Source: Thermodesulfobacteriota bacterium
GTDB taxonomy: Bacteria; Desulfobacterota; Desulfarculia; JACQYL01
Length of the DNA stretch: 64,000 bases
Assembly: GCA_963675595.2 (NCBI GenBank)
Contig: CAXXLZ010000001.1
Coordinates: forward strand, 832,001-896,000
Direction: 5' to 3'
Shown: positions 1 through 64,000 of the stretch, in pieces
How the letters are laid out: each line of letters starts with the position of its first letter
Position numbering within the stretch: the stretch's first letter is position 1
The notes under the pieces: model-generated
What the model saw: only the letters and a program-made list of their open reading frames with translations
The model's database searches: none
What the model was told of the DNA's origin: nothing
Made by a program: the position numbers and the translations under genes

Positions 1-31
1 AATGCCCAAAGAACGGAAGGAGACTTTTTGC

Positions 32-313
32 ATGGCCAAGAGAAAGAGACACAGCGCGGAGCAAATCATCCGGAAACTTGAAGACGCGGACCGTCGTCTG
101 ACGGCAGGGCAGACGATAGCGCAGGTTTGCCAATCGCTGGAGGTGAGCGAGGCGACGTACCACCGGTGGCGAAACCAGTATGGGGGGATGAAGGCTGAGG
201 AGGCCAAACGGCTAAAAGAACTGGAAAAGGAAAATGCACGCTTAAAAAAGCTGGTCGCCGATCTGATGTTGGACAAGGCAATGCTGAAGGATCTTGCGGA
301 GGGAAACTTCTAA
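32..313 (+). CDS. IS3-family transposase OrfA (HTH)
   Basis: MAKRKRHSAEQII...VSEATYHRWRNQYGGM...EGNF is a typical IS407-group OrfA. It ends over a G-GGA-AAC -1 frameshift motif. Confidence 0.93.
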   Translation: MAKRKRHSAEQIIRKLEDADRRLTAGQTIAQVCQSLEVSEATYHRWRNQYGGMKAEEAKRLKELEKENARLKKLVADLMLDKAMLKDLAEGNF

Positions 314-658
314 GCCCGGCGCGTCGTAGGAAAGCGGTTGATTATGTTCGAAGTGAACATGCCGCTTCAGAGCGTCGGGCCTGCCGCGTAGCCGGTCAAC
401 ACCGATCCACCCAACGTTATGAGCCGAAGGAACGGGACGATGAGGTGGAACTGATCAAGGCTCTTCACCGGTTGGTTGGAGAACATCCCCGTTTTGGATG
501 CCGTAGGATCACTCGGCTGCTGCGTGATGCGGGGTGGTTTCGCTAACCTAAAACTGACCCACCTGTGGAGGGAACGCTAACGGAAAATTGACCCACCTGT
601 GATCAGGTCCTGATAAGTGGGATGAAGGAAGCAAAGACCGCTTGTCGGGGGTGAGGAG

Positions 659-2164
659 ATGCTGACGGTGGATCAATACGGCTACGTTAGGACGGCACAT
701 CGGGTGTACGGCAAGGGGATCAGGGAGATCGCCCGAGAGACGGGGCACTCCAGGAACACGATCAAGAGAGCATTGCGGGAGGAGTACGGCGGTTACGGCG
801 AGAGGCGACATCAGCCCTATCCTTCTTTGGGGCGGTTTCTCAAAACGATCGACGGTTGGCTGACGGAAGACCGGGAGCGGCCTCGGAAGCAGCGACATAC
901 GGCGGCGCGGATTTACCATCGATTGAGGAAGGAGCATGGATTCGAGGGCGGGGAGAGCACGGTGAGACGTTACGTGCGTGAAGCGCGAAGGCGGTTGGGC
1001 GTGGGTGAACCCCGGGTCTTTATTCCCCTTGAGCCCGATCTCGGTATGGAGGCCGAGGTGGATTGGGGCGGCTGCCACGCCGTTGTGGCCGGAGAGTGCG
1101 TGAAGCTCAAGCTGTTTTGCATGCGTTCCAAGGGCAGCGGCAAACCGTTTGTACGCTGTTTTCCATGCGAACGGCAACAGGCGCTGTTTGAAGGACACAT
1201 GGAAGCCTTCGCCTTCTACGGAGGAGTCTTCCGGCGGTTGATCTACGACAACCTGACCACCGCGGTGCAGAAGGTGTTCAAAGGCAAGAAACGCAAGCTT
1301 CAGGAAAGTTTCGAGCGATTTCGGGCGTACTACGGCTTTGTGCCCCGATTCTGCAATCGCGGCCAGGCGCATGAGAAGGGTGGAGTGGAAGGGCTCGTAG
1401 GCTATGCTCGACGGAATTTTCTGGTGCCCGTGCCGGAAGTGGGGAGCCTGGAGGAACTCAACGCGCAGCTCTTGGCGGAATGCGCCTCCTACGGAGACCA
1501 CCGCATCACGGGTCGGGAAAAGACCGTCGAGGAGCTTTTCCAGGAGGAGAAAGGGCTTCTGATACCGCTTCCGGAGATTCCCTTCGCCAACGTGGAAGTC
1601 GTTTCCGGCAAGGTGGACAAGTACTCCACGGTCATCGTCGAGAAGAACCGTTATTCGGCGCCGCCTCGCTTCGTGGGTCTCATGACTCGCGTGATGTTGT
1701 ACGTGGACCGGGTGGAGGTTTTCTACGGAGGCCGAAGGATCGCCGTGCATCCTCGGCATTACGGCAACAACAAATGGCGGCTCGATCCCATGCACTACCT
1801 GGAGTTGCTGCATCGTCGTCCCCAAGCCTTCGCCGACGCCCGGCCGATCCGCCAATGGAGAGCCGTCTGGCCGCCCTCCCTGGAAAGACTCCTGGAACGA
1901 TTTTGTGAAGCTCAGGGCGAAAATCGCGGGATCAAAGACTTCATCGGGGTGTTGAGGCTCTTCCGGGAACATGAGGAAAGGGACGTGTTTGATGCCGTGG
2001 AAGCGGCCGTGGGAGCCGGAGTGAGTTCACGGGAGGCGGTGGAACACCTTCTGATCATGTCCGAAGGCAAAGATCACGCCTCCCGGCCCGCCTCCCTTGA
2101 CGCGTGGCCGACGTTTTCACCGCCGGATGTTTCCGTGTACTCGCGGATCGGAGCGCTGTCATGA
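659..2164 (+). CDS. istA: IS21 transposase IstA
   Basis: N-terminal HTH (GIREIARETGHSRNTIKR); EVDWG, YDN and EKGGVE DDE motifs. Confidence 0.95.
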   Translation: MLTVDQYGYVRTAHRVYGKGIREIARETGHSRNTIKRALREEYGGYGERRHQPYPSLGRFLKTIDGWLTEDRERPRKQRHTAARIYHRLRKEHGFEGGESTVRRYVREARRRLGVGEPRVFIPLEPDLGMEAEVDWGGCHAVVAGECVKLKLFCMRSKGSGKPFVRCFPCERQQALFEGHMEAFAFYGGVFRRLIYDNLTTAVQKVFKGKKRKLQESFERFRAYYGFVPRFCNRGQAHEKGGVEGLVGYARRNFLVPVPEVGSLEELNAQLLAECASYGDHRITGREKTVEELFQEEKGLLIPLPEIPFANVEVVSGKVDKYSTVIVEKNRYSAPPRFVGLMTRVMLYVDRVEVFYGGRRIAVHPRHYGNNKWRLDPMHYLELLHRRPQAFADARPIRQWRAVWPPSLERLLERFCEAQGENRGIKDFIGVLRLFREHEERDVFDAVEAAVGAGVSSREAVEHLLIMSEGKDHASRPASLDAWPTFSPPDVSVYSRIGALS

Positions 2165-2937
2165 AACCGGCCGTTCAAGCCCAGTTAACGGCCAATCTGA
2201 AAATCCTGAAGCTCTCCGCCGTCCTGAGCCATCTGGAAACGCAGTTGCGCCAAGCGCGGGAAAACAAGGAGGATTATGCGGAGTTCCTCCTTGGACTGAG
2301 TGAACTGGAAGTGGCGGCTCGAATGGAGAACGGCTGCAAACGCCGGATCCACGACGCCCGTTTCCCGCTGCTCAAGCCCATGGAGAGCTTCCGGTTCGAG
2401 GCGGCACCGGAACTCGATGTGAGGAAAATCCGGGAACTTCTTGAAGGGCAATACATCCGGGAGGCCCGCAACGTCATCTTTCTGGGCCGGAGCGGCACGG
2501 GAAAGACCCACCTGGCCACGGCCCTCGGAATGGCCGCCTGCCGACAAGGAGTACGAACCCGATTCCTGACCGGCTGTTCCTTGGCCAATGAACTGATTGA
2601 AGCCCGGGACGAAAAGGTCCTGGGCCGGGTCATGAAACGATATGCTTCCTACGGTCTGTTGATCGTAGATGAACTGGGGTATGTGCCCCTGTCCAGGGAA
2701 GGGGCGGAGCTGCTTTTTCAAGTTCTGGCCGAGCGGCATGAAAAGAAGCCCGTAATCATCACGACGAACCTCGGGTTCGGCGACTGGACACAGATCTTCG
2801 GAGACCCAACCCTGACTGCGGCGCTACTGGACCGGGTGACGCACAAGGCCCACGTCATTTCCTGTTCCTGGGAGAGCTATCGTTTGAAGGACACGCTCAA
2901 GAAAAAGCAGCCGCCTCAAGACCGGGTTCTCGGCTGA
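2161..2937 (+). CDS. istB: IS21 helper ATPase IstB
   Basis: Walker A GRSGTGKT, Walker B LLIVDELGY, ITTN, ALLDR. ATGA overlap with the istA stop. Confidence 0.95.
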   Translation: MKPAVQAQLTANLKILKLSAVLSHLETQLRQARENKEDYAEFLLGLSELEVAARMENGCKRRIHDARFPLLKPMESFRFEAAPELDVRKIRELLEGQYIREARNVIFLGRSGTGKTHLATALGMAACRQGVRTRFLTGCSLANELIEARDEKVLGRVMKRYASYGLLIVDELGYVPLSREGAELLFQVLAERHEKKPVIITTNLGFGDWTQIFGDPTLTAALLDRVTHKAHVISCSWESYRLKDTLKKKQPPQDRVLG

Positions 2938-3724
2938 CAACTCCGGTCGCCTACGGCTTCCTACGTTGTCAGCCGATCCAAGCCCCGACCAGGGAGGACG
3001 GCTGAGGAAACCCATAACCAAACCCAAGGGTGGGTCAATTTTCCGTGATCAAGGTGGGTCAATTTTGGGTTGTCATTACGACGGGGTGGGCGGTAAACTA
3101 CAAGCGAATTCATAGACTTTGGAAAGAGGAGGGATTCAAGGTACCTCGAAAAGCCAAGAAGAAACGCTTCCTGGGAGTTGATGCCAATGCGTGCAACAAG
3201 CGTAAGGCGGCTTTTGCAAATGATGTCTGGACGTTGGATTTCATTCATGACCGCTTGGTCGACGGCCGTCAGTTCAAGTGCTTGGCCATTGTCGACGAGT
3301 TTACTCGGGAAAACCTGGCCCTGAGGATCAACCGCTCCATTACGGGTGAAGACGTTTTGAACGAGCTGAGCCGATTGATGGGCGAGCGGGGAGTTCCAAC
3401 GGGCATTCGATCGGATAACGGTCCCGAATTTATAGCCCAAAAGGTGAGAAATTGGCTGAAAGACCTGGGAGTGGGAACCTTTTTCGTCGAGCCGGGAGCC
3501 CCTTGGCAGAACGGGTACGTGGAAAGTTTCAACAGCCGTTTTCGGGATGAATTCTTGAACATGGAAATTTTCAACAACATCAAGGAAGCGCAGACTCTGG
3601 CCGCCAAATGGCGGAAAGTCTATAACGAGGAAAGACCGCACAGTGCATTGAATTACATGACCCCGGCCCAGTTCGCGGCGAGCCCTTGGGGCCTCGACTC
3701 CGCCTCGCTCAGCTCGGCTTCGCC

Positions 3725-3890
3725 GAGGCCCCAAGGGCCGGGGATGGAAAACCGCGAGTCATGATAAAACTCTCATAACTCCTGGACCAAAAACTGGGGG
3801 CTTGACAGAGGCCCCAAGGGCCGGGGATGGAAAACCGCGAGTCATGATAAAACTCTCATAACTCCTGGACCAAAAACTGGGGGCTTGACA
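3725..3890 (+). repeat. Tandem duplication of the last 83 bp of the IS3 element
   Basis: 3725-3807 and 3808-3890 are identical; both end in CTTGACA. Confidence 0.9.
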
Positions 3891-4047
3891 CCCGTATTCC
3901 CAGGAAACAAGAAATATGATGATAGGATTAAAAAGGAGTCGGATGCTCACGGTCCTCATATCACCGCAATGATCTAAGAGAAATAACGCAATTCGAAGAT
4001 GATTTGCTTATTTTTATAAATTTCAAGGAAAAAAAGAAATTTTCATT

Positions 4048-4884
4048 CTATGTCAAATGTTTGCACTTCAAAAAAACAAATTCGTTGTTTCTTGAACCGA
4101 TTGCTATTATGGACTTCTGTAAGACAAACCCTCTATCTGAAAAGAATGAAATCACTTTTGATGGAGTCGCTACCTCAAATGGATATCCTCCAAGCCAGTC
4201 ATTCCAATCATGAAATAATGACATTCCTCTATTTGATCTATAATGTTTGAATACATAGAAGGCATCTTTGTTTTGAATAACACCTTTAATCATACTGTAA
4301 GATAGAAAAATAGGATAAAATATAGCTTTGGTGATAGCAGATGTGAAAACATTTATTGAGTAGAATGCTTTTATATAAGACCAGATTCTTGACCTGAGTC
4401 CTCGGTCATTATAAATTCCAATAAATAATATCCCATTATCTGCTACCAGTCTGGATGTGTTATTCATGGCTTTTAAAAGGTTTCCGGTATGGTGAAGGAC
4501 ACCCCATGCATATACAATATCGTAGTTGCCCAGACTATTTAGATAGGAATCGCTAAGAACGTCTCCCTGTTCTATATGCCACAAGGGATCTTCCTGGGGA
4601 ATAAAACGTCTTCTCAGCTCTTTCGTAGCCTCAACGGAATCTTTGTCAAAGTCGAAAGAAAAGACTTCTGCGCCAAGCCTTCTAGCTGCCAGACTGAACA
4701 GACCTGATCCGCACCCGACATCTATGAATTGCTTTCCGGCAAGGGTGGTCAAGTCCAGCATGACCATCAGTGATTTTTCCGCTTCCAGTATTCGGTTCTC
4801 GTCAAGGGTACGGATAAAGCTAAGCCAGTTTCGGCCGAAAGAAAAACGTTTGTCAAGCGAGACAGGGGGATTGTTGCATTTCAT
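4048..4884 (-). CDS. Class I SAM-dependent methyltransferase (polysaccharide-cluster type)
   Basis: FIDVGCGSG motif I; YAWGVLHHTG; DWLGGYPFE. Confidence 0.88.
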   Translation of the reverse strand: MKCNNPPVSLDKRFSFGRNWLSFIRTLDENRILEAEKSLMVMLDLTTLAGKQFIDVGCGSGLFSLAARRLGAEVFSFDFDKDSVEATKELRRRFIPQEDPLWHIEQGDVLSDSYLNSLGNYDIVYAWGVLHHTGNLLKAMNNTSRLVADNGILFIGIYNDRGLRSRIWSYIKAFYSINVFTSAITKAIFYPIFLSYSMIKGVIQNKDAFYVFKHYRSNRGMSLFHDWNDWLGGYPFEVATPSKVISFFSDRGFVLQKSIIAIGSRNNEFVFLKCKHLT

Positions 4885-4886
4885 GT

Positions 4887-5777
4887 TCAGTTTCCTTTAT
4901 AATCTTTTTTTCCGAACAGTCTCACGGTAAGCAAGGATTTTGCGGGTTGATTGTGCGTCAATGAAGTCCTCGCTTGATAAGGGAGGCGACATAGCACATT
5001 CTCTATGAAAACCATGATGGAAGTCGGAAGAAACGAATATCTGCCTTTCGCTCCGATATACAACTTGGTATGGGAGAAACCAACTTCTGAAAATAACTTG
5101 GTCAATTCTCCTATGGTGTATTCCTTCAGGTGAAATCCGGTCGCCACGTGATCAAAGTATTTGGATACATCTGAAGGACCGCATAAACGATTCGGTGTAA
5201 CGCACAGGTAGATAGCACCAGGCCTTAGCGCCGTCAAAATTCCTTGTAGTTGCTCAACCGCATCATCGGGGTGTAGATGTTCCATTACGTGGTTACTGAA
5301 GGCGAAGTCTATGCTATTCTGATCGACAGGGATAGTAAGGCCGTTTGTAATACGAAACTCGAAATTTGTGGGAGCTTCAGAATTCCTTGAGCGTACATCG
5401 GCGATATCGATCGCGTAGACTTTTCTCGCATATTTAGCCGCTTCCAGTGACAAGGCGCAATCTCCGGCTCCGATTTCCATGAATGTCTTACTTGTAGTAA
5501 GGAATGGGCGAATCAGGCGGAATTGGGCGGTCACAGCGTGTCTTGTCCTCAAAGAGGATGACTTGCGGGTAAGATGTGGATGGAATGGAACACGCCGGAA
5601 GAGTTCCTGGTATATGGAAGAGTATAGAGTGACTCTCTCAGCTCTAGAAGAATGTCGTAACCTTGAGGCGAGTTCCTTCTCTATAACATAATGGTATTTG
5701 AGCAAATCCATGCTTCTGGTTTCTCGTCCGGCGTTGCACAAAGATCGACCTCCTTTGTCTTGGGAGAAGGCAAACAC
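4887..5777 (-). CDS. Class I SAM-dependent methyltransferase
   Basis: MEIGAGD motif I; SNHVMEHL; VTPN. The start may be the ATG at 5711. Confidence 0.85.
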   Translation of the reverse strand: MFAFSQDKGGRSLCNAGRETRSMDLLKYHYVIEKELASRLRHSSRAERVTLYSSIYQELFRRVPFHPHLTRKSSSLRTRHAVTAQFRLIRPFLTTSKTFMEIGAGDCALSLEAAKYARKVYAIDIADVRSRNSEAPTNFEFRITNGLTIPVDQNSIDFAFSNHVMEHLHPDDAVEQLQGILTALRPGAIYLCVTPNRLCGPSDVSKYFDHVATGFHLKEYTIGELTKLFSEVGFSHTKLYIGAKGRYSFLPTSIMVFIENVLCRLPYQARTSLTHNQPAKSLLTVRLFGKKDYKGN

Positions 5778-5871
5778 GGAAAGACCATCTACGTGAGATA
5801 TTGATATGGCAATGACAATAGATATTCTTATAATTTAAATTTAACAAAAAATACGCGGTTCGGATAAATTA

Positions 5872-6993
5872 TTATTCTCGTCTGAGCAACTGGAGAAAAA
5901 GGTTTTCCCAACGGCCAAGAGCGGTGGTGAACTGATAGTTCTGCTGTATGTGGCGACGACCTGCCTCGCCCACCCGCCGGCGAACCATTTGCGGCAGTAT
6001 CATGATACGATTCATTGCGGCCGAGAGAGCCTCTGAATCTCTTGGAGGAACAAGATATCCGGATGTCCCTTCCGGTACGATATAGCGGTTATCTCCGACA
6101 TCCGTAGCGACAATGGGCAGCCCGCTTGAAGCCGCCTCCAAGAGAACGTTGGGGGTCCCCTCCCAGGCCGAGCTCATGACATATGCGTCGGCTGCGTTAT
6201 AGATCGCGGGCATGTCTCGCCTGATGCCGGGAAAAAGCACGGTATTGGTCAACCCTAGTTGACGTGCGGATATACGAACTGGCTCAGCCAGGGAACCATT
6301 TCCCACAAGCATGAGTCGGGCTTCAGGGTGATTATGGGCCACGGCTTGAAAGGCATGCAGGAGTGTGGGAAGGTCCTTCTCACGCTCGAAGCGTCCGGCG
6401 GCAAGCCAAACGAAGTGGGAGCGCAAATGCATTTCGGCGCGGATGGTTGTGCGTCGCTGGTGGTTTGGTGCGTAGGTTTTGGAATCGACACCGTTAGGCA
6501 TATACAGGATTTTGTGACGGGGAACGGCGCCTGTTCTTACATACTTTTCTATACCGGACATGCTCACATGGGTCGTGACATCGGACAGGGGATCCGTTAA
6601 ACGATACGCGAAATCAAACCATCTGGGCCCTTCTATTTCATTCCTGGCTGACGAAACCATGATAGGTACACGTGTTAAACTTGCAGCAGCTCTTCCAAGG
6701 AGATTGGCGTGGAATAAGAAGGAACAGACTATGGAAGGCTGAAATCTCCTTATGAATCTTACAGCTCGCAGGAGACCACGTGGGTCGGGGAGTTTTCGTC
6801 TCATCCCAAGCGAGACACATGGTATTCCCTTCTCTCCGAGTTCATTTGTGTAGGCTCGAGGCTCCATCATAGAAAGGACGGATACTTCCCAGCCCTTGGA
6901 TTTCAAATGAAATACGATGGACGCCAGTTGTTTTTCAGCACCTCCAACCGCAAGGAAAGTTGTAATGAAAGTGACCCTTCTGCGGTGATGCAT
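5872..6993 (-). CDS. GT4-family glycosyltransferase
   Basis: GGAEKQL; PNGVD; SSAWEGTPNVLLEAASSGLPIVATDVG (EX7E). Start placed at MHHRRR so it does not overlap wzy. Confidence 0.9.
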   Translation of the reverse strand: MHHRRRVTFITTFLAVGGAEKQLASIVFHLKSKGWEVSVLSMMEPRAYTNELGEKGIPCVSLGMRRKLPDPRGLLRAVRFIRRFQPSIVCSFLFHANLLGRAAASLTRVPIMVSSARNEIEGPRWFDFAYRLTDPLSDVTTHVSMSGIEKYVRTGAVPRHKILYMPNGVDSKTYAPNHQRRTTIRAEMHLRSHFVWLAAGRFEREKDLPTLLHAFQAVAHNHPEARLMLVGNGSLAEPVRISARQLGLTNTVLFPGIRRDMPAIYNAADAYVMSSAWEGTPNVLLEAASSGLPIVATDVGDNRYIVPEGTSGYLVPPRDSEALSAAMNRIMILPQMVRRRVGEAGRRHIQQNYQFTTALGRWENLFLQLLRRE

Positions 6994-7109
6994 GAAGAAT
7001 CTCCAGTTTTGGGTGTGGCTAATCCGGCCTTCCTGGCTTCGTCCAATGCAGAAACCGTTGTCTGTTAGACACGGTGGGAGTTCAGTCCCATCGTGTTTCA
7101 ACAATGGGA

Positions 7110-8354
7110 TCAGCATTTCTTCCGTAATAAGACTGTTGAGAACTGACATATAGCCAATGCTAATATATAACATAAAAAATATCTTCTTTCAAGGGTAAGC
7201 TGGTAAAATAGATCATTCCTATGAATATAGAATGATAGCGGAACGGAAAATAAAACCAAGAATGCCTTTAGTGTGCCTTCGCAGTGCATTGCTACCCAGG
7301 ATAACAGCATAAGAAACAATGAGTAAGATAGTATAAATAAAATTAGCAGCCACCATCCACCAACAGACCAAACATGGGCCCAAATGTTATTTGCCATTCC
7401 ATAGGTAACCTTAGGAAAAAGGTATGGCTGGAAGTAGTCGTTAAAACCTATTGAAGACAGTCCCATTTCTGGAGATAAAACAGTAAATTGTTTAACAAGC
7501 CCGATCAAGCTTTCAGTTGGAACAGTAAAATGTTCACGCAATACCTCGTTCAGAATGGATTGAATACCAAATGGTTCCGATTGTGTTATAGCTCTAACTA
7601 TAAAGTCGTTGGAACTGATGTTGTCTAAAAATAAAGACCAATCGCCTGTTGACAATGAATGCCGAAAAGAGGCGCCAGCAGCCCCATAAATAAACATGGC
7701 AGATGCGAGAATTAGAGAACATAGAATGATGCGCTTGTGAAAGCCAAGGCGGAGGCTCCCGGATTGCATCAAGGTGGCGGTCATAATCGAAATAAAAGAA
7801 AAGGCCAATGGCGATCTCATTCCTAATGATATCGAAATTGACATAAATAATATAGAAATAATAAATAAACGAAAACGTTTCTGTATGAAAAAAATGACCA
7901 TGGATAATGATGTAGATATGTTATAAGCTATAAATGCACGCCCCAAAATGCCCATAACATTGGCTTTATCAATGATAAGCATCTTAAAATTTAGTTTTAC
8001 GGCAAGTAACAAAAGGGATAATATGCCAATGAGCAATAGAAGGAGTCCTACGTTTTCGTCATAGCGAGCGCGGTAGTTTCTTCTTTTTGTAACGTGCCGA
8101 GGTCTCATGTCAAATAAGGCGCCGGTTGTAAGAATGGCCCCCATCACAACTGACATGACTATGTATGTCTCAGGAAGCAACTCAAGTTTTATGAATTCAC
8201 CCTGAACCTTGTACGTTGAGTGCCCAAAGAAGCCTGGTAGGAAGTAGATAACAGAGGAAAGGTAGCCGAGCGATAAGAAATCAAATACCCTTTTCCGAAA
8301 TAAGAAATAGAGTATTCCTGATACCGCGATTAGGTGGAAAACGAGTTGTGCCAT
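7110..8354 (-). CDS. Multi-pass membrane protein, probable O-antigen/polysaccharide polymerase (Wzy-like)
   Basis: About 10 hydrophobic segments with a large loop, low GC, located between glycosyltransferases. Confidence 0.65.
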   Translation of the reverse strand: MAQLVFHLIAVSGILYFLFRKRVFDFLSLGYLSSVIYFLPGFFGHSTYKVQGEFIKLELLPETYIVMSVVMGAILTTGALFDMRPRHVTKRRNYRARYDENVGLLLLLIGILSLLLLAVKLNFKMLIIDKANVMGILGRAFIAYNISTSLSMVIFFIQKRFRLFIISILFMSISISLGMRSPLAFSFISIMTATLMQSGSLRLGFHKRIILCSLILASAMFIYGAAGASFRHSLSTGDWSLFLDNISSNDFIVRAITQSEPFGIQSILNEVLREHFTVPTESLIGLVKQFTVLSPEMGLSSIGFNDYFQPYLFPKVTYGMANNIWAHVWSVGGWWLLILFILSYSLFLMLLSWVAMHCEGTLKAFLVLFSVPLSFYIHRNDLFYQLTLERRYFLCYILALAICQFSTVLLRKKC

Positions 8355-8356
8355 GT

Positions 8357-9526
8357 TCAAGCCCCGGAAATGGCCCGAATAAGTGTTCGCGCCGACATAT
8401 CCGCGGAAAAGAGCGAACGCGCGTGTCTCATGCCGTCTTCGCTGGCAGAGTTGCATTGGAGGGTTGAAAGGATGGCGGCTGCTATTGCCTCAGAATCTCC
8501 TACCGGGCAGAGCCTGCCGTATGTTCCTCCAGCCAGTATTTCAGCGGGGCCGGACGGGCAGTCTGTTGAAACCACAGGTGTGCCCAAACATAGAGCTTCC
8601 ACAAGAGCCACTGGCATACCTTCGTATGTAGATGATAACACAAACAAGTTCGCCCGGCTCATGTATGCGTAAGGATTTGTCACAAACCCAGGCATATCGA
8701 GTTTGCGGCCGATACCGAGTTCGTGAGAGAGCCGTTCAAGTTTCGTTCGCTCAGGCCCTTCACCTAAGATAATCAGTCTCAACGAGGAGCGGTGTTTTGC
8801 GGCGAGCGAAAAAGCGCGAATCAGTGTTTCGAAATCCTTTTCAGGGGCGAGCCTGCCGACAGCAAGAACCACCTTGAATTGTTCGCCGATCAGCCATGGA
8901 TGGTAGATTGGAGCCTCAGCATCAAGTTTTAGTTCGCTCCTGTAAACGGGAGTATAGATGACTTGAATCTTGTCTTTTAAAAACCCGAAATTCGTCACAA
9001 TGTCCTCGGCCACACCGTATGAAGGACAAACAACTAAATTGGACATATGATAAACAAAAGGTGTGATTCTGAGCATCACTCTCCGTTTTAGGGAGTTATA
9101 ATGCTTCAGAGAGCCGGTATGATTACAACTGATTCGTGAAACGACGCAGGTTTTTTGGGAAAATAATCTGGAAGCGAAAATAGCAATTATATTCGCATGG
9201 TCCATAGTGGATATCAACGTGCCCGGACGATGTTTGATGAGGTATTTCGCCAACGGTAAAAAGGCTTTGTGTACACGTCGAGCACCTAAGTCAAAGACGT
9301 TTACATTGGAAGCTATGTCGTTGGAGTACTGTCCTTGACGGGAAGCTATCAACAAATCAACACGGTATTGGAGGTCGGCGAGCGTCGCGGCCAACACGAG
9401 CATACTACGTTCAGCTCCACCCCCAGCTAGGGAGGGGAGCAAAATGGCGATATGAGCCTTTTTATAGAAGCTACCATGAACGATAGGGTTTTGCTTCTCA
9501 TTCAATTTTGAAGTGTTCTTAGGCAT
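8357..9526 (-). CDS. GT4-family glycosyltransferase
   Basis: LPSLAGGGAER; VGRLAPEKDF; SSTYEGMPVALVEA; STDCPSGPAEIL. Confidence 0.9.
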   Translation of the reverse strand: MPKNTSKLNEKQNPIVHGSFYKKAHIAILLPSLAGGGAERSMLVLAATLADLQYRVDLLIASRQGQYSNDIASNVNVFDLGARRVHKAFLPLAKYLIKHRPGTLISTMDHANIIAIFASRLFSQKTCVVSRISCNHTGSLKHYNSLKRRVMLRITPFVYHMSNLVVCPSYGVAEDIVTNFGFLKDKIQVIYTPVYRSELKLDAEAPIYHPWLIGEQFKVVLAVGRLAPEKDFETLIRAFSLAAKHRSSLRLIILGEGPERTKLERLSHELGIGRKLDMPGFVTNPYAYMSRANLFVLSSTYEGMPVALVEALCLGTPVVSTDCPSGPAEILAGGTYGRLCPVGDSEAIAAAILSTLQCNSASEDGMRHARSLFSADMSARTLIRAISGA

Positions 9527-9986
9527 GGTATGTCCTGGCCAATGCTTGATAGTGTCCCATTGGTTTATTCTTTTGTGTTAGCTGCCAGTTCACTCCTCTT
9601 AGCTTCCGACGGACTAATGAAAGACATATTATGTGGGGGCGTGGCTTTGTTTGTCGGGCAGCCACCAGGGACTTGCCGTCAATAAATGCCTGGGATGAGT
9701 AATCGAATCTTTGTAGCAAACCAATATTCATTGAGTTCTTTTTGCAGCGCCTTCTGCCCTCAGTACGAGCTTATATGAAATATAACTTCATAGAAGAGGT
9801 TTCCGGACATCATTACCCGTGACGCTAACGTATAGCCACATTAAGAACTGTCAGAGATTTGGTGAACAAAAGTGATAGATTCGTTCGTCATTTCAGTTTC
9901 TGTCTAAAAGGTACTATCTGAGCCGCTTCAGCGGAGTCAATTTTCTCAAAAAAAGTTCTATTAATTAGTTTAAACACACTACACTA

Positions 9987-10865
9987 TTAGGTACATCGCC
10001 ATCGGCTGAGCTCCCTATTCAATATTGATTCAAGTTTCGTTATTTCTTCTGAAAAATAGCATACCAATTCGGCCCTGAGCTCCAAAGGCATAGGGGGACG
10101 GGGTGCAATTGTCCGATTTATGTTGTCAAGGTAGTTTAAGAGGCCAAGGGAGATGGGTATCCTTGATCGAATCTTCAAATAATATATTTCTCTGATAAGC
10201 TTTCTAAGGATAGGGAATCTGTATTTCGATGCTTGATTTATTACGGGAAAGTGGTATCTCCCATCGTCCGGTACATTCAAGAAGGTGAGAACCCGCAAGT
10301 ACTCTCGTCGAGGTTGCTGCTTAAGGTCCTCCAATAGAATGGGTAAAACAGACTTGGGCTCTGTCAGGTTTATCAAACGTTCCATCTGGGAGCCTAATGA
10401 ACAAGCAGGACCATAAAGCAAATATTTCGGCTCCTCACAGTTCTTTGGAACCGATATGCCTTGTGATCTTTTCTGCTGCAAGGCCCATGCCTTACTAAAT
10501 TCCCATTCCGTTTCAGCATGCGCTTTGATCATTTCCATGTGGAGGGCGTAGGCCATATCGACGGGATTTCGCAACATCACAATGAACCGTGGTTCTGTAT
10601 AGCTCAGGATATTAGGGACCGCCGCCTCCGAATAAAGATACCATGCAGTGGCTTCGCCAACGGCGATATGACGGTCGGTAGTGGGCTTAAACACCTCCTC
10701 AAACGCTTCAAGGGAGAGCCGATCGTGGCGAGCATGATCTACGTTGAAGAAGTATGTCTCCTTACCTGGGCATAGAAAGACACTGGGATGACTTTGGAGA
10801 TAACTTGACATTGCCGTTGTGCCGCATTTTGGGGCTCCGAGAATGAAGAAGTTGGGTTTACTCAT
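9987..10865 (-). CDS. Sulfotransferase
   Basis: PNFFILGAPKCGTT 5'-PSB loop; GEATAWY; MLRNPVD 3'-PB motif. Confidence 0.9.
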   Translation of the reverse strand: MSKPNFFILGAPKCGTTAMSSYLQSHPSVFLCPGKETYFFNVDHARHDRLSLEAFEEVFKPTTDRHIAVGEATAWYLYSEAAVPNILSYTEPRFIVMLRNPVDMAYALHMEMIKAHAETEWEFSKAWALQQKRSQGISVPKNCEEPKYLLYGPACSLGSQMERLINLTEPKSVLPILLEDLKQQPRREYLRVLTFLNVPDDGRYHFPVINQASKYRFPILRKLIREIYYLKIRSRIPISLGLLNYLDNINRTIAPRPPMPLELRAELVCYFSEEITKLESILNRELSRWRCT

Positions 10866-10876
10866 TTAGAATTCCT

Positions 10877-12228
10877 TTATGACGGCTTATGCACCGACGC
10901 TTTTCTTCCGATTGGGGCACAAACCAATCCTAAACGCTTATACACGTGGAAGCATGAAAAGATATTCCAAACGATCAAGCTGACGGTGGTGGCTATTGAG
11001 GCGCCAATCATGCCCAAACGTGGAATCAGCACGCAATTCAATGACAGGCTTATAAGCAAGGCACAGGCCGCACATTGGAGGCTGCATCGTTCATGTCCTG
11101 TCATGATCAAAATATAGCCGACTGATCCTGTGCTGACATTGACTAGTTGGCCTATGCACAGAATCGAAAGTGGTATACTGCCCAGTGCGAAGGGGGGTCC
11201 GAAAAGGCGGCTCAAGATCGGATTTGCGAAAAAAAAAAGATGGAGGCGGTCGGGAGACCGATAAGCAAAGAGATTCGGGCGCTCGTTGTTGCCAGAGTTT
11301 GAAGTTTGTCAAAATTCCCGGTTTCGTATGAACTCGTAATTGCCGGGGCCAGTACGGCATTTATGGAAGACAATATGAAAGAGATCAGTGCGGCACACTG
11401 GACTGCGGCGCGATATACGCCCACATCTTCAGGTCCTTGAAATAGTCCGATCATAAGAATATCTGCTTGGGTGTAGGCTGTTTGTATGGCCCCCATTCCC
11501 AACAGCGGAACGGCACTGCTTAACCACTGAGAGTGCTCATACGCGAGGCCAAGTGTTTTATCCGACCTGGGGAATGCAGCCGCGATCAAGCGTGTCGCAA
11601 CGAGCAAAGCGACCACGGCGGCTAGAGAATGGAGGAGAAGTACAAATTCCGGGCCTATTCTGATTATCGACTCATAGTTCCAAAAAACGACCAATAGAAC
11701 AAGAAAGACACACGGTCGTATGATGAGGTTTGGTAATTGGCCGGAAATCACTCGACCGATTCCGAGAAGTGCCGACTCACGAATTCGCAATAATCCCAAA
11801 CCAAGGAAAAGAAAGACTGAACAGAAAATTATGGAATGCGTGTAATAGGTTCCCGATGTCAGGGTACTGACGGTTACGCCTATACAAGCGACGACAATAC
11901 CCAATAATAAAACAACTTGATCCGCTCGCAAACGCAAGCCTGACAGAAGGTTGGTACAACCGCGTGCCGAGTAGATAGCCGTAAATCGAGTAACAACTAC
12001 AGACACACCGTTTTGAACGGGTACCAAAAAAAGAGTCAACACAGCGAAAATAAATGTATAAACACCGTAATCTTCAGTCCCCAATGCCCGTGCTAAAAGA
12101 GCTGTTATGCCTAAAGATAAGAAGGTAAAACCAATTTTCAAGGCAAAACTTAGAGAGGCTTGTATAATGGTTGATAGCGGATAAATCAATTTTGGAATCT
12201 TTGTAATTTCTATGTTATTTACAGCCAA
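10877..12228 (-). pseudogene. wzx: Wzx/MOP-family flippase, frameshifted at a T10 tract
   Basis: ORF 11212-12228 (LARALGTEDYG...DILMIG...VGVYRAA) and ORF 10877-11215 (LIPRLGMIGASIAT) join in frame if the A10 run at 11229-11238 is 11 or 8 nt. Confidence 0.85.
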
Positions 12229-14238
12229 AGTCCGTTTAAAAGGAAATGGAAGTAAGAAGGAATTTTTCTAATTTCTGAGTTAAAGACTAAAGTAATTGAA
12301 GTCGATCATTTGAGTGCTTAATCTATTTTTTAGTGGGCTTTATTCTTAACACAATGAAGTGGAAATTAAAAGCAAAAAAACTTGCGTGCTATATGTAAGG
12401 TGGGCCCCTGGGATGAGATTACAGGTTAAGAGATAATCATCTTTCACGGTTGGAGGGTATTGCTGTCCCAGGAAAAATCATGTCGAATCAACAACAACCG
12501 GCACTGGGAGCCCTGTGGGTTATGATGATGCCAGCGATACTCGAAAACAAAACAAGAGAACCCCCGTCATCGCGCATCGTAAGAAAATCCTGAGCCAGAC
12601 AACTACACTCTTTCATAGACATCTATTTGACACTTCTGCAACAATTCATCATGCTGGACGCAGTTTGACTGATCTTTGACAGTTCAAAAAAACGAATGCA
12701 GTAATTTCAGCTGCTTATACGAAAAAGAAAGGTTTATGGCACTACGTTTTGGTGCTCCTGGAGAGTCTGTAAAGTGGGCGGCGGTTTGAGGCCAACGGCT
12801 TGGAAGATGCGGTAGGCGTCGCCTTGGAATTCCGTTCTGGGGAGGTAGGATTTCTCTGCGACCTGTAGATGGATGGCTTTGAAGGCGTCGAGGTCGAGCA
12901 GAACCTGGTCCCAAGGGATGTCGATTTCTTTGGTTTTGAGCTGTTTCTGCAGCGCGATCTTCAGGTATAGGGCCAGGAAGTTGCAGAAAATGTGACCTTG
13001 AACGCGTGACACCGTTGATGGAACACGGGCCTGACTTCCAGGGCGGATTTGAGGTCCCGGAAGGCTCTTTCCACCTGCCACAGTCGCTTGTAGGTGACCG
13101 CGACTTCATCGTCGGGAATGTCGGTACTGGTGAGGAGAACATACTTGCCGTCGAAGCGGGCGTCGTCCTTGACCTTGGCGGGATCGATGCGCACGGTTTC
13201 CCGGTCGAGTTTGATGAATTTCCTGAAGCCCTTGTTTCCCACCAGAGACTGGGGCCCCTGTTTTTTCAGGGTGGTTTTCAACTTTTCCACAAGGGCCGAT
13301 CGGGTGGCCTCGTCTTTGGCTGCTTGGTCTTGGTTGTAGCAGAGGACGTAACGGCATCCGTTCAGATGAATCTCCTTGAACCACAAGGTGGGAGTGAGCG
13401 CTTGGTAGTAGCCCGGAGTGTCCACCACTTGGCCTCGGACATCCTGGTAACGGCGCATGGGGATGCCCACGATGTAGTCGATACCGGCACGCTCCAGTTC
13501 CACCAGATTGTCGACGCCGACCATACCGCGGTCGGAGACCAGGACCACGTTGTTCAGGGAGAACAGACGCTTGACCAGGGCGATGATGCGCTTGATGGTG
13601 GTAACGTCCGCCGTGTTGCCCTCCCAAAATTGACAGGAAAGGGGATATCCCTTTCGGGACATGACGACGCCCACCAACACCTGTTTCCGATCGGGACGAT
13701 GGTCCTTGGAGAACCCGTATCGAGCCAACTCGGCCGGCCCCCGGCCCTCGAAGTAGACCGAGGTGGTGTCGAAGAAAACGAGATCCACCCCGTAATCGAA
13801 GAGGTCGCGGCCCCGACGGAAAAGTTCCTTTTCGATTTCGGGCTGATACTCGGCCAGGAAGTCCATGGATCGATAAAGGTGCTGAAGCTCCAGGTCGTCG
13901 AAGCCTTCACCGTGGACGTTCTGAATCCAACGGCTCGCGGCGAGATCGGATCCCGGACGGACCAAGCGTTGGCAGACGCAGGCAAAGACCGCGCGCTCTA
14001 GATCGAAGCGATAATCGGAGCGAGAAGCGAGAGATCGGAGTACCACATCGAGCCCCAAGGTCTTCCAGAGTTTCTCGATCACCAAAACGGTTCCCCAGGA
14101 CTTGGCCCAGTCCGTCTTGACACTACCTTCCTTATAGAGACTGATGACCTGATTCTGGGTGGAGTGGAATGCCCCCCGATAATTGGTCCATGTATAATGA
14201 GAGTCTGAATGCCCAAAGAACGGAAGGAGACTTTTTGC

Positions 14239-14520
14239 ATGGCCAAGAGAAAGAGACACAGCGCGGAGCAAATCATCCGGAAACTTGAAGACGCGGACCG
14301 TCGTCTGACGGCAGGGCAGACGATAGCGCAGGTTTGCCAATCGCTGGAGGTGAGCGAGGCGACGTACCACCGGTGGCGAAACCAGTATGGGGGGATGAAG
14401 GCTGAGGAGGCCAAACGGCTAAAAGAACTGGAAAAGGAAAATGCACGCTTAAAAAAGCTGGTCGCCGATCTGATGTTGGACAAGGCAATGCTGAAGGATC
14501 TTGCGGAGGGAAACTTCTAA
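14239..14520 (+). CDS. IS3 OrfA
   Basis: Identical to 32-313. Slippery site GGGAAAC at 14508-14514. Confidence 0.93.
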   Translation: MAKRKRHSAEQIIRKLEDADRRLTAGQTIAQVCQSLEVSEATYHRWRNQYGGMKAEEAKRLKELEKENARLKKLVADLMLDKAMLKDLAEGNF

Positions 14521-14651
14521 GCCCGGCGCGTCGTAGGAAAGCGGTTGATTATGTTCGAAGTGAACATGCCGCTTCAGAGCGTCGGGCCTGCCGCGTAGCC
14601 GGTCAACACCGATCCACCCAACGTTATGAGCCGAAGGAACGGGACGATGAG

Positions 14652-15419
14652 GTGGAACTGATCAAGGCTCTTCACCGGTTGGTTGGAGAACATCCCCGTT
14701 TTGGATGCCGTAGGATCACTCGGCTGCTGCGTGATGCGGGGTGGGCGGTAAACTACAAGCGAATTCATAGACTTTGGAAAGAGGAGGGATTCAAGGTACC
14801 TCGAAAAGCCAAGAAGAAACGCTTCCTGGGAGTTGATGCCAATGCGTGCAACAAGCGTAAGGCGGCTTTTGCAAATGATGTCTGGACGTTGGATTTCATT
14901 CATGACCGCTTGGTCGACGGCCGTCAGTTCAAGTGCTTGGCCATTGTCGACGAGTTTACTCGGGAAAACCTGGCCCTGAGGATCAACCGCTCCATTACGG
15001 GTGAAGACGTTTTGAACGAGCTGAGCCGATTGATGGGCGAGCGGGGAGTTCCAACGGGCATTCGATCGGATAACGGTCCCGAATTTATAGCCCAAAAGGT
15101 GAGAAATTGGCTGAAAGACCTGGGAGTGGGAACCTTTTTCGTCGAGCCGGGAGCCCCTTGGCAGAACGGGTACGTGGAAAGTTTCAACAGCCGTTTTCGG
15201 GATGAATTCTTGAACATGGAAATTTTCAACAACATCAAGGAAGCGCAGACTCTGGCCGCCAAATGGCGGAAAGTCTATAACGAGGAAAGACCGCACAGTG
15301 CATTGAATTACATGACCCCGGCCCAGTTCGCGGCGAGCCCTTGGGGCCTCGACTCCGCCTCGCTCAGCTCGGCTTCGCCGAGGCCCCAAGGGCCGGGGAT
15401 GGAAAACCGCGAGTCATGA
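14652..15419 (+). CDS. IS3 OrfB integrase core (probably made as OrfAB by -1 frameshift)
   Basis: WTLDF, VDEFTRE, RSDNGPEF, PWQNGYVESFN, YNEERPHSAL. Confidence 0.93.
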   Translation: MELIKALHRLVGEHPRFGCRRITRLLRDAGWAVNYKRIHRLWKEEGFKVPRKAKKKRFLGVDANACNKRKAAFANDVWTLDFIHDRLVDGRQFKCLAIVDEFTRENLALRINRSITGEDVLNELSRLMGERGVPTGIRSDNGPEFIAQKVRNWLKDLGVGTFFVEPGAPWQNGYVESFNSRFRDEFLNMEIFNNIKEAQTLAAKWRKVYNEERPHSALNYMTPAQFAASPWGLDSASLSSASPRPQGPGMENRES

Positions 15420-15652
15420 TAAAACTCTCATAACTCCTGGACCAAAAACTGGGGGCTTGACAGGAGAACTTGGCGAGACTGGTAAGAACTCCGTCCAAGG
15501 CACCCGATTCACGGAGCCTGTCGAGACGGCCCAGCGTGCATATAACTTTCTGTTTTACCTTCTTATCCTGGCGGTAGTTCTCCACGATCTGAAGATATTC
15601 ATGCTCGGATCCGCCGCTTTTGACCTTTTTGACGCGTGCAAACATGAAACAA

Positions 15653-15682
15653 ATTGTACGGAATACAGGTCGGCGGATTCAA
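15653..15682 (-). promoter_or_regulatory. Putative sigma70 promoter of the outer IS1634 transposase (leaderless)
   Basis: TTGAAT-N18-TACAAT, 7 nt before the ATG at 15645. Confidence 0.5.
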
Positions 15683-15843
15683 GGAAAAAATCGCACATAT
15701 TGGCACTACGTTTGGAGCCTCGGAAAAAGGCCAGCCTAATCATTTCGGTAAGTTAGGCGGGAGAGGCCCACTTTTTCACCCTCCAACAGGAGTTTAAGAG
15801 TTACCTGAGCAGAATAGTCTATAAGGGCTGTAAAAGCAGTAAG

Positions 15844-17568
15844 TTACGTTCTGAAAGTTTGTAAGACCCCACCGTCGTTCATCTGGAAACCGAAGGCGTG
15901 CAGGATTTGGGCCTGGATGTCGTTCGGTTGTTCGATCATGCGGAGGGGTTTTCGTTTTGCCGGACTGAAGCAGAGGCAGGAGTGGAGTCTTTGCATCTGC
16001 TGCATGACGGTTGAGGCTGTGAGATTCAGTCCGGCGCGTCGCACTCGGAGTTCAATAATTCGAAGGTAGGTGAGCGCGACAACGCAGGTCAGGATATGGC
16101 ACCGGATTTTTCCATCCGTCCAATGACGGATCGGAAAGAGGGAAACCAGGTCGTGGTCCTTGGTTTGCCGAAATGCTTTTTCCACTTTGTATCGATCCAG
16201 GCAGGCCCGTACAATCTCATCCGTACTCCAATCCCCGTTATCCGTTACGATGATGTTCTTTCCGAATCGGTTAATGTATCTTCCGATCCGATAGAAGTTC
16301 TTGCGGAAACCCATGCGGGTCCGTCCTTGATCCATTTCAAAAGTCAAATCGTAGAGGTCGTCGGGGAGATGCAATTCCTTGCAGCGATCCATGTAGCGTT
16401 CCCGGACTTGCTTGGGATTTTTCCAGTGGGGCGCCTGCTCCCTGACCTTAACCCGCATGAGATAGAGTTCCTCTTGGATCTGGAGCATCTTTCTTTCGAA
16501 GGAGTACCTCTGCTTGGCGGCGGTTCTCGGATTATGAGTCACCACGACGGTTCGCAGTCGTCCCCAAAGTTCTCCCGTAGTTCGCCAGGCCGTCAGAATA
16601 TCTTCCTCCCGGCCCAGTTTCTTCAGCTCTTGATTCTTAGCGGTCTCCACCGGTTCAAACCGGGATCGATCAACCTGGGCAAGGTCCTCTGCGAAGTAGG
16701 TGGAATAGGTGGTAATGAAATGGAGGTTCTCATGGGCGTCGATGCGGGCGATATTGGCTTCGGAGTTCATTCCCTTGTCGAAAACGAGGGTCAGGTGAGC
16801 ACCGGTCCCTTTTGTACTTTGCATGCAAGCCCGGATTTCCTCCAGGGTCCGGTGAAACACTTTGGAGTCGTGACGGTTGCCTTCGTAGGCTTTGTAGAAA
16901 AGCGGCATCTGGGTATCTCTTGACACCAGAAGGGCGATGCCGACTTGACGTAGCCAGTCGCGGCCGTCCTTGTTTTTTCCTCGCCGGGCCAGTTCGGATG
17001 GGGTATCGCTGCTCATGAAGGTGTAGTAGTTGGTGGTATCGAACAGAAAGCAATCCGAATCCGCGGGCTCGATCTCCTGAACCTTCCGGAAGAACCGGGC
17101 CGCGATCTCCTCGATGTGCTCCGGTGTTACCCGATCCCACTTTTCCCAAAATCGCTGGGAGGTGAGTTCCCCCACGTCCACAGGTCGGATCGCCTGGATG
17201 GCCGTGTCTTTAAACCACGATTCCAAAGCCCGCTTGGAGCGGGAATCGATCATTCGATTGAAAACCGCATACAAGAAATACTCGCCGACGGAAGGTCCGT
17301 CCTCTCTTTTTCCTTCGGGAACCACCGAGTCCACGATATCCGCGAAGCAGGCTTCCCGGTCGATGAGTTCGGCCAGCCATAACGCCCCGAATTCCTGTGC
17401 TTGAATTTTGCTTAACCCGGCCCCGCCTCCCGCCGCCATTTCCAGAATCCGCTCAGGGCTACCCAAATAGACTTGGTTGACGACCTTGGGTTTGCCTTCG
17501 ACCCGAGCCATCTCTCGAATGTAGTAGTAGGGTCGTCCCTTTTTCATCTTCTTATGCAAATGAGCCAT
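15844..17568 (-). CDS. IS1634-family transposase (intact)
   Basis: MAHLHKKMKKGRPYYYIRE; LFDTTNYYTF; LVFDKG; KVEKAFR; PIRHWTD. Confidence 0.92.
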   Translation of the reverse strand: MAHLHKKMKKGRPYYYIREMARVEGKPKVVNQVYLGSPERILEMAAGGGAGLSKIQAQEFGALWLAELIDREACFADIVDSVVPEGKREDGPSVGEYFLYAVFNRMIDSRSKRALESWFKDTAIQAIRPVDVGELTSQRFWEKWDRVTPEHIEEIAARFFRKVQEIEPADSDCFLFDTTNYYTFMSSDTPSELARRGKNKDGRDWLRQVGIALLVSRDTQMPLFYKAYEGNRHDSKVFHRTLEEIRACMQSTKGTGAHLTLVFDKGMNSEANIARIDAHENLHFITTYSTYFAEDLAQVDRSRFEPVETAKNQELKKLGREEDILTAWRTTGELWGRLRTVVVTHNPRTAAKQRYSFERKMLQIQEELYLMRVKVREQAPHWKNPKQVRERYMDRCKELHLPDDLYDLTFEMDQGRTRMGFRKNFYRIGRYINRFGKNIIVTDNGDWSTDEIVRACLDRYKVEKAFRQTKDHDLVSLFPIRHWTDGKIRCHILTCVVALTYLRIIELRVRRAGLNLTASTVMQQMQRLHSCLCFSPAKRKPLRMIEQPNDIQAQILHAFGFQMNDGGVLQTFRT

Positions 17569-17574
17569 GCACGA

Positions 17575-17603
17575 ATAATAGCAGTAGGGTCGTACGATGT
17601 CAA
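17575..17603 (-). promoter_or_regulatory. Putative sigma70 promoter of the inner IS1634 transposase (leaderless)
   Basis: TTGACA-N17-TATTAT, 6 nt before the ATG at 17568. Confidence 0.6.
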
Positions 17604-18127
17604 GAAAACAATGTAACTACTGGAATTTTATAGACGATAATGGTCGGAGACGAATAGTAGAGGGATCTTACAGTGGGACTGCTATAATGCACTGAATTTA
17701 CAATAAAATTCGCAATTATGGCTGGCTATCTCTTAAACTCCTGTCCAACTGTCAAAGATGAGTTTGAAAGGTTAGGCAGATACTCGACTTATGGCGCTCT
17801 GATTGTCGCTCAGCTTTCCTCGTAATGACAGGCAGCCAAAATTGACGCCGGCGGTATGGTTAATCAGTTCCTGCGACACGGTTCTGAGGTCGAATGACAA
17901 CGTAGAAGGCCGTCGGCTACCGGAGTTGTCAGGCGAGGATGATGTTGGAGATTTTTTGTACTTTTCGGTTCTTTAGGTTCCCCACACCTTGCGATGTTTA
18001 TATTTCATGATACGTCTCTGTTATTCTCTTAATCAGTGTTGTTAAGACAACTTCCAATGGAACGTTCCGAACCGGTGCTCCCTTGCAGAGCACCGCTCGG
18101 AATTCCATTGTGAACTGAATGCTTATG

Positions 18128-18481
18128 TTAAGGGGCCATGAGTTGGAGATTCCTGACCCACACCCTAACGGGATCAGCAGGATCCATAAGCACACGTACC
18201 TGCTGTCCTAAAGCCAAGGCTGTGAGTGCTGTTGCTAACTGTGCCTTCGCTGTACTATTAGCAGCGGTAAGATCGAAGTACACGTAGAGGTTGGTAACCG
18301 TTGTATTAGGATCACCTTCTTTGACACCGCTGACCACCATGGACTGGTAGCCAAAGCCGGAGCCGATGCTGATAACATCGCAAAGATACCATGCATTGCT
18401 AGCCTGTGCATCCGTGTGGGAAAAGCTGAAAACCGCCAAAGCTAAGGCACACACGAAAAGGACTCTTTTTTCAAACTTCAT
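18128..18481 (-). CDS. Small secreted protein, possible OB fold
   Basis: Strong RBS (AAGGAGG); signal peptide ending AQA; pattern reads as beta-beta-beta-alpha-beta-beta. Confidence 0.75.
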   Translation of the reverse strand: MKFEKRVLFVCALALAVFSFSHTDAQASNAWYLCDVISIGSGFGYQSMVVSGVKEGDPNTTVTNLYVYFDLTAANSTAKAQLATALTALALGQQVRVLMDPADPVRVWVRNLQLMAP

Positions 18482-18676
18482 CTCTAACTTCCTCCTTAAA
18501 AAAATGATACTAAACCGTCTAAATTACGTTGTGTCAAATGCCCTCTATTTTTCAACAGGAGTAAGAAATGCATGTGGTCTCTCACCCTGCGCAGTTCGTT
18601 GGTATATGGATAGATACCTATCTGGCTCCGTCCCTCTTGCTTGACTTTTCAGGCTCTTTTCTTCTTCGCCGTGTGA

Positions 18677-19270
18677 TCAATTCTGGGCTGGCCATGTTGC
18701 AGGCTCCTCAGTCGGCAGGGGTGGCAGATTGCGCCCGTTTAATACACGTTCTCTGAGGCGCTCGAGTGATTCAGTTACTTGTTGCGGAGACCTAGTCCGG
18801 GCTATATTCATGATGAGGGTCTCGACATGTTCGTCCATCTCATCCTGAGTCATCGGGGAAGGGGGATATTCCGTTTCGATTGGAATGGGCGGTGCATCTT
18901 GCGTCGGAGTATCAATGTGGGATTTGGATACGACTAAGTTAGCATCGCGCTGAACAGTTGGAGAAAAAGGCGTATCTGTGGATGGCCTTAACGCGTGGGA
19001 AAAAGAGGTATCCTGAGGAGATGCTTCTTCCTCGTGGATATCGGAGCTAACGCCAGTCTCTTTCATTTCGGGAGAACCAGGGAGCTGGGCGAGGACATAA
19101 GCCTTTGGCCGCTCCACCTCGTTGCCGGTGCGATTCGCAAATCCATATTGATCAAGAAACAGCTGGACGCTTACCCCCACTATGGCTACGAATAGGAGAG
19201 CGCTGAGGAAGAATCTGCGTAGTACCGAGGAACTGATTCGGCCCAATCCCCCTTTGCTCTGTGTTCCCAC
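18677..19270 (-). CDS. Hypothetical protein with an N-terminal membrane anchor and a Pro/Ser/Thr-rich linker
   Basis: RBS AGGAGG before GTG; one hydrophobic segment. Confidence 0.6.
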   Translation of the reverse strand: MGTQSKGGLGRISSSVLRRFFLSALLFVAIVGVSVQLFLDQYGFANRTGNEVERPKAYVLAQLPGSPEMKETGVSSDIHEEEASPQDTSFSHALRPSTDTPFSPTVQRDANLVVSKSHIDTPTQDAPPIPIETEYPPSPMTQDEMDEHVETLIMNIARTRSPQQVTESLERLRERVLNGRNLPPLPTEEPATWPAQN

Positions 19271-19569
19271 TCCGGATGCCCTCCTGGTTAGTTACGGTTG
19301 TTGTTTGGAAAGAAGAAAATCGAAGCCTCTAACTTCGATTTGGGGGGGTTAGCCGCCTGGGGCATATTGAGGTTATCTGTTTAAACTAATCGGATATATT
19401 TTTGCTTCCCTGAGTCAAATTGTCAAGGGAGGCACTGTAGATCCGTGCATTCAAGTCCGGAAAAAACTTACTTGGCCATGATGCAATATTTTTGTTTACA
19501 ATATACTACGAGCGAATTCTGGTCAAGCAAAATTTTCAGGTACGGAGATATCACTTGCCTTGGAAACAG

Positions 19570-22446
19570 TTAAGGCAGCTGCATCTCAAGATAGCCATAG
19601 GAAGTCGCGGGAGCCAAAACCGCGAAGAAGTTTAATCCAGGCTCGTCGGCGTTGATTGAGTCCAAGGTAATAGCGGATGGTTTAAAAACAACGCCCTCCG
19701 CGGCGGCGGATAAGTAACCAGCCCATCCCGATGCCACGGTGAAGGAGTAGGTGCCGTTCGAGTCGGTGACGAATTCGTCTATTGGCAGTGCGACATCCCT
19801 TTCGTAGAGCCTGAGAATTGCTCCCTCCATCGGCAGACCGGCGAGGTCAAAAACCGTACCGGAGATTTCGGGATCGTAGGATGATAGGGAAGAAGCATGG
19901 AAGTCACGGCCGGTTTGGTCTGTGATGACGGAGTCAAAAACGATGGTCGCCTGCTGAAAAACGTATCCGTGGGCACCCACAGTGACGGACCCGGACCATG
20001 CGTAAGATACGGTGAATGAGTACCTGCCGTTCGTATCGGTGACGAATTCGTCTATTGGCAGTGCGACATCCCTTTCGTAGAGCCTGAGAATTGCTCCCTC
20101 CATCGGCAGACCGGCGAGGTCAAAAACCGTACCGGAGATTTCGGGATCGTAGGATGATAGGGAAGAAGCATGGAAGTCACGGCCGGTTTGGTCTTTGATG
20201 ACGGAGTTAAAAACGATGGTCGCCTGCTGAAAAACGTACCCGTGGGCACCCACGGTGACGGACCCGGACCATGCGTAAGATACGGTGAATGAGTACCTGC
20301 CGTTCGTGTCGGTGACGAATTCGTCCACCGGCACTTCCTTTTCGTATATCACGACGGTTGCGCCTGCCAGTGGCTGGCCGGAGGGGTCATAGACCGTACC
20401 GGAGATTTCCGGAACGTCGGATGACGAGAAAGAGGCTTGGAAGTCGTTTCCGGGCTGATCGGCGGTGACCGAGCTGAGCTGGAGGGTCGCCTGCGGAAAC
20501 ACATACCCTTCTGCTCCAACGGTGATGGATCCGGACCATGCGTAGGGCACAATGAAAGAATACTCGCCGTCGGTTTCAGTGACGAACTCGTTCACCGGTG
20601 CGACAATACCCTGATCGTAACGTCTTACCGTGGCACCTTCCAACGGGCTTCCGCTCGGTGCATAGACGATTCCCGAAACTATAAGATCAGCTTCGCCTCC
20701 TTGTAGCACGGAAAAATCCTGCCCAGATTGATCCACTGCCACGCCGCTGTAAATTATAGAGGATGGAGAAAAGGTGTAGTCGTTGGAAATCGGCGTTACC
20801 TCTCCCGTCCAGCCCGAAGGCACCCCTTTTTCATAGTAACCGAGTGCATCGGTTTTGGCGAATTCCGCAGTGGCCGATACAATAACCGTGATATCCTCGA
20901 ACTTGACGGAAATGGCGGACAAGCCCGTTCCGTTGTGGGTTATTCGCCCTCCAATGGTCACCGTGTCGGCCACGGCGGTGAAATTCCGGTTTGTTTGATC
21001 GGAAGCCAGGTCTTCATACGAATAGGCGGGCGGCGTGAACGCGTATCCGGATTTGGAGGGCGTCAAGTTTCCCGTCCAGCCCTTCGTCACCTGGATCGTA
21101 AACAGGCCTGCTTCGTCGGTGAGAACGGCCCCCCCGTCGTAATCCAATCGGACCTGTTTGAGCCCCACGCCTTGGTAGGTCACTTTGCCCGAAATCGTAA
21201 GGACTTCCCCCGCCGGGCCTGCCAGGAAATCCTGTTGGGAAACGTCCGATGTTAATCCCGTCAGTACAATGGAGGACGGGGTGAAACTGAAGCCGTTGAG
21301 TTCAGGAGTCACCGTGCAGTTGCCCGAAGGAGGCGCGAGAAGAAAATAATGGCCCGTCAGATCGGTTTCATCCACGTCCACGGTGCTTCCATTGAGGCAC
21401 GACACCGTGACTTCCGGGACGCCGATATCGGATGCTCCCTCGCGCACGGTTCCGGAGACCACGGGTCCTGAAGCCGTCACCTGGATGTAGTTGGACGCGG
21501 TCAGTCGATACTGAGCGCTTCCATCGCCCAGCACCAGGGAAACGTCGTAGGAACCGGGTTGTGTGTAGACGTGGGATGGGTCACGTTCCGTGCTCTGGGT
21601 CCCGTCCCCCAGACGCCAGGACCAGGAAGACAGGGGGAGGAAGGATTCATCCATGAACTCGACTTGAAGAGGGGCGGTCCCGGCCCTTGGCGTGGCCGAC
21701 CAGCTCAGGTCCAAGGCCGGGGGGGCGAAAACTCTGAGTATCTCGTACGAAGCGGGGTCGGACTGCTCACCCGTATCGGAAACCGTGCCGCCGATGGTGA
21801 CGGTTCCCGGTTCGGTCATGCTGAAGTTCCAGGTGAGTCGTTCGCTCTGGTCCTCCAGGTTGAGAGCCGTGAAACCGAAATCGGAAAACGTGGACAGGAA
21901 AACCCGATAACGAACCAAATCGAAGGTGTAGATGACAAGAGTGGAGCCCGTCTCATAGTCCTGGACATACATGTTGAGACCGGCCGAGTTGTCTTTCCAG
22001 ATTCCGGAATGAGGGGTTCGAACCGCCTTGAACACCCGCTCTATTCCGAACTCCGTGGTTGCCGGACTCCCGGAGGACCAGTCCGTGATGACGGCGCTCG
22101 CCCCGTTCTCGGAGGAAAACTCGATCATGAGGTTGGTGGGATCGCCGGGATCTAGCGCATCCGCCTGGAAGGTCTCACCTGATATATTGGCCAGGAAGGC
22201 GTGGTAGTCACCAAGGGACGCCGTGTAGATCACGATGGTGGAACCGGTGGAGTAGTGTTGCACGTAGAAGTTGTGAACCTGCCCTAGATCGGAGTCTTTC
22301 CAGATGCCCTGGTATGCGGCCCAAACGGGTTCGGTTGCCAACAGGTTCGAGGCCGTCGCCAAGACGATCAACACGATGGCGTACCAGTATGCTTTCTTTC
22401 GCTTTTGGTGAAGGAAACGTGGATGAGGTTTCTGGCTGGACACCAC
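19570..22446 (-). CDS. Large secreted/surface protein: two unknown N-terminal domains, PKD domain, about 7 carboxypeptidase-regulatory-like beta-sandwich repeats
   Basis: Signal-like KRKKAYWYAIVLIVLA; PKD motif GTAPLQVEF..SWSWRLGDG..PSHVYTQPGSYDVSL; repeated ISGTV...TD.NG.YSF units. The ORF-track start lies inside the IS; a GTG at 22446 with GGAAGG upstream is more plausible. Confidence 0.8.
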   Translation of the reverse strand: MVSSQKPHPRFLHQKRKKAYWYAIVLIVLATASNLLATEPVWAAYQGIWKDSDLGQVHNFYVQHYSTGSTIVIYTASLGDYHAFLANISGETFQADALDPGDPTNLMIEFSSENGASAVITDWSSGSPATTEFGIERVFKAVRTPHSGIWKDNSAGLNMYVQDYETGSTLVIYTFDLVRYRVFLSTFSDFGFTALNLEDQSERLTWNFSMTEPGTVTIGGTVSDTGEQSDPASYEILRVFAPPALDLSWSATPRAGTAPLQVEFMDESFLPLSSWSWRLGDGTQSTERDPSHVYTQPGSYDVSLVLGDGSAQYRLTASNYIQVTASGPVVSGTVREGASDIGVPEVTVSCLNGSTVDVDETDLTGHYFLLAPPSGNCTVTPELNGFSFTPSSIVLTGLTSDVSQQDFLAGPAGEVLTISGKVTYQGVGLKQVRLDYDGGAVLTDEAGLFTIQVTKGWTGNLTPSKSGYAFTPPAYSYEDLASDQTNRNFTAVADTVTIGGRITHNGTGLSAISVKFEDITVIVSATAEFAKTDALGYYEKGVPSGWTGEVTPISNDYTFSPSSIIYSGVAVDQSGQDFSVLQGGEADLIVSGIVYAPSGSPLEGATVRRYDQGIVAPVNEFVTETDGEYSFIVPYAWSGSITVGAEGYVFPQATLQLSSVTADQPGNDFQASFSSSDVPEISGTVYDPSGQPLAGATVVIYEKEVPVDEFVTDTNGRYSFTVSYAWSGSVTVGAHGYVFQQATIVFNSVIKDQTGRDFHASSLSSYDPEISGTVFDLAGLPMEGAILRLYERDVALPIDEFVTDTNGRYSFTVSYAWSGSVTVGAHGYVFQQATIVFDSVITDQTGRDFHASSLSSYDPEISGTVFDLAGLPMEGAILRLYERDVALPIDEFVTDSNGTYSFTVASGWAGYLSAAAEGVVFKPSAITLDSINADEPGLNFFAVLAPATSYGYLEMQLP
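19763..20690. repeat. Intragenic tandem repeats of about 273 bp (91 aa)
   Basis: TCGGTGACGAATTCGTC recurs at 19763, 20036 and 20309, with a variant at 20576. The first two units are nearly identical. Confidence 0.9.
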
Positions 22447-22598
22447 TCTTAAAAGCCTTCCAATTCGGCTGCAAAACTCTTTTTTATCAATATCATAGGC
22501 GGGACAACGCCTTACATTATCCACACAGTAAATCGTTGTCAAGCTCATCGAGACTGTCAAGCCCCCGGTTTTTGGTCCAGCAATTATGAGAGTTTTTC

Positions 22599-23501
22599 TC
22601 AAGGCCCTGTGATTTCTTTGCTTGGTCCTTGGGGCATCGGCGAAGCCGAGCAAAGCGAGGCGGAGTCGATGCCCCAAGGATCGGCCGCGAACCGGGCCGG
22701 GGTCATATAATTCAACGCACTGTGCGGTCTTTCCTCGTTATAGGCTTTCCTCCATTTGGCGGACAGAATTTGCGCTTCCTTGATATTATTGAAGACCTCC
22801 ACGTTCAAAAATTCGTCCCGAAATCGGCTGTTGAAGCTTTCCACATAGCCGTTCTGCCAGGGAGCCCCCGGTTCGATGAATAGGGCTTCCACTTCCAGGT
22901 CTTTCAGCCAATTTCTCACCCTCTTGGCTATGAATTCCGGACCGTTATCCGATCGAATCCCTTTTGGAACTCCCCGCACGCCCATTAACCGACTTAGTTC
23001 GTCCAAAACCTCATCACCCGTGATGGAACGGTCGATCCTCAAGGCCAGGTTTTCCCGTGTAAACTCGTCGACAATGGCCAAGCACTTGAACTGACGGCCG
23101 TCGGCCAGGCGATCATGAATGAAATCCAACGTCCAGACATCATTTGGAAAAGTCGCCTTTCGTTTGTTGCACGCGTTGGCATCGACTCCCAGGAATCGTT
23201 TCTTCCGGGCTCTTCGAGGCACCTTGAATCCTTCTCGTTTCTAAAGTCGGTGGACTCGCTTGTAGTTCACTACCCATCCCGCTTCACGCAGCAGACGGGT
23301 GATCCGACGACATCCAAAACGAGGATGCTCTCCAACCAACCGGTGAAGGTCCTTGATCAATTCCTCCTCCTCATCCAACTCCTTCGGCCGATAACGTTGG
23401 GTGGATCGATGTTGGCCGGTTATTCGACAGGCCCGACGCTCTGAAGCCGCATGTTCCCTTCGAACATGCTCAACCGCTTTCCTGCGACGCGCCGGGCTTA
23501 G
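22599..23501 (-). pseudogene. IS3 OrfB with an in-frame amber stop
   Basis: KRVHRL*KREGFKVP: TAG at about 23241-23243, where the other copies have TGG (W). Confidence 0.85.
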
Positions 23502-23779
23502 AAGTTTCCCTCCGCAAGGTCCTTGAGCATTGCTTTGTCCAACATCAGGTCGGCCACCAGCTTCTTCAAACGGGCATTCTCTCTTTCCAGTTGCTTGAGC
23601 CTCTTAGCCTCCTCAGCCTTCATACCCCCATACTGGTTTCGCCATCGGTGGTACGTCGCCTCGCTCACCTCCAGGAACTGGCAGACCTGCGCTATGGTCT
23701 GCCCAGCGGTCAGCCGACGGTCCGCTTCTTCCAGTTTCCGCACAATTTGCTCCGCGCTATGTCTCTTTCGCTTGGCCAT
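23498..23779 (-). CDS. IS3 OrfA
   Basis: Close homologue of the other OrfA copies; ends EGNF. Confidence 0.92.
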   Translation of the reverse strand: MAKRKRHSAEQIVRKLEEADRRLTAGQTIAQVCQFLEVSEATYHRWRNQYGGMKAEEAKRLKQLERENARLKKLVADLMLDKAMLKDLAEGNF

Positions 23780-23856
23780 GCAATCCGTCTCCTTCCCTTT
23801 TCTTGGGCTTCAGACTCTCATTATACATGGACCAATTATCGGGAGGCATTCCAAGA

Positions 23857-25681
23857 CTGCCATCCTCGGTGTTCAAATTTGGGTCTCGTTGGGGTGCTTT
23901 TTGTGTATGGATTGATGCAACGAGACGTGGGTGCGCGAAGGGCTGCTCGCAGCAATTCCCGGTGAAAAAGATAGTCGGCGAAGCCGAGGGACATAAGGCT
24001 GATTCGAGAATATTTTTTCGTAAAGCGGCGATGCCGGTTCGAGTACAGCCTTCTTTCGGAAGGATCATAACCTATTGGAATTAGCTATGAAATTAAAGTA
24101 GATCTTTTGGCGTATATATGGTAGCCTTTATTAGATTGAATACTATATGTGGAGGTTACCAGGGTGCACATGAAGAAGCACCTCAGCTTCGTGTCTTTGA
24201 GAAAGGCGCTGTCCCGTCGGTTCGAGCAGGTCGGGGACCCGCGAGGGGGACGGACGGTTTATTCTTTGCACGATTGTCTGATGAGCGCCTTTGCCATGAT
24301 GTACTTTCAGGACCCCTCGCTCCTGCAGTTCCAACGCAGACTGAAGGAACGGACCCACCGCGACAACCTCAAGACCTTGTTCTCCGTGACGGAGATGCCC
24401 GGGGACACGCAACTGCGGGACGTGATCGACGCGAGTGATCCGGGAGAGATCAAGGCCGTCTTCTCCGATTTCTTCCGACGCTTGCAGCGAGGCAAGCATC
24501 TGGAATCGTTTCAGGTTCTCGATGGCCGATACCTCATTGTGATCGACGGGTCGGAATATTTCTCCTCGGAAACCATCCATTGTCCCGGATGTCTAGTTGA
24601 AAAATCCTCCAAAGGACGGATTCGCTACCACCATCAAATCCTGCAAGCGGCTCTGGTCCACCCGGATCGCCGTCAAGTCGTGCCTTTGGCTCCGGAATCG
24701 ATCCAGAACAAGGATGGAGTCCAAAAACAGGATTGTGAGATCAACGCGGGGAAGCGGATATTGAAAGCCATCCGCCGGGACCATCCCAAACTCAACATCA
24801 TTATCGGCGGTGACGGACTGTATTCCAAACAGCCTTTCATCGCCGAGCTGAAGCGGGCGAGCATGTCCTTTGTGCTGGTCGCCAAACCCGCGGACCACAA
24901 AGTGCTCTTCGAGTGGATCGAAGAACTCCGGGGGATGCAAGAAATCGCGGGCCTGGAGGTCACCGACGACAAGAAACGGGTGCATAGCTACGAATGGGTC
25001 CATGGCGTGCCTCTCAACGGAAACGAAGATGCCCCCGACCTCCATTTTTTTGCCTACCGTCTGGAGAATGGAGGAAAGATCACCTACCGGAACAGCTGGG
25101 TCACGGACATGCCGGTTGACGCGGAAAACGTGGCGGAACTGGTCAGGATCGGCAGAGCCCGATGGAAAATCGAAAACGAAGGATTCAATACACTGAAGAA
25201 CCAAGGGTATCATATCGAGCACAATTTCGGTCACGGCAAGAATCAACTCTCTTACGTCTTTTTCCTTCTGAACTTGCCGGCTTTTTTCTTCCATCAGATT
25301 TTCGAGTTGACGGACCCCTTGTACCAAAAATGCCGGGCGGGATTCAGTGCTCGAACCGAGTACTGGAATTAGCTGCGTTGCACGATCCGGATTCTGGTAT
25401 TCGAGTCGTGGGAAGACCTGTTGGCTTTGGTCCTGGACCCCGAAAGCGCCCGTCCCCCCTGAGGCGAAAAGGCTTCCTATAACCCATCGGTCACAAACAA
25501 AGGTCCGAACTTTGATGGGACCGGTGCGCCTTCGGTCCAAAAAAATCCGGTCTTCCCTCTGCCTCACCACGCTTTTTCCCCTCTCATGCGCAAAATCGGA
25601 CCCTCATTCCACCTATCCTCCATCTCTACAAAGGCAAAATCTCCCTAAACACACCCAAATTCTCAACACCGAGAATCGCTG
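23857..25681 (+). mobile_element. ISNCY/ISAs1-like DDE element
   Basis: Imperfect IRs CTGCCATCCTCGGTGTTCAAATTTGGGT and ACCCAAATTCTCAACACCGAGAATCGCTG. No clear TSD. Confidence 0.7.
24170..25462 (+). pseudogene. DDE transposase with a premature TAG about 30 codons from the end
   Basis: IVIDGS, GGDGLY, RARWKIENEGFNTLKNQGYHIEHNFGHG. After TAG at 25370-25372 the frame continues LRCTIRILVFESWEDLL...ARPP* to 25462. Confidence 0.75.
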
Positions 25682-25698
25682 GCTGCTCGCTTTGATCC

Positions 25699-25727
25699 TT
25701 GACGGAAAGGCGCCAAATCTCTATGCT
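25699..25727 (+). promoter_or_regulatory. Putative sigma70 promoter, probably for the Wzz-like gene
   Basis: TTGACG-N17-TATGCT in the short non-IS spacer. Confidence 0.45.
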
Positions 25728-25849
25728 CGCCTTTTCGTGAATCATAGTGGAAGGACCATTCCAGTCTCGGACTCTGGGGCGTCGGATCCGTCGATGACTC
25801 CTTCACTTTCTGACAGAGATCGGCCCTGATTAGGACAGCTTACCTACTC

Positions 25850-27516
25850 CCTGAATCCGTGAAGTGACCACTATGCGATTACTGGAGCTTATCGCGTAAC
25901 TAGTTGATAGGTGGAGTGATTTCTGTAATAGTGTTGCCTGTTATCAATTCACTCAACAGGTGAAGGCTATGCAGAAAATTACCATCGAAAGGTCTGAGAC
26001 CGAGTTTTATACGGCGCATTCGGGACTGTCCCTGGCTGGACTTCTGATCAACCACCACACGGAGTTGTGTGGGAAGTCCGACTTGGCCGTTCCCGGCATG
26101 CCGAGCGTGTCTCATTCGGATGTGTTGAAGAGCTACCTGGGATTGCTTTGCATCGGCAAGAGCGATTTCGAGGCGGTGGCCGGGATGCGGCACAGCGATT
26201 GGTTCAAGGCGTCGCTGGACATCCGGAGGGTGCCCTCGAAAGAGACCTTGCGACAACGTTTGGACAAGAACGCGGAGCTGCTTAAGGATATCGTCAATGC
26301 GAGTTCCATCGAGATGCTTAAAGCGGTGAAAGCGTCGGTCACCGCCGGATTCATGGGACATGTTCCTCTCGATATCGACGTGTTTCCCATGGACAACTCG
26401 GATACCAAAAAAGAAGGGGTTTCCCGAACATACAAGGGCTATGACGGGTATGCGCCCATAGCGGCGTACCTTGGCGAAGAAGGTTGGTGCATCGGTCTTG
26501 AGCTTCGTGAAGGCAGCCAACATAGTCAGAAAGAACTTGTTCCCTTCCTGGCTCGGGTGATTCAACGGGCGCGGGAGTTGACGGGAAAAACCCTTTTGGT
26601 GCGCCTCGATGCCGCCCACTGCGCGTTGGAGACCTTGGCGGCGCTCCGTCAACACAGGAAGGTCTTCTTCGTGGTCAAGTGGAATCCCCGGAAAGAGGAC
26701 CCTCAGGCTTGGCGTGACCGAATCTTTGCCAAAGGCAAAGTGACTCTGCCGCGACCGGGCAAGAAGGTGGCCGTGATGACGGTCCGCGAGACGTGTGAAG
26801 TCCAAGGGAAGAAGATGCGATTCATGCGGGTGATGCGGGTGACGGAACGCACCATGGATCGGCACGGACAAAGGCTGTTGCTGCCGGAGGTTACGTTGGA
26901 AGGATGCTGGACCAACCTGGTTCTGTCCGAGGAACGGATCATCCGGTTGTACGAGGAGCATGGGACGAGCGAGCAGTTTCACAGCGAAATCAAGACCGAT
27001 CTCGATATGGAAAGGCTGCCGTCGGGCAAGTTCGCCACCAACGCCCTGGTGTTGACGTGCGCAGGCATGGTCTACAATATCCTGCGTGTTATCGGTCAGT
27101 TCGGACTGCTCGGCGACCATTCCCCGGTGCGGCATCCGGCAAAACGCCGCCGCATCCGCACCGTCATTCAGGAGCTCATGACGATTGCGGGGCGATTCAT
27201 CAGGACGGGACGTCGGCTGATCCTGCGCCTGGGTCGCCATTGTCCAGCCTATGAGGCGTTTGTGGATGTGCATTCGCGGCTGTCTCCCGGATAATCCGGG
27301 TTCTGATGACCCGTTTCGTGACCGAAACTGAGGCTTGAAAGGCCGGCTATGCCCTGACCCGTTGAAAAACTGCTCGCTTGCCCACAATCGGCAGCTGAAG
27401 GCATAATAACGACATCAATACTTTTTTAAGCGCCTATCGGACCGGGGAAATCATCCGAAAAAATGCTCTCAAAACCGGCCAAACAGCTTACAGCCAAATT
27501 AGTTCACTGATCCAGG
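25850..27516 (+). mobile_element. IS1380-family element
   Basis: IRs CCTGAATCCGTGAAGT and AGTTCACTGATCCAGG. TSD TACTC at 25845-25849 and 27517-27521. Confidence 0.92.
25969..27294 (+). CDS. IS1380-family transposase
   Basis: PLDIDVFPMDNS..KKEGVSRTYKG; LVRLDA; HGTSEQFHSEIKTDLDMERLPSGKF. Confidence 0.92.
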   Translation: MQKITIERSETEFYTAHSGLSLAGLLINHHTELCGKSDLAVPGMPSVSHSDVLKSYLGLLCIGKSDFEAVAGMRHSDWFKASLDIRRVPSKETLRQRLDKNAELLKDIVNASSIEMLKAVKASVTAGFMGHVPLDIDVFPMDNSDTKKEGVSRTYKGYDGYAPIAAYLGEEGWCIGLELREGSQHSQKELVPFLARVIQRARELTGKTLLVRLDAAHCALETLAALRQHRKVFFVVKWNPRKEDPQAWRDRIFAKGKVTLPRPGKKVAVMTVRETCEVQGKKMRFMRVMRVTERTMDRHGQRLLLPEVTLEGCWTNLVLSEERIIRLYEEHGTSEQFHSEIKTDLDMERLPSGKFATNALVLTCAGMVYNILRVIGQFGLLGDHSPVRHPAKRRRIRTVIQELMTIAGRFIRTGRRLILRLGRHCPAYEAFVDVHSRLSPG

Positions 27517-27568
27517 TACTCTTAATTCAGAATTGCTATGTTCCATTGGTTCAACCAGGAGAAACCCT

Positions 27569-28732
27569 GTGAGCGAAACGTCCAATCGATGTGAATCGGG
27601 CTCCATCGATCTCATCCAAATCGTGTCCATGGTAATCCGGAGAAAAAAGAGCGTTTTCTTCACGGCATTGACGTGTTTCCTGATTGCCGTAGCGTATATC
27701 GCACTGGTGCCCCGCGAGTATGAAGTTTCAGCTCAGCTTCGGCCCGGAGTCGTGGGATATGACAATCAGGGCAACTCCGTTAAGGGATGGATCGAACGGG
27801 ACATCATCTCATGGATCAATGATGCGCAATACTTCTTCCTCTTTTCAGAAGAAGGCCAAAAGGCAAGACAGATTCTCAGTCTGAACCTGAAGTCCAAGTA
27901 CGACCGAGGGGGAGGGGTAATCAAGGTCTTTGCCCAAAGCAGGAATCCCGAGCGTACCAAGGAACTCATAGACGATATTTTCATGACAGCCTTTAAATAT
28001 TACAAAAAGAACGACCCGGTCATCTCTCTGTCTCGATCGAGGATGATGAAGAATATCGGAAGCCTAAAAAGCAAACTCGAGTTGACGAAAAGCATGGACG
28101 AAAAATCCATCGATCTAAATATAGCGAGCAAAAAGAAGTCAGTGGAGTTACTCTGGTCCCAGGTTAGACTACTTGATCAAAAGCAAGCTTCCACGGAGGC
28201 CACGATTCGATCACTTTCGGATCGGATCAACAGCACGCATGCAAACACGGAAAAGCTTATTCAACTGCGTGACCAAGTGCTGTCCGAGAAGCCCGGTGAC
28301 GCCCTCTCTTCCCTGATGTATGCGAATACCATCCAGCAGAACCTTTCTTATTTGACTCAGCTCCAGGTTGATATCAACGGCCTGAAGAATGAGGCGTTGG
28401 GCTGCAAGAGCCAAAAAGACGAGCTCGAGCAGCAAATTGGCGGCATTCAGAAGGAAATTGGGGAATTGATGTTAGAGAAAACGGAGAAACTGAGAAACGT
28501 TCGGGAGAATATCAGAAAAGACATCTCCGTGTTGGAGGAGCAAATCACCAGTCTCACACCCTTCGAAGTGGTTACGCCTAGTACGATTATTCCTAAGCCC
28601 GTGTCACCGAAGGTGGTCGTTACGCTGGCTCTCGGCCTCGTGGTGGGAAGCAGTCTTGGAATTCTCTTTGCCTTGTTGTTCGAGGCCTGGGGCCGTAGGA
28701 AACCGGAGCCGAGCCGGGGGCCGGAGGCGTAA
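27569..28732 (+). CDS. Wzz-like polysaccharide chain-length determinant
   Basis: IDLIQIV...TM1; long coiled coil; Pro-rich PKPVSPK followed by a Gly-rich TM2. RBS AGGAG before GTG. Confidence 0.85.
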   Translation: MSETSNRCESGSIDLIQIVSMVIRRKKSVFFTALTCFLIAVAYIALVPREYEVSAQLRPGVVGYDNQGNSVKGWIERDIISWINDAQYFFLFSEEGQKARQILSLNLKSKYDRGGGVIKVFAQSRNPERTKELIDDIFMTAFKYYKKNDPVISLSRSRMMKNIGSLKSKLELTKSMDEKSIDLNIASKKKSVELLWSQVRLLDQKQASTEATIRSLSDRINSTHANTEKLIQLRDQVLSEKPGDALSSLMYANTIQQNLSYLTQLQVDINGLKNEALGCKSQKDELEQQIGGIQKEIGELMLEKTEKLRNVRENIRKDISVLEEQITSLTPFEVVTPSTIIPKPVSPKVVVTLALGLVVGSSLGILFALLFEAWGRRKPEPSRGPEA

Positions 28733-29267
28733 TTCGGAATTTGCTGGTTTGGTTTACAGTGCCGGAGGGACTTCGGGTGCCATGCACGGGTTCTGCTTCA
28801 TTCCCCAGTGAGGCATATGTTTTCGTACAACCAAGGCGTCTACTGAAGCCCTGAATTCTCCCGGCCCAATTGGGTATCTTTTGCCCTTTGGCTGGTCCCC
28901 CGGTGTTTTGCCTTTCTTCCCGCCATGCGATGCTTCCGCCCACGGACGAGCGCGCCTTCCAACGGCTGGCGGTGATATGCGCCTCCCAAGAGCCGACCCT
29001 TGCTGATGTCTTTGCCTCAACCGGGTTTTTTTCTTCAATAACGATAAGTCTCGGAAGGAAGGCGATAATGCATGAAGTAAAGCGAATGTTGGGTGAAATG
29101 GGAGGTTTGGCCTCGATCATGAGTAAATAGCGGACATAGAGGTCGTTTATTTCAGTCCTTTTGGGCCGTTAAGGACTTGCCCCGGAAAAGATGAGGCCGT
29201 TCCAGGCATTTTGGGGTGTAATGCCGTGTTCCCTAATGTATAATTCCCGGACGGGTCTTCCCAGTGT

Positions 29268-29385
29268 GCTGTTGAAAGACGCGATCTGCGGTGCTGCGAG
29301 TTATCCCGCGTCACTGCGGCGTACGCTATGTACGCCCTCGTTCCTCGGGATTTTCGCGCCCCGCATCTCTTCCTTTACCAACGGC
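29268..29385. repeat. Palindromic intergenic repeat (MITE/REP-like), copy A
   Basis: GATCTGCGG..TGCG..TTATCCC.CGTCACTGCG.CGTAC shared with 44093-44211; internally self-complementary. Confidence 0.7.
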
Positions 29386-29503
29386 CCGCCGTGGAGGGAA
29401 CTCCATCGGGAATTCTTCCGAACGCAGGGACTGCGGGCTCTCAGTCGTTTCCGCCGGCGCCGGCCGACGATCAACTCGTTGTAACAAGAGAACATAGGCG
29501 GCG

Positions 29504-30550
29504 ATGTCGAAGATCGATTCCCAGTTCATCGAAGTTCAGCCCAATCTAATCAATTTTTACCTCGACTTCCCGGTGTACATCATCCATCCCACGGAAAAAC
29601 ACCTGGTGCGGTTCGTGCCGCGCAAGGAGGTGTACACCACCCGAGCCATTGAGACTCTCGTGAGCAAGGGCATCAAAGTCTACGTGAAGCTCAGCGACCA
29701 CAAGAGTCGAAGCTCCATCCTGGAGAAACGGCTCGTGGAATACCTGAGGGGGCCGTACGACGAGAAGAAGGTTCTGGTTATTAGAGATATTACGGTCCAG
29801 CTCGTGAACGAGGTATTCGCCGGCGGCATGGGTGCCGACGAGGAATCCGGCATTGACGCCAAGACGTTGAGTACGTTGGAGAGACTCGCCGGGTACTACG
29901 TGGGCCTGCTTGATCTGGATGATGCCGAGGACCTGCTCAAGGTGCTGCGCAAGGCCATTGTCAAAGATCTATCCATTCCGTCTCATTCCATCAGTCTGAT
30001 GATCCTGGCCGTGCGATTCAGGGCCATGGAACGAGCACGATTGCTGAGTGATATTTCGATGCCCAAAAGCCTGATCACGAACGTTTCGGAGCTCGAAGAA
30101 AGGGAGATGGAAAAGGATAAGCGGTGGGCTCTGGGCGCCTTGCTGCACGACATCGGCAAGATCAATCTCCCGGAGAAGATTCTCCGGGCGAGGAGAAGGT
30201 TAAACGACGACGAGGCCAAGTTGATGAAGTCCCATGTGAATATGGGGTTCCAAATCGTTAAGATGGCCGGAATCCGGTTTTCGGGAGACGAGACCGTCAA
30301 GTCCTCCATTTTGTTTCATCATGAAAGGATCGATGGGTCCGGCTACCCTCTGCGCATGACGTCCTTCAATCAAGTGGGGCAGATCATGGGTCTGCTCGAT
30401 GCCTATGATAACCTGACCACGGATCGAAGCCCGTTCCACAGGGAGTCCACTCCCTTTGAGGCCTTGAAGATGCTCAAGGAGGAAACGCAATCGGGCAAAT
30501 TCGATCCCGCGCTGTTTACCAAGCTGGTGGAATTGGTCGCCAACGACTGA
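29504..30550 (+). CDS. HD-GYP domain protein (cyclic dinucleotide phosphodiesterase-like)
   Basis: ALLHDIGK; HHERIDGSGYP; DAYDNLT. Confidence 0.9.
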   Translation: MSKIDSQFIEVQPNLINFYLDFPVYIIHPTEKHLVRFVPRKEVYTTRAIETLVSKGIKVYVKLSDHKSRSSILEKRLVEYLRGPYDEKKVLVIRDITVQLVNEVFAGGMGADEESGIDAKTLSTLERLAGYYVGLLDLDDAEDLLKVLRKAIVKDLSIPSHSISLMILAVRFRAMERARLLSDISMPKSLITNVSELEEREMEKDKRWALGALLHDIGKINLPEKILRARRRLNDDEAKLMKSHVNMGFQIVKMAGIRFSGDETVKSSILFHHERIDGSGYPLRMTSFNQVGQIMGLLDAYDNLTTDRSPFHRESTPFEALKMLKEETQSGKFDPALFTKLVELVAND

Positions 30551-30734
30551 GGCGCCCGGCAGGGCCGTCCCTACGAGCCGAACCCATATGGGCCGGCCCG
30601 TGGGTTCGTTCTTGTGGAGAAAGATTTCTTGTATTCATTCAAAGGGTTGCCGGGGGGGACGGCGTTCCCGCGTGACTCTGTGAATACGAACGGATTTATA
30701 ATGGAACGGCTTCGGCCGCTGGAGAAACCAAGGT

Positions 30735-31232
30735 TTGGAATTAAAGGGCGAGCGTTCGGCTGCGGACAGCATCTTTCTGGGAATTGCCACGCTGGCCTCT
30801 GTGGGCAGGTTTCCCGTGGCTCCGGGCACCGTGGCCACTCTGGTGTGGGGGATTCCGGCTTACGCCTTGCTGAGTCTTCTGCCTCAATGGGTTTATTGGG
30901 GGACCCTGTTTTTGGTATTCGTGGTCGGGGTCCTGTCCTCGAGTTCCGCCGAGCGCACACTGAAGCAAAAAGATAGTCCTTCGGTGGTCATCGACGAGCT
31001 GTTTGGATACCTTGTGGCCGTGTCGGCCGCGCCCTTCGGATGGAAGACGGCGCTCTTGGGGTTTTTGTTCTTCAGAGCGGCCGACATTTGGAAGATTTTT
31101 CCAGCGGGATGGGTTGATAGAGAAGTGTCCGGCGGATGGGGGGTCATGTTGGACGACGCCGTGGCCGGGCTGTATGCTCAGGCGGCCTTATGGGGCCTCT
31201 GTTGGGCGTTTCCCCAGTGGATTCTGTCCTGA
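30735..31232 (+). CDS. pgpA: Phosphatidylglycerophosphatase A
   Basis: PVAPGT, KDSPSVVIDE, FFRAADIWK, GGWGVMLDDAVAG. Confidence 0.92.
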   Translation: MELKGERSAADSIFLGIATLASVGRFPVAPGTVATLVWGIPAYALLSLLPQWVYWGTLFLVFVVGVLSSSSAERTLKQKDSPSVVIDELFGYLVAVSAAPFGWKTALLGFLFFRAADIWKIFPAGWVDREVSGGWGVMLDDAVAGLYAQAALWGLCWAFPQWILS

Positions 31233-31478
31233 GACGCCGCCCGCGGGTTTTCTTATGCGACGTTGGGCGATTACGGATGTCGGTGAGCTCCGGGAGCCGC
31301 TCCAACTCGGGCAACGCTCCGTCCCGAACCGAAAACTCCGGGCAGGTCACGGAAAACCCTCACGGGCGGCTGATGCCTTTTCCTTGAAATCGATCTTATC
31401 GGGTCGAGATCTAAGAACTGTCGATCCTTCGCCGTTCTTCGCAGAAGAGCGGCGAAATTGAGATTAAAGCGCGAGAAC

Positions 31479-32366
31479 ATGGACAACGGAAGCGACGGTC
31501 GCAAAGTGACCTGGGTGGGCATGTTCGTCAATGCCGGGCTCATCGTTTTGAAGTTCCTGGCGGGAACGATCGGCCACAGTCAGGGGATGATCGCGGATGC
31601 TTTTCATTCGGTGTCCGACCTGCTTACGGACGCCGTGGTGCTCATCGGTCTGCGCTTCGGCCGGAAAGGCCCGGATGCCGGCCACCATTTTGGTCACGCC
31701 CGAATCGAGACCATGACATCGGGGATCGTGGGCGCGGCGTTGTTCGGCGCCGCTTTGATGATCGGTTACCAATCGGTCGTGGCCACTTATCGCCACGAGC
31801 CTCACAATCCCACTTTGCCGGCGATTCTGGGCGCGTTCGTCTCCATTGTGGTGAAAGAGCTGCTCTATCGGTATACGGTCCGAGTGGGCAAACGCATAAA
31901 AAGCCCGGCGGTGGTGGCCAACGCTTGGCACCATCGGTCGGACGCCATGTCTTCGGTGGCGGTGCTTATCGGCACGACCGGCGCCATGGTTCATCCGGCT
32001 TGGCACTTGTTGGACGCCTATGCCGCATTGTTCGTCTCTCTACTCATCGCCAAGGTGGGTTTGGAGATCATTTGGCAGGCTTTTCGTGAGATGGCGGATA
32101 CGGCGCCCCCGCCGGAAACCGTGGAAAGAATCTATATGTGCATCCGAGGCGTGGAAGGCGTGCTGGATGCCCATGGATTGAAAGCGCGCTTCGTGGGTGG
32201 AGTGTTGCAGGTGCAGGTTCACATTCTGGTCGACGGCGGCATGACGGTGGAAAAAGGGCATCAGATCACCCGGGAAGTTGAGGGGTGTCTGAAGGACGAC
32301 TTCGACGACATGGGTGAGATCATTGTGCACGTGGAGCCTGAAAGCGCGGGTACCGACGAGCTTTAG
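31479..32366 (+). CDS. Cation diffusion facilitator (FieF/MMT1-like)
   Basis: SQGMIADAFHSVSD; HHFGHARIE; AWHHRSD; C-terminal IIVHVEP. Confidence 0.92.
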   Translation: MDNGSDGRKVTWVGMFVNAGLIVLKFLAGTIGHSQGMIADAFHSVSDLLTDAVVLIGLRFGRKGPDAGHHFGHARIETMTSGIVGAALFGAALMIGYQSVVATYRHEPHNPTLPAILGAFVSIVVKELLYRYTVRVGKRIKSPAVVANAWHHRSDAMSSVAVLIGTTGAMVHPAWHLLDAYAALFVSLLIAKVGLEIIWQAFREMADTAPPPETVERIYMCIRGVEGVLDAHGLKARFVGGVLQVQVHILVDGGMTVEKGHQITREVEGCLKDDFDDMGEIIVHVEPESAGTDEL

Positions 32367-32529
32367 ATCGTTGAAAAGTGCTACTTCGGGCATTTTATGG
32401 GGGGGCTCGCCTACGCGTCGAAACCCGGGTCGGGAGGCCTCTCGAACAGGTTACCGGGTCCAACCCACCGAGACTTCTGACTAAGGCGTCGCGGTCTGAC
32501 TGCTCTCAAACGGCAAAGAGGCTCACCGC

Positions 32530-33480
32530 TCAGCTGGATCGAAATCCCATGGTCGCCAGATAACCGCCGTATGCCATGAGCAGGCAGACTCCCTCCCATC
32601 GCGTCAATCTTCTTCCCGTGGCCATGAACACGAGGGCCATGACGCTGACTCCGATCATGAGAGGAAAATCGATGCGCACGGATTCCGCCGGACAGGGAAG
32701 GGGATTGATCGCCGAAACGGTTCCCATGATGAAGAGCACGTTGAAGATGTTGGAACCGATGAGATTGCCCACGGACAGGTCCATTTCTTTCTTCAGGGCC
32801 GCCATGGCCGAAGCAGCCAGTTCGGGCAAAGAAGTGCCCAAAGCCACGATGGTCAGCCCGATGACGAGCTCGGAAACGCCCATATGACGGGCGAGGGACG
32901 AAGCCCCCTTCACGAACAGATCGGAGCCCAAGGCCAGACCCACAAGGCCCGCCAAGATATAGAGGCAGTCCATTGAGAGGGATCCCTTCATGCCGGAGGT
33001 CGGGTTCGGCGCGGGGTCGACTTCGAGTCGATTCTTGAAGCAATAGAACATGAAGAGGCCGAACAGGCCCAGAAGCAAGCCTCCATCCAGTCGGCCGATG
33101 GTTCCGTCGAGGGCCATGAAATAGAACAGCAGAGACGACGCCAGGACAAAAGGCATTTCCATTTTCAGGGATCGGCCGCTGGTGGGAAGAGGGCGGACGG
33201 TGACCGCCAATCCCAATACCAAAGCGATGTTGGCAATGTTGGATCCGACTACGTTTCCCACGGAGATGGCGGTGCTTCCTTCAAGTGCGGCGAGGAGGGA
33301 AACGAACAGTTCGGGGGCGGAGGTCCCGAGGGCGACCACGGTCAGTCCCACGGTCATCCGGGACAGTCCTTTCCGCACGGCAAGGTTGGAGGCGCCTCGT
33401 ACGATAAGACCTCCGCAGAAGTAAAGAAGAAGAATGCCCGCCACCAGAAAAACGACGGTGACCGGAAGGGAATAGGTCAT
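32530..33480 (-). CDS. Ca2+/Na+ antiporter (YrbG-like)
   Basis: Two alpha repeats: ALGTSAPE..GNVVGSNIAN and ALGTSLPE..GNLIGSNIFN. Confidence 0.93.
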   Translation of the reverse strand: MTYSLPVTVVFLVAGILLLYFCGGLIVRGASNLAVRKGLSRMTVGLTVVALGTSAPELFVSLLAALEGSTAISVGNVVGSNIANIALVLGLAVTVRPLPTSGRSLKMEMPFVLASSLLFYFMALDGTIGRLDGGLLLGLFGLFMFYCFKNRLEVDPAPNPTSGMKGSLSMDCLYILAGLVGLALGSDLFVKGASSLARHMGVSELVIGLTIVALGTSLPELAASAMAALKKEMDLSVGNLIGSNIFNVLFIMGTVSAINPLPCPAESVRIDFPLMIGVSVMALVFMATGRRLTRWEGVCLLMAYGGYLATMGFRSS

Positions 33481-33825
33481 ACGTTCTTGCCTCCGACGAG
33501 TTAAGAGCACTACCTCTTACCAGAAATCGTCGGTTGGGAACAGCCCTTATGGAGTCGCGAAGTCCGCGGTCGACCGTAGAAGGGGACGGGCGCTCCGTTG
33601 TCCCTTCCCATCTCGAACTCGATACAACATGGCCCCCGGTTGTCTCTCGGCCGAATATTGTCATTCGCCCTCAATATTCCGGCGGCCTCCTTGTGAGCGT
33701 CGCTCATGAGGAGGGCGGAAGGCCCGGCACCAAAGAATGCGCCCGCGCCGCTCCTGATAAGCGGTTCCACCGGGACTTGCAATGAGCTCCCGGTCATCGT
33801 AGACTAGTTCGTCATTCATTAGAAT

Positions 33826-34770
33826 GTGGAGACGCATACAGTGTCGGAAAAAATTACGGAAATTCTTGAAGACCTGTTCTTTATCGAGCGAGGATACCTA
33901 AACGGGAATCATTTCGTCTATCGTTCGGAGCAACCGGTGCTCATCGACACGGGTTACCGGGCCGATCTGGATGAGACTCTGCGTCTGATAAGAACTCTCG
34001 GGGCGGACGTGAGCAAGACCCGATTGATTATCAATACGCACTCCCACTGTGATCATATCGGAGCCAACCAATGCATCCAAGAACTTTCCGGATGCGACAT
34101 CGCCCTTCACAAGGTGGGGAAGAACTTTATCGATACGCGTAACGACTGGGCCACTTGGTGGAAATATTACGGTCAGGAGGCGGATTTCTTTGATTGCACT
34201 TCCGAGTTGGAGGATGGGCGGACGGTGTGGTTGGGGCCCCATCGATTTCGCGTGATTTACACTCCCGGCCATGCTTCCGACGGTATCGTGCTCTACAATG
34301 AGGAGGAACGACTTCTTCTTTCCTCGGATACCTTGTGGGAACGGGACGTCGCCGTGATGACCGTTCGCGTTGAAGGCAGCAGGGCTCCGTTCTGCATGCT
34401 CGAATCTCTCTCCGAGCTTCGAGGGCTGGACGTCGAAATGGTGTACCCGGGCCACGGTGAGCCCTTTCGAGATTTCGATCAGGCCTTGGATTCGGCGGAG
34501 CGCAAGGTCGGGGCCTATGTTCGGAATGCTTCGGATGCCGCCAACGATCTGCTGAAGAAGATCATCGTCTATACATTGCTCATGCGCAGGCATGTCGAGG
34601 AGAGTGATTTTTTTTCAATCCTGATGGATAGGATTTGGTTCAGAGAAACGGTGGATTTGTACTTTCAAAGCGAGTATCGGAAGAAATATCAGGAGATTAT
34701 GGAGGGCTTTTTTCGTCGTGGAATCGTGGTGCGAGAAGGAGAAGGTATCCGCACCACCGTAAAGCCGTAA
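33826..34770 (+). CDS. Metallo-beta-lactamase-fold hydrolase
   Basis: LIDTG; THSHCDHIG; TPGH; YPGHG. Confidence 0.9.
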   Translation: METHTVSEKITEILEDLFFIERGYLNGNHFVYRSEQPVLIDTGYRADLDETLRLIRTLGADVSKTRLIINTHSHCDHIGANQCIQELSGCDIALHKVGKNFIDTRNDWATWWKYYGQEADFFDCTSELEDGRTVWLGPHRFRVIYTPGHASDGIVLYNEEERLLLSSDTLWERDVAVMTVRVEGSRAPFCMLESLSELRGLDVEMVYPGHGEPFRDFDQALDSAERKVGAYVRNASDAANDLLKKIIVYTLLMRRHVEESDFFSILMDRIWFRETVDLYFQSEYRKKYQEIMEGFFRRGIVVREGEGIRTTVKP

Positions 34771-34853
34771 CCGAGAAGAATGAGTTATTCCGACTCCACG
34801 GAAACGCTTCGGCAGCCGTGACCGGTCGAATCCAACAAATCGGAAAAAGGGGA

Positions 34854-35120
34854 ATGATTATGTCCAAGGAAGACAAGCAGGTCATGATGTATACACTCAG
34901 CACTTGCGGTCATTGCAGAAGCACCAAGAAACTTCTGGGGGACTGCGATGTGGCGTATGATTTCGTGGACGTGGACCTGCTCACGGGCGACGAACGAAAG
35001 GCGATCCTTGAGGACGTCAAGAAATTGAATCCGGCCTGCACCTTTCCCACCATCAAGATCGGGGAAAAGGTGATTGTGGGTTACAAGGAGCAGGAGATTA
35101 GGGAGGCCTTGGGATTATGA
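34854..35120 (+). CDS. Glutaredoxin/NrdH-like protein
   Basis: YTLSTCGHC; TFPTI; IVGY. Confidence 0.9.
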   Translation: MIMSKEDKQVMMYTLSTCGHCRSTKKLLGDCDVAYDFVDVDLLTGDERKAILEDVKKLNPACTFPTIKIGEKVIVGYKEQEIREALGL

Positions 35121-35452
35121 CGGAAGTCGAGAAGCTTTATGAAATGTTGAAGAAGGTTCAGGAGCCCAGAGGCTTTTATTTCAACAAGGACAAGGAATAC
35201 GTCTTTGAGCTCCTTGAAGGGTTGATCAAGAACAAAGAACGATATGGCTACATGAACTGCCCTTGTCGCCTTTCTTCCGGCGACCGGGAATGGGACAAAG
35301 ACATCATGTGTCCCTGCGTGTATCGAGAACCCGATGTGCAGGAGTACGGAAGCTGTTACTGCGCGCTGTACGTGAGCGAGGATTGGAACCAAGAGAAGAT
35401 TCCGCACCAATTTGTGCCGGAAAGAAGACCCGTTGAGAAGATGAGACTCTGA
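35117..35452 (+). CDS. Ferredoxin:thioredoxin reductase catalytic-subunit-like protein
   Basis: CPCR...CPC...CYC motifs; ATGA overlap with the glutaredoxin. Confidence 0.92.
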   Translation: MTEVEKLYEMLKKVQEPRGFYFNKDKEYVFELLEGLIKNKERYGYMNCPCRLSSGDREWDKDIMCPCVYREPDVQEYGSCYCALYVSEDWNQEKIPHQFVPERRPVEKMRL

Positions 35453-36153
35453 ATCGGGTACAACCGTATGATTCCGGCGATCGTAGAAGACCGGATGAGC
35501 CAAGGGGGACGGTCGTGATCGACCTCTCCCGAGCTCGAAGGGCCGGCTGAGAAGTCTCGATATCGGCCGGTCGCGTTATCCCCGTTGAAACACTTTCTTG
35601 ACGAGTTCACTTAAAACGTTCATAAATCGAATGACGATACAGGGTCGATAAATTTCGATTCTCGGCGGCAAAGCCGATGCCTGATCCGCCAGGGGGAGGC
35701 GGATCCCCCTTCGTCCCTCGCCATTGCCCCGCACTGCATCTGCGCCTCGATTCTCAGGGCCCTGTCGCCCGAATCCATCCTATGTTCATCGACCCACCGC
35801 GAACCGGTTCATCGACGAGCCGTCGCGGTTCGGCATATGCGGTTCTTTCGGAGTTGACACGCCTTCAAGGGAGGTCGGTCCCTCAATGGTCGGTCCGAAA
35901 AAATCGATCCTTTCTATTCTTTATCGGACCATTTTGTCGTTCCGAAATCTTCCATGTTCGTTTGCCCACGGCGTTTCATGCTTCCGGAACAGAGCCCGAC
36001 CACGCTTTCCAAATACCGAACAAAGGATCCGGGCGCCTTCCGGGTTCCCTCGGCGGGCTTGATTTCCCGGCGATATTGGAGGGAGAAACGGCCGTCTATC
36101 GGCGGAGTAGGGTGATTTCCTCGGCGACGGCGTTTACGAGACGGGGGGGAGTT

Positions 36154-39100
36154 ATGGCAGGTGGAAGACTGACCATCGGAAAAAGAATCGGTTTGGGGTT
36201 CGGCTTGGTGCTGACGCTTCTGCTGGTATTGGCTGCCGTGGCGGTATGGGGACTTCGGGGGACCGTGGAAAACGCTCGAGAGGTGATTGAAGGGAACCAA
36301 TTGGACGGCACCCTCGCCCAGAAGGAAGTGGATCATCTGAACTGGCTGCGACAGCTCAATCTGTTTCTGACGGACGAACAGGTGACTGAACTCGGTGTGC
36401 AAACGGATGATACGCGCTGTGCCTTTGGGAAATGGCTATTTGGACCGCCGCGTGTGGAAGCCGAGAAGCTGGTTCCTGAATTGACCCCCCTTCTGAAGCA
36501 GATAGAGGAACCCCACCGAAATTTGCATGAATCCGCGAGAAAGATCGGTGAGACGTTTCGGCAACCTCATCGCGACTTGGCCGTGACGTTGGAGGACCGC
36601 TTATCGGACCACTTGGCCTGGGCCGAAGCGGTCGGGAGTACGTTGGCTGCGGAGAGCGCCGGGCTTGATCGCATACGGTCCATGGTCCAAAACTGTGTCC
36701 GCCTGGCTGTGTCCGCTATCCGAGGCATTTATGAAGACCCTTCGCCGTTGTCCGAGCAGGACTGGAATGCCCCCCGATAATTGGTCCATGTATAATGAGA
36801 GTCTGAATGCCCAAAGAACGGAAGGAGACTTTTTGCATGGCCAAGAGAAAGAGACACAGCGCGGAGCAAATCATCCGGAAACTTGAAGACGCGGACCGTC
36901 GTCTGACGGCAGGGCAGACGATAGCGCAGGTTTGCCAATCGCTGGAGGTGAGCGAGGCGACGTACCACCGGTGGCGAAACCAGTATGGGGGGATGAAGGC
37001 TGAGGAGGCCAAACGGCTAAAAGAACTGGAAAAGGAAAATGCACGCTTAAAAAAGCTGGTCGCCGATCTGATGTTGGACAAGGCAATGCTGAAGGATCTT
37101 GCGGAGGGAAACTTCTAAGCCCGGCGCGTCGTAGGAAAGCGGTTGATTATGTTCGAAGTGAACATGCCGCTTCAGAGCGTCGGGCCTGCCGCGTAGCCGG
37201 TCAACACCGATCCACCCAACGTTATGAGCCGAAGGAACGGGACGATGAGGTGGAACTGATCAAGGCTCTTCACCGGTTGGTTGGAGAACATCCCCGTTTT
37301 GGATGCCGTAGGATCACTCGGCTGCTGCGTGATGCGGGGTGGGCGGTAAACTACAAGCGAATTCATAGACTTTGGAAAGAGGAGGGATTCAAGGTACCTC
37401 GAAAAGCCAAGAAGAAACGCTTCCTGGGAGTTGATGCCAATGCGTGCAACAAGCGTAAGGCGGCTTTTGCAAATGATGTCTGGACGTTGGATTTCATTCA
37501 TGACCGCTTGGTCGACGGCCGTCAGTTCAAGTGCTTGGCCATTGTCGACGAGTTTACTCGGGAAAACCTGGCCCTGAGGATCAACCGCTCCATTACGGGT
37601 GAAGACGTTTTGAACGAGCTGAGCCGATTGATGGGCGAGCGGGGAGTTCCAACGGGCATTCGATCGGATAACGGTCCCGAATTTATAGCCCAAAAGGTGA
37701 GAAATTGGCTGAAAGACCTGGGAGTGGGAACCTTTTTCGTCGAGCCGGGAGCCCCTTGGCAGAACGGGTACGTGGAAAGTTTCAACAGCCGTTTTCGGGA
37801 TGAATTCTTGAACATGGAAATTTTCAACAACATCAAGGAAGCGCAGACTCTGGCCGCCAAATGGCGGAAAGTCTATAACGAGGAAAGACCGCACAGTGCA
37901 TTGAATTACATGACCCCGGCCCGGTTCGCGGCGAGCCCTTGGGGCCTCGACTCCGCCTCGCTCAGCTCGGCTTCGCCGTGGCCCCAAGGGCCGGGGATGG
38001 AAAACCGCGAGTCATGATAAAACTCTCATAACTCCTGGACCAAAAACTGGGGGCTTGACAGGACCGAAAAGAACGAGCCATGCGCGTGGTCGCCTCCATG
38101 CGCTACGGCCCGGAAAACAAAGACTATCTTTGGATCAACGACATGCGTCCCTATATGGTCATGCACCCCTACAAACCCGAGCTGGATGGCACGGACCTGT
38201 CCGAGTTCTCGGACCCCAAGGGAAAGAAGCTGTTCGTGGAGGCCGTCAAAGTGTGTCGGGAAGGGGGAGAGGGCTTCGTCATGTACGAGTGGCCCTTGTA
38301 CGGCGCGGATGCTCCTGTTCCCAAGATTTCTTACGTGAAGCTGTTCAGACCGTGGAACTGGATTGTGGGTACCGGTGTGTATCTGGATCATACCAATGAA
38401 GCGCTCATGGCCAGGGCCGCCCAGGTTGCGGCCGGTGAACCGTTCTCTTTGGGCGTCGAACTGGACCCCACTCTTTGTGCTTTCGGTCGGTTCATCGATT
38501 CCCCTGAGACGGCTTCGCTTGCCGAAAAGTTTCCTGTTTTGAAACAGGTATTGGAGGAAATTCGAGAGCCTCACGAACAACTGCACCGTTCCGCCCGGAA
38601 GATCCAAGAGCTCGTCGACAGCGATCGCACGGAAGATGCGATCCGGGTGTACCAGAACGAAACAAAGGCTTCCCTGAAAAGAACCCTCGACCTGATGAAC
38701 CGGATCATCAAAGCGGAGTCCGAATTCGTCGATGCTCAGGAGGCCGCCAAACGGATCTACGCCCGGGAAACCGTTCCCAACCTTGAGGCGATTCAGGGGC
38801 TTCTTAGAAGAATCAGGGTGGTGGCTCGGGATAACATCACCACGGATCAGGTTATGCTCGACGCGGCTCGGCGAACCCGCCGGAATGTTACATGGATCGC
38901 CGTAGTGTCCGTCATCCTGGGGATCGCCCTGGCCTTCCTGATATCGAAAAGTACGGTAGGCATCCTGACTCGTATTTCACGCCACATGGACGGGGCCGCC
39001 CACCATGTGGCCGCAGCAGCCGGTGAAGTCGCCTCAAGCAGCCAGATGGTGGCGCAAGGCACATCGGAACAGGCTTCCTGCATCGAAGAGACATCCGCCT

Positions 39101-39864
39101 CCTTGGAGGAGGTGTCGAGTATGACTCGGCGGAACAGCGAAAATGCGGATCAGGCCAACCAACTCATGGAAAAAGCCGGCAGAGATATTCTGGATGCTCG
39201 GACCTCCATGACCTCCCTGTCGCAGTCCATGGAAGAAATCACTTCCGCGAGTCGGGATACTCGGGCCATCAATAAAAATATCGATGAAATCGCGTTCCAA
39301 ACCAACCTGCTGGCATTAAATGCCGCAGTGGAAGCGGCCAGGGCCGGGGAAGCCGGGGCGGGATTCGCAGTGGTTGCCGGCGAGGTGAGGAACCTCGCCC
39401 AAAAAGCGGCGGATGCGTCCAAGAAGACCGAGATGCTCATCGCCGAAACCGTAAACAAAGTGGAAGTCGGGCTGCAGTTTCTGAAATCCACCGAAGGTTC
39501 TTTCGAAGTCATGGCCGACAGTGTATCCAAAGCTGGAGGTCTGGTGGGGGAAATCGCCTCGGCGTCCCGCGAGCAGCTCCACGGAACCGAGCAAATCGGA
39601 AGAGCGGTTGTGGAAGTGGAAAAGGTGGTCCAGGTGAACGCTTCCAGTGCGGAAGAGTCCGCGGCCGCCGCTCAGGAAATGAATGCACAGGCCGAAAGGC
39701 TGCGTGCGGGAGTCAAAGTGTTGCTCGAGCTGACGGCGGGAGGGGCCAAAAAGTTTTCCCGCGAAGATCGCGAGACGACGCCGAAGAAGAGACTCGGGCG
39801 GACCCTGCAACTGCCCGAGCCCGACCGCACGGGAGCGGACCACGCTGAAGATGAGTTCTCCTGA
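36154..39864 (+). pseudogene. Methyl-accepting chemotaxis protein (TM-CZB-CZB/Cache-TM-MCP signal) disrupted by IS3
   Basis: Removing the IS and one GGAC copy restores ...[13 protein letters not shown]... in frame (about 802 aa). [30 protein letters not shown] hairpin tip. Confidence 0.92.
36763..38060 (+). mobile_element. IS3-family element, copy 3 (1298 bp, intact; OrfA 36837-37118, OrfB 37250-38017)
   Basis: Same ends as copy 2. TSD GGAC at 36759-36762 and 38061-38064. Confidence 0.96.
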
Positions 39865-40050
39865 CGGTGTGCGTTCACCGGGGAAGAACGCGTGCAGGTC
39901 TTCAGGGGGAGGTCCGAAGCCTCTTCGGATCTCTCATCGATCTCCGAATGTCCGCTTCAAGCATATTTGGCCGAAGAAGGATTCGCTCCCTGAATCGGCA
40001 TCCGAGTTCCGTGAGGGCAGGTCATAGTGCCTGCCTTCATTTCTTGTCGA

Positions 40051-42423
40051 TCAGCTGTTCTCCGGATATTTAAAGGAAACGTTGAAGGTCCCGGAGATAT
40101 GTGGACAATTGAGAGTCATCACCCCGGTGGTGCTGCCTGTGAGGTTCAGACTCAAGGCGCAGGACTGTCCAAGGATGTCGGATTGAACGGAGATGCCGTC
40201 CGTAAAGTCGGGATCCAGGTGAGCCGTCAATCGACCTGCGGCTAATAAAACGATTACGCAGGACCCCGTGTCGTATTTCTGAAGGTAGAACTTGATGGAC
40301 CCATCGGGGTTATGCCAGATGGCATTGGTGGGAATAGACGGCCCGGTTTCTCCGTTGTCGGGATACGTCAAGGATACGGGAACGGAAAATGAACGAGTTG
40401 GAAGTTGGGCCGTGAGCGTGCCGGCGGAACCCCCGGCCGTACTGAGGGTGAGTGAGTAATTTTGACCCAGGATATCCTGAGTGCAGGATATACCGTCCTT
40501 GTAGTTCGGATCCAAAAAGGCCGTGAGCACGCCGTCCACAAACGCCACGACTACTGCGGAACCGGCCTGATATTTTTGAAGGTAGAAATTGACCTCGTTC
40601 GCCGAGCATTTCCAGATGCCGTTTTCGGCGTAGTAAGCGGTGCTGTCGAAAAGCAGTTCCACGTCGTCCACAATAAAGTTGGTGATGAGGCTTTCATCGG
40701 TGATCGCGAAGAATTCAACGGCAACATCTTGCCCGATGAACTCTGAAATGTCGAAAGAGGCGCTCCGAATCCAGTCATCCGTGGCATCCGCGTTGCTGAG
40801 AACGGTGATGTCCTTATAGTAGTCGTCGCTTGCGCGGTAGATACCGATTTCGAGCGTGTCGTAGGGTTCGAGCTCTTCCTCTTCCGTCTCGATACCGTAC
40901 CAGAAACGGAGCGTCGCGTTCTTGGCCGTGGAGGGAATCTTGAAATCCTGGGCGAGATAATCGAATTCCATGTAGTCGTATCCGCCCAGCCATGCGGCCC
41001 AGCTACCCTTATGGGCGCATTCGAGTCCGCCGAAAGTGTAGCAGGGCAGTTCCCAGATCACCCATCCCGTGGAGAACCATGCTCCGTCGTCTCCGTTTTC
41101 AAAGTCGGGGTTTTCCAGAATATTGGTGGTCAGCGCGGCACTGTCTTGGGTTACTGTAACTGTTTTTCCGGCGATGTTCAGCGTGCCCGTTCGCGCGTCT
41201 CCGGTATTGACGGAAACGCTGTAGGTCACCGTGCCGTTGCCGCTGCCCGAGGCCCCCGAAGTCAGCGATATCCAGGAGGCTTGAGAAGATGCGGTCCAGG
41301 CGCAGCCGGCGTTGGAGGCGCTCACCTTGAAAAGACCTTCTCCTCCGCTGGAGTAGAAATTTTCTTCATTCGGCAGCACTGAGTAATTGCACTCCGATCC
41401 ACCGCTCTCGAAGTCGATGTCCAGTGTTTGCCAGAAGAAGGCATAGAAGGTCTCATCATAGTATTGGTAGGTGCAATCGTAATTCATGTGCATGGGAATG
41501 CGGTACAGCCCGTTGGGGCGGTTGGCGGGCCCCCCCCAGCTGTTGAGAATAAGCCAGTAGTGGTTTGCCGGATCGGGGGCGGTATCGTCATAACCCACGA
41601 GCAACACGGCATGTCCGCCTCCCTCGTCCGTGTACGTCATCCCGCAGGTGTCCCGGTAAAAGAGAGCGTTTTCCGATTCGTCGTCCCAGAATGAGTAGAA
41701 ATGGTTCCAACTCGAGTCATCGGGGAGATAAAAGCCGAAAAAAATGGCTTTGTTCTGGTGAAGCACGTTCTTTATGTTGGCAATGGCCGCCGCCTCGCCG
41801 ATCCCGTAGGTTTGAACGGTCACCGGAGTGATGGATCGGATGGGATAATTGGTGTCGGTCTGAATGCCGGCACAACTGGTCACACTGGAACCGTAGTTAC
41901 AGCCGCTTTCGGCATCCGCGAAGGAGGCGTTTCCATTGGACCAAGGAAAGAACATGCCCACTCTCCCATACCAGGAGGCGTACTTCTCCAACGTGCCGCC
42001 GCAGCAGGCAAAGTTGTCCATCTTGCAGGAGTTTAGATACTGAGTGGACAGTCGGTCGTAGATGCCTTGCTGCGTAGACAGCGCCACTTCCACCACGCCG
42101 GTGCCCGCCCAATTCCAGCAGTTTCCGCAGTAACCCTGATTCCGTTCGTCGGGATCGTAGGTCAGATATTGCAGTAGGCTCTTCGATCCGCCCATGCCTT
42201 CCAGCTTGCTTTGTTGCAGCGATTTGGTTATGGCAGGGTCCGTGTACGCGGCGGCGGCATTAAGTCTCTCGCTCTGCCATCTCAAAATCGTGTCCACGGA
42301 GGGCCGCATGATCCGGTCCCGAAGCCGTTCCCGATCGAGGTCGGACGAATCCGCGGACCAGGCGAAGCTTAACGTCGATGCGAAAAGAAAAAAACTCATC
42401 AGAAACCAAAACATCTTTTTCAT
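40051..42423 (-). CDS. Secreted papain-like (C1) cysteine peptidase with BACON, jelly-roll and two unknown C-terminal domains
   Basis: Signal peptide; RNQGYCGNCW, GGHAVLLVGY, ILNSWG catalytic motifs; CAWTASSQASWI..NTGDARTGTL BACON signature. Confidence 0.9.
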   Translation of the reverse strand: MKKMFWFLMSFFLFASTLSFAWSADSSDLDRERLRDRIMRPSVDTILRWQSERLNAAAAYTDPAITKSLQQSKLEGMGGSKSLLQYLTYDPDERNQGYCGNCWNWAGTGVVEVALSTQQGIYDRLSTQYLNSCKMDNFACCGGTLEKYASWYGRVGMFFPWSNGNASFADAESGCNYGSSVTSCAGIQTDTNYPIRSITPVTVQTYGIGEAAAIANIKNVLHQNKAIFFGFYLPDDSSWNHFYSFWDDESENALFYRDTCGMTYTDEGGGHAVLLVGYDDTAPDPANHYWLILNSWGGPANRPNGLYRIPMHMNYDCTYQYYDETFYAFFWQTLDIDFESGGSECNYSVLPNEENFYSSGGEGLFKVSASNAGCAWTASSQASWISLTSGASGSGNGTVTYSVSVNTGDARTGTLNIAGKTVTVTQDSAALTTNILENPDFENGDDGAWFSTGWVIWELPCYTFGGLECAHKGSWAAWLGGYDYMEFDYLAQDFKIPSTAKNATLRFWYGIETEEEELEPYDTLEIGIYRASDDYYKDITVLSNADATDDWIRSASFDISEFIGQDVAVEFFAITDESLITNFIVDDVELLFDSTAYYAENGIWKCSANEVNFYLQKYQAGSAVVVAFVDGVLTAFLDPNYKDGISCTQDILGQNYSLTLSTAGGSAGTLTAQLPTRSFSVPVSLTYPDNGETGPSIPTNAIWHNPDGSIKFYLQKYDTGSCVIVLLAAGRLTAHLDPDFTDGISVQSDILGQSCALSLNLTGSTTGVMTLNCPHISGTFNVSFKYPENS

Positions 42424-42829
42424 GACGCGTCTCCCGGATGGTTCGGTGGTCCCGTGCTCCCGTGGACTATGTGCGATGTTCTTAGGGGTAAGAGCTGTTC
42501 CGCAAGGGCGCCTCGTTCCTGCGACGGCCCCTAACGCCCCTGGCCGAAATTTTGGCTGAGTATATGTTGTACTATTTGCTCATATACTTTCCACGGTGTC
42601 GTTTCAACACCCATACGACTCTCCTCTTCGAGGCGCTGATGGGATGCAGTTCTCGTGGCATCCAACTTGCTTTAAGAACGATATTGCATCTTGATGATAT
42701 CGGGACTTTCCTCCCGAACCTCCTGCGGCACAGGCAATGACCGTCTATGGGGAGCCTGGGAAGCGCCCTTGGAATCAAGCCCGGGCTACGGGTATGGAGG
42801 ACACAACTACCGGACGGTAGGAAATTCAT

Positions 42830-44056
42830 ATGGATATCTCTCTCGATCAGATTCTGGAACGCCGGCTAGTCGTCACCCACTTCCAGCCCATCGTGTCCGT
42901 CAAGAAGAATACCACTGTCGGTTTTGAGGCGCTGTCTCGGGGTATTTCTCAAGACGGTTCAAACAGCATCATCCCGCCTTTGGACTTGTTTAATGCGGCC
43001 CGCAAGGAGCACAAGACCGCGTTGCTGGATGTGGTTTGCCGTGAAAAGGCGCTCGAATCGTTCCGAGCCTACCATGCCCATAGAAAAGACCTTCTGCTCT
43101 TCCTGAATCTCGAGGGGGCCGCCATTAATCCGGACGGGCCGGAAACCCTGATCGATGCCGCAAAAGAAGCATCCATCGAACCCTACCATATCGTCATTGA
43201 AATTGTTGAGTCCAAAGTAGGAAACGCCGTAGACCTTCATCGATTCGTCTCGCATCACCGGCGCGCGGGCTTTCTGATCGCTCTGGACGACGTGGGAAGC
43301 GGTCATTCGAACTTCGATCGTATCGCCGCGTTGAGGCCGGATATCATCAAGGTGGACCGCAGTCTGATCTCCGGACTGGACACAGAGTACTCTAAGCAGC
43401 ATGTCCTCCGATCCTTGACCGGCTTGGCTCACCGTCTTGGAGCTTTGGTGATCGCCGAAGGAGTCGAAACCGAGGAGGAGGCCATGGTGGCCATCGAATG
43501 CGAAACCGATCTGCTTCAAGGATATTTATTGGCGCGACCCATGGAGGACATGGAAGCGGCCATGGCTTCCGTTGTGGCTCCCATGCGATCGGTGGGAAGC
43601 AGGTACAAGGATTTCGTCATGGCCGAGATCAACGCCAGGATGGGAACGCATCGCGTTTACGATTTGGTCATGACGGAAATGATCGAAAGACTGGCTGATT
43701 GCGCGGGATGTGACTTCGAGCTCACACTGGTGGAGTTCATCCAGGATTATTCCGTGCTTGAGTGCGTCTATGTGTTGGATATGGACGGGGTCCAGGTGAG
43801 CGATACCATCTGCAACCCTGATCGCATCGGAGGAAGCCGTAGGATCATCTTCCGTCCCGACGAAAAGGGGGCCGACCAGTCTCTCAAAGACTATTTCTAT
43901 TTCATCAAAGCGGGCAAGACCCACTATACGACGGATCGGTACATCTCCATGGCTTCGGGAAACTGGTGCTGCACCGTTTCTTCACTATTCCGTTCATTCA
44001 ACGCCCAGCCGTATATCCTGTGTGCGGATTTCAGTTCGGAGGAGTGCAAAGGGTGA
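42830..44056 (+). CDS. EAL-domain c-di-GMP phosphodiesterase with YkuI-like C-terminal domain
   Basis: FQPIV, FEAL, FLN, IEIVE, ALDDVGSG, IKVDR, AEGVE and QGY are all present. Confidence 0.92.
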   Translation: MDISLDQILERRLVVTHFQPIVSVKKNTTVGFEALSRGISQDGSNSIIPPLDLFNAARKEHKTALLDVVCREKALESFRAYHAHRKDLLLFLNLEGAAINPDGPETLIDAAKEASIEPYHIVIEIVESKVGNAVDLHRFVSHHRRAGFLIALDDVGSGHSNFDRIAALRPDIIKVDRSLISGLDTEYSKQHVLRSLTGLAHRLGALVIAEGVETEEEAMVAIECETDLLQGYLLARPMEDMEAAMASVVAPMRSVGSRYKDFVMAEINARMGTHRVYDLVMTEMIERLADCAGCDFELTLVEFIQDYSVLECVYVLDMDGVQVSDTICNPDRIGGSRRIIFRPDEKGADQSLKDYFYFIKAGKTHYTTDRYISMASGNWCCTVSSLFRSFNAQPYILCADFSSEECKG

Positions 44057-44092
44057 CGTTATAGCCGCAACGGGGAGGGAGAATCGATAACG

Positions 44093-44211
44093 GACGGTCG
44101 AAAAATTCGATCTGCGGCGTTGCGCCTTATCCCTCGTCACTGCGACGTACTCCTTCGTATGCCTCATGTTCGGGATTCGCTCGTTTGCATGTCATCGTTT
44201 CTTTCCGGCCC
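44093..44211. repeat. Palindromic intergenic repeat (MITE/REP-like), copy B
   Basis: Similar to 29268-29385. Confidence 0.7.
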
Positions 44212-44379
44212 CAAATAATCCGCTTACTCAACGGGTGGGGGGATAAAGGGCTTTGACGCTCGTCTCGAGATTTCCACGTCCGGCCGACGAGGATGTCGGA
44301 TACGGTTCAGCCGTGACTCACGCGTGGCGGCCGGAAATGGAAAACGAAATGACGGGCTTGTTCAACATCAGTGGGTGTT

Positions 44380-46092
44380 TCACCGTCGTCGGACGACGCG
44401 AAAGCCGCCGTCCTCGGCGCACAGTCTCGGATCGCTCCACACCTGTGATGAAATCATGCAGCCCAAACTGCCTGCCAGGAATGATCCTCCTTTGATAAGC
44501 CGATTCAAGGAAGCGGAGTTCATACCGTCCGGAATCCGGGAAAGTGTTGCAGGAGAATTCACCGCATCTTGTTCATAGCTCCAATTGTCGCACCATTCCC
44601 AAACGTTTCCCGAAAGGTTGTGTATCTTCTTTTCTCCCCAGTAACTTGCTCCCCGGGGGAAGGCGTCCACTTCCATAACCGCCGTGCCGGGAATGCCGCG
44701 AACAGGTCTCAAGGTTTCCTCACTGTTGCAGCGGCCCGGCTCCCAAAGGGCCCCCCATGGGTAGTTTTTGAAAGACGGCGGGGAGTTGTGGGAAACCGAG
44801 GCGACGAGCCGGCTTCCGTCGACGTCCCCTAGCGCCGCGGTAGTCCATTGGAATTCCGTGGGTAGACTTCCGCCTCGCCAGTCGGCATAAGCCTTTGCCG
44901 CGAACCAGGAAACGTACGTTACCGGATGCCGGTCCGCCGATGGTGGAAAACGATCCGGTGCAGGCCAATGTTTCAGATAGTCCCCGTCATGAAAGGCGGT
45001 CGGAATGCGATCCTTCCGCCATTGTGGATTTGCCTGAACGAAATCAAGGAACTCACGGTTCGTGGTTTCCGTAGCCGAAATGAGAAAGACCGGGCCGTCC
45101 CTTGGCGCGACCTTGACCCAATCCGGTTGGGAAGACGGATCGGTCGGCATCTCCACGTTCGACAACTCGACCAGCGGATAAGTGGACAGGGGAAAACCGT
45201 GGGTCAGGGCCAATGTGGAGATGGTAGGGCGCTGATGTTGGTTCAGTCGCTCCGCCGCCTCCGCAACTTTGTCTTCCAGATATTCCCAGATTTCCCAGAC
45301 CTCGACCACATTGTCCCGATTGCCGTCCGCCCCGCCCTTGAGGCCCTCCATGAGGAAATAAGTGAACGCGCCGTGACCCGGATCGGCCAATTCAACGGAT
45401 AGCTGATCTCCCTCGGAAGCGGTGATGACGATTCGACCTGTTCCGCCGAATTCTCTGAATGCATCCTTTACCTCACGGTGATGAAAGGATTCGCCTCGAG
45501 GATAGCTGATCACCGTGGCCGAACTGAAACAACAATCCACGAACAAGATCAAACGGCGTGCCCGGATTCGGTTGATCAGTCCACTGATTTCTTTTTGTGA
45601 TAGGGCGCTGCCCGAAAGAATCTCCAATTCATTTTGTTGATAAGCGCGCAGATCCACTTCGGTGTCGTGCAGAATCCAATAACCCTCCCCGTCGGCGTTC
45701 CGGATCCCATGGGAGGAAAAGTAGATCAGTACCGTGTCCTCGGGAAGGGCGTCCGCTGCAAGGCGCTCCAAGGCCGAGCGTACACCGTTGGTGGTGGCCT
45801 CTTCGTCCAGCAGCGTGTTGAGATCAAGATTCGGCACCGGGAGATGGTTCGGGTCCTTCAGCAAGGAGCGCAAAGCCGAGGCGTCCGCACGGCAGAAACG
45901 AAGTGGACGAATCTTACCGTCGGAAAAACGATCGATGCCGATGAGCAGCGCCCGGTACACTCCGGCGGAAGGGTCTTCCGTGATGCGGAGAGAGGAATCT
46001 TCCACGGGCCGGACCACGATGGCTTTCTGAGCCCGAGCGATGCCCGTCGAAGTCAGGAGGACCAAGATCACGCAGATACACATCTTTCTCAT
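44380..46092 (-). CDS. Exported caspase-like (C14) peptidase fused to an FGE-sulfatase/CLec domain
   Basis: Signal peptide MRKMCICVILVLL..ARA; RALLIGID, YFSSHG (His), FVDCCFS (Cys), HGAFTYFL; then ETTN, HPVTYVSW, LPTEFQW, SGNVWEWC, KGGSF, GFRVV. Confidence 0.9.
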   Translation of the reverse strand: MRKMCICVILVLLTSTGIARAQKAIVVRPVEDSSLRITEDPSAGVYRALLIGIDRFSDGKIRPLRFCRADASALRSLLKDPNHLPVPNLDLNTLLDEEATTNGVRSALERLAADALPEDTVLIYFSSHGIRNADGEGYWILHDTEVDLRAYQQNELEILSGSALSQKEISGLINRIRARRLILFVDCCFSSATVISYPRGESFHHREVKDAFREFGGTGRIVITASEGDQLSVELADPGHGAFTYFLMEGLKGGADGNRDNVVEVWEIWEYLEDKVAEAAERLNQHQRPTISTLALTHGFPLSTYPLVELSNVEMPTDPSSQPDWVKVAPRDGPVFLISATETTNREFLDFVQANPQWRKDRIPTAFHDGDYLKHWPAPDRFPPSADRHPVTYVSWFAAKAYADWRGGSLPTEFQWTTAALGDVDGSRLVASVSHNSPPSFKNYPWGALWEPGRCNSEETLRPVRGIPGTAVMEVDAFPRGASYWGEKKIHNLSGNVWEWCDNWSYEQDAVNSPATLSRIPDGMNSASLNRLIKGGSFLAGSLGCMISSQVWSDPRLCAEDGGFRVVRRR

Positions 46093-46109
46093 GCTTGGAT
46101 CCCTTCCGG

Positions 46110-49100
46110 CTATTGCCAGTCGCCGTAGAGGACAAAGGCGCTCCAATAGTATGGGTGGGACCACTCCGCGCGCTTCATTAACGAAAGCTTGGCGAGACGT
46201 AGAGATTCCGATTTGTCGTGTCCGCTCAGATAGTTTTCGTAGAATCCGCGCATGAGTTCACGAGTGGCTTCGTCGTCCACGTCCCACAAAGAGCATAGTA
46301 CGCTCGGTGCCCCCGCGAACATGAGTGCCCGAGTGAGACCCACCAGATCATCCCCGGCGCCGAGTTTGCCTTTACCCGAGGAACACGCGGACAGGCTCAC
46401 GAGAGATACGCCACGCCAGTCCAGGCCGAAAAGCTCGTGCATTTCCAGATTGCCGTCGTTTTCCCCATCGGGCGTCAAGGCCAGGTACGATAGAGGCGGT
46501 GCGATCTCATTGAAAATGCCGTGGCAGGCAAGGTGAACCACGTCGGGACTCCCCAGCCGGGCGAGCGGCTGTTTGACATACGTCTCCGTGGCCTCGGTGC
46601 GTTTTCGCAGAACTGCCTTCGGAAACAGACTCGCGACCTCGGCGGCCTCGCGCTCGGCCCCCGGCAACGGCGATAGGGCCGTCACCGGATTGCCGACGGC
46701 GAATATCCTGCTTCGGCCGGAGCGGCGCTTATTCAGCAGATAACGATAGACGCCCGCCGAGGGTGAAACGACCATACGATGGGAAGCGACCAGGACCTCG
46801 CCGTTGTCTGCGTTAAGGGCGCCGAAAGGAATCTTGTACATGGGGCCCCACGGAATCACCACGAGGGCCTCGTGTCCAAGGAGTTTCTCAATGGGTTGGA
46901 TAAGTCGCGAATACAGTCCGCCCGACAAAGACCGTAATTTCGGTAAGTCCGTATCGCCGGCTTCCAGCACTCGTACAAAGGCCTCCAGTTCGGCCTCCAA
47001 GGTCTCGCGGCTCACATCCACCCGTTCAAAATGGAGACTATTCCGCGTTATCACGAATACCCACAGCTCATTCCGTTTTTTCCCGTCCGGATATTTCATT
47101 TCCCCCGGGTGGTGGTACTCCACCAGAACAACACCGTCTCCCAGAAACGATTGGACTTCTTCCAACGTGGGGGCGTCCACGCAAATCAGAGACCCGAGTT
47201 CGGCATCTGCACGCCTGATCTCCTCGATCAGTTCCAGACGTTGTCTCTCCATCGCGCCCATCTTTCGTTCAACCGTCTCCGGTGCCGACCGGGTCTTTTG
47301 TCCGACCGGACCCGAGGACTCCAATGTCCAGGAATCTCTCTCCTCACTCAGCGCCCGATACTCTCGTTCCAACCGGTCCAATTGGGCGCTTTTCGCATAG
47401 GTGGTGTCGTTCCGTGATGAGGCGACCAACTCCTCCGTGGCCAGCAGGTCCAGAAACGATTTGGCCCGTCTTCTTTCCAGGGCGTTGAAGGCTTCGGACT
47501 CGGCCCCCATCGCCAGGGACGCCGCGGCCAAGTTGTCATAGTAGTTTCCATGAGCCGCCTGGAACTTCGCTCGGCGGGAACCCTCCCCGATTTTGCCTCG
47601 AACCTGTTCGAAGTATTCGATTCCGCGTTTCAGGGAGGACACGGCTTCGCGGGGACGATCGGCGAGGCGGAGCAATTCACCCAGATTGCACGAAACCGTG
47701 CAGGCGCTCTGGGGCTCTCCGGCCTCCATGACGATGGACAAAGCCTCTCGATACAGGGGCTCGGCTTTGTCGTAATCTCCCATCGCCGCATAGAGCCCGG
47801 CCAGATTGTTCAGACTCTGAGCGCAGGCCGGGTGCTTCTGACCCAACGCCTTTTCCCTGATTGCCAATGTCCTTCGATACAAAGGTTCGGCCTCGTCGTA
47901 TCTCCCCATGGCTTCATAGAGTGTCGCCAAGTCGTTCACACTCCGGGCGTAGTCCGGGTGGCCTTCACCGAGCGCCGCCTTCATCACGGTCATGGCCTCT
48001 CGAAGCAGCGGTTCGGCTTCGTCGAGATTTCCCGTGACTCGGCACAGTCCCGCCAGATTGTCGAGGCTCAAAGCGTAGTCCGGATGGTTCGGCCCCAGCA
48101 CTTCCTTTCGAATGGACACGGACTCCTGCAACAATCGTCGAGCCTTGTCGTACTCGCCGATGGACTGATGGAGCGCGGCCAGGTTGTCCAGGCTTTGGGC
48201 ATATTCAGGACTTTTCTTCCTTAGGGTGCTCACGTCTATGGACTTGACTTCAAGCAACAAGGGCTCGGCCTTGCCGAACTCGCCCATGGCCATGTAGAGC
48301 AGGGCCAGGTTGTTGAGGCAGGACGCATACTCCCCGTGTTTCTCTCCCAAGGCCTCCTTCTTGATGACCAGGGCTTTCCGGAAGAGCGGTTCGGCCTCGG
48401 CGTATTCGGCCAGGGTACGGTAGAATTCGCCCAGGTTATTGAGGCTGGTGGCATAGTCGGGATGCTTTTCTCCCAGAACGCTTTTTCTGAGGTCCAAGGC
48501 CTTCTTCAGAAATCGTTCCGCTTTGCCGTATTCTCCCATGGAAACATACAGAGAGGCCAAGTTGTTCAGGCTTTGGGCGTAAGCCGGGTGCCCTTCCCCC
48601 AAGGCTCGTTTCCTGACGTCCATGGCCTGCAGGTACAATGTCTCGGCCTGAGGGAATTCCCCCATGCATTTATAGAGATAGGCGAGATTGTTGAGGCTGA
48701 CGGCGTAGTCCGGGTGGTTTTCGCCGAGAACCCTCTTTCTGATGGCGATTGTTTCCTTCAGAAGGGGCTCGGCTTTGGCGTATTGGTCCGTGGAAACGTA
48801 CAGGGCGGACAGGCTGTTCAAAGTGGTGGCATAGTCCGGATGCTTGTCACCCAGGTGTCTTTTCCGGATTTGCATGGCCTTGAGCAGGAGCGGTTCCGCC
48901 TCGGCATACCTCCCCATGGAACGATACAACTCGGCCAAGTTGTTGAGACCCAGCGCGTAATTCGGGTGATTCTCCCCGACGATCCTTTTCCATACGGCCA
49001 TGGATTCTTTGTACAGAGGCGCCGCCTTTTCGTATTTGCCCATGGATTTATACAGCAACGCGAGGTTGTTGAGGCTGACGGAGTATTCCGCGGGATTCGC

Positions 49101-49298
49101 GGCAGCCCTACTCTTGCGCAAGGTCACCACTTCTTCGGCAATGCGTGCGGCTTCCTCGTATCGCCCCTGTTGATAAAGTTGAATCACTTCGCGGTTCAAG
49201 GCATCGGCGTCCCGACTCCATGACGGAGGAGCGCACAGAATCGACACGATCACAAGAAACGCAAACAGCCCCCTTACCCGTTTCCTCGTTTGCGGCAT
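46110..49298 (-). CDS. Exported TPR-CHAT domain protein
   Basis: Signal peptide; about 12 42-aa TPRs (HPDYA.SLNNLA.LY); CHAT motifs VHLACHG and LSACSSG, SLWDVDD, HPYYWSAF. Confidence 0.93.
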   Translation of the reverse strand: MPQTRKRVRGLFAFLVIVSILCAPPSWSRDADALNREVIQLYQQGRYEEAARIAEEVVTLRKSRAAANPAEYSVSLNNLALLYKSMGKYEKAAPLYKESMAVWKRIVGENHPNYALGLNNLAELYRSMGRYAEAEPLLLKAMQIRKRHLGDKHPDYATTLNSLSALYVSTDQYAKAEPLLKETIAIRKRVLGENHPDYAVSLNNLAYLYKCMGEFPQAETLYLQAMDVRKRALGEGHPAYAQSLNNLASLYVSMGEYGKAERFLKKALDLRKSVLGEKHPDYATSLNNLGEFYRTLAEYAEAEPLFRKALVIKKEALGEKHGEYASCLNNLALLYMAMGEFGKAEPLLLEVKSIDVSTLRKKSPEYAQSLDNLAALHQSIGEYDKARRLLQESVSIRKEVLGPNHPDYALSLDNLAGLCRVTGNLDEAEPLLREAMTVMKAALGEGHPDYARSVNDLATLYEAMGRYDEAEPLYRRTLAIREKALGQKHPACAQSLNNLAGLYAAMGDYDKAEPLYREALSIVMEAGEPQSACTVSCNLGELLRLADRPREAVSSLKRGIEYFEQVRGKIGEGSRRAKFQAAHGNYYDNLAAASLAMGAESEAFNALERRRAKSFLDLLATEELVASSRNDTTYAKSAQLDRLEREYRALSEERDSWTLESSGPVGQKTRSAPETVERKMGAMERQRLELIEEIRRADAELGSLICVDAPTLEEVQSFLGDGVVLVEYHHPGEMKYPDGKKRNELWVFVITRNSLHFERVDVSRETLEAELEAFVRVLEAGDTDLPKLRSLSGGLYSRLIQPIEKLLGHEALVVIPWGPMYKIPFGALNADNGEVLVASHRMVVSPSAGVYRYLLNKRRSGRSRIFAVGNPVTALSPLPGAEREAAEVASLFPKAVLRKRTEATETYVKQPLARLGSPDVVHLACHGIFNEIAPPLSYLALTPDGENDGNLEMHELFGLDWRGVSLVSLSACSSGKGKLGAGDDLVGLTRALMFAGAPSVLCSLWDVDDEATRELMRGFYENYLSGHDKSESLRLAKLSLMKRAEWSHPYYWSAFVLYGDWQ

Positions 49299-49343
49299 GT
49301 TGACGTCCTTTGCTTGAGTTACCGTTATCGCAGTTGCGGCGTC

Positions 49344-50402
49344 TCAGTAGAAGCCGTCATAGATGTCCATGTCTCCCGACCGGCTCCTTCGTTCCACTCC
49401 GGCTTTGAATTGTCGTAGGGCTTCATAATCGGTGAACTCCACCCGGCGGTTCATGGCTTGGTGCTCCTCCGTGTCGTTGGGCACCAGCGGTCTGGAATCA
49501 CCGTACCCGCGGATTTCAAAGCGCTCCTCCTTCAATTGAAGCCGGTCCACCAGATATCGCTTTACACTGTCCGCCCGAGACAGGGAGAGCCGCCTCAGAC
49601 CCTCGGGGGAATCACCGCACTGAGTATGTCCTTCAATGAGAATTCTCTTGTCCTTCAGTGTACCGCTTTCCAAGGCTCGTGCGAGTTCTCTCAGCTGTCC
49701 GTGGGATTCGGGCAGAATATCGCATCGATTCATCTCGAACCGAATCATGAGCGGTACTTTCGGCCCCTTGTAGGGTGACTGGCCCCTGGTGAACGTCCGG
49801 TTCAATTTGGATCGGATTTCTTCGGAGGGCACAAGCCGGCTTGAAACCTGCCGGTCCAACAGGGCTGCTATGCGGTCTTCCAATTCGATCGCCCTTTGAG
49901 CCGCAAACGACATGCACTGCTTGGTGCCTGCATCTGCGGTCTCTGCGGCGGCGGAGGCGCAAATGCGCAGCCGTTCCCGAATCTCGTATAAGTTCGGCGG
50001 TATTCGGACCGAAGGCCTCAACAGCAGATCGGCTACCTGCAGGGCGTTCTTGAAAGCCGGTTCGCGACTCGGATCAAGACCCGCCGCTTCGGAATAGTGC
50101 TCCAACGCACGATAAAGGCTCCGTGTGTTGTGCCAGGTCGGGCCGGTTCGCCTCCATTCTTCAAGGGCTTGTTGGTGAAGCACATAAGCCAGGTTGAAAT
50201 GCGCCGCCGCGTATCTCGGGTCGACTTGAACGGCGTTTTCATAACATGCGGCCTCCTCGTCCGAGTTGGGCAGGGTCCGGGCCGTTTCCAGTCCTTTGTC
50301 CACCCATTGCCGTGCCTCATCCAAAGGGGCCGCCACGGCCGGAAAGCTCGTGAAGAACAGCAAACAAGAAACAAAAAAAACGGCCTGATAACAGGTCCTC
50401 AT
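49344..50402 (-). CDS. Exported TPR + OmpA-C-like domain protein
   Basis: Signal peptide ending AVAA; YAAAHFNLA TPR; IRFE...IEGHT...LSLSRA..VK..L...GYGDSRP...NRRVEF. Confidence 0.88.
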   Translation of the reverse strand: MRTCYQAVFFVSCLLFFTSFPAVAAPLDEARQWVDKGLETARTLPNSDEEAACYENAVQVDPRYAAAHFNLAYVLHQQALEEWRRTGPTWHNTRSLYRALEHYSEAAGLDPSREPAFKNALQVADLLLRPSVRIPPNLYEIRERLRICASAAAETADAGTKQCMSFAAQRAIELEDRIAALLDRQVSSRLVPSEEIRSKLNRTFTRGQSPYKGPKVPLMIRFEMNRCDILPESHGQLRELARALESGTLKDKRILIEGHTQCGDSPEGLRRLSLSRADSVKRYLVDRLQLKEERFEIRGYGDSRPLVPNDTEEHQAMNRRVEFTDYEALRQFKAGVERRSRSGDMDIYDGFY

Positions 50403-50787
50403 GGACGCCGACTCCCTGTGATTGAATCCGTTTGTCCAGCCTTTCGAAGTCAGGCGCCAAAGGGCAGGTGCCCGGGGTTCATGACGCCCCTGTGGAGAGC
50501 CGACTCACGCGCCCGACTTTGTATGGGATGGTTCCTCCATGAAGCTGCAAGCATAGGCCGAAGAACGGATCAACAAAAAGGAAAAAATCTTTCGAACGCG
50601 CATCGGGAAGCGACATGGGACGTAACGCCGGGACCCGGTTGTCTTTTTCTAAGGAAACAGGGCGCGCACCGTCTTGAGGGAGGAGGCCGGCGCACGCACG
50701 ACGGTTGTCGGCCGTTCCCGTTGCCGGCGAGGGAAGGGCGGGAGGCCTTCGGGATCGAGGGGCATTCTCCAGGTCGGACCATGGTGA

Positions 50788-52968
50788 TCAAGGCGTCTTT
50801 TCACCGGTTACGGCACCCCGCAGCCAATGCCATGCGGCGTCGATGTCGAAGAATCTAGATCCATAACCGAGGGCGCGCAGTCTCTTCGGCAGGAAGTGAT
50901 CATGCTTTTCTGTGATTGTATCCGCCGCATTCTCCGCAAGTTGTTCCGGAGTCGGCTTGGGTTTTCGGAGGATGTCCTCGACCGCCGCGACAAAGTCGTT
51001 CTCTTGACCTTCGAAAACGTCGATCACACCGGCGAAACAGTCGACCGTGAGTCCTTCCCCGCGCAAGAGAGCGGAAATCGTGTGGCAGGTTTCGTCTCCA
51101 AGCCAGGGAAGGATATGGAGATGTCTTTCATTCCGAATCACACTCGCGTTTTCGAGCCCCAGGGAACGAAAGCACTCGACTCCCTCTTCGAACAGGGCCT
51201 TGGCGGCGCGATCCAGGTAGATCGGCATCGTCCCGTCCCGGTACACCCGAAACATTTCCCGCCTTACCCGGTCATGTACCCCATATCCGCTTCCTCCAAA
51301 CCTCGGAGGTTTACCGCCTACGGCTCTCTTGAGCACTACCCGCTTGTTGTCGGGATCCACATGCCGGACTTCCCACCTCCTGCCGGCGAACACAACCAGT
51401 TGTCCCTCAAACAAAGGATTGTCGATGGGGACCGTGCCCAGAATTCGTCCTTCGAACTCCAGGCGGTACTCTTCCGGAGTCTTGAAAGCGGTATAGAACG
51501 TATAGTGTTCGACGAGTCTTTCCCCTTTGCGGCCGAGAACGATTTGTCCGTCCCGTGTTTGTGTGATGAGGTCGTGTTCTCCGAGGCTCCTGAGGAACTC
51601 CACGTACAGGTTCCGGTCGATCCGCCCAAAGGGGCCGGTGTCGCAGAGCAGCGACCAGAGCTGCACGGCCGCCACGCCGCCGTATTGACCGATGACGGAG
51701 AGGGTTTGTTGCACCAACGTCGACAGATGGTACCGGCTCTCCTGGGGCGGCTCATACCATTTATCGAGCAACAGGTTGATCATGGCGATGCACTGGAAGG
51801 TTTCCAGGCGCAACCGATCCCGCAGGTGACTTCTTGAAGTGACCTCATCCTCGGTGATGAACAACCTCAGAACGGCGGGTTCGCCTCTTCGTCCGGACCG
51901 ACCGAGACGCTGACGCAAACCGGCCACCGAATGCGGGGCGGTCACTTGAGCAATGGAATCCACCGATCCGATGTCGATTCCAAGTTCGAGAGTCATGGTA
52001 CAAATTGCGGTGGTCGGTTTTTTCCCTTGTTGGAGCCTGCACTCCAGACCCTCGCGAATTTCCTTGGAGAGATTCCCATGATGGGGGAAGAATTCGTTGG
52101 GAACTCCGTCGCGGTTGCAGCGGTCCGCCAAGCCGGCGGCGATTTCTTCCGTCCTCCGTCGCGTATTGGCGAAGACCAGATGCGACTTTCCTCTCAAGAC
52201 GGCGTAAAGGTCGTCCTCGACCCGTTCGAACACCGGTGGGTCGGTACCCTCGGGGTAGGCCGGGGAGCGATAGCCCCTGAGCTGTATTTTCAGGTCGGAC
52301 TTGCTTGCCGTTGATTCGATGATTTCGCAGGGAACGTCTTGATTGGGCCTCAGGCACTTTGCGACACGGTCCAGCTCGCCCAGCGTGGCGCTGAGCGCGA
52401 TTCGAGGAATAGTCCGGCGTAGTAGGAATTCCAGCCGGTGCATCAGAGACTGCAGTTGGCGGCCTCGCTCGGTGCCTATGAAGGAATGAAACTCATCGAT
52501 GATGAGGTAACGCAATCCGTTGAATGCGGAGCCGATCCAATTCGTTTGGTTCAGAAGCAGCGACTCCAGAGATTCGGGCGTAATCAAAAGAACGCCGCCG
52601 GGCTTCTTTCTCTGCCTGTTCTTGAGGGAGGGGCCCACATCTCCATGCCACGGAGTCACCTGCAACCGCAGCAGATCGCAGAGGTCTTGAAGTCTCCGAT
52701 ACTGATCGTTGATCAATGCCTTCAAGGGGCTGATATAGAGGATTCCAATACCGTCGAGTTCGAGTCGCGCAATGTGTGAACAAGCGGGAAGGAACGCGGC
52801 CTCCGTCTTTCCGGAGGCTGTGGAAGCGCTGAGGACAACGTCGCAATCCCCTCTCAGAATCGGTTCGACGGACCGTTCCTGAATATCGCGAAGGGCCCGC
52901 CAACCCTGCTTCCACACCCAGCGCCGCACTCCCTCGTGTAACAAAGCAAAGGCGCGAGACTCACTCAT
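50788..52968 (-). CDS. sngC: Lhr-like DEAD/DEAH helicase (Shango SngC-like)
   Basis: TASGKTEAA, SPLKALINDQ, IDEFH, LSAT, TLELGIDIG, QRLGRSGRR; third gene of the TerB/ATPase/helicase trio. Confidence 0.85.
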   Translation of the reverse strand: MSESRAFALLHEGVRRWVWKQGWRALRDIQERSVEPILRGDCDVVLSASTASGKTEAAFLPACSHIARLELDGIGILYISPLKALINDQYRRLQDLCDLLRLQVTPWHGDVGPSLKNRQRKKPGGVLLITPESLESLLLNQTNWIGSAFNGLRYLIIDEFHSFIGTERGRQLQSLMHRLEFLLRRTIPRIALSATLGELDRVAKCLRPNQDVPCEIIESTASKSDLKIQLRGYRSPAYPEGTDPPVFERVEDDLYAVLRGKSHLVFANTRRRTEEIAAGLADRCNRDGVPNEFFPHHGNLSKEIREGLECRLQQGKKPTTAICTMTLELGIDIGSVDSIAQVTAPHSVAGLRQRLGRSGRRGEPAVLRLFITEDEVTSRSHLRDRLRLETFQCIAMINLLLDKWYEPPQESRYHLSTLVQQTLSVIGQYGGVAAVQLWSLLCDTGPFGRIDRNLYVEFLRSLGEHDLITQTRDGQIVLGRKGERLVEHYTFYTAFKTPEEYRLEFEGRILGTVPIDNPLFEGQLVVFAGRRWEVRHVDPDNKRVVLKRAVGGKPPRFGGSGYGVHDRVRREMFRVYRDGTMPIYLDRAAKALFEEGVECFRSLGLENASVIRNERHLHILPWLGDETCHTISALLRGEGLTVDCFAGVIDVFEGQENDFVAAVEDILRKPKPTPEQLAENAADTITEKHDHFLPKRLRALGYGSRFFDIDAAWHWLRGAVTGEKTP

Positions 52969-52976
52969 GCGAAACC

Positions 52977-54302
52977 TCAGAGCCTGAAAGAGGCCAATTC
53001 ATCATTGTCGTCGGCATCCGTCGTTCCCACGGAGGGCATATTGGTGTCGGCCTCTTCAGGAATGCGGACTCGACTGATGAGCCGGTCCCAGTGCAGATCG
53101 GGATTCTGCTCGAGGATCGCCAGGAGATCGACAAACGCCTTGATGGTGTTGCGCGGCGTTCTGAAGTAGGCGTCTCCGACTCGCTCGGAACAATGGGCCA
53201 GAAAAGCGGTCAGCGCCTCATCGGGAACCAGGTACTTGTCTTGATCGCCCCCGGCGAAAACATGGCGCAGGTTGCGCAGCAGAACATACAGCTCTTCCGG
53301 GGCAAGATTGGCCAGGTGAAGGGTTGGGGCGTAGTAGTCCACAAGTCCGGCTTTTTCGGCGAAGGCATTGTCGGCCAGACGGGATTGCAGGGCTTCATAG
53401 CTGTAGAGACCTTTGCGCGGGTCCAGCAAAAAATCGGGGGTGCCGCCCAGAATGAAGCCGATGTGCCCGGCGCTTCCCTGCAGGCAATCATTCAGAATGT
53501 GCAATATCTTTTCATAGTTGGAAACACGCGCCTTTTGACTAGGAAGCTTGTACAGGGCGACGGTTTCATCCAGGTTGACCAAGAGGCCTTGATAGCCCGC
53601 CTGCCGAACGAACAAACTCATGAGCTTCAAATGGTCGTAAATGTCTGCGTCATCAACGATGGTGCGCACGCCCAGAGCGCTACGCGCCTCCGTCTTCGTA
53701 GTGAATTCGCCTCGAAACCAACGCACTGCGTCGGACTTGAGTTGCCGGTTGTCCTGTTCATGCCCTTTCCAGTATGCGGAAACCACTTTGGCGAAGTCGT
53801 ACCCGCCCACCAGTTCGCTCAAGTGATCCAACTGCTGGGAAATCACGGAATCCACCGTCTCGCCCGACGAGTCCGAATGTTTGCGCGCTTCCGTGATGAA
53901 CCGTTCCACAACACTCGACAAGGCATTGCCTTCCGGCTTCGTGCGTGTGGAAATATTCTTCATTAGTTCGGCGTAAAGGTTCCTCGCTTGTCCGCCGGTC
54001 GCGTGAAGCCGCCTTTCGGGAGACAGATCGGCGTGCACGGCGACCAAGCCCTTCTCCAGCGCTATGGAGCGAATCAATTGCAGAAAGAACGTCTTACCCG
54101 AACCGAACTCTCCAATGATCAGGCGGAACGCGGAACCCCCGTCGGATATGCGTTCGATGTCCTTGAGCAAGGCCGCGACCTCGCGGACCCGGCCGACCTG
54201 AATATGCTGCAAACCGATACGCGGCGTCACTCCGGCACGAAGCGACTGAATCACGGCGTCCCGTTCCCTGGGGCGGAGTTTCGGTTTGTTCTCATTGAGC
54301 AT
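52977..54302 (-). CDS. sngB: P-loop ATPase of the DUF2791/BrxD type (Shango SngB-like)
   Basis: QSLRAGVTPRIGLQHIQVGR; GEFGSGKT; LVNLDE; SYEALQSRL. Confidence 0.85.
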   Translation of the reverse strand: MLNENKPKLRPRERDAVIQSLRAGVTPRIGLQHIQVGRVREVAALLKDIERISDGGSAFRLIIGEFGSGKTFFLQLIRSIALEKGLVAVHADLSPERRLHATGGQARNLYAELMKNISTRTKPEGNALSSVVERFITEARKHSDSSGETVDSVISQQLDHLSELVGGYDFAKVVSAYWKGHEQDNRQLKSDAVRWFRGEFTTKTEARSALGVRTIVDDADIYDHLKLMSLFVRQAGYQGLLVNLDETVALYKLPSQKARVSNYEKILHILNDCLQGSAGHIGFILGGTPDFLLDPRKGLYSYEALQSRLADNAFAEKAGLVDYYAPTLHLANLAPEELYVLLRNLRHVFAGGDQDKYLVPDEALTAFLAHCSERVGDAYFRTPRNTIKAFVDLLAILEQNPDLHWDRLISRVRIPEEADTNMPSVGTTDADDNDELASFRL

Positions 54303-56529
54303 CGATCATCTCCTTGGCCAGGCTCACGTCCACGTAGACGGGGTCTCCGTCGTCGAGGAGAGGAGCATGTGCGGTATCGAAAGCCCATTCATTGAGCACT
54401 TCCATGGCGCCGTCCACCATGAGCCCCAGTTCTTTGCACAGTTCATGAAACGCGGTTCGGTCCCATGTTTCTTTGGTGATGAGTCGGTCGAAAAGCTTCC
54501 GATGGGGACGATCCAATCCCACGAGCGGATCCTTGTTGGAAACGACATCTCCGGAAGGCGTCTCGGCCTCGAGAGCCTCTTCGGTCCGTTCGGAGAATAT
54601 CCGCTCCAGCACACCTTGCACCTGTCGCGTTTCCTCTTCTCGAATCCTGATCAACTCTTCATTCAGCTGAAACCGTTTTGCGGGGGGCGGCTCCGCCCTC
54701 GGCTTTGGAACGGAAAAAATGGGTTCCCGGTCTCGAAAGGCCACGGTCACCGGCTCGGTTTCCGCGGCCAAGGCATGAATATCCCCGGCAACCCGATCCT
54801 TTTCCAGGCCGATGGAGGCATAAAGCTTTTCCAGTTGCCTGACTTCCTTCGGGGCTATGCGGCCGTCCGCATGGGCCACCGAAATCAGTATGCGACTGAT
54901 TGCGTTTTTTTCCGGGACATCGAGTCGCGAAAGAATGGGTTTCAGACCCGCCGCACCCTGTGGGGTTCTCATGCACCAAGTCAAGAAAGCGGATAGGGAA
55001 TTCTTTTCAATATCGGTGAGTCGACGGTCGTCCCGTATCAAATGTCTGAGCGTCGCCTCTTCAGCCGGCGACAGGTCCCGGTCGATTTGGCTTACCAGAG
55101 CCCCGAGTCGAAGAACGGCGCCCATGGTTCGGAACTCCGGCGACGGCCGGAAATCCGAACCATGTCCCTGAGGAAAGACCGCCACTTTGCCGCCGGGGTC
55201 CGGCTTCATGGGATGAAATCGAACGTCGGGCGCCATTCCGAATCCCGCCGCCTGCATCACGATCGCCAGGTTCTCCGCGTCTTTTTTGGTCATTCGTTCG
55301 GGAGACTCCCGGCCGAAGCCCTCATAGAGGACATCCACGTCGATCAACGTGGGACCGTTGGCGCAAATGCGGGCAAGGCTTCCTTTTGCCGCGATGACGT
55401 TGGGAGACTTGCTCTTCAATTGGTCGGGAAGAAGCGCCAGGGTGTCCAAAGAGTCGGCGTCGGCCCCTTTTCTCGCGAGCCAACGGCTGTAGGGTTCCAA
55501 GTCGGCCGTGCATTCTTCCACTAGCCCGCTCAGTTTCTTCAATGGTGCGGTCAGAATGAACGGATTGGGGATGTCCGGCGTCCTGAGTTTCAGACCACCC
55601 GCCAGGGAAGGACTCGCGGCGCGATATTGGACCTTCAGAGGCGTCTTGTTCGGCTTGACGACCAGCCCCGCGCCGAAACACTTTTCGTATCGGGCGGCGA
55701 AAAGTTCCCGGAACTCCCTCGCGCAGCGACGCGCGGGCGTCTTAAGTCCGAAGTCGGGATGCAAAGTGTACCATTGGAGCGCCAAGTCCGCGGGGATGGG
55801 TTTTCCCTCGGCGACCATCCGCGCAAGGAGGAACTGAAAGGATGGCAGGCAGTATCGGTCGTTGAGGTCAAGATAGTCGGGCACGGGTTCGTCGCTGCGA
55901 TACACCATCCATTCCATGGCGAGCAGGCCGTGGGCGTAGCGGCGAAACGACCGATTGCTTCCGTAGATGGCGAGCAGGCGTTTCACTTCGTCGATAATTT
56001 CCCGCCGCTCACGGTCGGAGATGCCTTCCCGTTGACCGTCGACGAATAATCGACGTTCGAGACCATAGAAGAACAAAAAGACATATCCGATATAGGTTTC
56101 AGGTTCGGACCGTCCGGTGGCCGGCCATTTCAGGTAGGCGCCGCGGCACTTTGCCGGAATCGTCGCATACCTCGGCCAATAATCCATTTCGTCGCCGGCC
56201 TCCCAGGGTTCCGCCGGCGATACCTTGAGCCTTGGGTTGATGAGACACGCGTCGTCGCCGTACCCGTGGATATCCGGCAGGCGTTCGCCCACGTAGATCA
56301 GCCCGCCGGGGATGTCATAGCCTTGTACGGTGACGGGCCGGTCCTTTCCGTACCATTGTGTCGGTTTCTTCCTGGAGCGCGAAGAAGGGGCGGGCGCACT
56401 CTCATCGGCGTTCAGTATGTCGTGACGGAAGGTCGGTTCCGGGCGTTTCGATACGTCTTTTTGGGAGAAGAGTCTCCTCACGACACGATACGCGAGATAC
56501 AGGAGAAACAGGCCGACGAGCAGTTTCAT
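54292..56529 (-). CDS. sngA: TerB-N/TerB/TerB-C protein (Shango SngA-like)
   Basis: N-terminal TM; YWPRY..I...CRGAYL; IGYVFLFFYGLERR; VAHADGRI; C-terminal LGLMVDGAMEVLNEWAFD. Confidence 0.85.
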   Translation of the reverse strand: MKLLVGLFLLYLAYRVVRRLFSQKDVSKRPEPTFRHDILNADESAPAPSSRSRKKPTQWYGKDRPVTVQGYDIPGGLIYVGERLPDIHGYGDDACLINPRLKVSPAEPWEAGDEMDYWPRYATIPAKCRGAYLKWPATGRSEPETYIGYVFLFFYGLERRLFVDGQREGISDRERREIIDEVKRLLAIYGSNRSFRRYAHGLLAMEWMVYRSDEPVPDYLDLNDRYCLPSFQFLLARMVAEGKPIPADLALQWYTLHPDFGLKTPARRCAREFRELFAARYEKCFGAGLVVKPNKTPLKVQYRAASPSLAGGLKLRTPDIPNPFILTAPLKKLSGLVEECTADLEPYSRWLARKGADADSLDTLALLPDQLKSKSPNVIAAKGSLARICANGPTLIDVDVLYEGFGRESPERMTKKDAENLAIVMQAAGFGMAPDVRFHPMKPDPGGKVAVFPQGHGSDFRPSPEFRTMGAVLRLGALVSQIDRDLSPAEEATLRHLIRDDRRLTDIEKNSLSAFLTWCMRTPQGAAGLKPILSRLDVPEKNAISRILISVAHADGRIAPKEVRQLEKLYASIGLEKDRVAGDIHALAAETEPVTVAFRDREPIFSVPKPRAEPPPAKRFQLNEELIRIREEETRQVQGVLERIFSERTEEALEAETPSGDVVSNKDPLVGLDRPHRKLFDRLITKETWDRTAFHELCKELGLMVDGAMEVLNEWAFDTAHAPLLDDGDPVYVDVSLAKEMIDAQ

Positions 56530-56615
56530 ATTCCGTTCTCCCCGGGAGCGGACGGCTGAGGAACAGTGCACGTGTACCGTATGAGCGGCTCCGTTGGACA
56601 CTGCTTTCCGTCCGG

Positions 56616-56643
56616 ATTATACGAATCCGATGTCCGGTGTCAA
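56616..56643 (-). promoter_or_regulatory. Consensus sigma70 promoter for the Shango-like operon
   Basis: TTGACA-N16-TATAAT, 87 nt upstream of the ATG at 56529. Confidence 0.7.
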
Positions 56644-56751
56644 AGGATGAACGACCATTTCGAGCGGAAGGAACCTGATTCAGGGAGATCGGGGGCATGA
56701 TCGGTGACTTTGAAGTGATTTCGCCCGGTGATTTAATGAATCAGGGCCCGC

Positions 56752-57561
56752 TTACAGGACGCCGAGGATCCAGCCCTCGACCGCGGCGACTTCGCGTTCT
56801 CCGGGCAACAGGGAGGGTTTGAAAAATTTCGGGAGGCTGCCGTCGAGATCGGCCTGCCGCAGCCAGGTGGCGGCCGCACAGGCATCCTGCTGATCCGGCG
56901 TGCGACCCTCTTGTGGAAAGATGTGCTTCCACAGGGACGGGTAGACCTCCGCCAGAGCCGAACGTCCCGCGGGAATGTCCCACCCGTCAAAGGGCCAACA
57001 GTGAACGCGCTCCCCGAGCCGATTTCGCAGAAAACGCAGCCAGGGAAGACCGGCATGGGTGGACTTGGCCACCGAACCGGGCACATCGAAATGAAAGACC
57101 GACTTGGCGCCGGCCCGTTCCTCGGCGATTCTTCTCCAACGGCTGTTCCCGGTGCGCGCCTCGGCGTGGCCCAAAGATCCGTCTCTGACGAAATCGACAT
57201 AAGTGGCTTTCAGGTCCGTGGGCCAGTGCTGATGAAAGTCATCCAGAAAAGTCGGCCAATCAGGATTCAGACGGTGCACTTCGAAGTAGCGCAGAGGAAA
57301 AGAAAAACCGTGGTCTATTCCCACCAGGGTCGGCGCGTCTTCGGACAGCCGCTCGACGAGCCACTGGGCAAGACCGCGCCGGGTCCAGTACTTGCGAGGG
57401 CTTGAGGGCGGCTGAACCTCCACCGGCAAGGACTCGCGTGTCGCCTCGTAGACCCGAAGCCCCTTCAGACTCGTTTCCGGGGTTGCGGCGCCTGAGTAAT
57501 CGATGCCGATGTAACGCTTGAAAGAAGGTTTGACGCGCTCCGGCATCCTTATGACCACCAT
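56752..57561 (-). CDS. DUF429-like predicted RNase H-fold nuclease
   Basis: Acidic motif series GIDYSG / GIDHGF / AEVYP / QDACA. Confidence 0.65.
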   Translation of the reverse strand: MVVIRMPERVKPSFKRYIGIDYSGAATPETSLKGLRVYEATRESLPVEVQPPSSPRKYWTRRGLAQWLVERLSEDAPTLVGIDHGFSFPLRYFEVHRLNPDWPTFLDDFHQHWPTDLKATYVDFVRDGSLGHAEARTGNSRWRRIAEERAGAKSVFHFDVPGSVAKSTHAGLPWLRFLRNRLGERVHCWPFDGWDIPAGRSALAEVYPSLWKHIFPQEGRTPDQQDACAAATWLRQADLDGSLPKFFKPSLLPGEREVAAVEGWILGVL

Positions 57562-57777
57562 GCCCGCGCACCTCGCTTATTCAAAGGTATGGCCAAATTT
57601 CATCCACTCGGAGGGGGAGTCCCTTCGCGCAACTCCCGATCAGGGTTGCCGTGACACCTTCCTCGTTTTCAAGGTCTCATGAGTCCGCATACCCGGCCGG
57701 GTCTTCGGCAATCTCTCGCAGATGCGCTTTTCATGTCGCAAGTCCCGTCGTGAGCTGGTCGTAAGACTTGTCACAAC

Positions 57778-58794
57778 CTATTCATCGGTATTCGGCTTCA
57801 AGCGTTTGCGGCCCTTGTCGGTCAGGCGGTATTTCTGTCGGCTGCTGCGGGGCTTATCCGGGATGGTCATTTCAATCAGTTCGGATTTGAGGGCGGGCAG
57901 CAGATATCGTTTGCGGAAATGCTCGTCGTCTCTCAGCCCCAGCGCGGCCTTGAGCCGGCGACGGGTCATTTCTCCCGAAAAAGCGGAGAGTAATGCGACT
58001 TCCGGGGTAGCTTCCCGGGTGACTTCCGGGGTCGGGGCGAGGATCGCATCCAGGGTCATGCGAAGCATGAAGGCGATGAAGGGCGCGCAATCGGTCCCTC
58101 GCGTGCTCTCCTGCAACGCTTGGTAGTACTCGGCCTGATGCTCGAAGATCAGGCTCTCCACCGGGATGTCGGCGAGCAGGGGATTCCAATGCGTCAGAAT
58201 CAGGCTCTGCCACAGCCGCCCCATGCGCCCGTTGCCGTCGGCAAAAGGGTGGATGAATTCGAACTCGTAGTGAAACACGCAACCGGTCACCAAAGGATGT
58301 TCGTCGGTGGTTTTCAGCCAATCAAGCAGATCGAACATCAATTGGGGCACCCGGTCCGCCGGAGGAGCCATGTGGATCACCCGCGGGCCCGCCTTGACCC
58401 CTACGCCGCCGGACCGGTACATGCCCGCCTCGTCGGCCAGGCCGGACATCAAAATGCGATGCGCCTCCAGCAGGTCTTTTTCCGTCTTGGGTTTCCAGGT
58501 ATTGAACCGGTCGTAGGCGGCCGGCGCGTTTTTCACCTCCCGCACCTCGCGCGGCGAAGCGATCACCCGTTTGCCCTCAAGAATCGTGGTCATCTGGTCC
58601 TCGCTCAGAGTGTTGCCCTCGATGGCCAGGAACCCATGAATGGTGCGGATGCGATTGACACGCCGCACCCGCAGCGCCCTGGGCCGGTCGGTGAGCACGG
58701 ACAGCCGCCCTGGGTCAAAGCTGATCGCGGCGACCCGGATCAGGATGTCGGGGGTGATGGTGTAGGGCGGCTGGAAGGTGGAGGGCTTGATCAT
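57778..58794 (-). CDS. Fic-domain protein with C-terminal HTH
   Basis: HPFADGNGRMGR; LAIEGN inhibitory-helix motif; IEMTIPDKPRSSRQKYRLT. Start MIKPS overlaps the upstream stop. Confidence 0.92.
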   Translation of the reverse strand: MIKPSTFQPPYTITPDILIRVAAISFDPGRLSVLTDRPRALRVRRVNRIRTIHGFLAIEGNTLSEDQMTTILEGKRVIASPREVREVKNAPAAYDRFNTWKPKTEKDLLEAHRILMSGLADEAGMYRSGGVGVKAGPRVIHMAPPADRVPQLMFDLLDWLKTTDEHPLVTGCVFHYEFEFIHPFADGNGRMGRLWQSLILTHWNPLLADIPVESLIFEHQAEYYQALQESTRGTDCAPFIAFMLRMTLDAILAPTPEVTREATPEVALLSAFSGEMTRRRLKAALGLRDDEHFRKRYLLPALKSELIEMTIPDKPRSSRQKYRLTDKGRKRLKPNTDE

Positions 58795-59441
58795 GGCTTC
58801 TTCCTCCGCTTGGCGGTTCGCACCTTGTACAAGCGCTCGGTGAAGCCTCCTTCGTTTTCGAAATCCAGCGCCAAGCGTTCGACCTGCCGGTCGAGGAGAT
58901 AGCATGCAAGGTTCAGAAGCGAAAGCGCGCCGTTGGCCGCCAGACAAGCTGATGTTATGAACTGGCACGGACGTTCACCGACCAGCACGGACGAATTGTC
59001 ACCGGGCTTGTCCCTGTTCGTCAGTGCCTGTCCTTGTCTGTCCGTGTTACTTTTCCGCTCCTCTTCCACCCAAGCCGCGAAATCTTCCACTGTGTGCGGC
59101 TTCTGCTGTTTGAAGCACACCAAGGCGGGGTGGCTTGGTGCCAGTATTGCCAGTCCCCGCTGGCGCAAAAAATCCTCATAGTCGAGCTTCAGCTCTTCCA
59201 GGCTGGCGCGGGCCACCTGGGTGAGTTTCAGTTCGGTCTTTTTCGAGGTGGCCGAGGCCTGCGATCCTTCGGCGATATTCTGCACCCCACTCCGCGCCGC
59301 CTGCACCATCTGGTCCTTTGTCCGACTGAAACGGTCCACGTACCGGTCGCAGAACCGCACTGTGATGTCGTAACAAAGCTGTGCCATCTGAAAGCTCTTC
59401 AGCTTGCGGTAACCGCCATGTTTGGGGATCAGGTCGGACAT
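58791..59441 (-). CDS. Four-helix-bundle (Avd/23S-IVP-like) suffix-domain protein
   Basis: HGGYRKLKSFQ; DQMVQAARSGVQNIAEGS; ARASLEEL..DYEDFLRQR; FENEGGFTERLY. Confidence 0.88.
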   Translation of the reverse strand: MSDLIPKHGGYRKLKSFQMAQLCYDITVRFCDRYVDRFSRTKDQMVQAARSGVQNIAEGSQASATSKKTELKLTQVARASLEELKLDYEDFLRQRGLAILAPSHPALVCFKQQKPHTVEDFAAWVEEERKSNTDRQGQALTNRDKPGDNSSVLVGERPCQFITSACLAANGALSLLNLACYLLDRQVERLALDFENEGGFTERLYKVRTAKRRKKP

Positions 59442-60854
59442 GGCATCTCCCTATACCCGCGCCGTCACGGCGTTGAGCAGTTCGGTTCGCTTAGCTTTGG
59501 CGGCGTCGATCTGACGCTCCAGCGTGTCGCAAATCGCCATCAACCGGTCGATCTTGGCGACGATGCGGTGTTGTTCGGGGAGCGGGGGCAGTCCCACAAC
59601 GATTGAAAAAAGCCTGTAAGTCTCAAGGCGGCAGGTGCCGTGAGTTGAGCGCTCCACGAGACCGAGGAAATCTCTCCTCCTTCCCTTTGTCAGGATCAAT
59701 AGGAATTCTTGAATGTCCTGAAAGTATGGACATAGTGCTTTCATGTCCTGGTTAACGGTTACAACGGTCTTAGTGATCGCAGTTGGAAACGAATGCGCAA
59801 GAATCATCCCTCTTACCACCAAGAGCAACGCTTGCTCGGGAATCAGTCTAACTGAACTCCCTGATACAGCTTCTCCTGAAATATGATCTTGGCAATCGTA
59901 GATGTAATCAACCTTCATGTCCTTAGGGCTAACCCAAGGAATATGACCGTTCCAATAATGATGTTTAGATTTACTCGGAGTTCCACCGCCTAAAATATAG
60001 CCAAGATCACCGAGTCGCACCCACTTCCACCCCTTCGGCGGTTCGTAGGGCACTTCTTCCGGCTTGATGGGAGGCAGAGGCTTGGGCTTCTTGATCTTGT
60101 CTGCCTTCACCAAGCGCTGTTTTTCCGCTTCGATTGCTTTCAGCAGTTCGCCGGCGGGTGGGTCGTTGGGGTCTTGGGGGACGAGGCGGCCCATGACGGC
60201 GAGCTGGAGCACGGCCTTGCGCAGTTCGGCGACGTTCTCCTTAACCGTGTAGAGTTCGCCGAAGTGCTTCCGGATAAAATTCCAGGCCGAGCCCTCCGGC
60301 GAGTCGAGCAGTTGCTGGATGGCGGCGGCGTGGACGGCGAGCCGCTTATCCTCCCGCTCGGTTCGGAGCTTTTCGAGTCCGTCGCAACGGGTCATCAACC
60401 GGTCGATCTTGGCGACGATGCGGTGTTGTTCGGGGAGGGGAGGAAGTGGAATTTCAAATTGCTCCAGAATTTTCTTACTGAGTCCTTCGCGAGCCATACC
60501 CACTTGTCTCGTCCAGATTATTTTCTGGCAATGTGGCGACAGCAGGAAATAGTGAAGATATGTCCTGAGTTCATCATGTAGGCAACGAATAATAGTGACA
60601 TGCTGGCTGACGTTAGCTTCCTTCAAATCATCTGGCGCAATAGCTGCCCGACCAAGAGAAGCTCCAGTAATGTTGAGCAAGATGTCTCCCGAAAAAACGG
60701 CCGTTGCTCCCATCTTCTTATGAATTTGGGACGTAATGAAAGCAACATCGTCCAACTTAAGTCCATCATTCCAGACATTCTGGGAGCGTAGAAAAGGTAT
60801 TCCATCCGTAACGTATGCGCTTTTCCCACCCCGTGGAGTGCTGCCGGATCCAAT

Positions 60855-62736
60855 CTTGATGCCGTCGTAAGAACCCCCCTTTACGAACAGGGCTGTTTTT
60901 TGGAGCATTGGAAGTTCAAGCGGCCATTGCAACACTGCCAAGGTTACTGTCATCGTGACATAGGCTACAAAGACGACGGAAATTATCGTTGCTGCCTCCC
61001 TCTATCGAGTTGGAAAGGGCCTTCTTGGCCTTATCAAGGCGGCTCTGGACGAACCTCTTGATGTTGATGGCCAGGGCCTTCATGAAAACAGATAAGGTGA
61101 CCCGTTTTTTGCCTCGGGTCCACGATCGTTTCAATCCCGTGACCCGATCCGCTTCGGAGATGGTGGCCTCGATGCCGGACCGGATTTTGTAGCGTTCTTT
61201 GAAATCATGGCTTTCCTGCTGTAGTCTGCGCTTGGAGGTCGCCATGTCCTTGCGCTTGTACTTCAGTCGATAATTTCCGCCCTTGATCCGTTTTACCGGA
61301 CAGATGGGGAGAAATTCGCATAGGAGACAGTGCTCGCGGGAAAACACGGCTTCCACCGCTTTGCCGCGGTCAACGATCTTGCATTCAAGTGGCGCGTGCC
61401 CCCGGATACAGTAAACGACCTGGGTGCAGTCCTCGTTCGTTTCAAAGTCACTCAACTGCATCTTATTGAGATCCGGCGCTTTTCCGCAAGTCACCGGAGC
61501 GGTAAGCTCGACTCCGTGCTCGTGAGCTTGAAGGATGTTCTCGCCGCTGCCGTAGCCTGCGTCGGCGAACAACTCTTCGGGTTTGCGGCCCGTTTCCTCC
61601 AGGCGTTCGATAACGGGCATCACGTCTTTCTGGTCGCTGTCATAGGAAGGGGCCACGTCCACATCGGTGATCACCTGGAAGGGATTTTCCTTCACGCAGG
61701 TCTCCGTGAGGGAAGCCTTATATCCTTTGCCCTTGCGCCCATAGGTGGCGTCGGGATCCGAAGGATTCTGCAGGGAGTCCGCAGGGATTTCCTTGGGCTT
61801 CTCGAGTTCTGTTTTGTCGGGATCTCCCTCGGTGAAACGGCATTGCTCCGACAGTAGTCGGGCCATCAGCCGGTATTCTTTCATTCGGCTGATTTCCGGA
61901 TGACCTCGGAAGCGGTCCACCAGGTCGGCGAGATGGCGGGCGGACTTGTCCAGACGACGCTTGGCCCGCGATGATTTTGCATCGGCAAAATAGCCTGCGC
62001 GCTTCAAGTAGGCCTTGTCGTAAAGTCGGGGCAGTTTCTCATACAACTTGGGATGTTTCTTATGGAGCCGTTTCAAGAACGCCTCGATGGTGCGCGTAAA
62101 GAGCCCCAGACGGCTCAGATGAGCCATGTTGGAAGTGATCTGTGTGGAGTCCAACCGCTGTTTGTCCGTGCTAAGGGCCGCCGTCTCGATGATGGCGTCC
62201 GTGATTCCGGTAAAGAGGCTCCGCGCTTGCTTGTTGTCGGTAATCAAGGTCCGGAAATTGTGCAGGGTCTTCTGGCAGACGTGAGATTCAAAGGCGTTGA
62301 TGTTGAAGGCATATTGCCAACGCAGATCGAAGTCCAGAGCGCCCAAGACTTCCGCATCGGTCAGGCTGTTCATTTCCTTCAAAACACACGCTCCGACAAG
62401 GATGGCCACGGGTCTGTTGGGCCTGCCGTTGTCCTCACAGTAGAAAGGCCGGAAAGACTCCTCATCGATCATGGGAAGCACCAGGCGCCGGAACGGACCG
62501 GCCCACGTCTTCTCCAACGCCTCGATCCTGTCTGCGGGAAGGCAAATATCGTGGTCGAAAATGGTCTTTTGCGTTCTCTTAGGCCGAAACAAAACAACCC
62601 CCCTAAGGACCATATTATTAATCAAGTCAGATACTTATCATACAGGACCCAAAAGAAAGGTCAACCCATAAATGCCATTTTTATTCATATTTTCAACTAG
62701 ATACCTTTACGGAGAGGTTTTTACGAACTCATCAAG
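60855..62736 (-). mobile_element. IS1182/IS5-like element
   Basis: IRs CTTGATGCCGTCGTAAGAACC and GGTTTTTACGAACTCATCAAG. The boundary can slide by 3-4 nt because CTTG occurs at both 60855 and 62737. Confidence 0.88.
60916..62625 (-). CDS. DDE transposase (IS1182-like)
   Basis: YCEDNGRPN; QRLDST; QNPSDPDAT; ADAGY; CxxC..CP zinc ribbon; YKIRSGIEATIS. Confidence 0.88.
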   Translation of the reverse strand: MINNMVLRGVVLFRPKRTQKTIFDHDICLPADRIEALEKTWAGPFRRLVLPMIDEESFRPFYCEDNGRPNRPVAILVGACVLKEMNSLTDAEVLGALDFDLRWQYAFNINAFESHVCQKTLHNFRTLITDNKQARSLFTGITDAIIETAALSTDKQRLDSTQITSNMAHLSRLGLFTRTIEAFLKRLHKKHPKLYEKLPRLYDKAYLKRAGYFADAKSSRAKRRLDKSARHLADLVDRFRGHPEISRMKEYRLMARLLSEQCRFTEGDPDKTELEKPKEIPADSLQNPSDPDATYGRKGKGYKASLTETCVKENPFQVITDVDVAPSYDSDQKDVMPVIERLEETGRKPEELFADAGYGSGENILQAHEHGVELTAPVTCGKAPDLNKMQLSDFETNEDCTQVVYCIRGHAPLECKIVDRGKAVEAVFSREHCLLCEFLPICPVKRIKGGNYRLKYKRKDMATSKRRLQQESHDFKERYKIRSGIEATISEADRVTGLKRSWTRGKKRVTLSVFMKALAINIKRFVQSRLDKAKKALSNSIEGGSNDNFRRLCSLCHDDSNLGSVAMAA

Positions 62737-63038
62737 CTTGGATACAAGTCTTTCCAACCTCACCCATTCCCACCCCTTCGGCAGTTCGTAGGGCAATTCT
62801 TCCGGCTTGATGGGCGGCAGAGGCTTGGGCTTCTTGATCTTACCGGCCTTCACCAACCGCTGTTTTTCGGCTTCAATCTTTTTCAGCAGTTCCGATGCAG
62901 GCGGGTCATTCGGGTCCTGGGGAACCAGCCTGCCTTGCATGGCCAGGGTCAGAATCAGCTCGCGCAGCTTCTTGACGCCTTCCGGTGCGGCAAAAGCGGT
63001 GTCGAAGTGCGTTATCAGCAGGTTGCGGGCGGCTTCGG

Positions 63039-64000
63039 TCATGGCTCGCCCCCCTTCTTGCGCGACGCCTCGATCTTCTTCAGTTCGGCCTCGGCCTCGA
63101 CAAAGTGTTTCTCCACCTCGGTCGGCTCTTCCAGTTGCCCGGGATGGAATTTTTCAAATTCCTCGTGGGCCTTGCGCAGGGCCTTGTCGTGGCTGATCCT
63201 TCCTGCATGGGTGAGGATGTCGCGGCCGGAAAGCTTGAGAAAATCGTCGAGCTTGCCGATCCAGTCACGCATGGTCATGGCCTTGCGCTGGATGGCCTGC
63301 AGCTCGGCAAAGTCCAGGTAGAGGGTGACGATGCGGTTGAGCAGGTCCAGCTCCTCGGCGGTCAGATAGTTCTTGGCGATCTCGGCTTCGCCTTTGCTGA
63401 TGCGCGACCCCACCCAGTTGGTCATGCCCATGTTGGGTTGCGTGGCATCGACCCGGCTGTAGATCACCTCGGCGGCGGTCTGTCCGTGCGCAGCCCAGTG
63501 CATCTTGTTCTGGATGATCTTGAAAAACTCACGGGAGACCTCGGATTTCGGGTCGTAATCGATACTGGTGGCGTAGATGTCCAGCACCTTGCGCCAGAAG
63601 ACCTTTTCCGAGGAGCGGATATCCCGAATGCGGGCCAGCAGCTCATCGAAGTAGCTGCCGCCCCCCGCCTTCTTGAGGCGCTCATCGTCCATGGCGAAAC
63701 CCTTGACGATGTACTCCCGGATCCGTTCGGTGGCCCAGATACGGAACCGGGTGCCTCGAAAGCTGTTGACCCGGTAACCGACCGAGATGATGGCGTCCAG
63801 GTTGAAGTATTCGACTTGGTAGGTCTTGCCGTCGGCGGCAGTTGTTGCATGTTTTGCAACAACTGCATCGCGCGCCAATTCGCCGCTTGCGAAAATGTTC
63901 TTCAAGTGCCGGCTGATGCCGGACTTGTCCACGCCGAACAGCTCCGCCATCTGGTTGAGGCTTAGCCGGACGGTCTCGTTCTGCAGCCGGGTTTCGAGCC
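63039..64000 (-). CDS. RhuM-family protein (5' end beyond the window)
   Basis: AADGKTYQVEYFNLDAIISVGYRVNS..TRFRIWAT; YFDELLARIRDIRSSEK; QNKMHWA. The frame is open to the window edge. Confidence 0.92.
   Translation of the reverse strand, partial: LETRLQNETVRLSLNQMAELFGVDKSGISRHLKNIFASGELARDAVVAKHATTAADGKTYQVEYFNLDAIISVGYRVNSFRGTRFRIWATERIREYIVKGFAMDDERLKKAGGGSYFDELLARIRDIRSSEKVFWRKVLDIYATSIDYDPKSEVSREFFKIIQNKMHWAAHGQTAAEVIYSRVDATQPNMGMTNWVGSRISKGEAEIAKNYLTAEELDLLNRIVTLYLDFAELQAIQRKAMTMRDWIGKLDDFLKLSGRDILTHAGRISHDKALRKAHEEFEKFHPGQLEEPTEVEKHFVEAEAELKKIEASRKKGGEP

Follow-up and report, generated by a model that had tools for sequence, protein, structure and literature searches.

Do the three adjacent genes between positions 44,380 and 50,402 form a proteolytic unit that works outside the cytoplasm, and would such a unit serve conflict or housekeeping? 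To our knowledge, work on the caspase-fold proteases of bacterial immunity has so far dealt mainly with cytoplasmic switches (Craspase, SAVED-CHAT, gasdermin activators), and DdvA is the one periplasmic case, a single membrane-bound sensor. Positions are given in the numbering of the whole 64,000-nucleotide stretch analysed (the window), and the trio is read on the minus strand. The list of open reading frames and Pfam confirmed three co-oriented minus-strand genes in a module of about 6 kb: gene A (49344..50402, 352 aa), an apparently exported TPR-OmpA-like protein; gene B (46110..49298, 1062 aa), an apparently exported TPR-CHAT protease; and gene C (44380..46092, 570 aa), an apparently exported orthocaspase carrying a non-catalytic FGE/C-type-lectin-like domain. 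The coordinates give gaps of 45 nt (A-B) and 17 nt (B-C), in agreement with the tight packing described in an earlier sequence-only reading.

All three N-termini have the n-h-c shape of Sec-type signal peptides, with cleavage sites judged by eye: MRTCYQAVFFVSCLLFFTSFPAVA followed by AP in gene A (residues 1-24, break AVA/AP; 50331..50402, minus strand), MPQTRKRVRGLFAFLVIVSILCAPPSWS followed by RD in gene B (break SWS/RD after residue 28), and MRKMCICVILVLLTSTGIARA followed by QK in gene C (break ARA/QK after residue 21). The mechanical reading frame of gene C opens at a GTG at 46164; its likely start is the ATG at 46092 (MRKMCIC...), because a GGAAGGG Shine-Dalgarno-like site lies 8-9 nt upstream and the orthologue N-termini align there. 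Read from the DNA, a signal-peptide-like N-terminus was present in 19/19 readable orthologues of A, A', B and C, including 5/5 of A and 4/4 of A', and also in the rows of alignment A4; for gene B it was retained in 12 of 15 CHAT orthologues. The proposal that all three proteins carry such N-termini is thereby upheld. A second hydrophobic segment past residue 30 was absent, the best 19-residue Kyte-Doolittle means being 0.55 (A), 1.42 (B) and 1.24 (C), and distant caspase-FGE relatives (P0038, P0027, P0052, P0053) carry fused TonB_C or PEGA envelope domains. All three products appear from their sequences to be exported to the periplasm of the diderm Desulfobacterota cell, which would put the TPR-CHAT protein of gene B on the periplasmic side.

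Gene B combines repeats (Pfam TPR_12 nine times, TPR_10 eleven times) with a CHAT domain at residues 794-1060 (PF12770, E 4e-68; 230.3 bits, Pfam gathering score 24). The TPR array (residues 29-545; 47664..49214, minus strand) is of the kinesin-light-chain/LGN-like type, matching KLC1 (E 1e-37) and GPSM2 (E 1e-46) in a PDB profile search, and it shares just 22-44% identity with 15 orthologues, compared with 51-66% in the CHAT part. The total length of these orthologues ranges from 801 to 1200 aa. Fast divergence of the array may simply reflect its repeat nature. The catalytic dyad (46383..46523, minus strand) comprises His926 in HLACHG (residues 922-927; codon 46521-46523) and Cys972 in LSAC (969-972; codon 46383-46385), and both are invariant in 6/6 orthologues and in 52/52 rows of alignment A5, where the sub-alignment numbers them H366 and C412. 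For residues 561-1062 (pLDDT 88, pTM 0.85), the predicted structure was closest to Csx29 (8d9f; Z 28.9, 398 residues aligned, rmsd 4.4) and separase (5fby; Z 27.8, 307 aligned, rmsd 2.9), followed by DdvA (PDB 8rot; Z 22.7, 329 aligned), with a Foldseek E of 3.6e-13 for the separase/Csx29-like fold. In the model, the CHAT half of gene B is folded like all three.

Csx29, from the type III-E CRISPR Craspase, and separase belong to the TPR-regulated, site-specific clan-CD endopeptidases and each cut a dedicated partner protein; both are cytoplasmic or nuclear, whereas gene B is seemingly exported, and identity is just 14-16%. A Craspase was rejected for the trio: Csx29 is bound to Cas7-11 (gRAMP) and goes with Csx30/Csx31, yet Pfam and PADLOC scans of the window found no Cas family. 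The Pfam scans, which covered ORFs of at least 150 aa, contained neither Cas nor gasdermin families, as had been stated before, and the PADLOC scan of window ORFs likewise contained no Cas family. By contrast, the earlier view that all characterised CHAT/caspase systems are cytoplasmic is outdated, since the available text of a 2024 report describes a solved periplasmic TPR-CHAT domain in DdvA of Myxococcus xanthus (PMC11506125). DdvA, which is tied to defence, shares with gene B a TPR array and a CHAT domain with a His-Cys dyad, periplasmic in DdvA. It differs in having a TM-helix anchor, a cytoplasmic zinc-binding anti-sigma domain and a cognate ECF sigma factor, whereas gene B has merely its 28-residue signal-peptide-like N-terminus and then TPRs. 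DdvA is also without a caspase or OmpA protein as partner and, in the available text of PMC11506125, lacks a three-helix motif of the active site; gene B aligns over a longer stretch with Csx29 than with DdvA. An anti-sigma factor of the DdvA type was rejected for gene B, which has no second hydrophobic segment, and the Pfam scans of the window contained no sigma factor family.

Gene C, with 22 full-length orthologue clusters (36-94% identity, BLASTP), joins Peptidase_C14 (residues 47-298, E 5e-16; 59.7 bits, Pfam gathering score 21.4) to FGE-sulfatase (334-568, E 2e-26; 93.8 bits) through a variable, partly proline-rich linker. The caspase domain (residues 46-306; 45175..45957, minus strand) matched the metacaspases 4f6o and 6w8s in a PDB profile search (E about 1e-4). 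Among 23 alignment rows, His128 (SSHG 126-129; 45709-45711) is kept in 23 and Cys188 (DCCFS 186-190; 45529-45531) in 22, the exception being the divergent orthologue P0025 with Gly at this position and Cys one residue earlier; the claim that both proteases keep their His/Cys dyads is thus borne out. Arg199 (45496-45498), which sits in the loop after the catalytic Cys, is kept in 23/23. Asp186 lies two residues before Cys188, where we take an Asp to line the S1 pocket of metacaspases. Gene C is taken as an Arg/Lys-type orthocaspase, a predicted specificity; cleavage after basic residues is described for orthocaspases in the available text of PMC6426788.

The FGE-like domain (residues 336-570; 44383..45087, minus strand) matched solved FGEs by profile (6s07, E 6e-28; human SUMF1 2aft, 7e-22), and further TvpA (2y3c) and PorK (9mzu; PorK/GldK E 3e-8). 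Both catalytic cysteines of an FGE are essential. In the profile alignment, FLCHESYC of FGE faces FLADRLGC of gene C, and the first catalytic Cys position is Ala or Ser in 23/23 rows, leaving the copper-binding pair of true FGEs (CxxxxC) incomplete. With one catalytic Cys missing, a true formylglycine-generating enzyme is ruled out, and the domain is therefore taken as a binding module, which fits its earlier description as a recognition module. No sulfatase family was found in the window scans; a sole sulfotransferase lies at 9987-10865. The best-conserved part of the domain is its C-terminal 40 residues (75%). Asplund-Samuelsson et al. (2012, PMC3501461) found a C-terminal FGE-sulfatase domain in 33 of 671 surveyed metacaspase/orthocaspase sequences, together with N-terminal helices that are possibly signal peptides, and OmpA in 14 metacaspase operons. 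Gene C has this same two-domain architecture. The available text of that survey regarded the FGE domain as potentially enzymatic and described no conserved TPR-CHAT/TPR-OmpA set, whereas gene C has an incomplete Cys pair and defined partners. According to the sources as available, the FGE fold acts as a binder in the T6SS immunity protein Tsi3 (10.1101/2021.05.21.445229) and in DGR-diversified CLec/FGS sensors (PMC7159879, PMC10907252), and it is non-catalytic, as in gene C, in Tsi3, TvpA and PorK/GldK of type IX secretion, several of them periplasmic. In DGR targets the C-terminal region is hypervariable, while in gene C the same region is the best conserved, and the Pfam scans of the window contained no DGR, T6SS or T9SS genes.

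Gene A is represented by about 28 full-length orthologue clusters. Pfam placed TPR_11 at residues 52-78 and OmpA at 222-319 (E 7e-17; 62 bits against a cut-off of 27.2), and in the predicted structure (pLDDT 89.4, pTM 0.83) residues 25-181 were TPR-like (idealised TPR 1na3, Z 14.2), followed at residues ~198-327 by an OmpA-like peptidoglycan-binding fold, with PDB matches to 5wtl (Z 15.1), TagL of the T6SS (5m38, Z 14.6), AbOmpA (3td3, Z 12.9, TM 0.78) and 6top (Z 12.4). The hinge between the two (residues 196-218; 49749..49817, minus strand; FTR206-G207-QSPYxGPR) is the best-conserved segment, with a mean identity of 68% against 52% in the OmpA domain and 34% in residues 81-195, and R206 and G207 are invariant in 32/32 alignment rows. 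Such a hinge might be a recognition or cleavage site; it is ordered in the predicted structure (pLDDT 93-98), and an exposed cleavage site is therefore not favoured. The C-terminal tail (residues 326-352; 49347..49427, minus strand; consensus RKRSGxxDxYDxLY-COOH) is conserved among A orthologues, whereas the A' paralogues lack it, and it could be a ligand for a TPR groove. The window's copy has Gln261 for the peptidoglycan-binding Asp of GHTD and Leu269 for the usual Asn, and retains Arg276 (LSxxRA), so that the Asp and Arg pair of the diaminopimelate pocket (GHTD ... LSxxRA) is incomplete. Most orthologues retain both the Asp and the Asn; P0112, a 97% relative, likewise has Gln at the Asp position. 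The pocket Asp is important in OmpA-like peptidoglycan-binding domains according to the available text of PMC6572160, and the two substitutions make wall anchoring doubtful in the window's own genome. Gene A has no lipobox and is thus no lipoprotein. It resembles PorE of the T9SS, which combines TPR and OmpA_C-like domains (PMC7192894, PMC12773672, as available), and differs from PorE and TagL in its small size, its missing lipobox, its family-specific hinge and tail, and the lost pocket Asp of the window's copy.

The trio is an arrangement beyond chance, because the same three protein families adjoin in other, unrelated contigs. Caspase-FGE orthologues were found in six distinct loci (the window, L170=L173=L247, L171, L172, L174 and L248), all from Desulfobacterota or unbinned hosts. 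A CHAT gene adjoins the caspase-FGE gene in five of the six, and so does a TPR-OmpA gene, mostly in duplicate; at least three gene orders occur (A-B-C, B-C-A'-A, C-B-A'-..-B-A); for seven A/C cluster pairs, the longest contigs are of equal size. The proposal that the trio recurs as a unit is supported accordingly. Two of the three outcomes named in advance as speaking against the sequence-only reading, missing signal peptides and an unconserved trio, are contradicted by the signal-like N-termini and by this recurrence, and that reading is partly supported overall. An 8.8-kb Desulfacyla contig holds C, A' and A with no CHAT gene on it, so that caspase and OmpA genes can occur as a pair with no CHAT gene next to them. 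No match spanning both caspase-FGE domains was found in 60 relatives, and no orthologue in 400 other sampled genomes of the phylum (E<=1e-40); the module is therefore rare and accessory. Its neighbours include NTP_transf_8 and HipA (L171) or Schlafen/AlbA_2 and HipA (L248), and L174 and L172 have Mrr_N with an HNH ORF inserted between B and C. In L170 the B gene is duplicated and an FGE fragment is frameshifted, and together with the HNH insertion these changes point to rapid turnover. By sequence comparison, the trio is a real, functionally uncharacterised unit that recurs in a few sulfate-reducer relatives.

In the window, PADLOC reported Shango, SoFic, a type I S subunit and RhuM as defence-type neighbours. 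The Shango system 5' of the trio is complete (SngA, E 2e-80; SngB, 4e-183; SngC, E 1e-263), and the Shango-like helicase noted earlier about 390 nt upstream on the same strand proved to be SngC, 385 nt from gene A. The spacer (50403..50787, minus strand), which presumably holds the trio promoter, carries GGGAG 10 nt upstream of gene A's ATG; a consensus scan of it found 0 sigma-70 sites, and a scan for terminator-like sites found none on the minus strand, so transcription may read through from Shango into the trio. The shared strand, the distance of 385 nt and the missing minus-strand terminator-like site favour the view that the trio is a co-transcribed accessory arm of Shango, as does the colinear order C1 protease-EAL-trio-SngC-SngB in a close strain's contig from another study (11,751 nt, 415 differences); the two strains are near-identical, however, and are therefore not independent evidence. 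Homologues of SngA, SngB and SngC are absent from all five other distinct loci, so the Shango neighbourhood is not conserved, and the three genes of a PADLOC Shango are all complete here without the trio, making this explanation extremely unlikely. We consider it just as far-fetched that three unrelated secreted proteins are neighbours by chance and that the proteases are nutritional exoenzymes. A signal peptide by itself does not fix the final location of a protein, and another secreted protease lies nearby, but the three families stay together in 5/6 loci although their sequences diverge by about 50% and their order is shuffled. Nutritional exoproteases, moreover, do not typically have TPR arrays or a peptidoglycan-binding domain, and the CHAT half folds like site-specific endopeptidases.

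A rather unlikely but more substantial alternative is a housekeeping protease set that processes or clears the cell's own periplasmic or surface proteins, anchored to peptidoglycan through the OmpA-like protein and without a conflict role; maturation, quality control and remodelling of wall-outer membrane links are among its suggested tasks. Every part of the trio is an envelope-type domain, the FGE fold also has a structural role in the periplasm in PorK/GldK, PorE (6top) and similar TPR-OmpA_C proteins are machine parts, and the OmpA domains in the 14 metacaspase operons of PMC3501461 have no defence link in the available text. The secreted papain-like protease found 2 kb downstream of the trio would suit this set as well. 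A housekeeping set should track phylogeny, however, and the trio occurs in 0/400 and 0/60 of the genomes above and as one copy in its own; its neighbours vary from one locus to the next, most of them being defence or toxin-antitoxin genes, and its rapid turnover also speaks against such a role. From these genomic settings, four or five contexts only, a conflict role in sensing or destroying envelope intruders is more likely than housekeeping. Proteolytic immunity against imported toxins, in which the FGE-like domain would bind a T6SS effector or bacteriocin as Tsi3 does, the fused caspase would destroy the effector, and the CHAT and TPR-OmpA proteins would regulate or position it, is very unlikely. 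[quoted passage not shown] Immunity proteins usually co-vary with their cognate effectors, whereas the C-terminal part of this FGE domain is the best-conserved part of the whole protein (75%).

The reading we prefer, to which we give an even chance, is that of an accessory module that moves horizontally and encodes proteins working, without exception, outside the cytoplasm; the trio is probably an envelope-located, regulated proteolytic unit related to conflict. Its components would be a TPR-CHAT endopeptidase of the Csx29/separase kind, whose TPR array evolves fast, an orthocaspase-FGE whose FGE fold, without the enzyme's cysteine pair, would serve as a binder, and one or two small TPR proteins ending in an OmpA-like peptidoglycan-binding domain. 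In the working model, the OmpA-like protein would place the unit at the cell wall, and the TPR array would keep the CHAT protease inactive until a partner or ligand binds, a restraint like that in separase and Csx29 and in the proposed DdvA model. Proteolysis within the set would follow, with Arg199 in the caspase loop and Arg206-Gly207 in the hinge of the OmpA protein as candidate sites, and the FGE-like domain would capture the target. The cascade order (CHAT activates the caspase), ligand sensing by the TPRs, the OmpA protein as scaffold or substrate, and the substrates are what we infer. An unlikely, fuller version is an extracytoplasmic cascade in which the periplasmic TPR-CHAT 'initiator' would use its variable TPR array to sense an invading protein or wall damage and cleave the caspase-FGE 'executioner' after Arg199; the executioner would then destroy the captured intruder or cut the Arg206-Gly207 hinge of the TPR-OmpA protein bound to peptidoglycan, uncoupling the envelope as an abortive response. 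Using caspase-fold enzymes, such a cascade would be the bacterial equivalent of the serine-protease cascades that act extracellularly in animal immunity.

The locus and its relatives bring two caspase-fold proteases together with a binding domain and a wall anchor in one portable unit, apparently outside the cytoplasm. Should these components act upon one another, the unit would be the first periplasmic cascade of the caspase type and would offer a handle on how diderms sense envelope entrants; a housekeeping set of a few sulfate reducers would be of local interest only. The small module, clear point mutants (Cys972Ala, Cys188Ala, Arg199, Arg206) and explicit predicted cleavage sites make the model directly testable in a laboratory host. 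Elsewhere in the same genome (L325), a distant TPR-CHAT gene, in whose product no signal peptide was seen, lies together with two caspase-FGE genes.

The three genes were found on the minus strand, co-oriented and tightly packed as the sequence-only reading had described them, and every particular of that observation was confirmed. Gene A (49344-50402) encodes a 352-aa TPR-OmpA protein with Pfam matches to TPR_11 at residues 52-78 and OmpA at 222-319, gene B (46110-49298) a 1062-aa TPR-CHAT protease with nine TPR_12 matches, eleven TPR_10 matches and a CHAT domain at 794-1060, and gene C (44380-46092) a caspase-FGE protein with Peptidase_C14 at 47-298 and FGE-sulfatase at 334-568. All three are intact, with gaps of 45 and 17 nt when gene C is started at 46092. 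This ATG is most likely the start rather than the GTG at 46164, since it is preceded by GGAAGGG and the orthologue N-termini align from there. The His/Cys dyads claimed for both proteases are also intact, at His926 and Cys972 in gene B and at His128 and Cys188 in gene C. A scan for promoters and terminators gave no sigma-70-like site and 11 terminator-like sites where 7.7 ± 2.8 were expected, which is uninformative, and no Rfam family was found within the window.

A signal-peptide-like N-terminus had been proposed for each protein. Judged by eye, A, B and C indeed open with a short run of basic residues, followed by a hydrophobic core and then a small-x-small site (AVA/AP, SWS/RD and ARA/QK, respectively). 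The same shape was present in all 19 orthologue N-termini readable from DNA (five of A, four of A', a paralogue of gene A found in other loci, five of B and five of C), and in 12 of 15 CHAT orthologues, the other three being more distant or perhaps mis-started. No segment past residue 30 approaches transmembrane-like hydrophobicity in the three proteins. Lipoprotein anchoring was rejected, as there is no lipobox and the context of Cys22 in gene B (SILC) is non-canonical and not kept in orthologues. In more distant caspase-FGE proteins the fusion partner is an envelope domain, TonB_C or PEGA. From the N-termini, the lack of a later hydrophobic segment or lipobox and the envelope-domain fusions, we strongly infer that A, B and C are soluble periplasmic proteins.

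Orthologue clusters of the caspase-FGE and TPR-OmpA proteins were sought in a collection of 5.8 billion proteins, which gave 22 full-length clusters for the former (36-94% identity) and about 28 for the latter. Seven pairs of A and C clusters share the size of their longest contig (40094, 47645, 13657, 4102, 343613, 51359 and 18826). Among 16 longer proteins matching gene A, none carried a C14 or CHAT domain, which is weak evidence on fused forms. In locus searches with the whole caspase-FGE protein or its alignment (A1), every match listed was an FGE-domain gene, most of them from Poribacteria; an alignment of the caspase part only (A2) was needed to reach trio loci and gave DNA for at least five further distinct loci, whose content was read by tblastn and Pfam. 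The order is C-B-A'-(frameshifted FGE fragment)-B-A in a Desulfocicer MAG (L170, identical to L173 and L247), B-C-A'-A in the unbinned L171, B-(HNH ORF)-C-A'-A in the unbinned L174, and B-(HNH ORF)-C up to the contig end on a short contig (L172). In Candidatus Desulfacyla euxinica (L248), C-A'-A lies between a Schlafen/AlbA_2 gene and HipA, and the 8.8-kb contig carries no CHAT gene. Among the matches listed, the trio is thus conserved as a unit: the CHAT gene adjoins caspase-FGE in five of six loci, the window included, and TPR-OmpA does so likewise in five of six, the sixth being a contig end that is not judgeable. The other loci share about 50% sequence identity with the window and their gene order is shuffled, so common descent of one syntenic block does not by itself account for the association. 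Caspase and OmpA appear to form the core pair, which CHAT frequently joins. These loci show that two clan-CD proteases predicted to be active, an FGE-fold domain that is non-catalytic and a TPR-OmpA protein, all apparently exported, have been inherited and moved as one set.

The HNH endonuclease ORF (145 aa) lies between CHAT and caspase-FGE at 1190-1627 in L172 and 6997-7434 in L174, is absent at the same place in the window, L171 and L170, and is possibly a mobile insertion. The FGE-like fragment of L170 (14842-15426), read as four tblastn pieces in different frames between two CHAT gene copies, looks like the remnant of a duplicated caspase-FGE gene. Adjoining the same module copy on the opposite strand (497-8782) is another exported-looking set of two caspase-DUF4384 proteins, two DUF4384 proteins, one DUF3160 protein and one small TPR-OmpA protein, which suggests that the pairing of caspase and TPR-OmpA is a wider theme. 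The window's own genome carries one copy of the module and, on another contig (C2, 872000-891000), a second, distant clan-CD set comprising a 1268-aa TPR-CHAT protein in which no signal peptide is obvious, two ORFs for membrane proteins of 205 and 390 aa, and two caspase-FGE genes with signal peptides (643 aa, and 712 aa including PEGA); next comes a NERD-kinase protein of 1343 aa.

The module is rare and accessory, and so far confined, among the matches listed, to Desulfobacterota or unbinned contigs. No match spanning both domains of caspase-FGE was obtained in 60 relatives (best 5.7e-25 over residues 47-303), and none at E 1e-40 in a sample of 400 further genomes from the phylum. Pattern searches of a species-level genome collection gave, among the matches listed, the Desulfocicer and Desulfacyla MAGs and no others, the strict gene A hinge pattern giving a single record, the known Desulfacyla contig. 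On viral contigs, 35 pattern matches included no relative of the module.

As the sequence-only reading had noted, the trio lies just downstream of the Shango helicase on the same strand, 385 nt separating SngC (50788-52968, minus, PADLOC E 1e-263) from gene A. Shango is complete (SngABC, 50788-56601), with SngB at 52977-54302 (minus, E 4e-183, Pfam BrxC_BrxD) and SngA at 54292-56601 (minus, E 2e-80, TerB_N/TerB/TerB_C). Beyond it, defence-type genes span 57778-63965: a SoFic-like Fic protein (57778-58968), a type I restriction specificity subunit (59451-60953), whose start is overlapped by an abutting IS transposase (60916-62625), and a RhuM/PDC-S05 gene (63039-63950); neither a methylase nor a restriction subunit of type I was seen within the window. 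The module has different neighbours in each locus, most of them genes of defence or toxin-antitoxin type (Shango/SoFic/RM/RhuM; NTP_transf_8 and HipA; Schlafen-like and HipA; Mrr_N; HNH). No Shango gene accompanied the module in the other loci read, so its adjacency to Shango is local. The local arrangement is kept in near-identical strains from two other studies, which are not independent evidence. Downstream of the trio are an EAL protein on the opposite strand and then, 2 kb from the trio, a secreted-looking papain-family (Peptidase_C1) protein of 790 aa with BACON and MAM-like domains (40051-42423, minus), which has no counterpart in the orthologous trio loci.

A PDB sequence search with the CHAT half of gene B alone gave no match at E ≤ 0.01, and TPR proteins dominated the matches of a profile search. 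The model of residues 561-1062 (pLDDT 88) matched Csx29 with Z 28.9 over 398 residues, separase with Z 27.8 and DdvA with Z 22.7 over 329 residues. The dyad is invariant, orthologues hardly differ over some 100 residues surrounding it, and the model predicts disorder in the loop that follows Cys972. The TPR array shares 22-44% identity with 15 orthologues, whose total length is 801-1200 aa. Characterised CHAT systems had been taken to be cytoplasmic; this is contradicted by DdvA, which has a periplasmic TPR-CHAT according to PMC11506125. DdvA also has an anti-sigma domain, a TM anchor and a sigma partner, whereas gene B has none of the three and was rejected as an anti-sigma factor of this type. 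It was likewise rejected as a Craspase component, there being no Cas genes in the window.

In the gene C alignment, neither His128 nor Arg199 varies across the 23 rows, and 22 of them have Cys188. Arg199 follows the catalytic Cys by 11 residues. Caspase-3 and caspase-7 are cut between their subunits at a distance of twelve residues from the catalytic Cys, on its C-terminal side, and this similar position makes Arg199 a candidate activation site. Orthocaspases cleave after basic residues (PMC6426788). The FGE-like domain matches solved FGEs at E 6e-28, yet none of the 23 rows has the first Cys of the CxxxxC pair of FGE, Ala or Ser standing there instead. Given this incomplete pair and the absence of any sulfatase gene near gene C, the domain is predicted to be a binding module, like Tsi3, TvpA or PorK. 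Diversification of the domain by a DGR was rejected, because its C-terminus is its most conserved part, unlike in DGR targets.

The model of gene A (pLDDT 89.4, pTM 0.83) comprises a TPR domain of three to four repeats (Z 12-14, values at which helical repeats commonly match) and an OmpA-like domain (Z 13-15); a structure atlas search with the N-domain gave generic TPR clusters only, with scores ≤0.86. Conservation in gene A peaks at the hinge FTR206-G207-QSPYxGPR (68% identity, R206 and G207 invariant), which is ordered in the model (pLDDT 93-98). A' lacks the C-terminal tail RKRSGxxDxYDxLY, which is specific to the family. Tyrosine-acidic C-terminal motifs are ligands of kinesin-light-chain TPRs, the type to which the repeats of gene B belong, and this makes these repeats a candidate docking site for the tail. 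Most orthologues keep the peptidoglycan-pocket Asp and Asn (residues 258-276, GH[AT]D...YNQRLS); only the lineage of the window and its 97% identical relative P0112 replaces them, with GHTQ...GLRRLS and hence Gln261 and Leu269 in the window.

We consider it about evenly balanced whether the set is a regulated proteolytic unit at the envelope. In such a unit, working at the cell wall, the CHAT protease would be a partner-specific endopeptidase gated by its own TPR array, like its structural relatives, its cleavage targets inside the set would be Arg199 of gene C and Arg206 of gene A, and the FGE-like domain would hold a target. The hinge ordered in the gene A model and the residues Gln261 and Leu269 count against simple readings. 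Complex prediction of caspase-FGE (22-570) with TPR-OmpA (25-352) from their own alignments scored 0.00 in a run made without controls, a result that carries no weight in either direction. The interpretation given by the sequence-only reading is partly supported, and the cascade proposed in it is so far a reading of motifs only.

A housekeeping set of envelope proteases would also act at the envelope, and is the less probable explanation; it is opposed by the patchy distribution, the island settings, and the duplication and decay, on which grounds we favour a role in conflict. Immunity by degradation of toxins is improbable. An accessory arm of Shango, adjacent to the module in none of the other distinct loci read, and a grouping of unrelated neighbours, at odds with recurrence in shuffled order, are each very improbable. 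We file the module with the clan-CD protease modules that act in bacterial conflict or signalling, from which it would be set apart by its predicted wholly extracytoplasmic location, two proteases and a wall-binding partner. The caspase-FGE architecture and OmpA in metacaspase operons were already recorded in 2012 (PMC3501461). A full-text literature search found no description of the three-gene set; relatives may appear in supplementary material, namely the PMC3501461 operon tables and the PMC7159879 source data. The module is real, conserved and unexplored, and also rare.

Insertion sequences are dense in the window (659-3764, 12961-17568, 22599-27294, 37250-38017 and 60916-62625), and include IS21-type sequences (Mu-transposase/IstB), several DDE transposases and several near-identical IS3-type integrase ORFs (3030-3764, 14652-15419, 22599-23222 and 37250-38017). 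The segment 4048-12228 is low in GC (0.42-0.48 vs about 0.56 elsewhere) and carries a polysaccharide-synthesis cluster of two methyltransferases, two GT4 glycosyltransferases, a sulfotransferase and a flippase-like gene.
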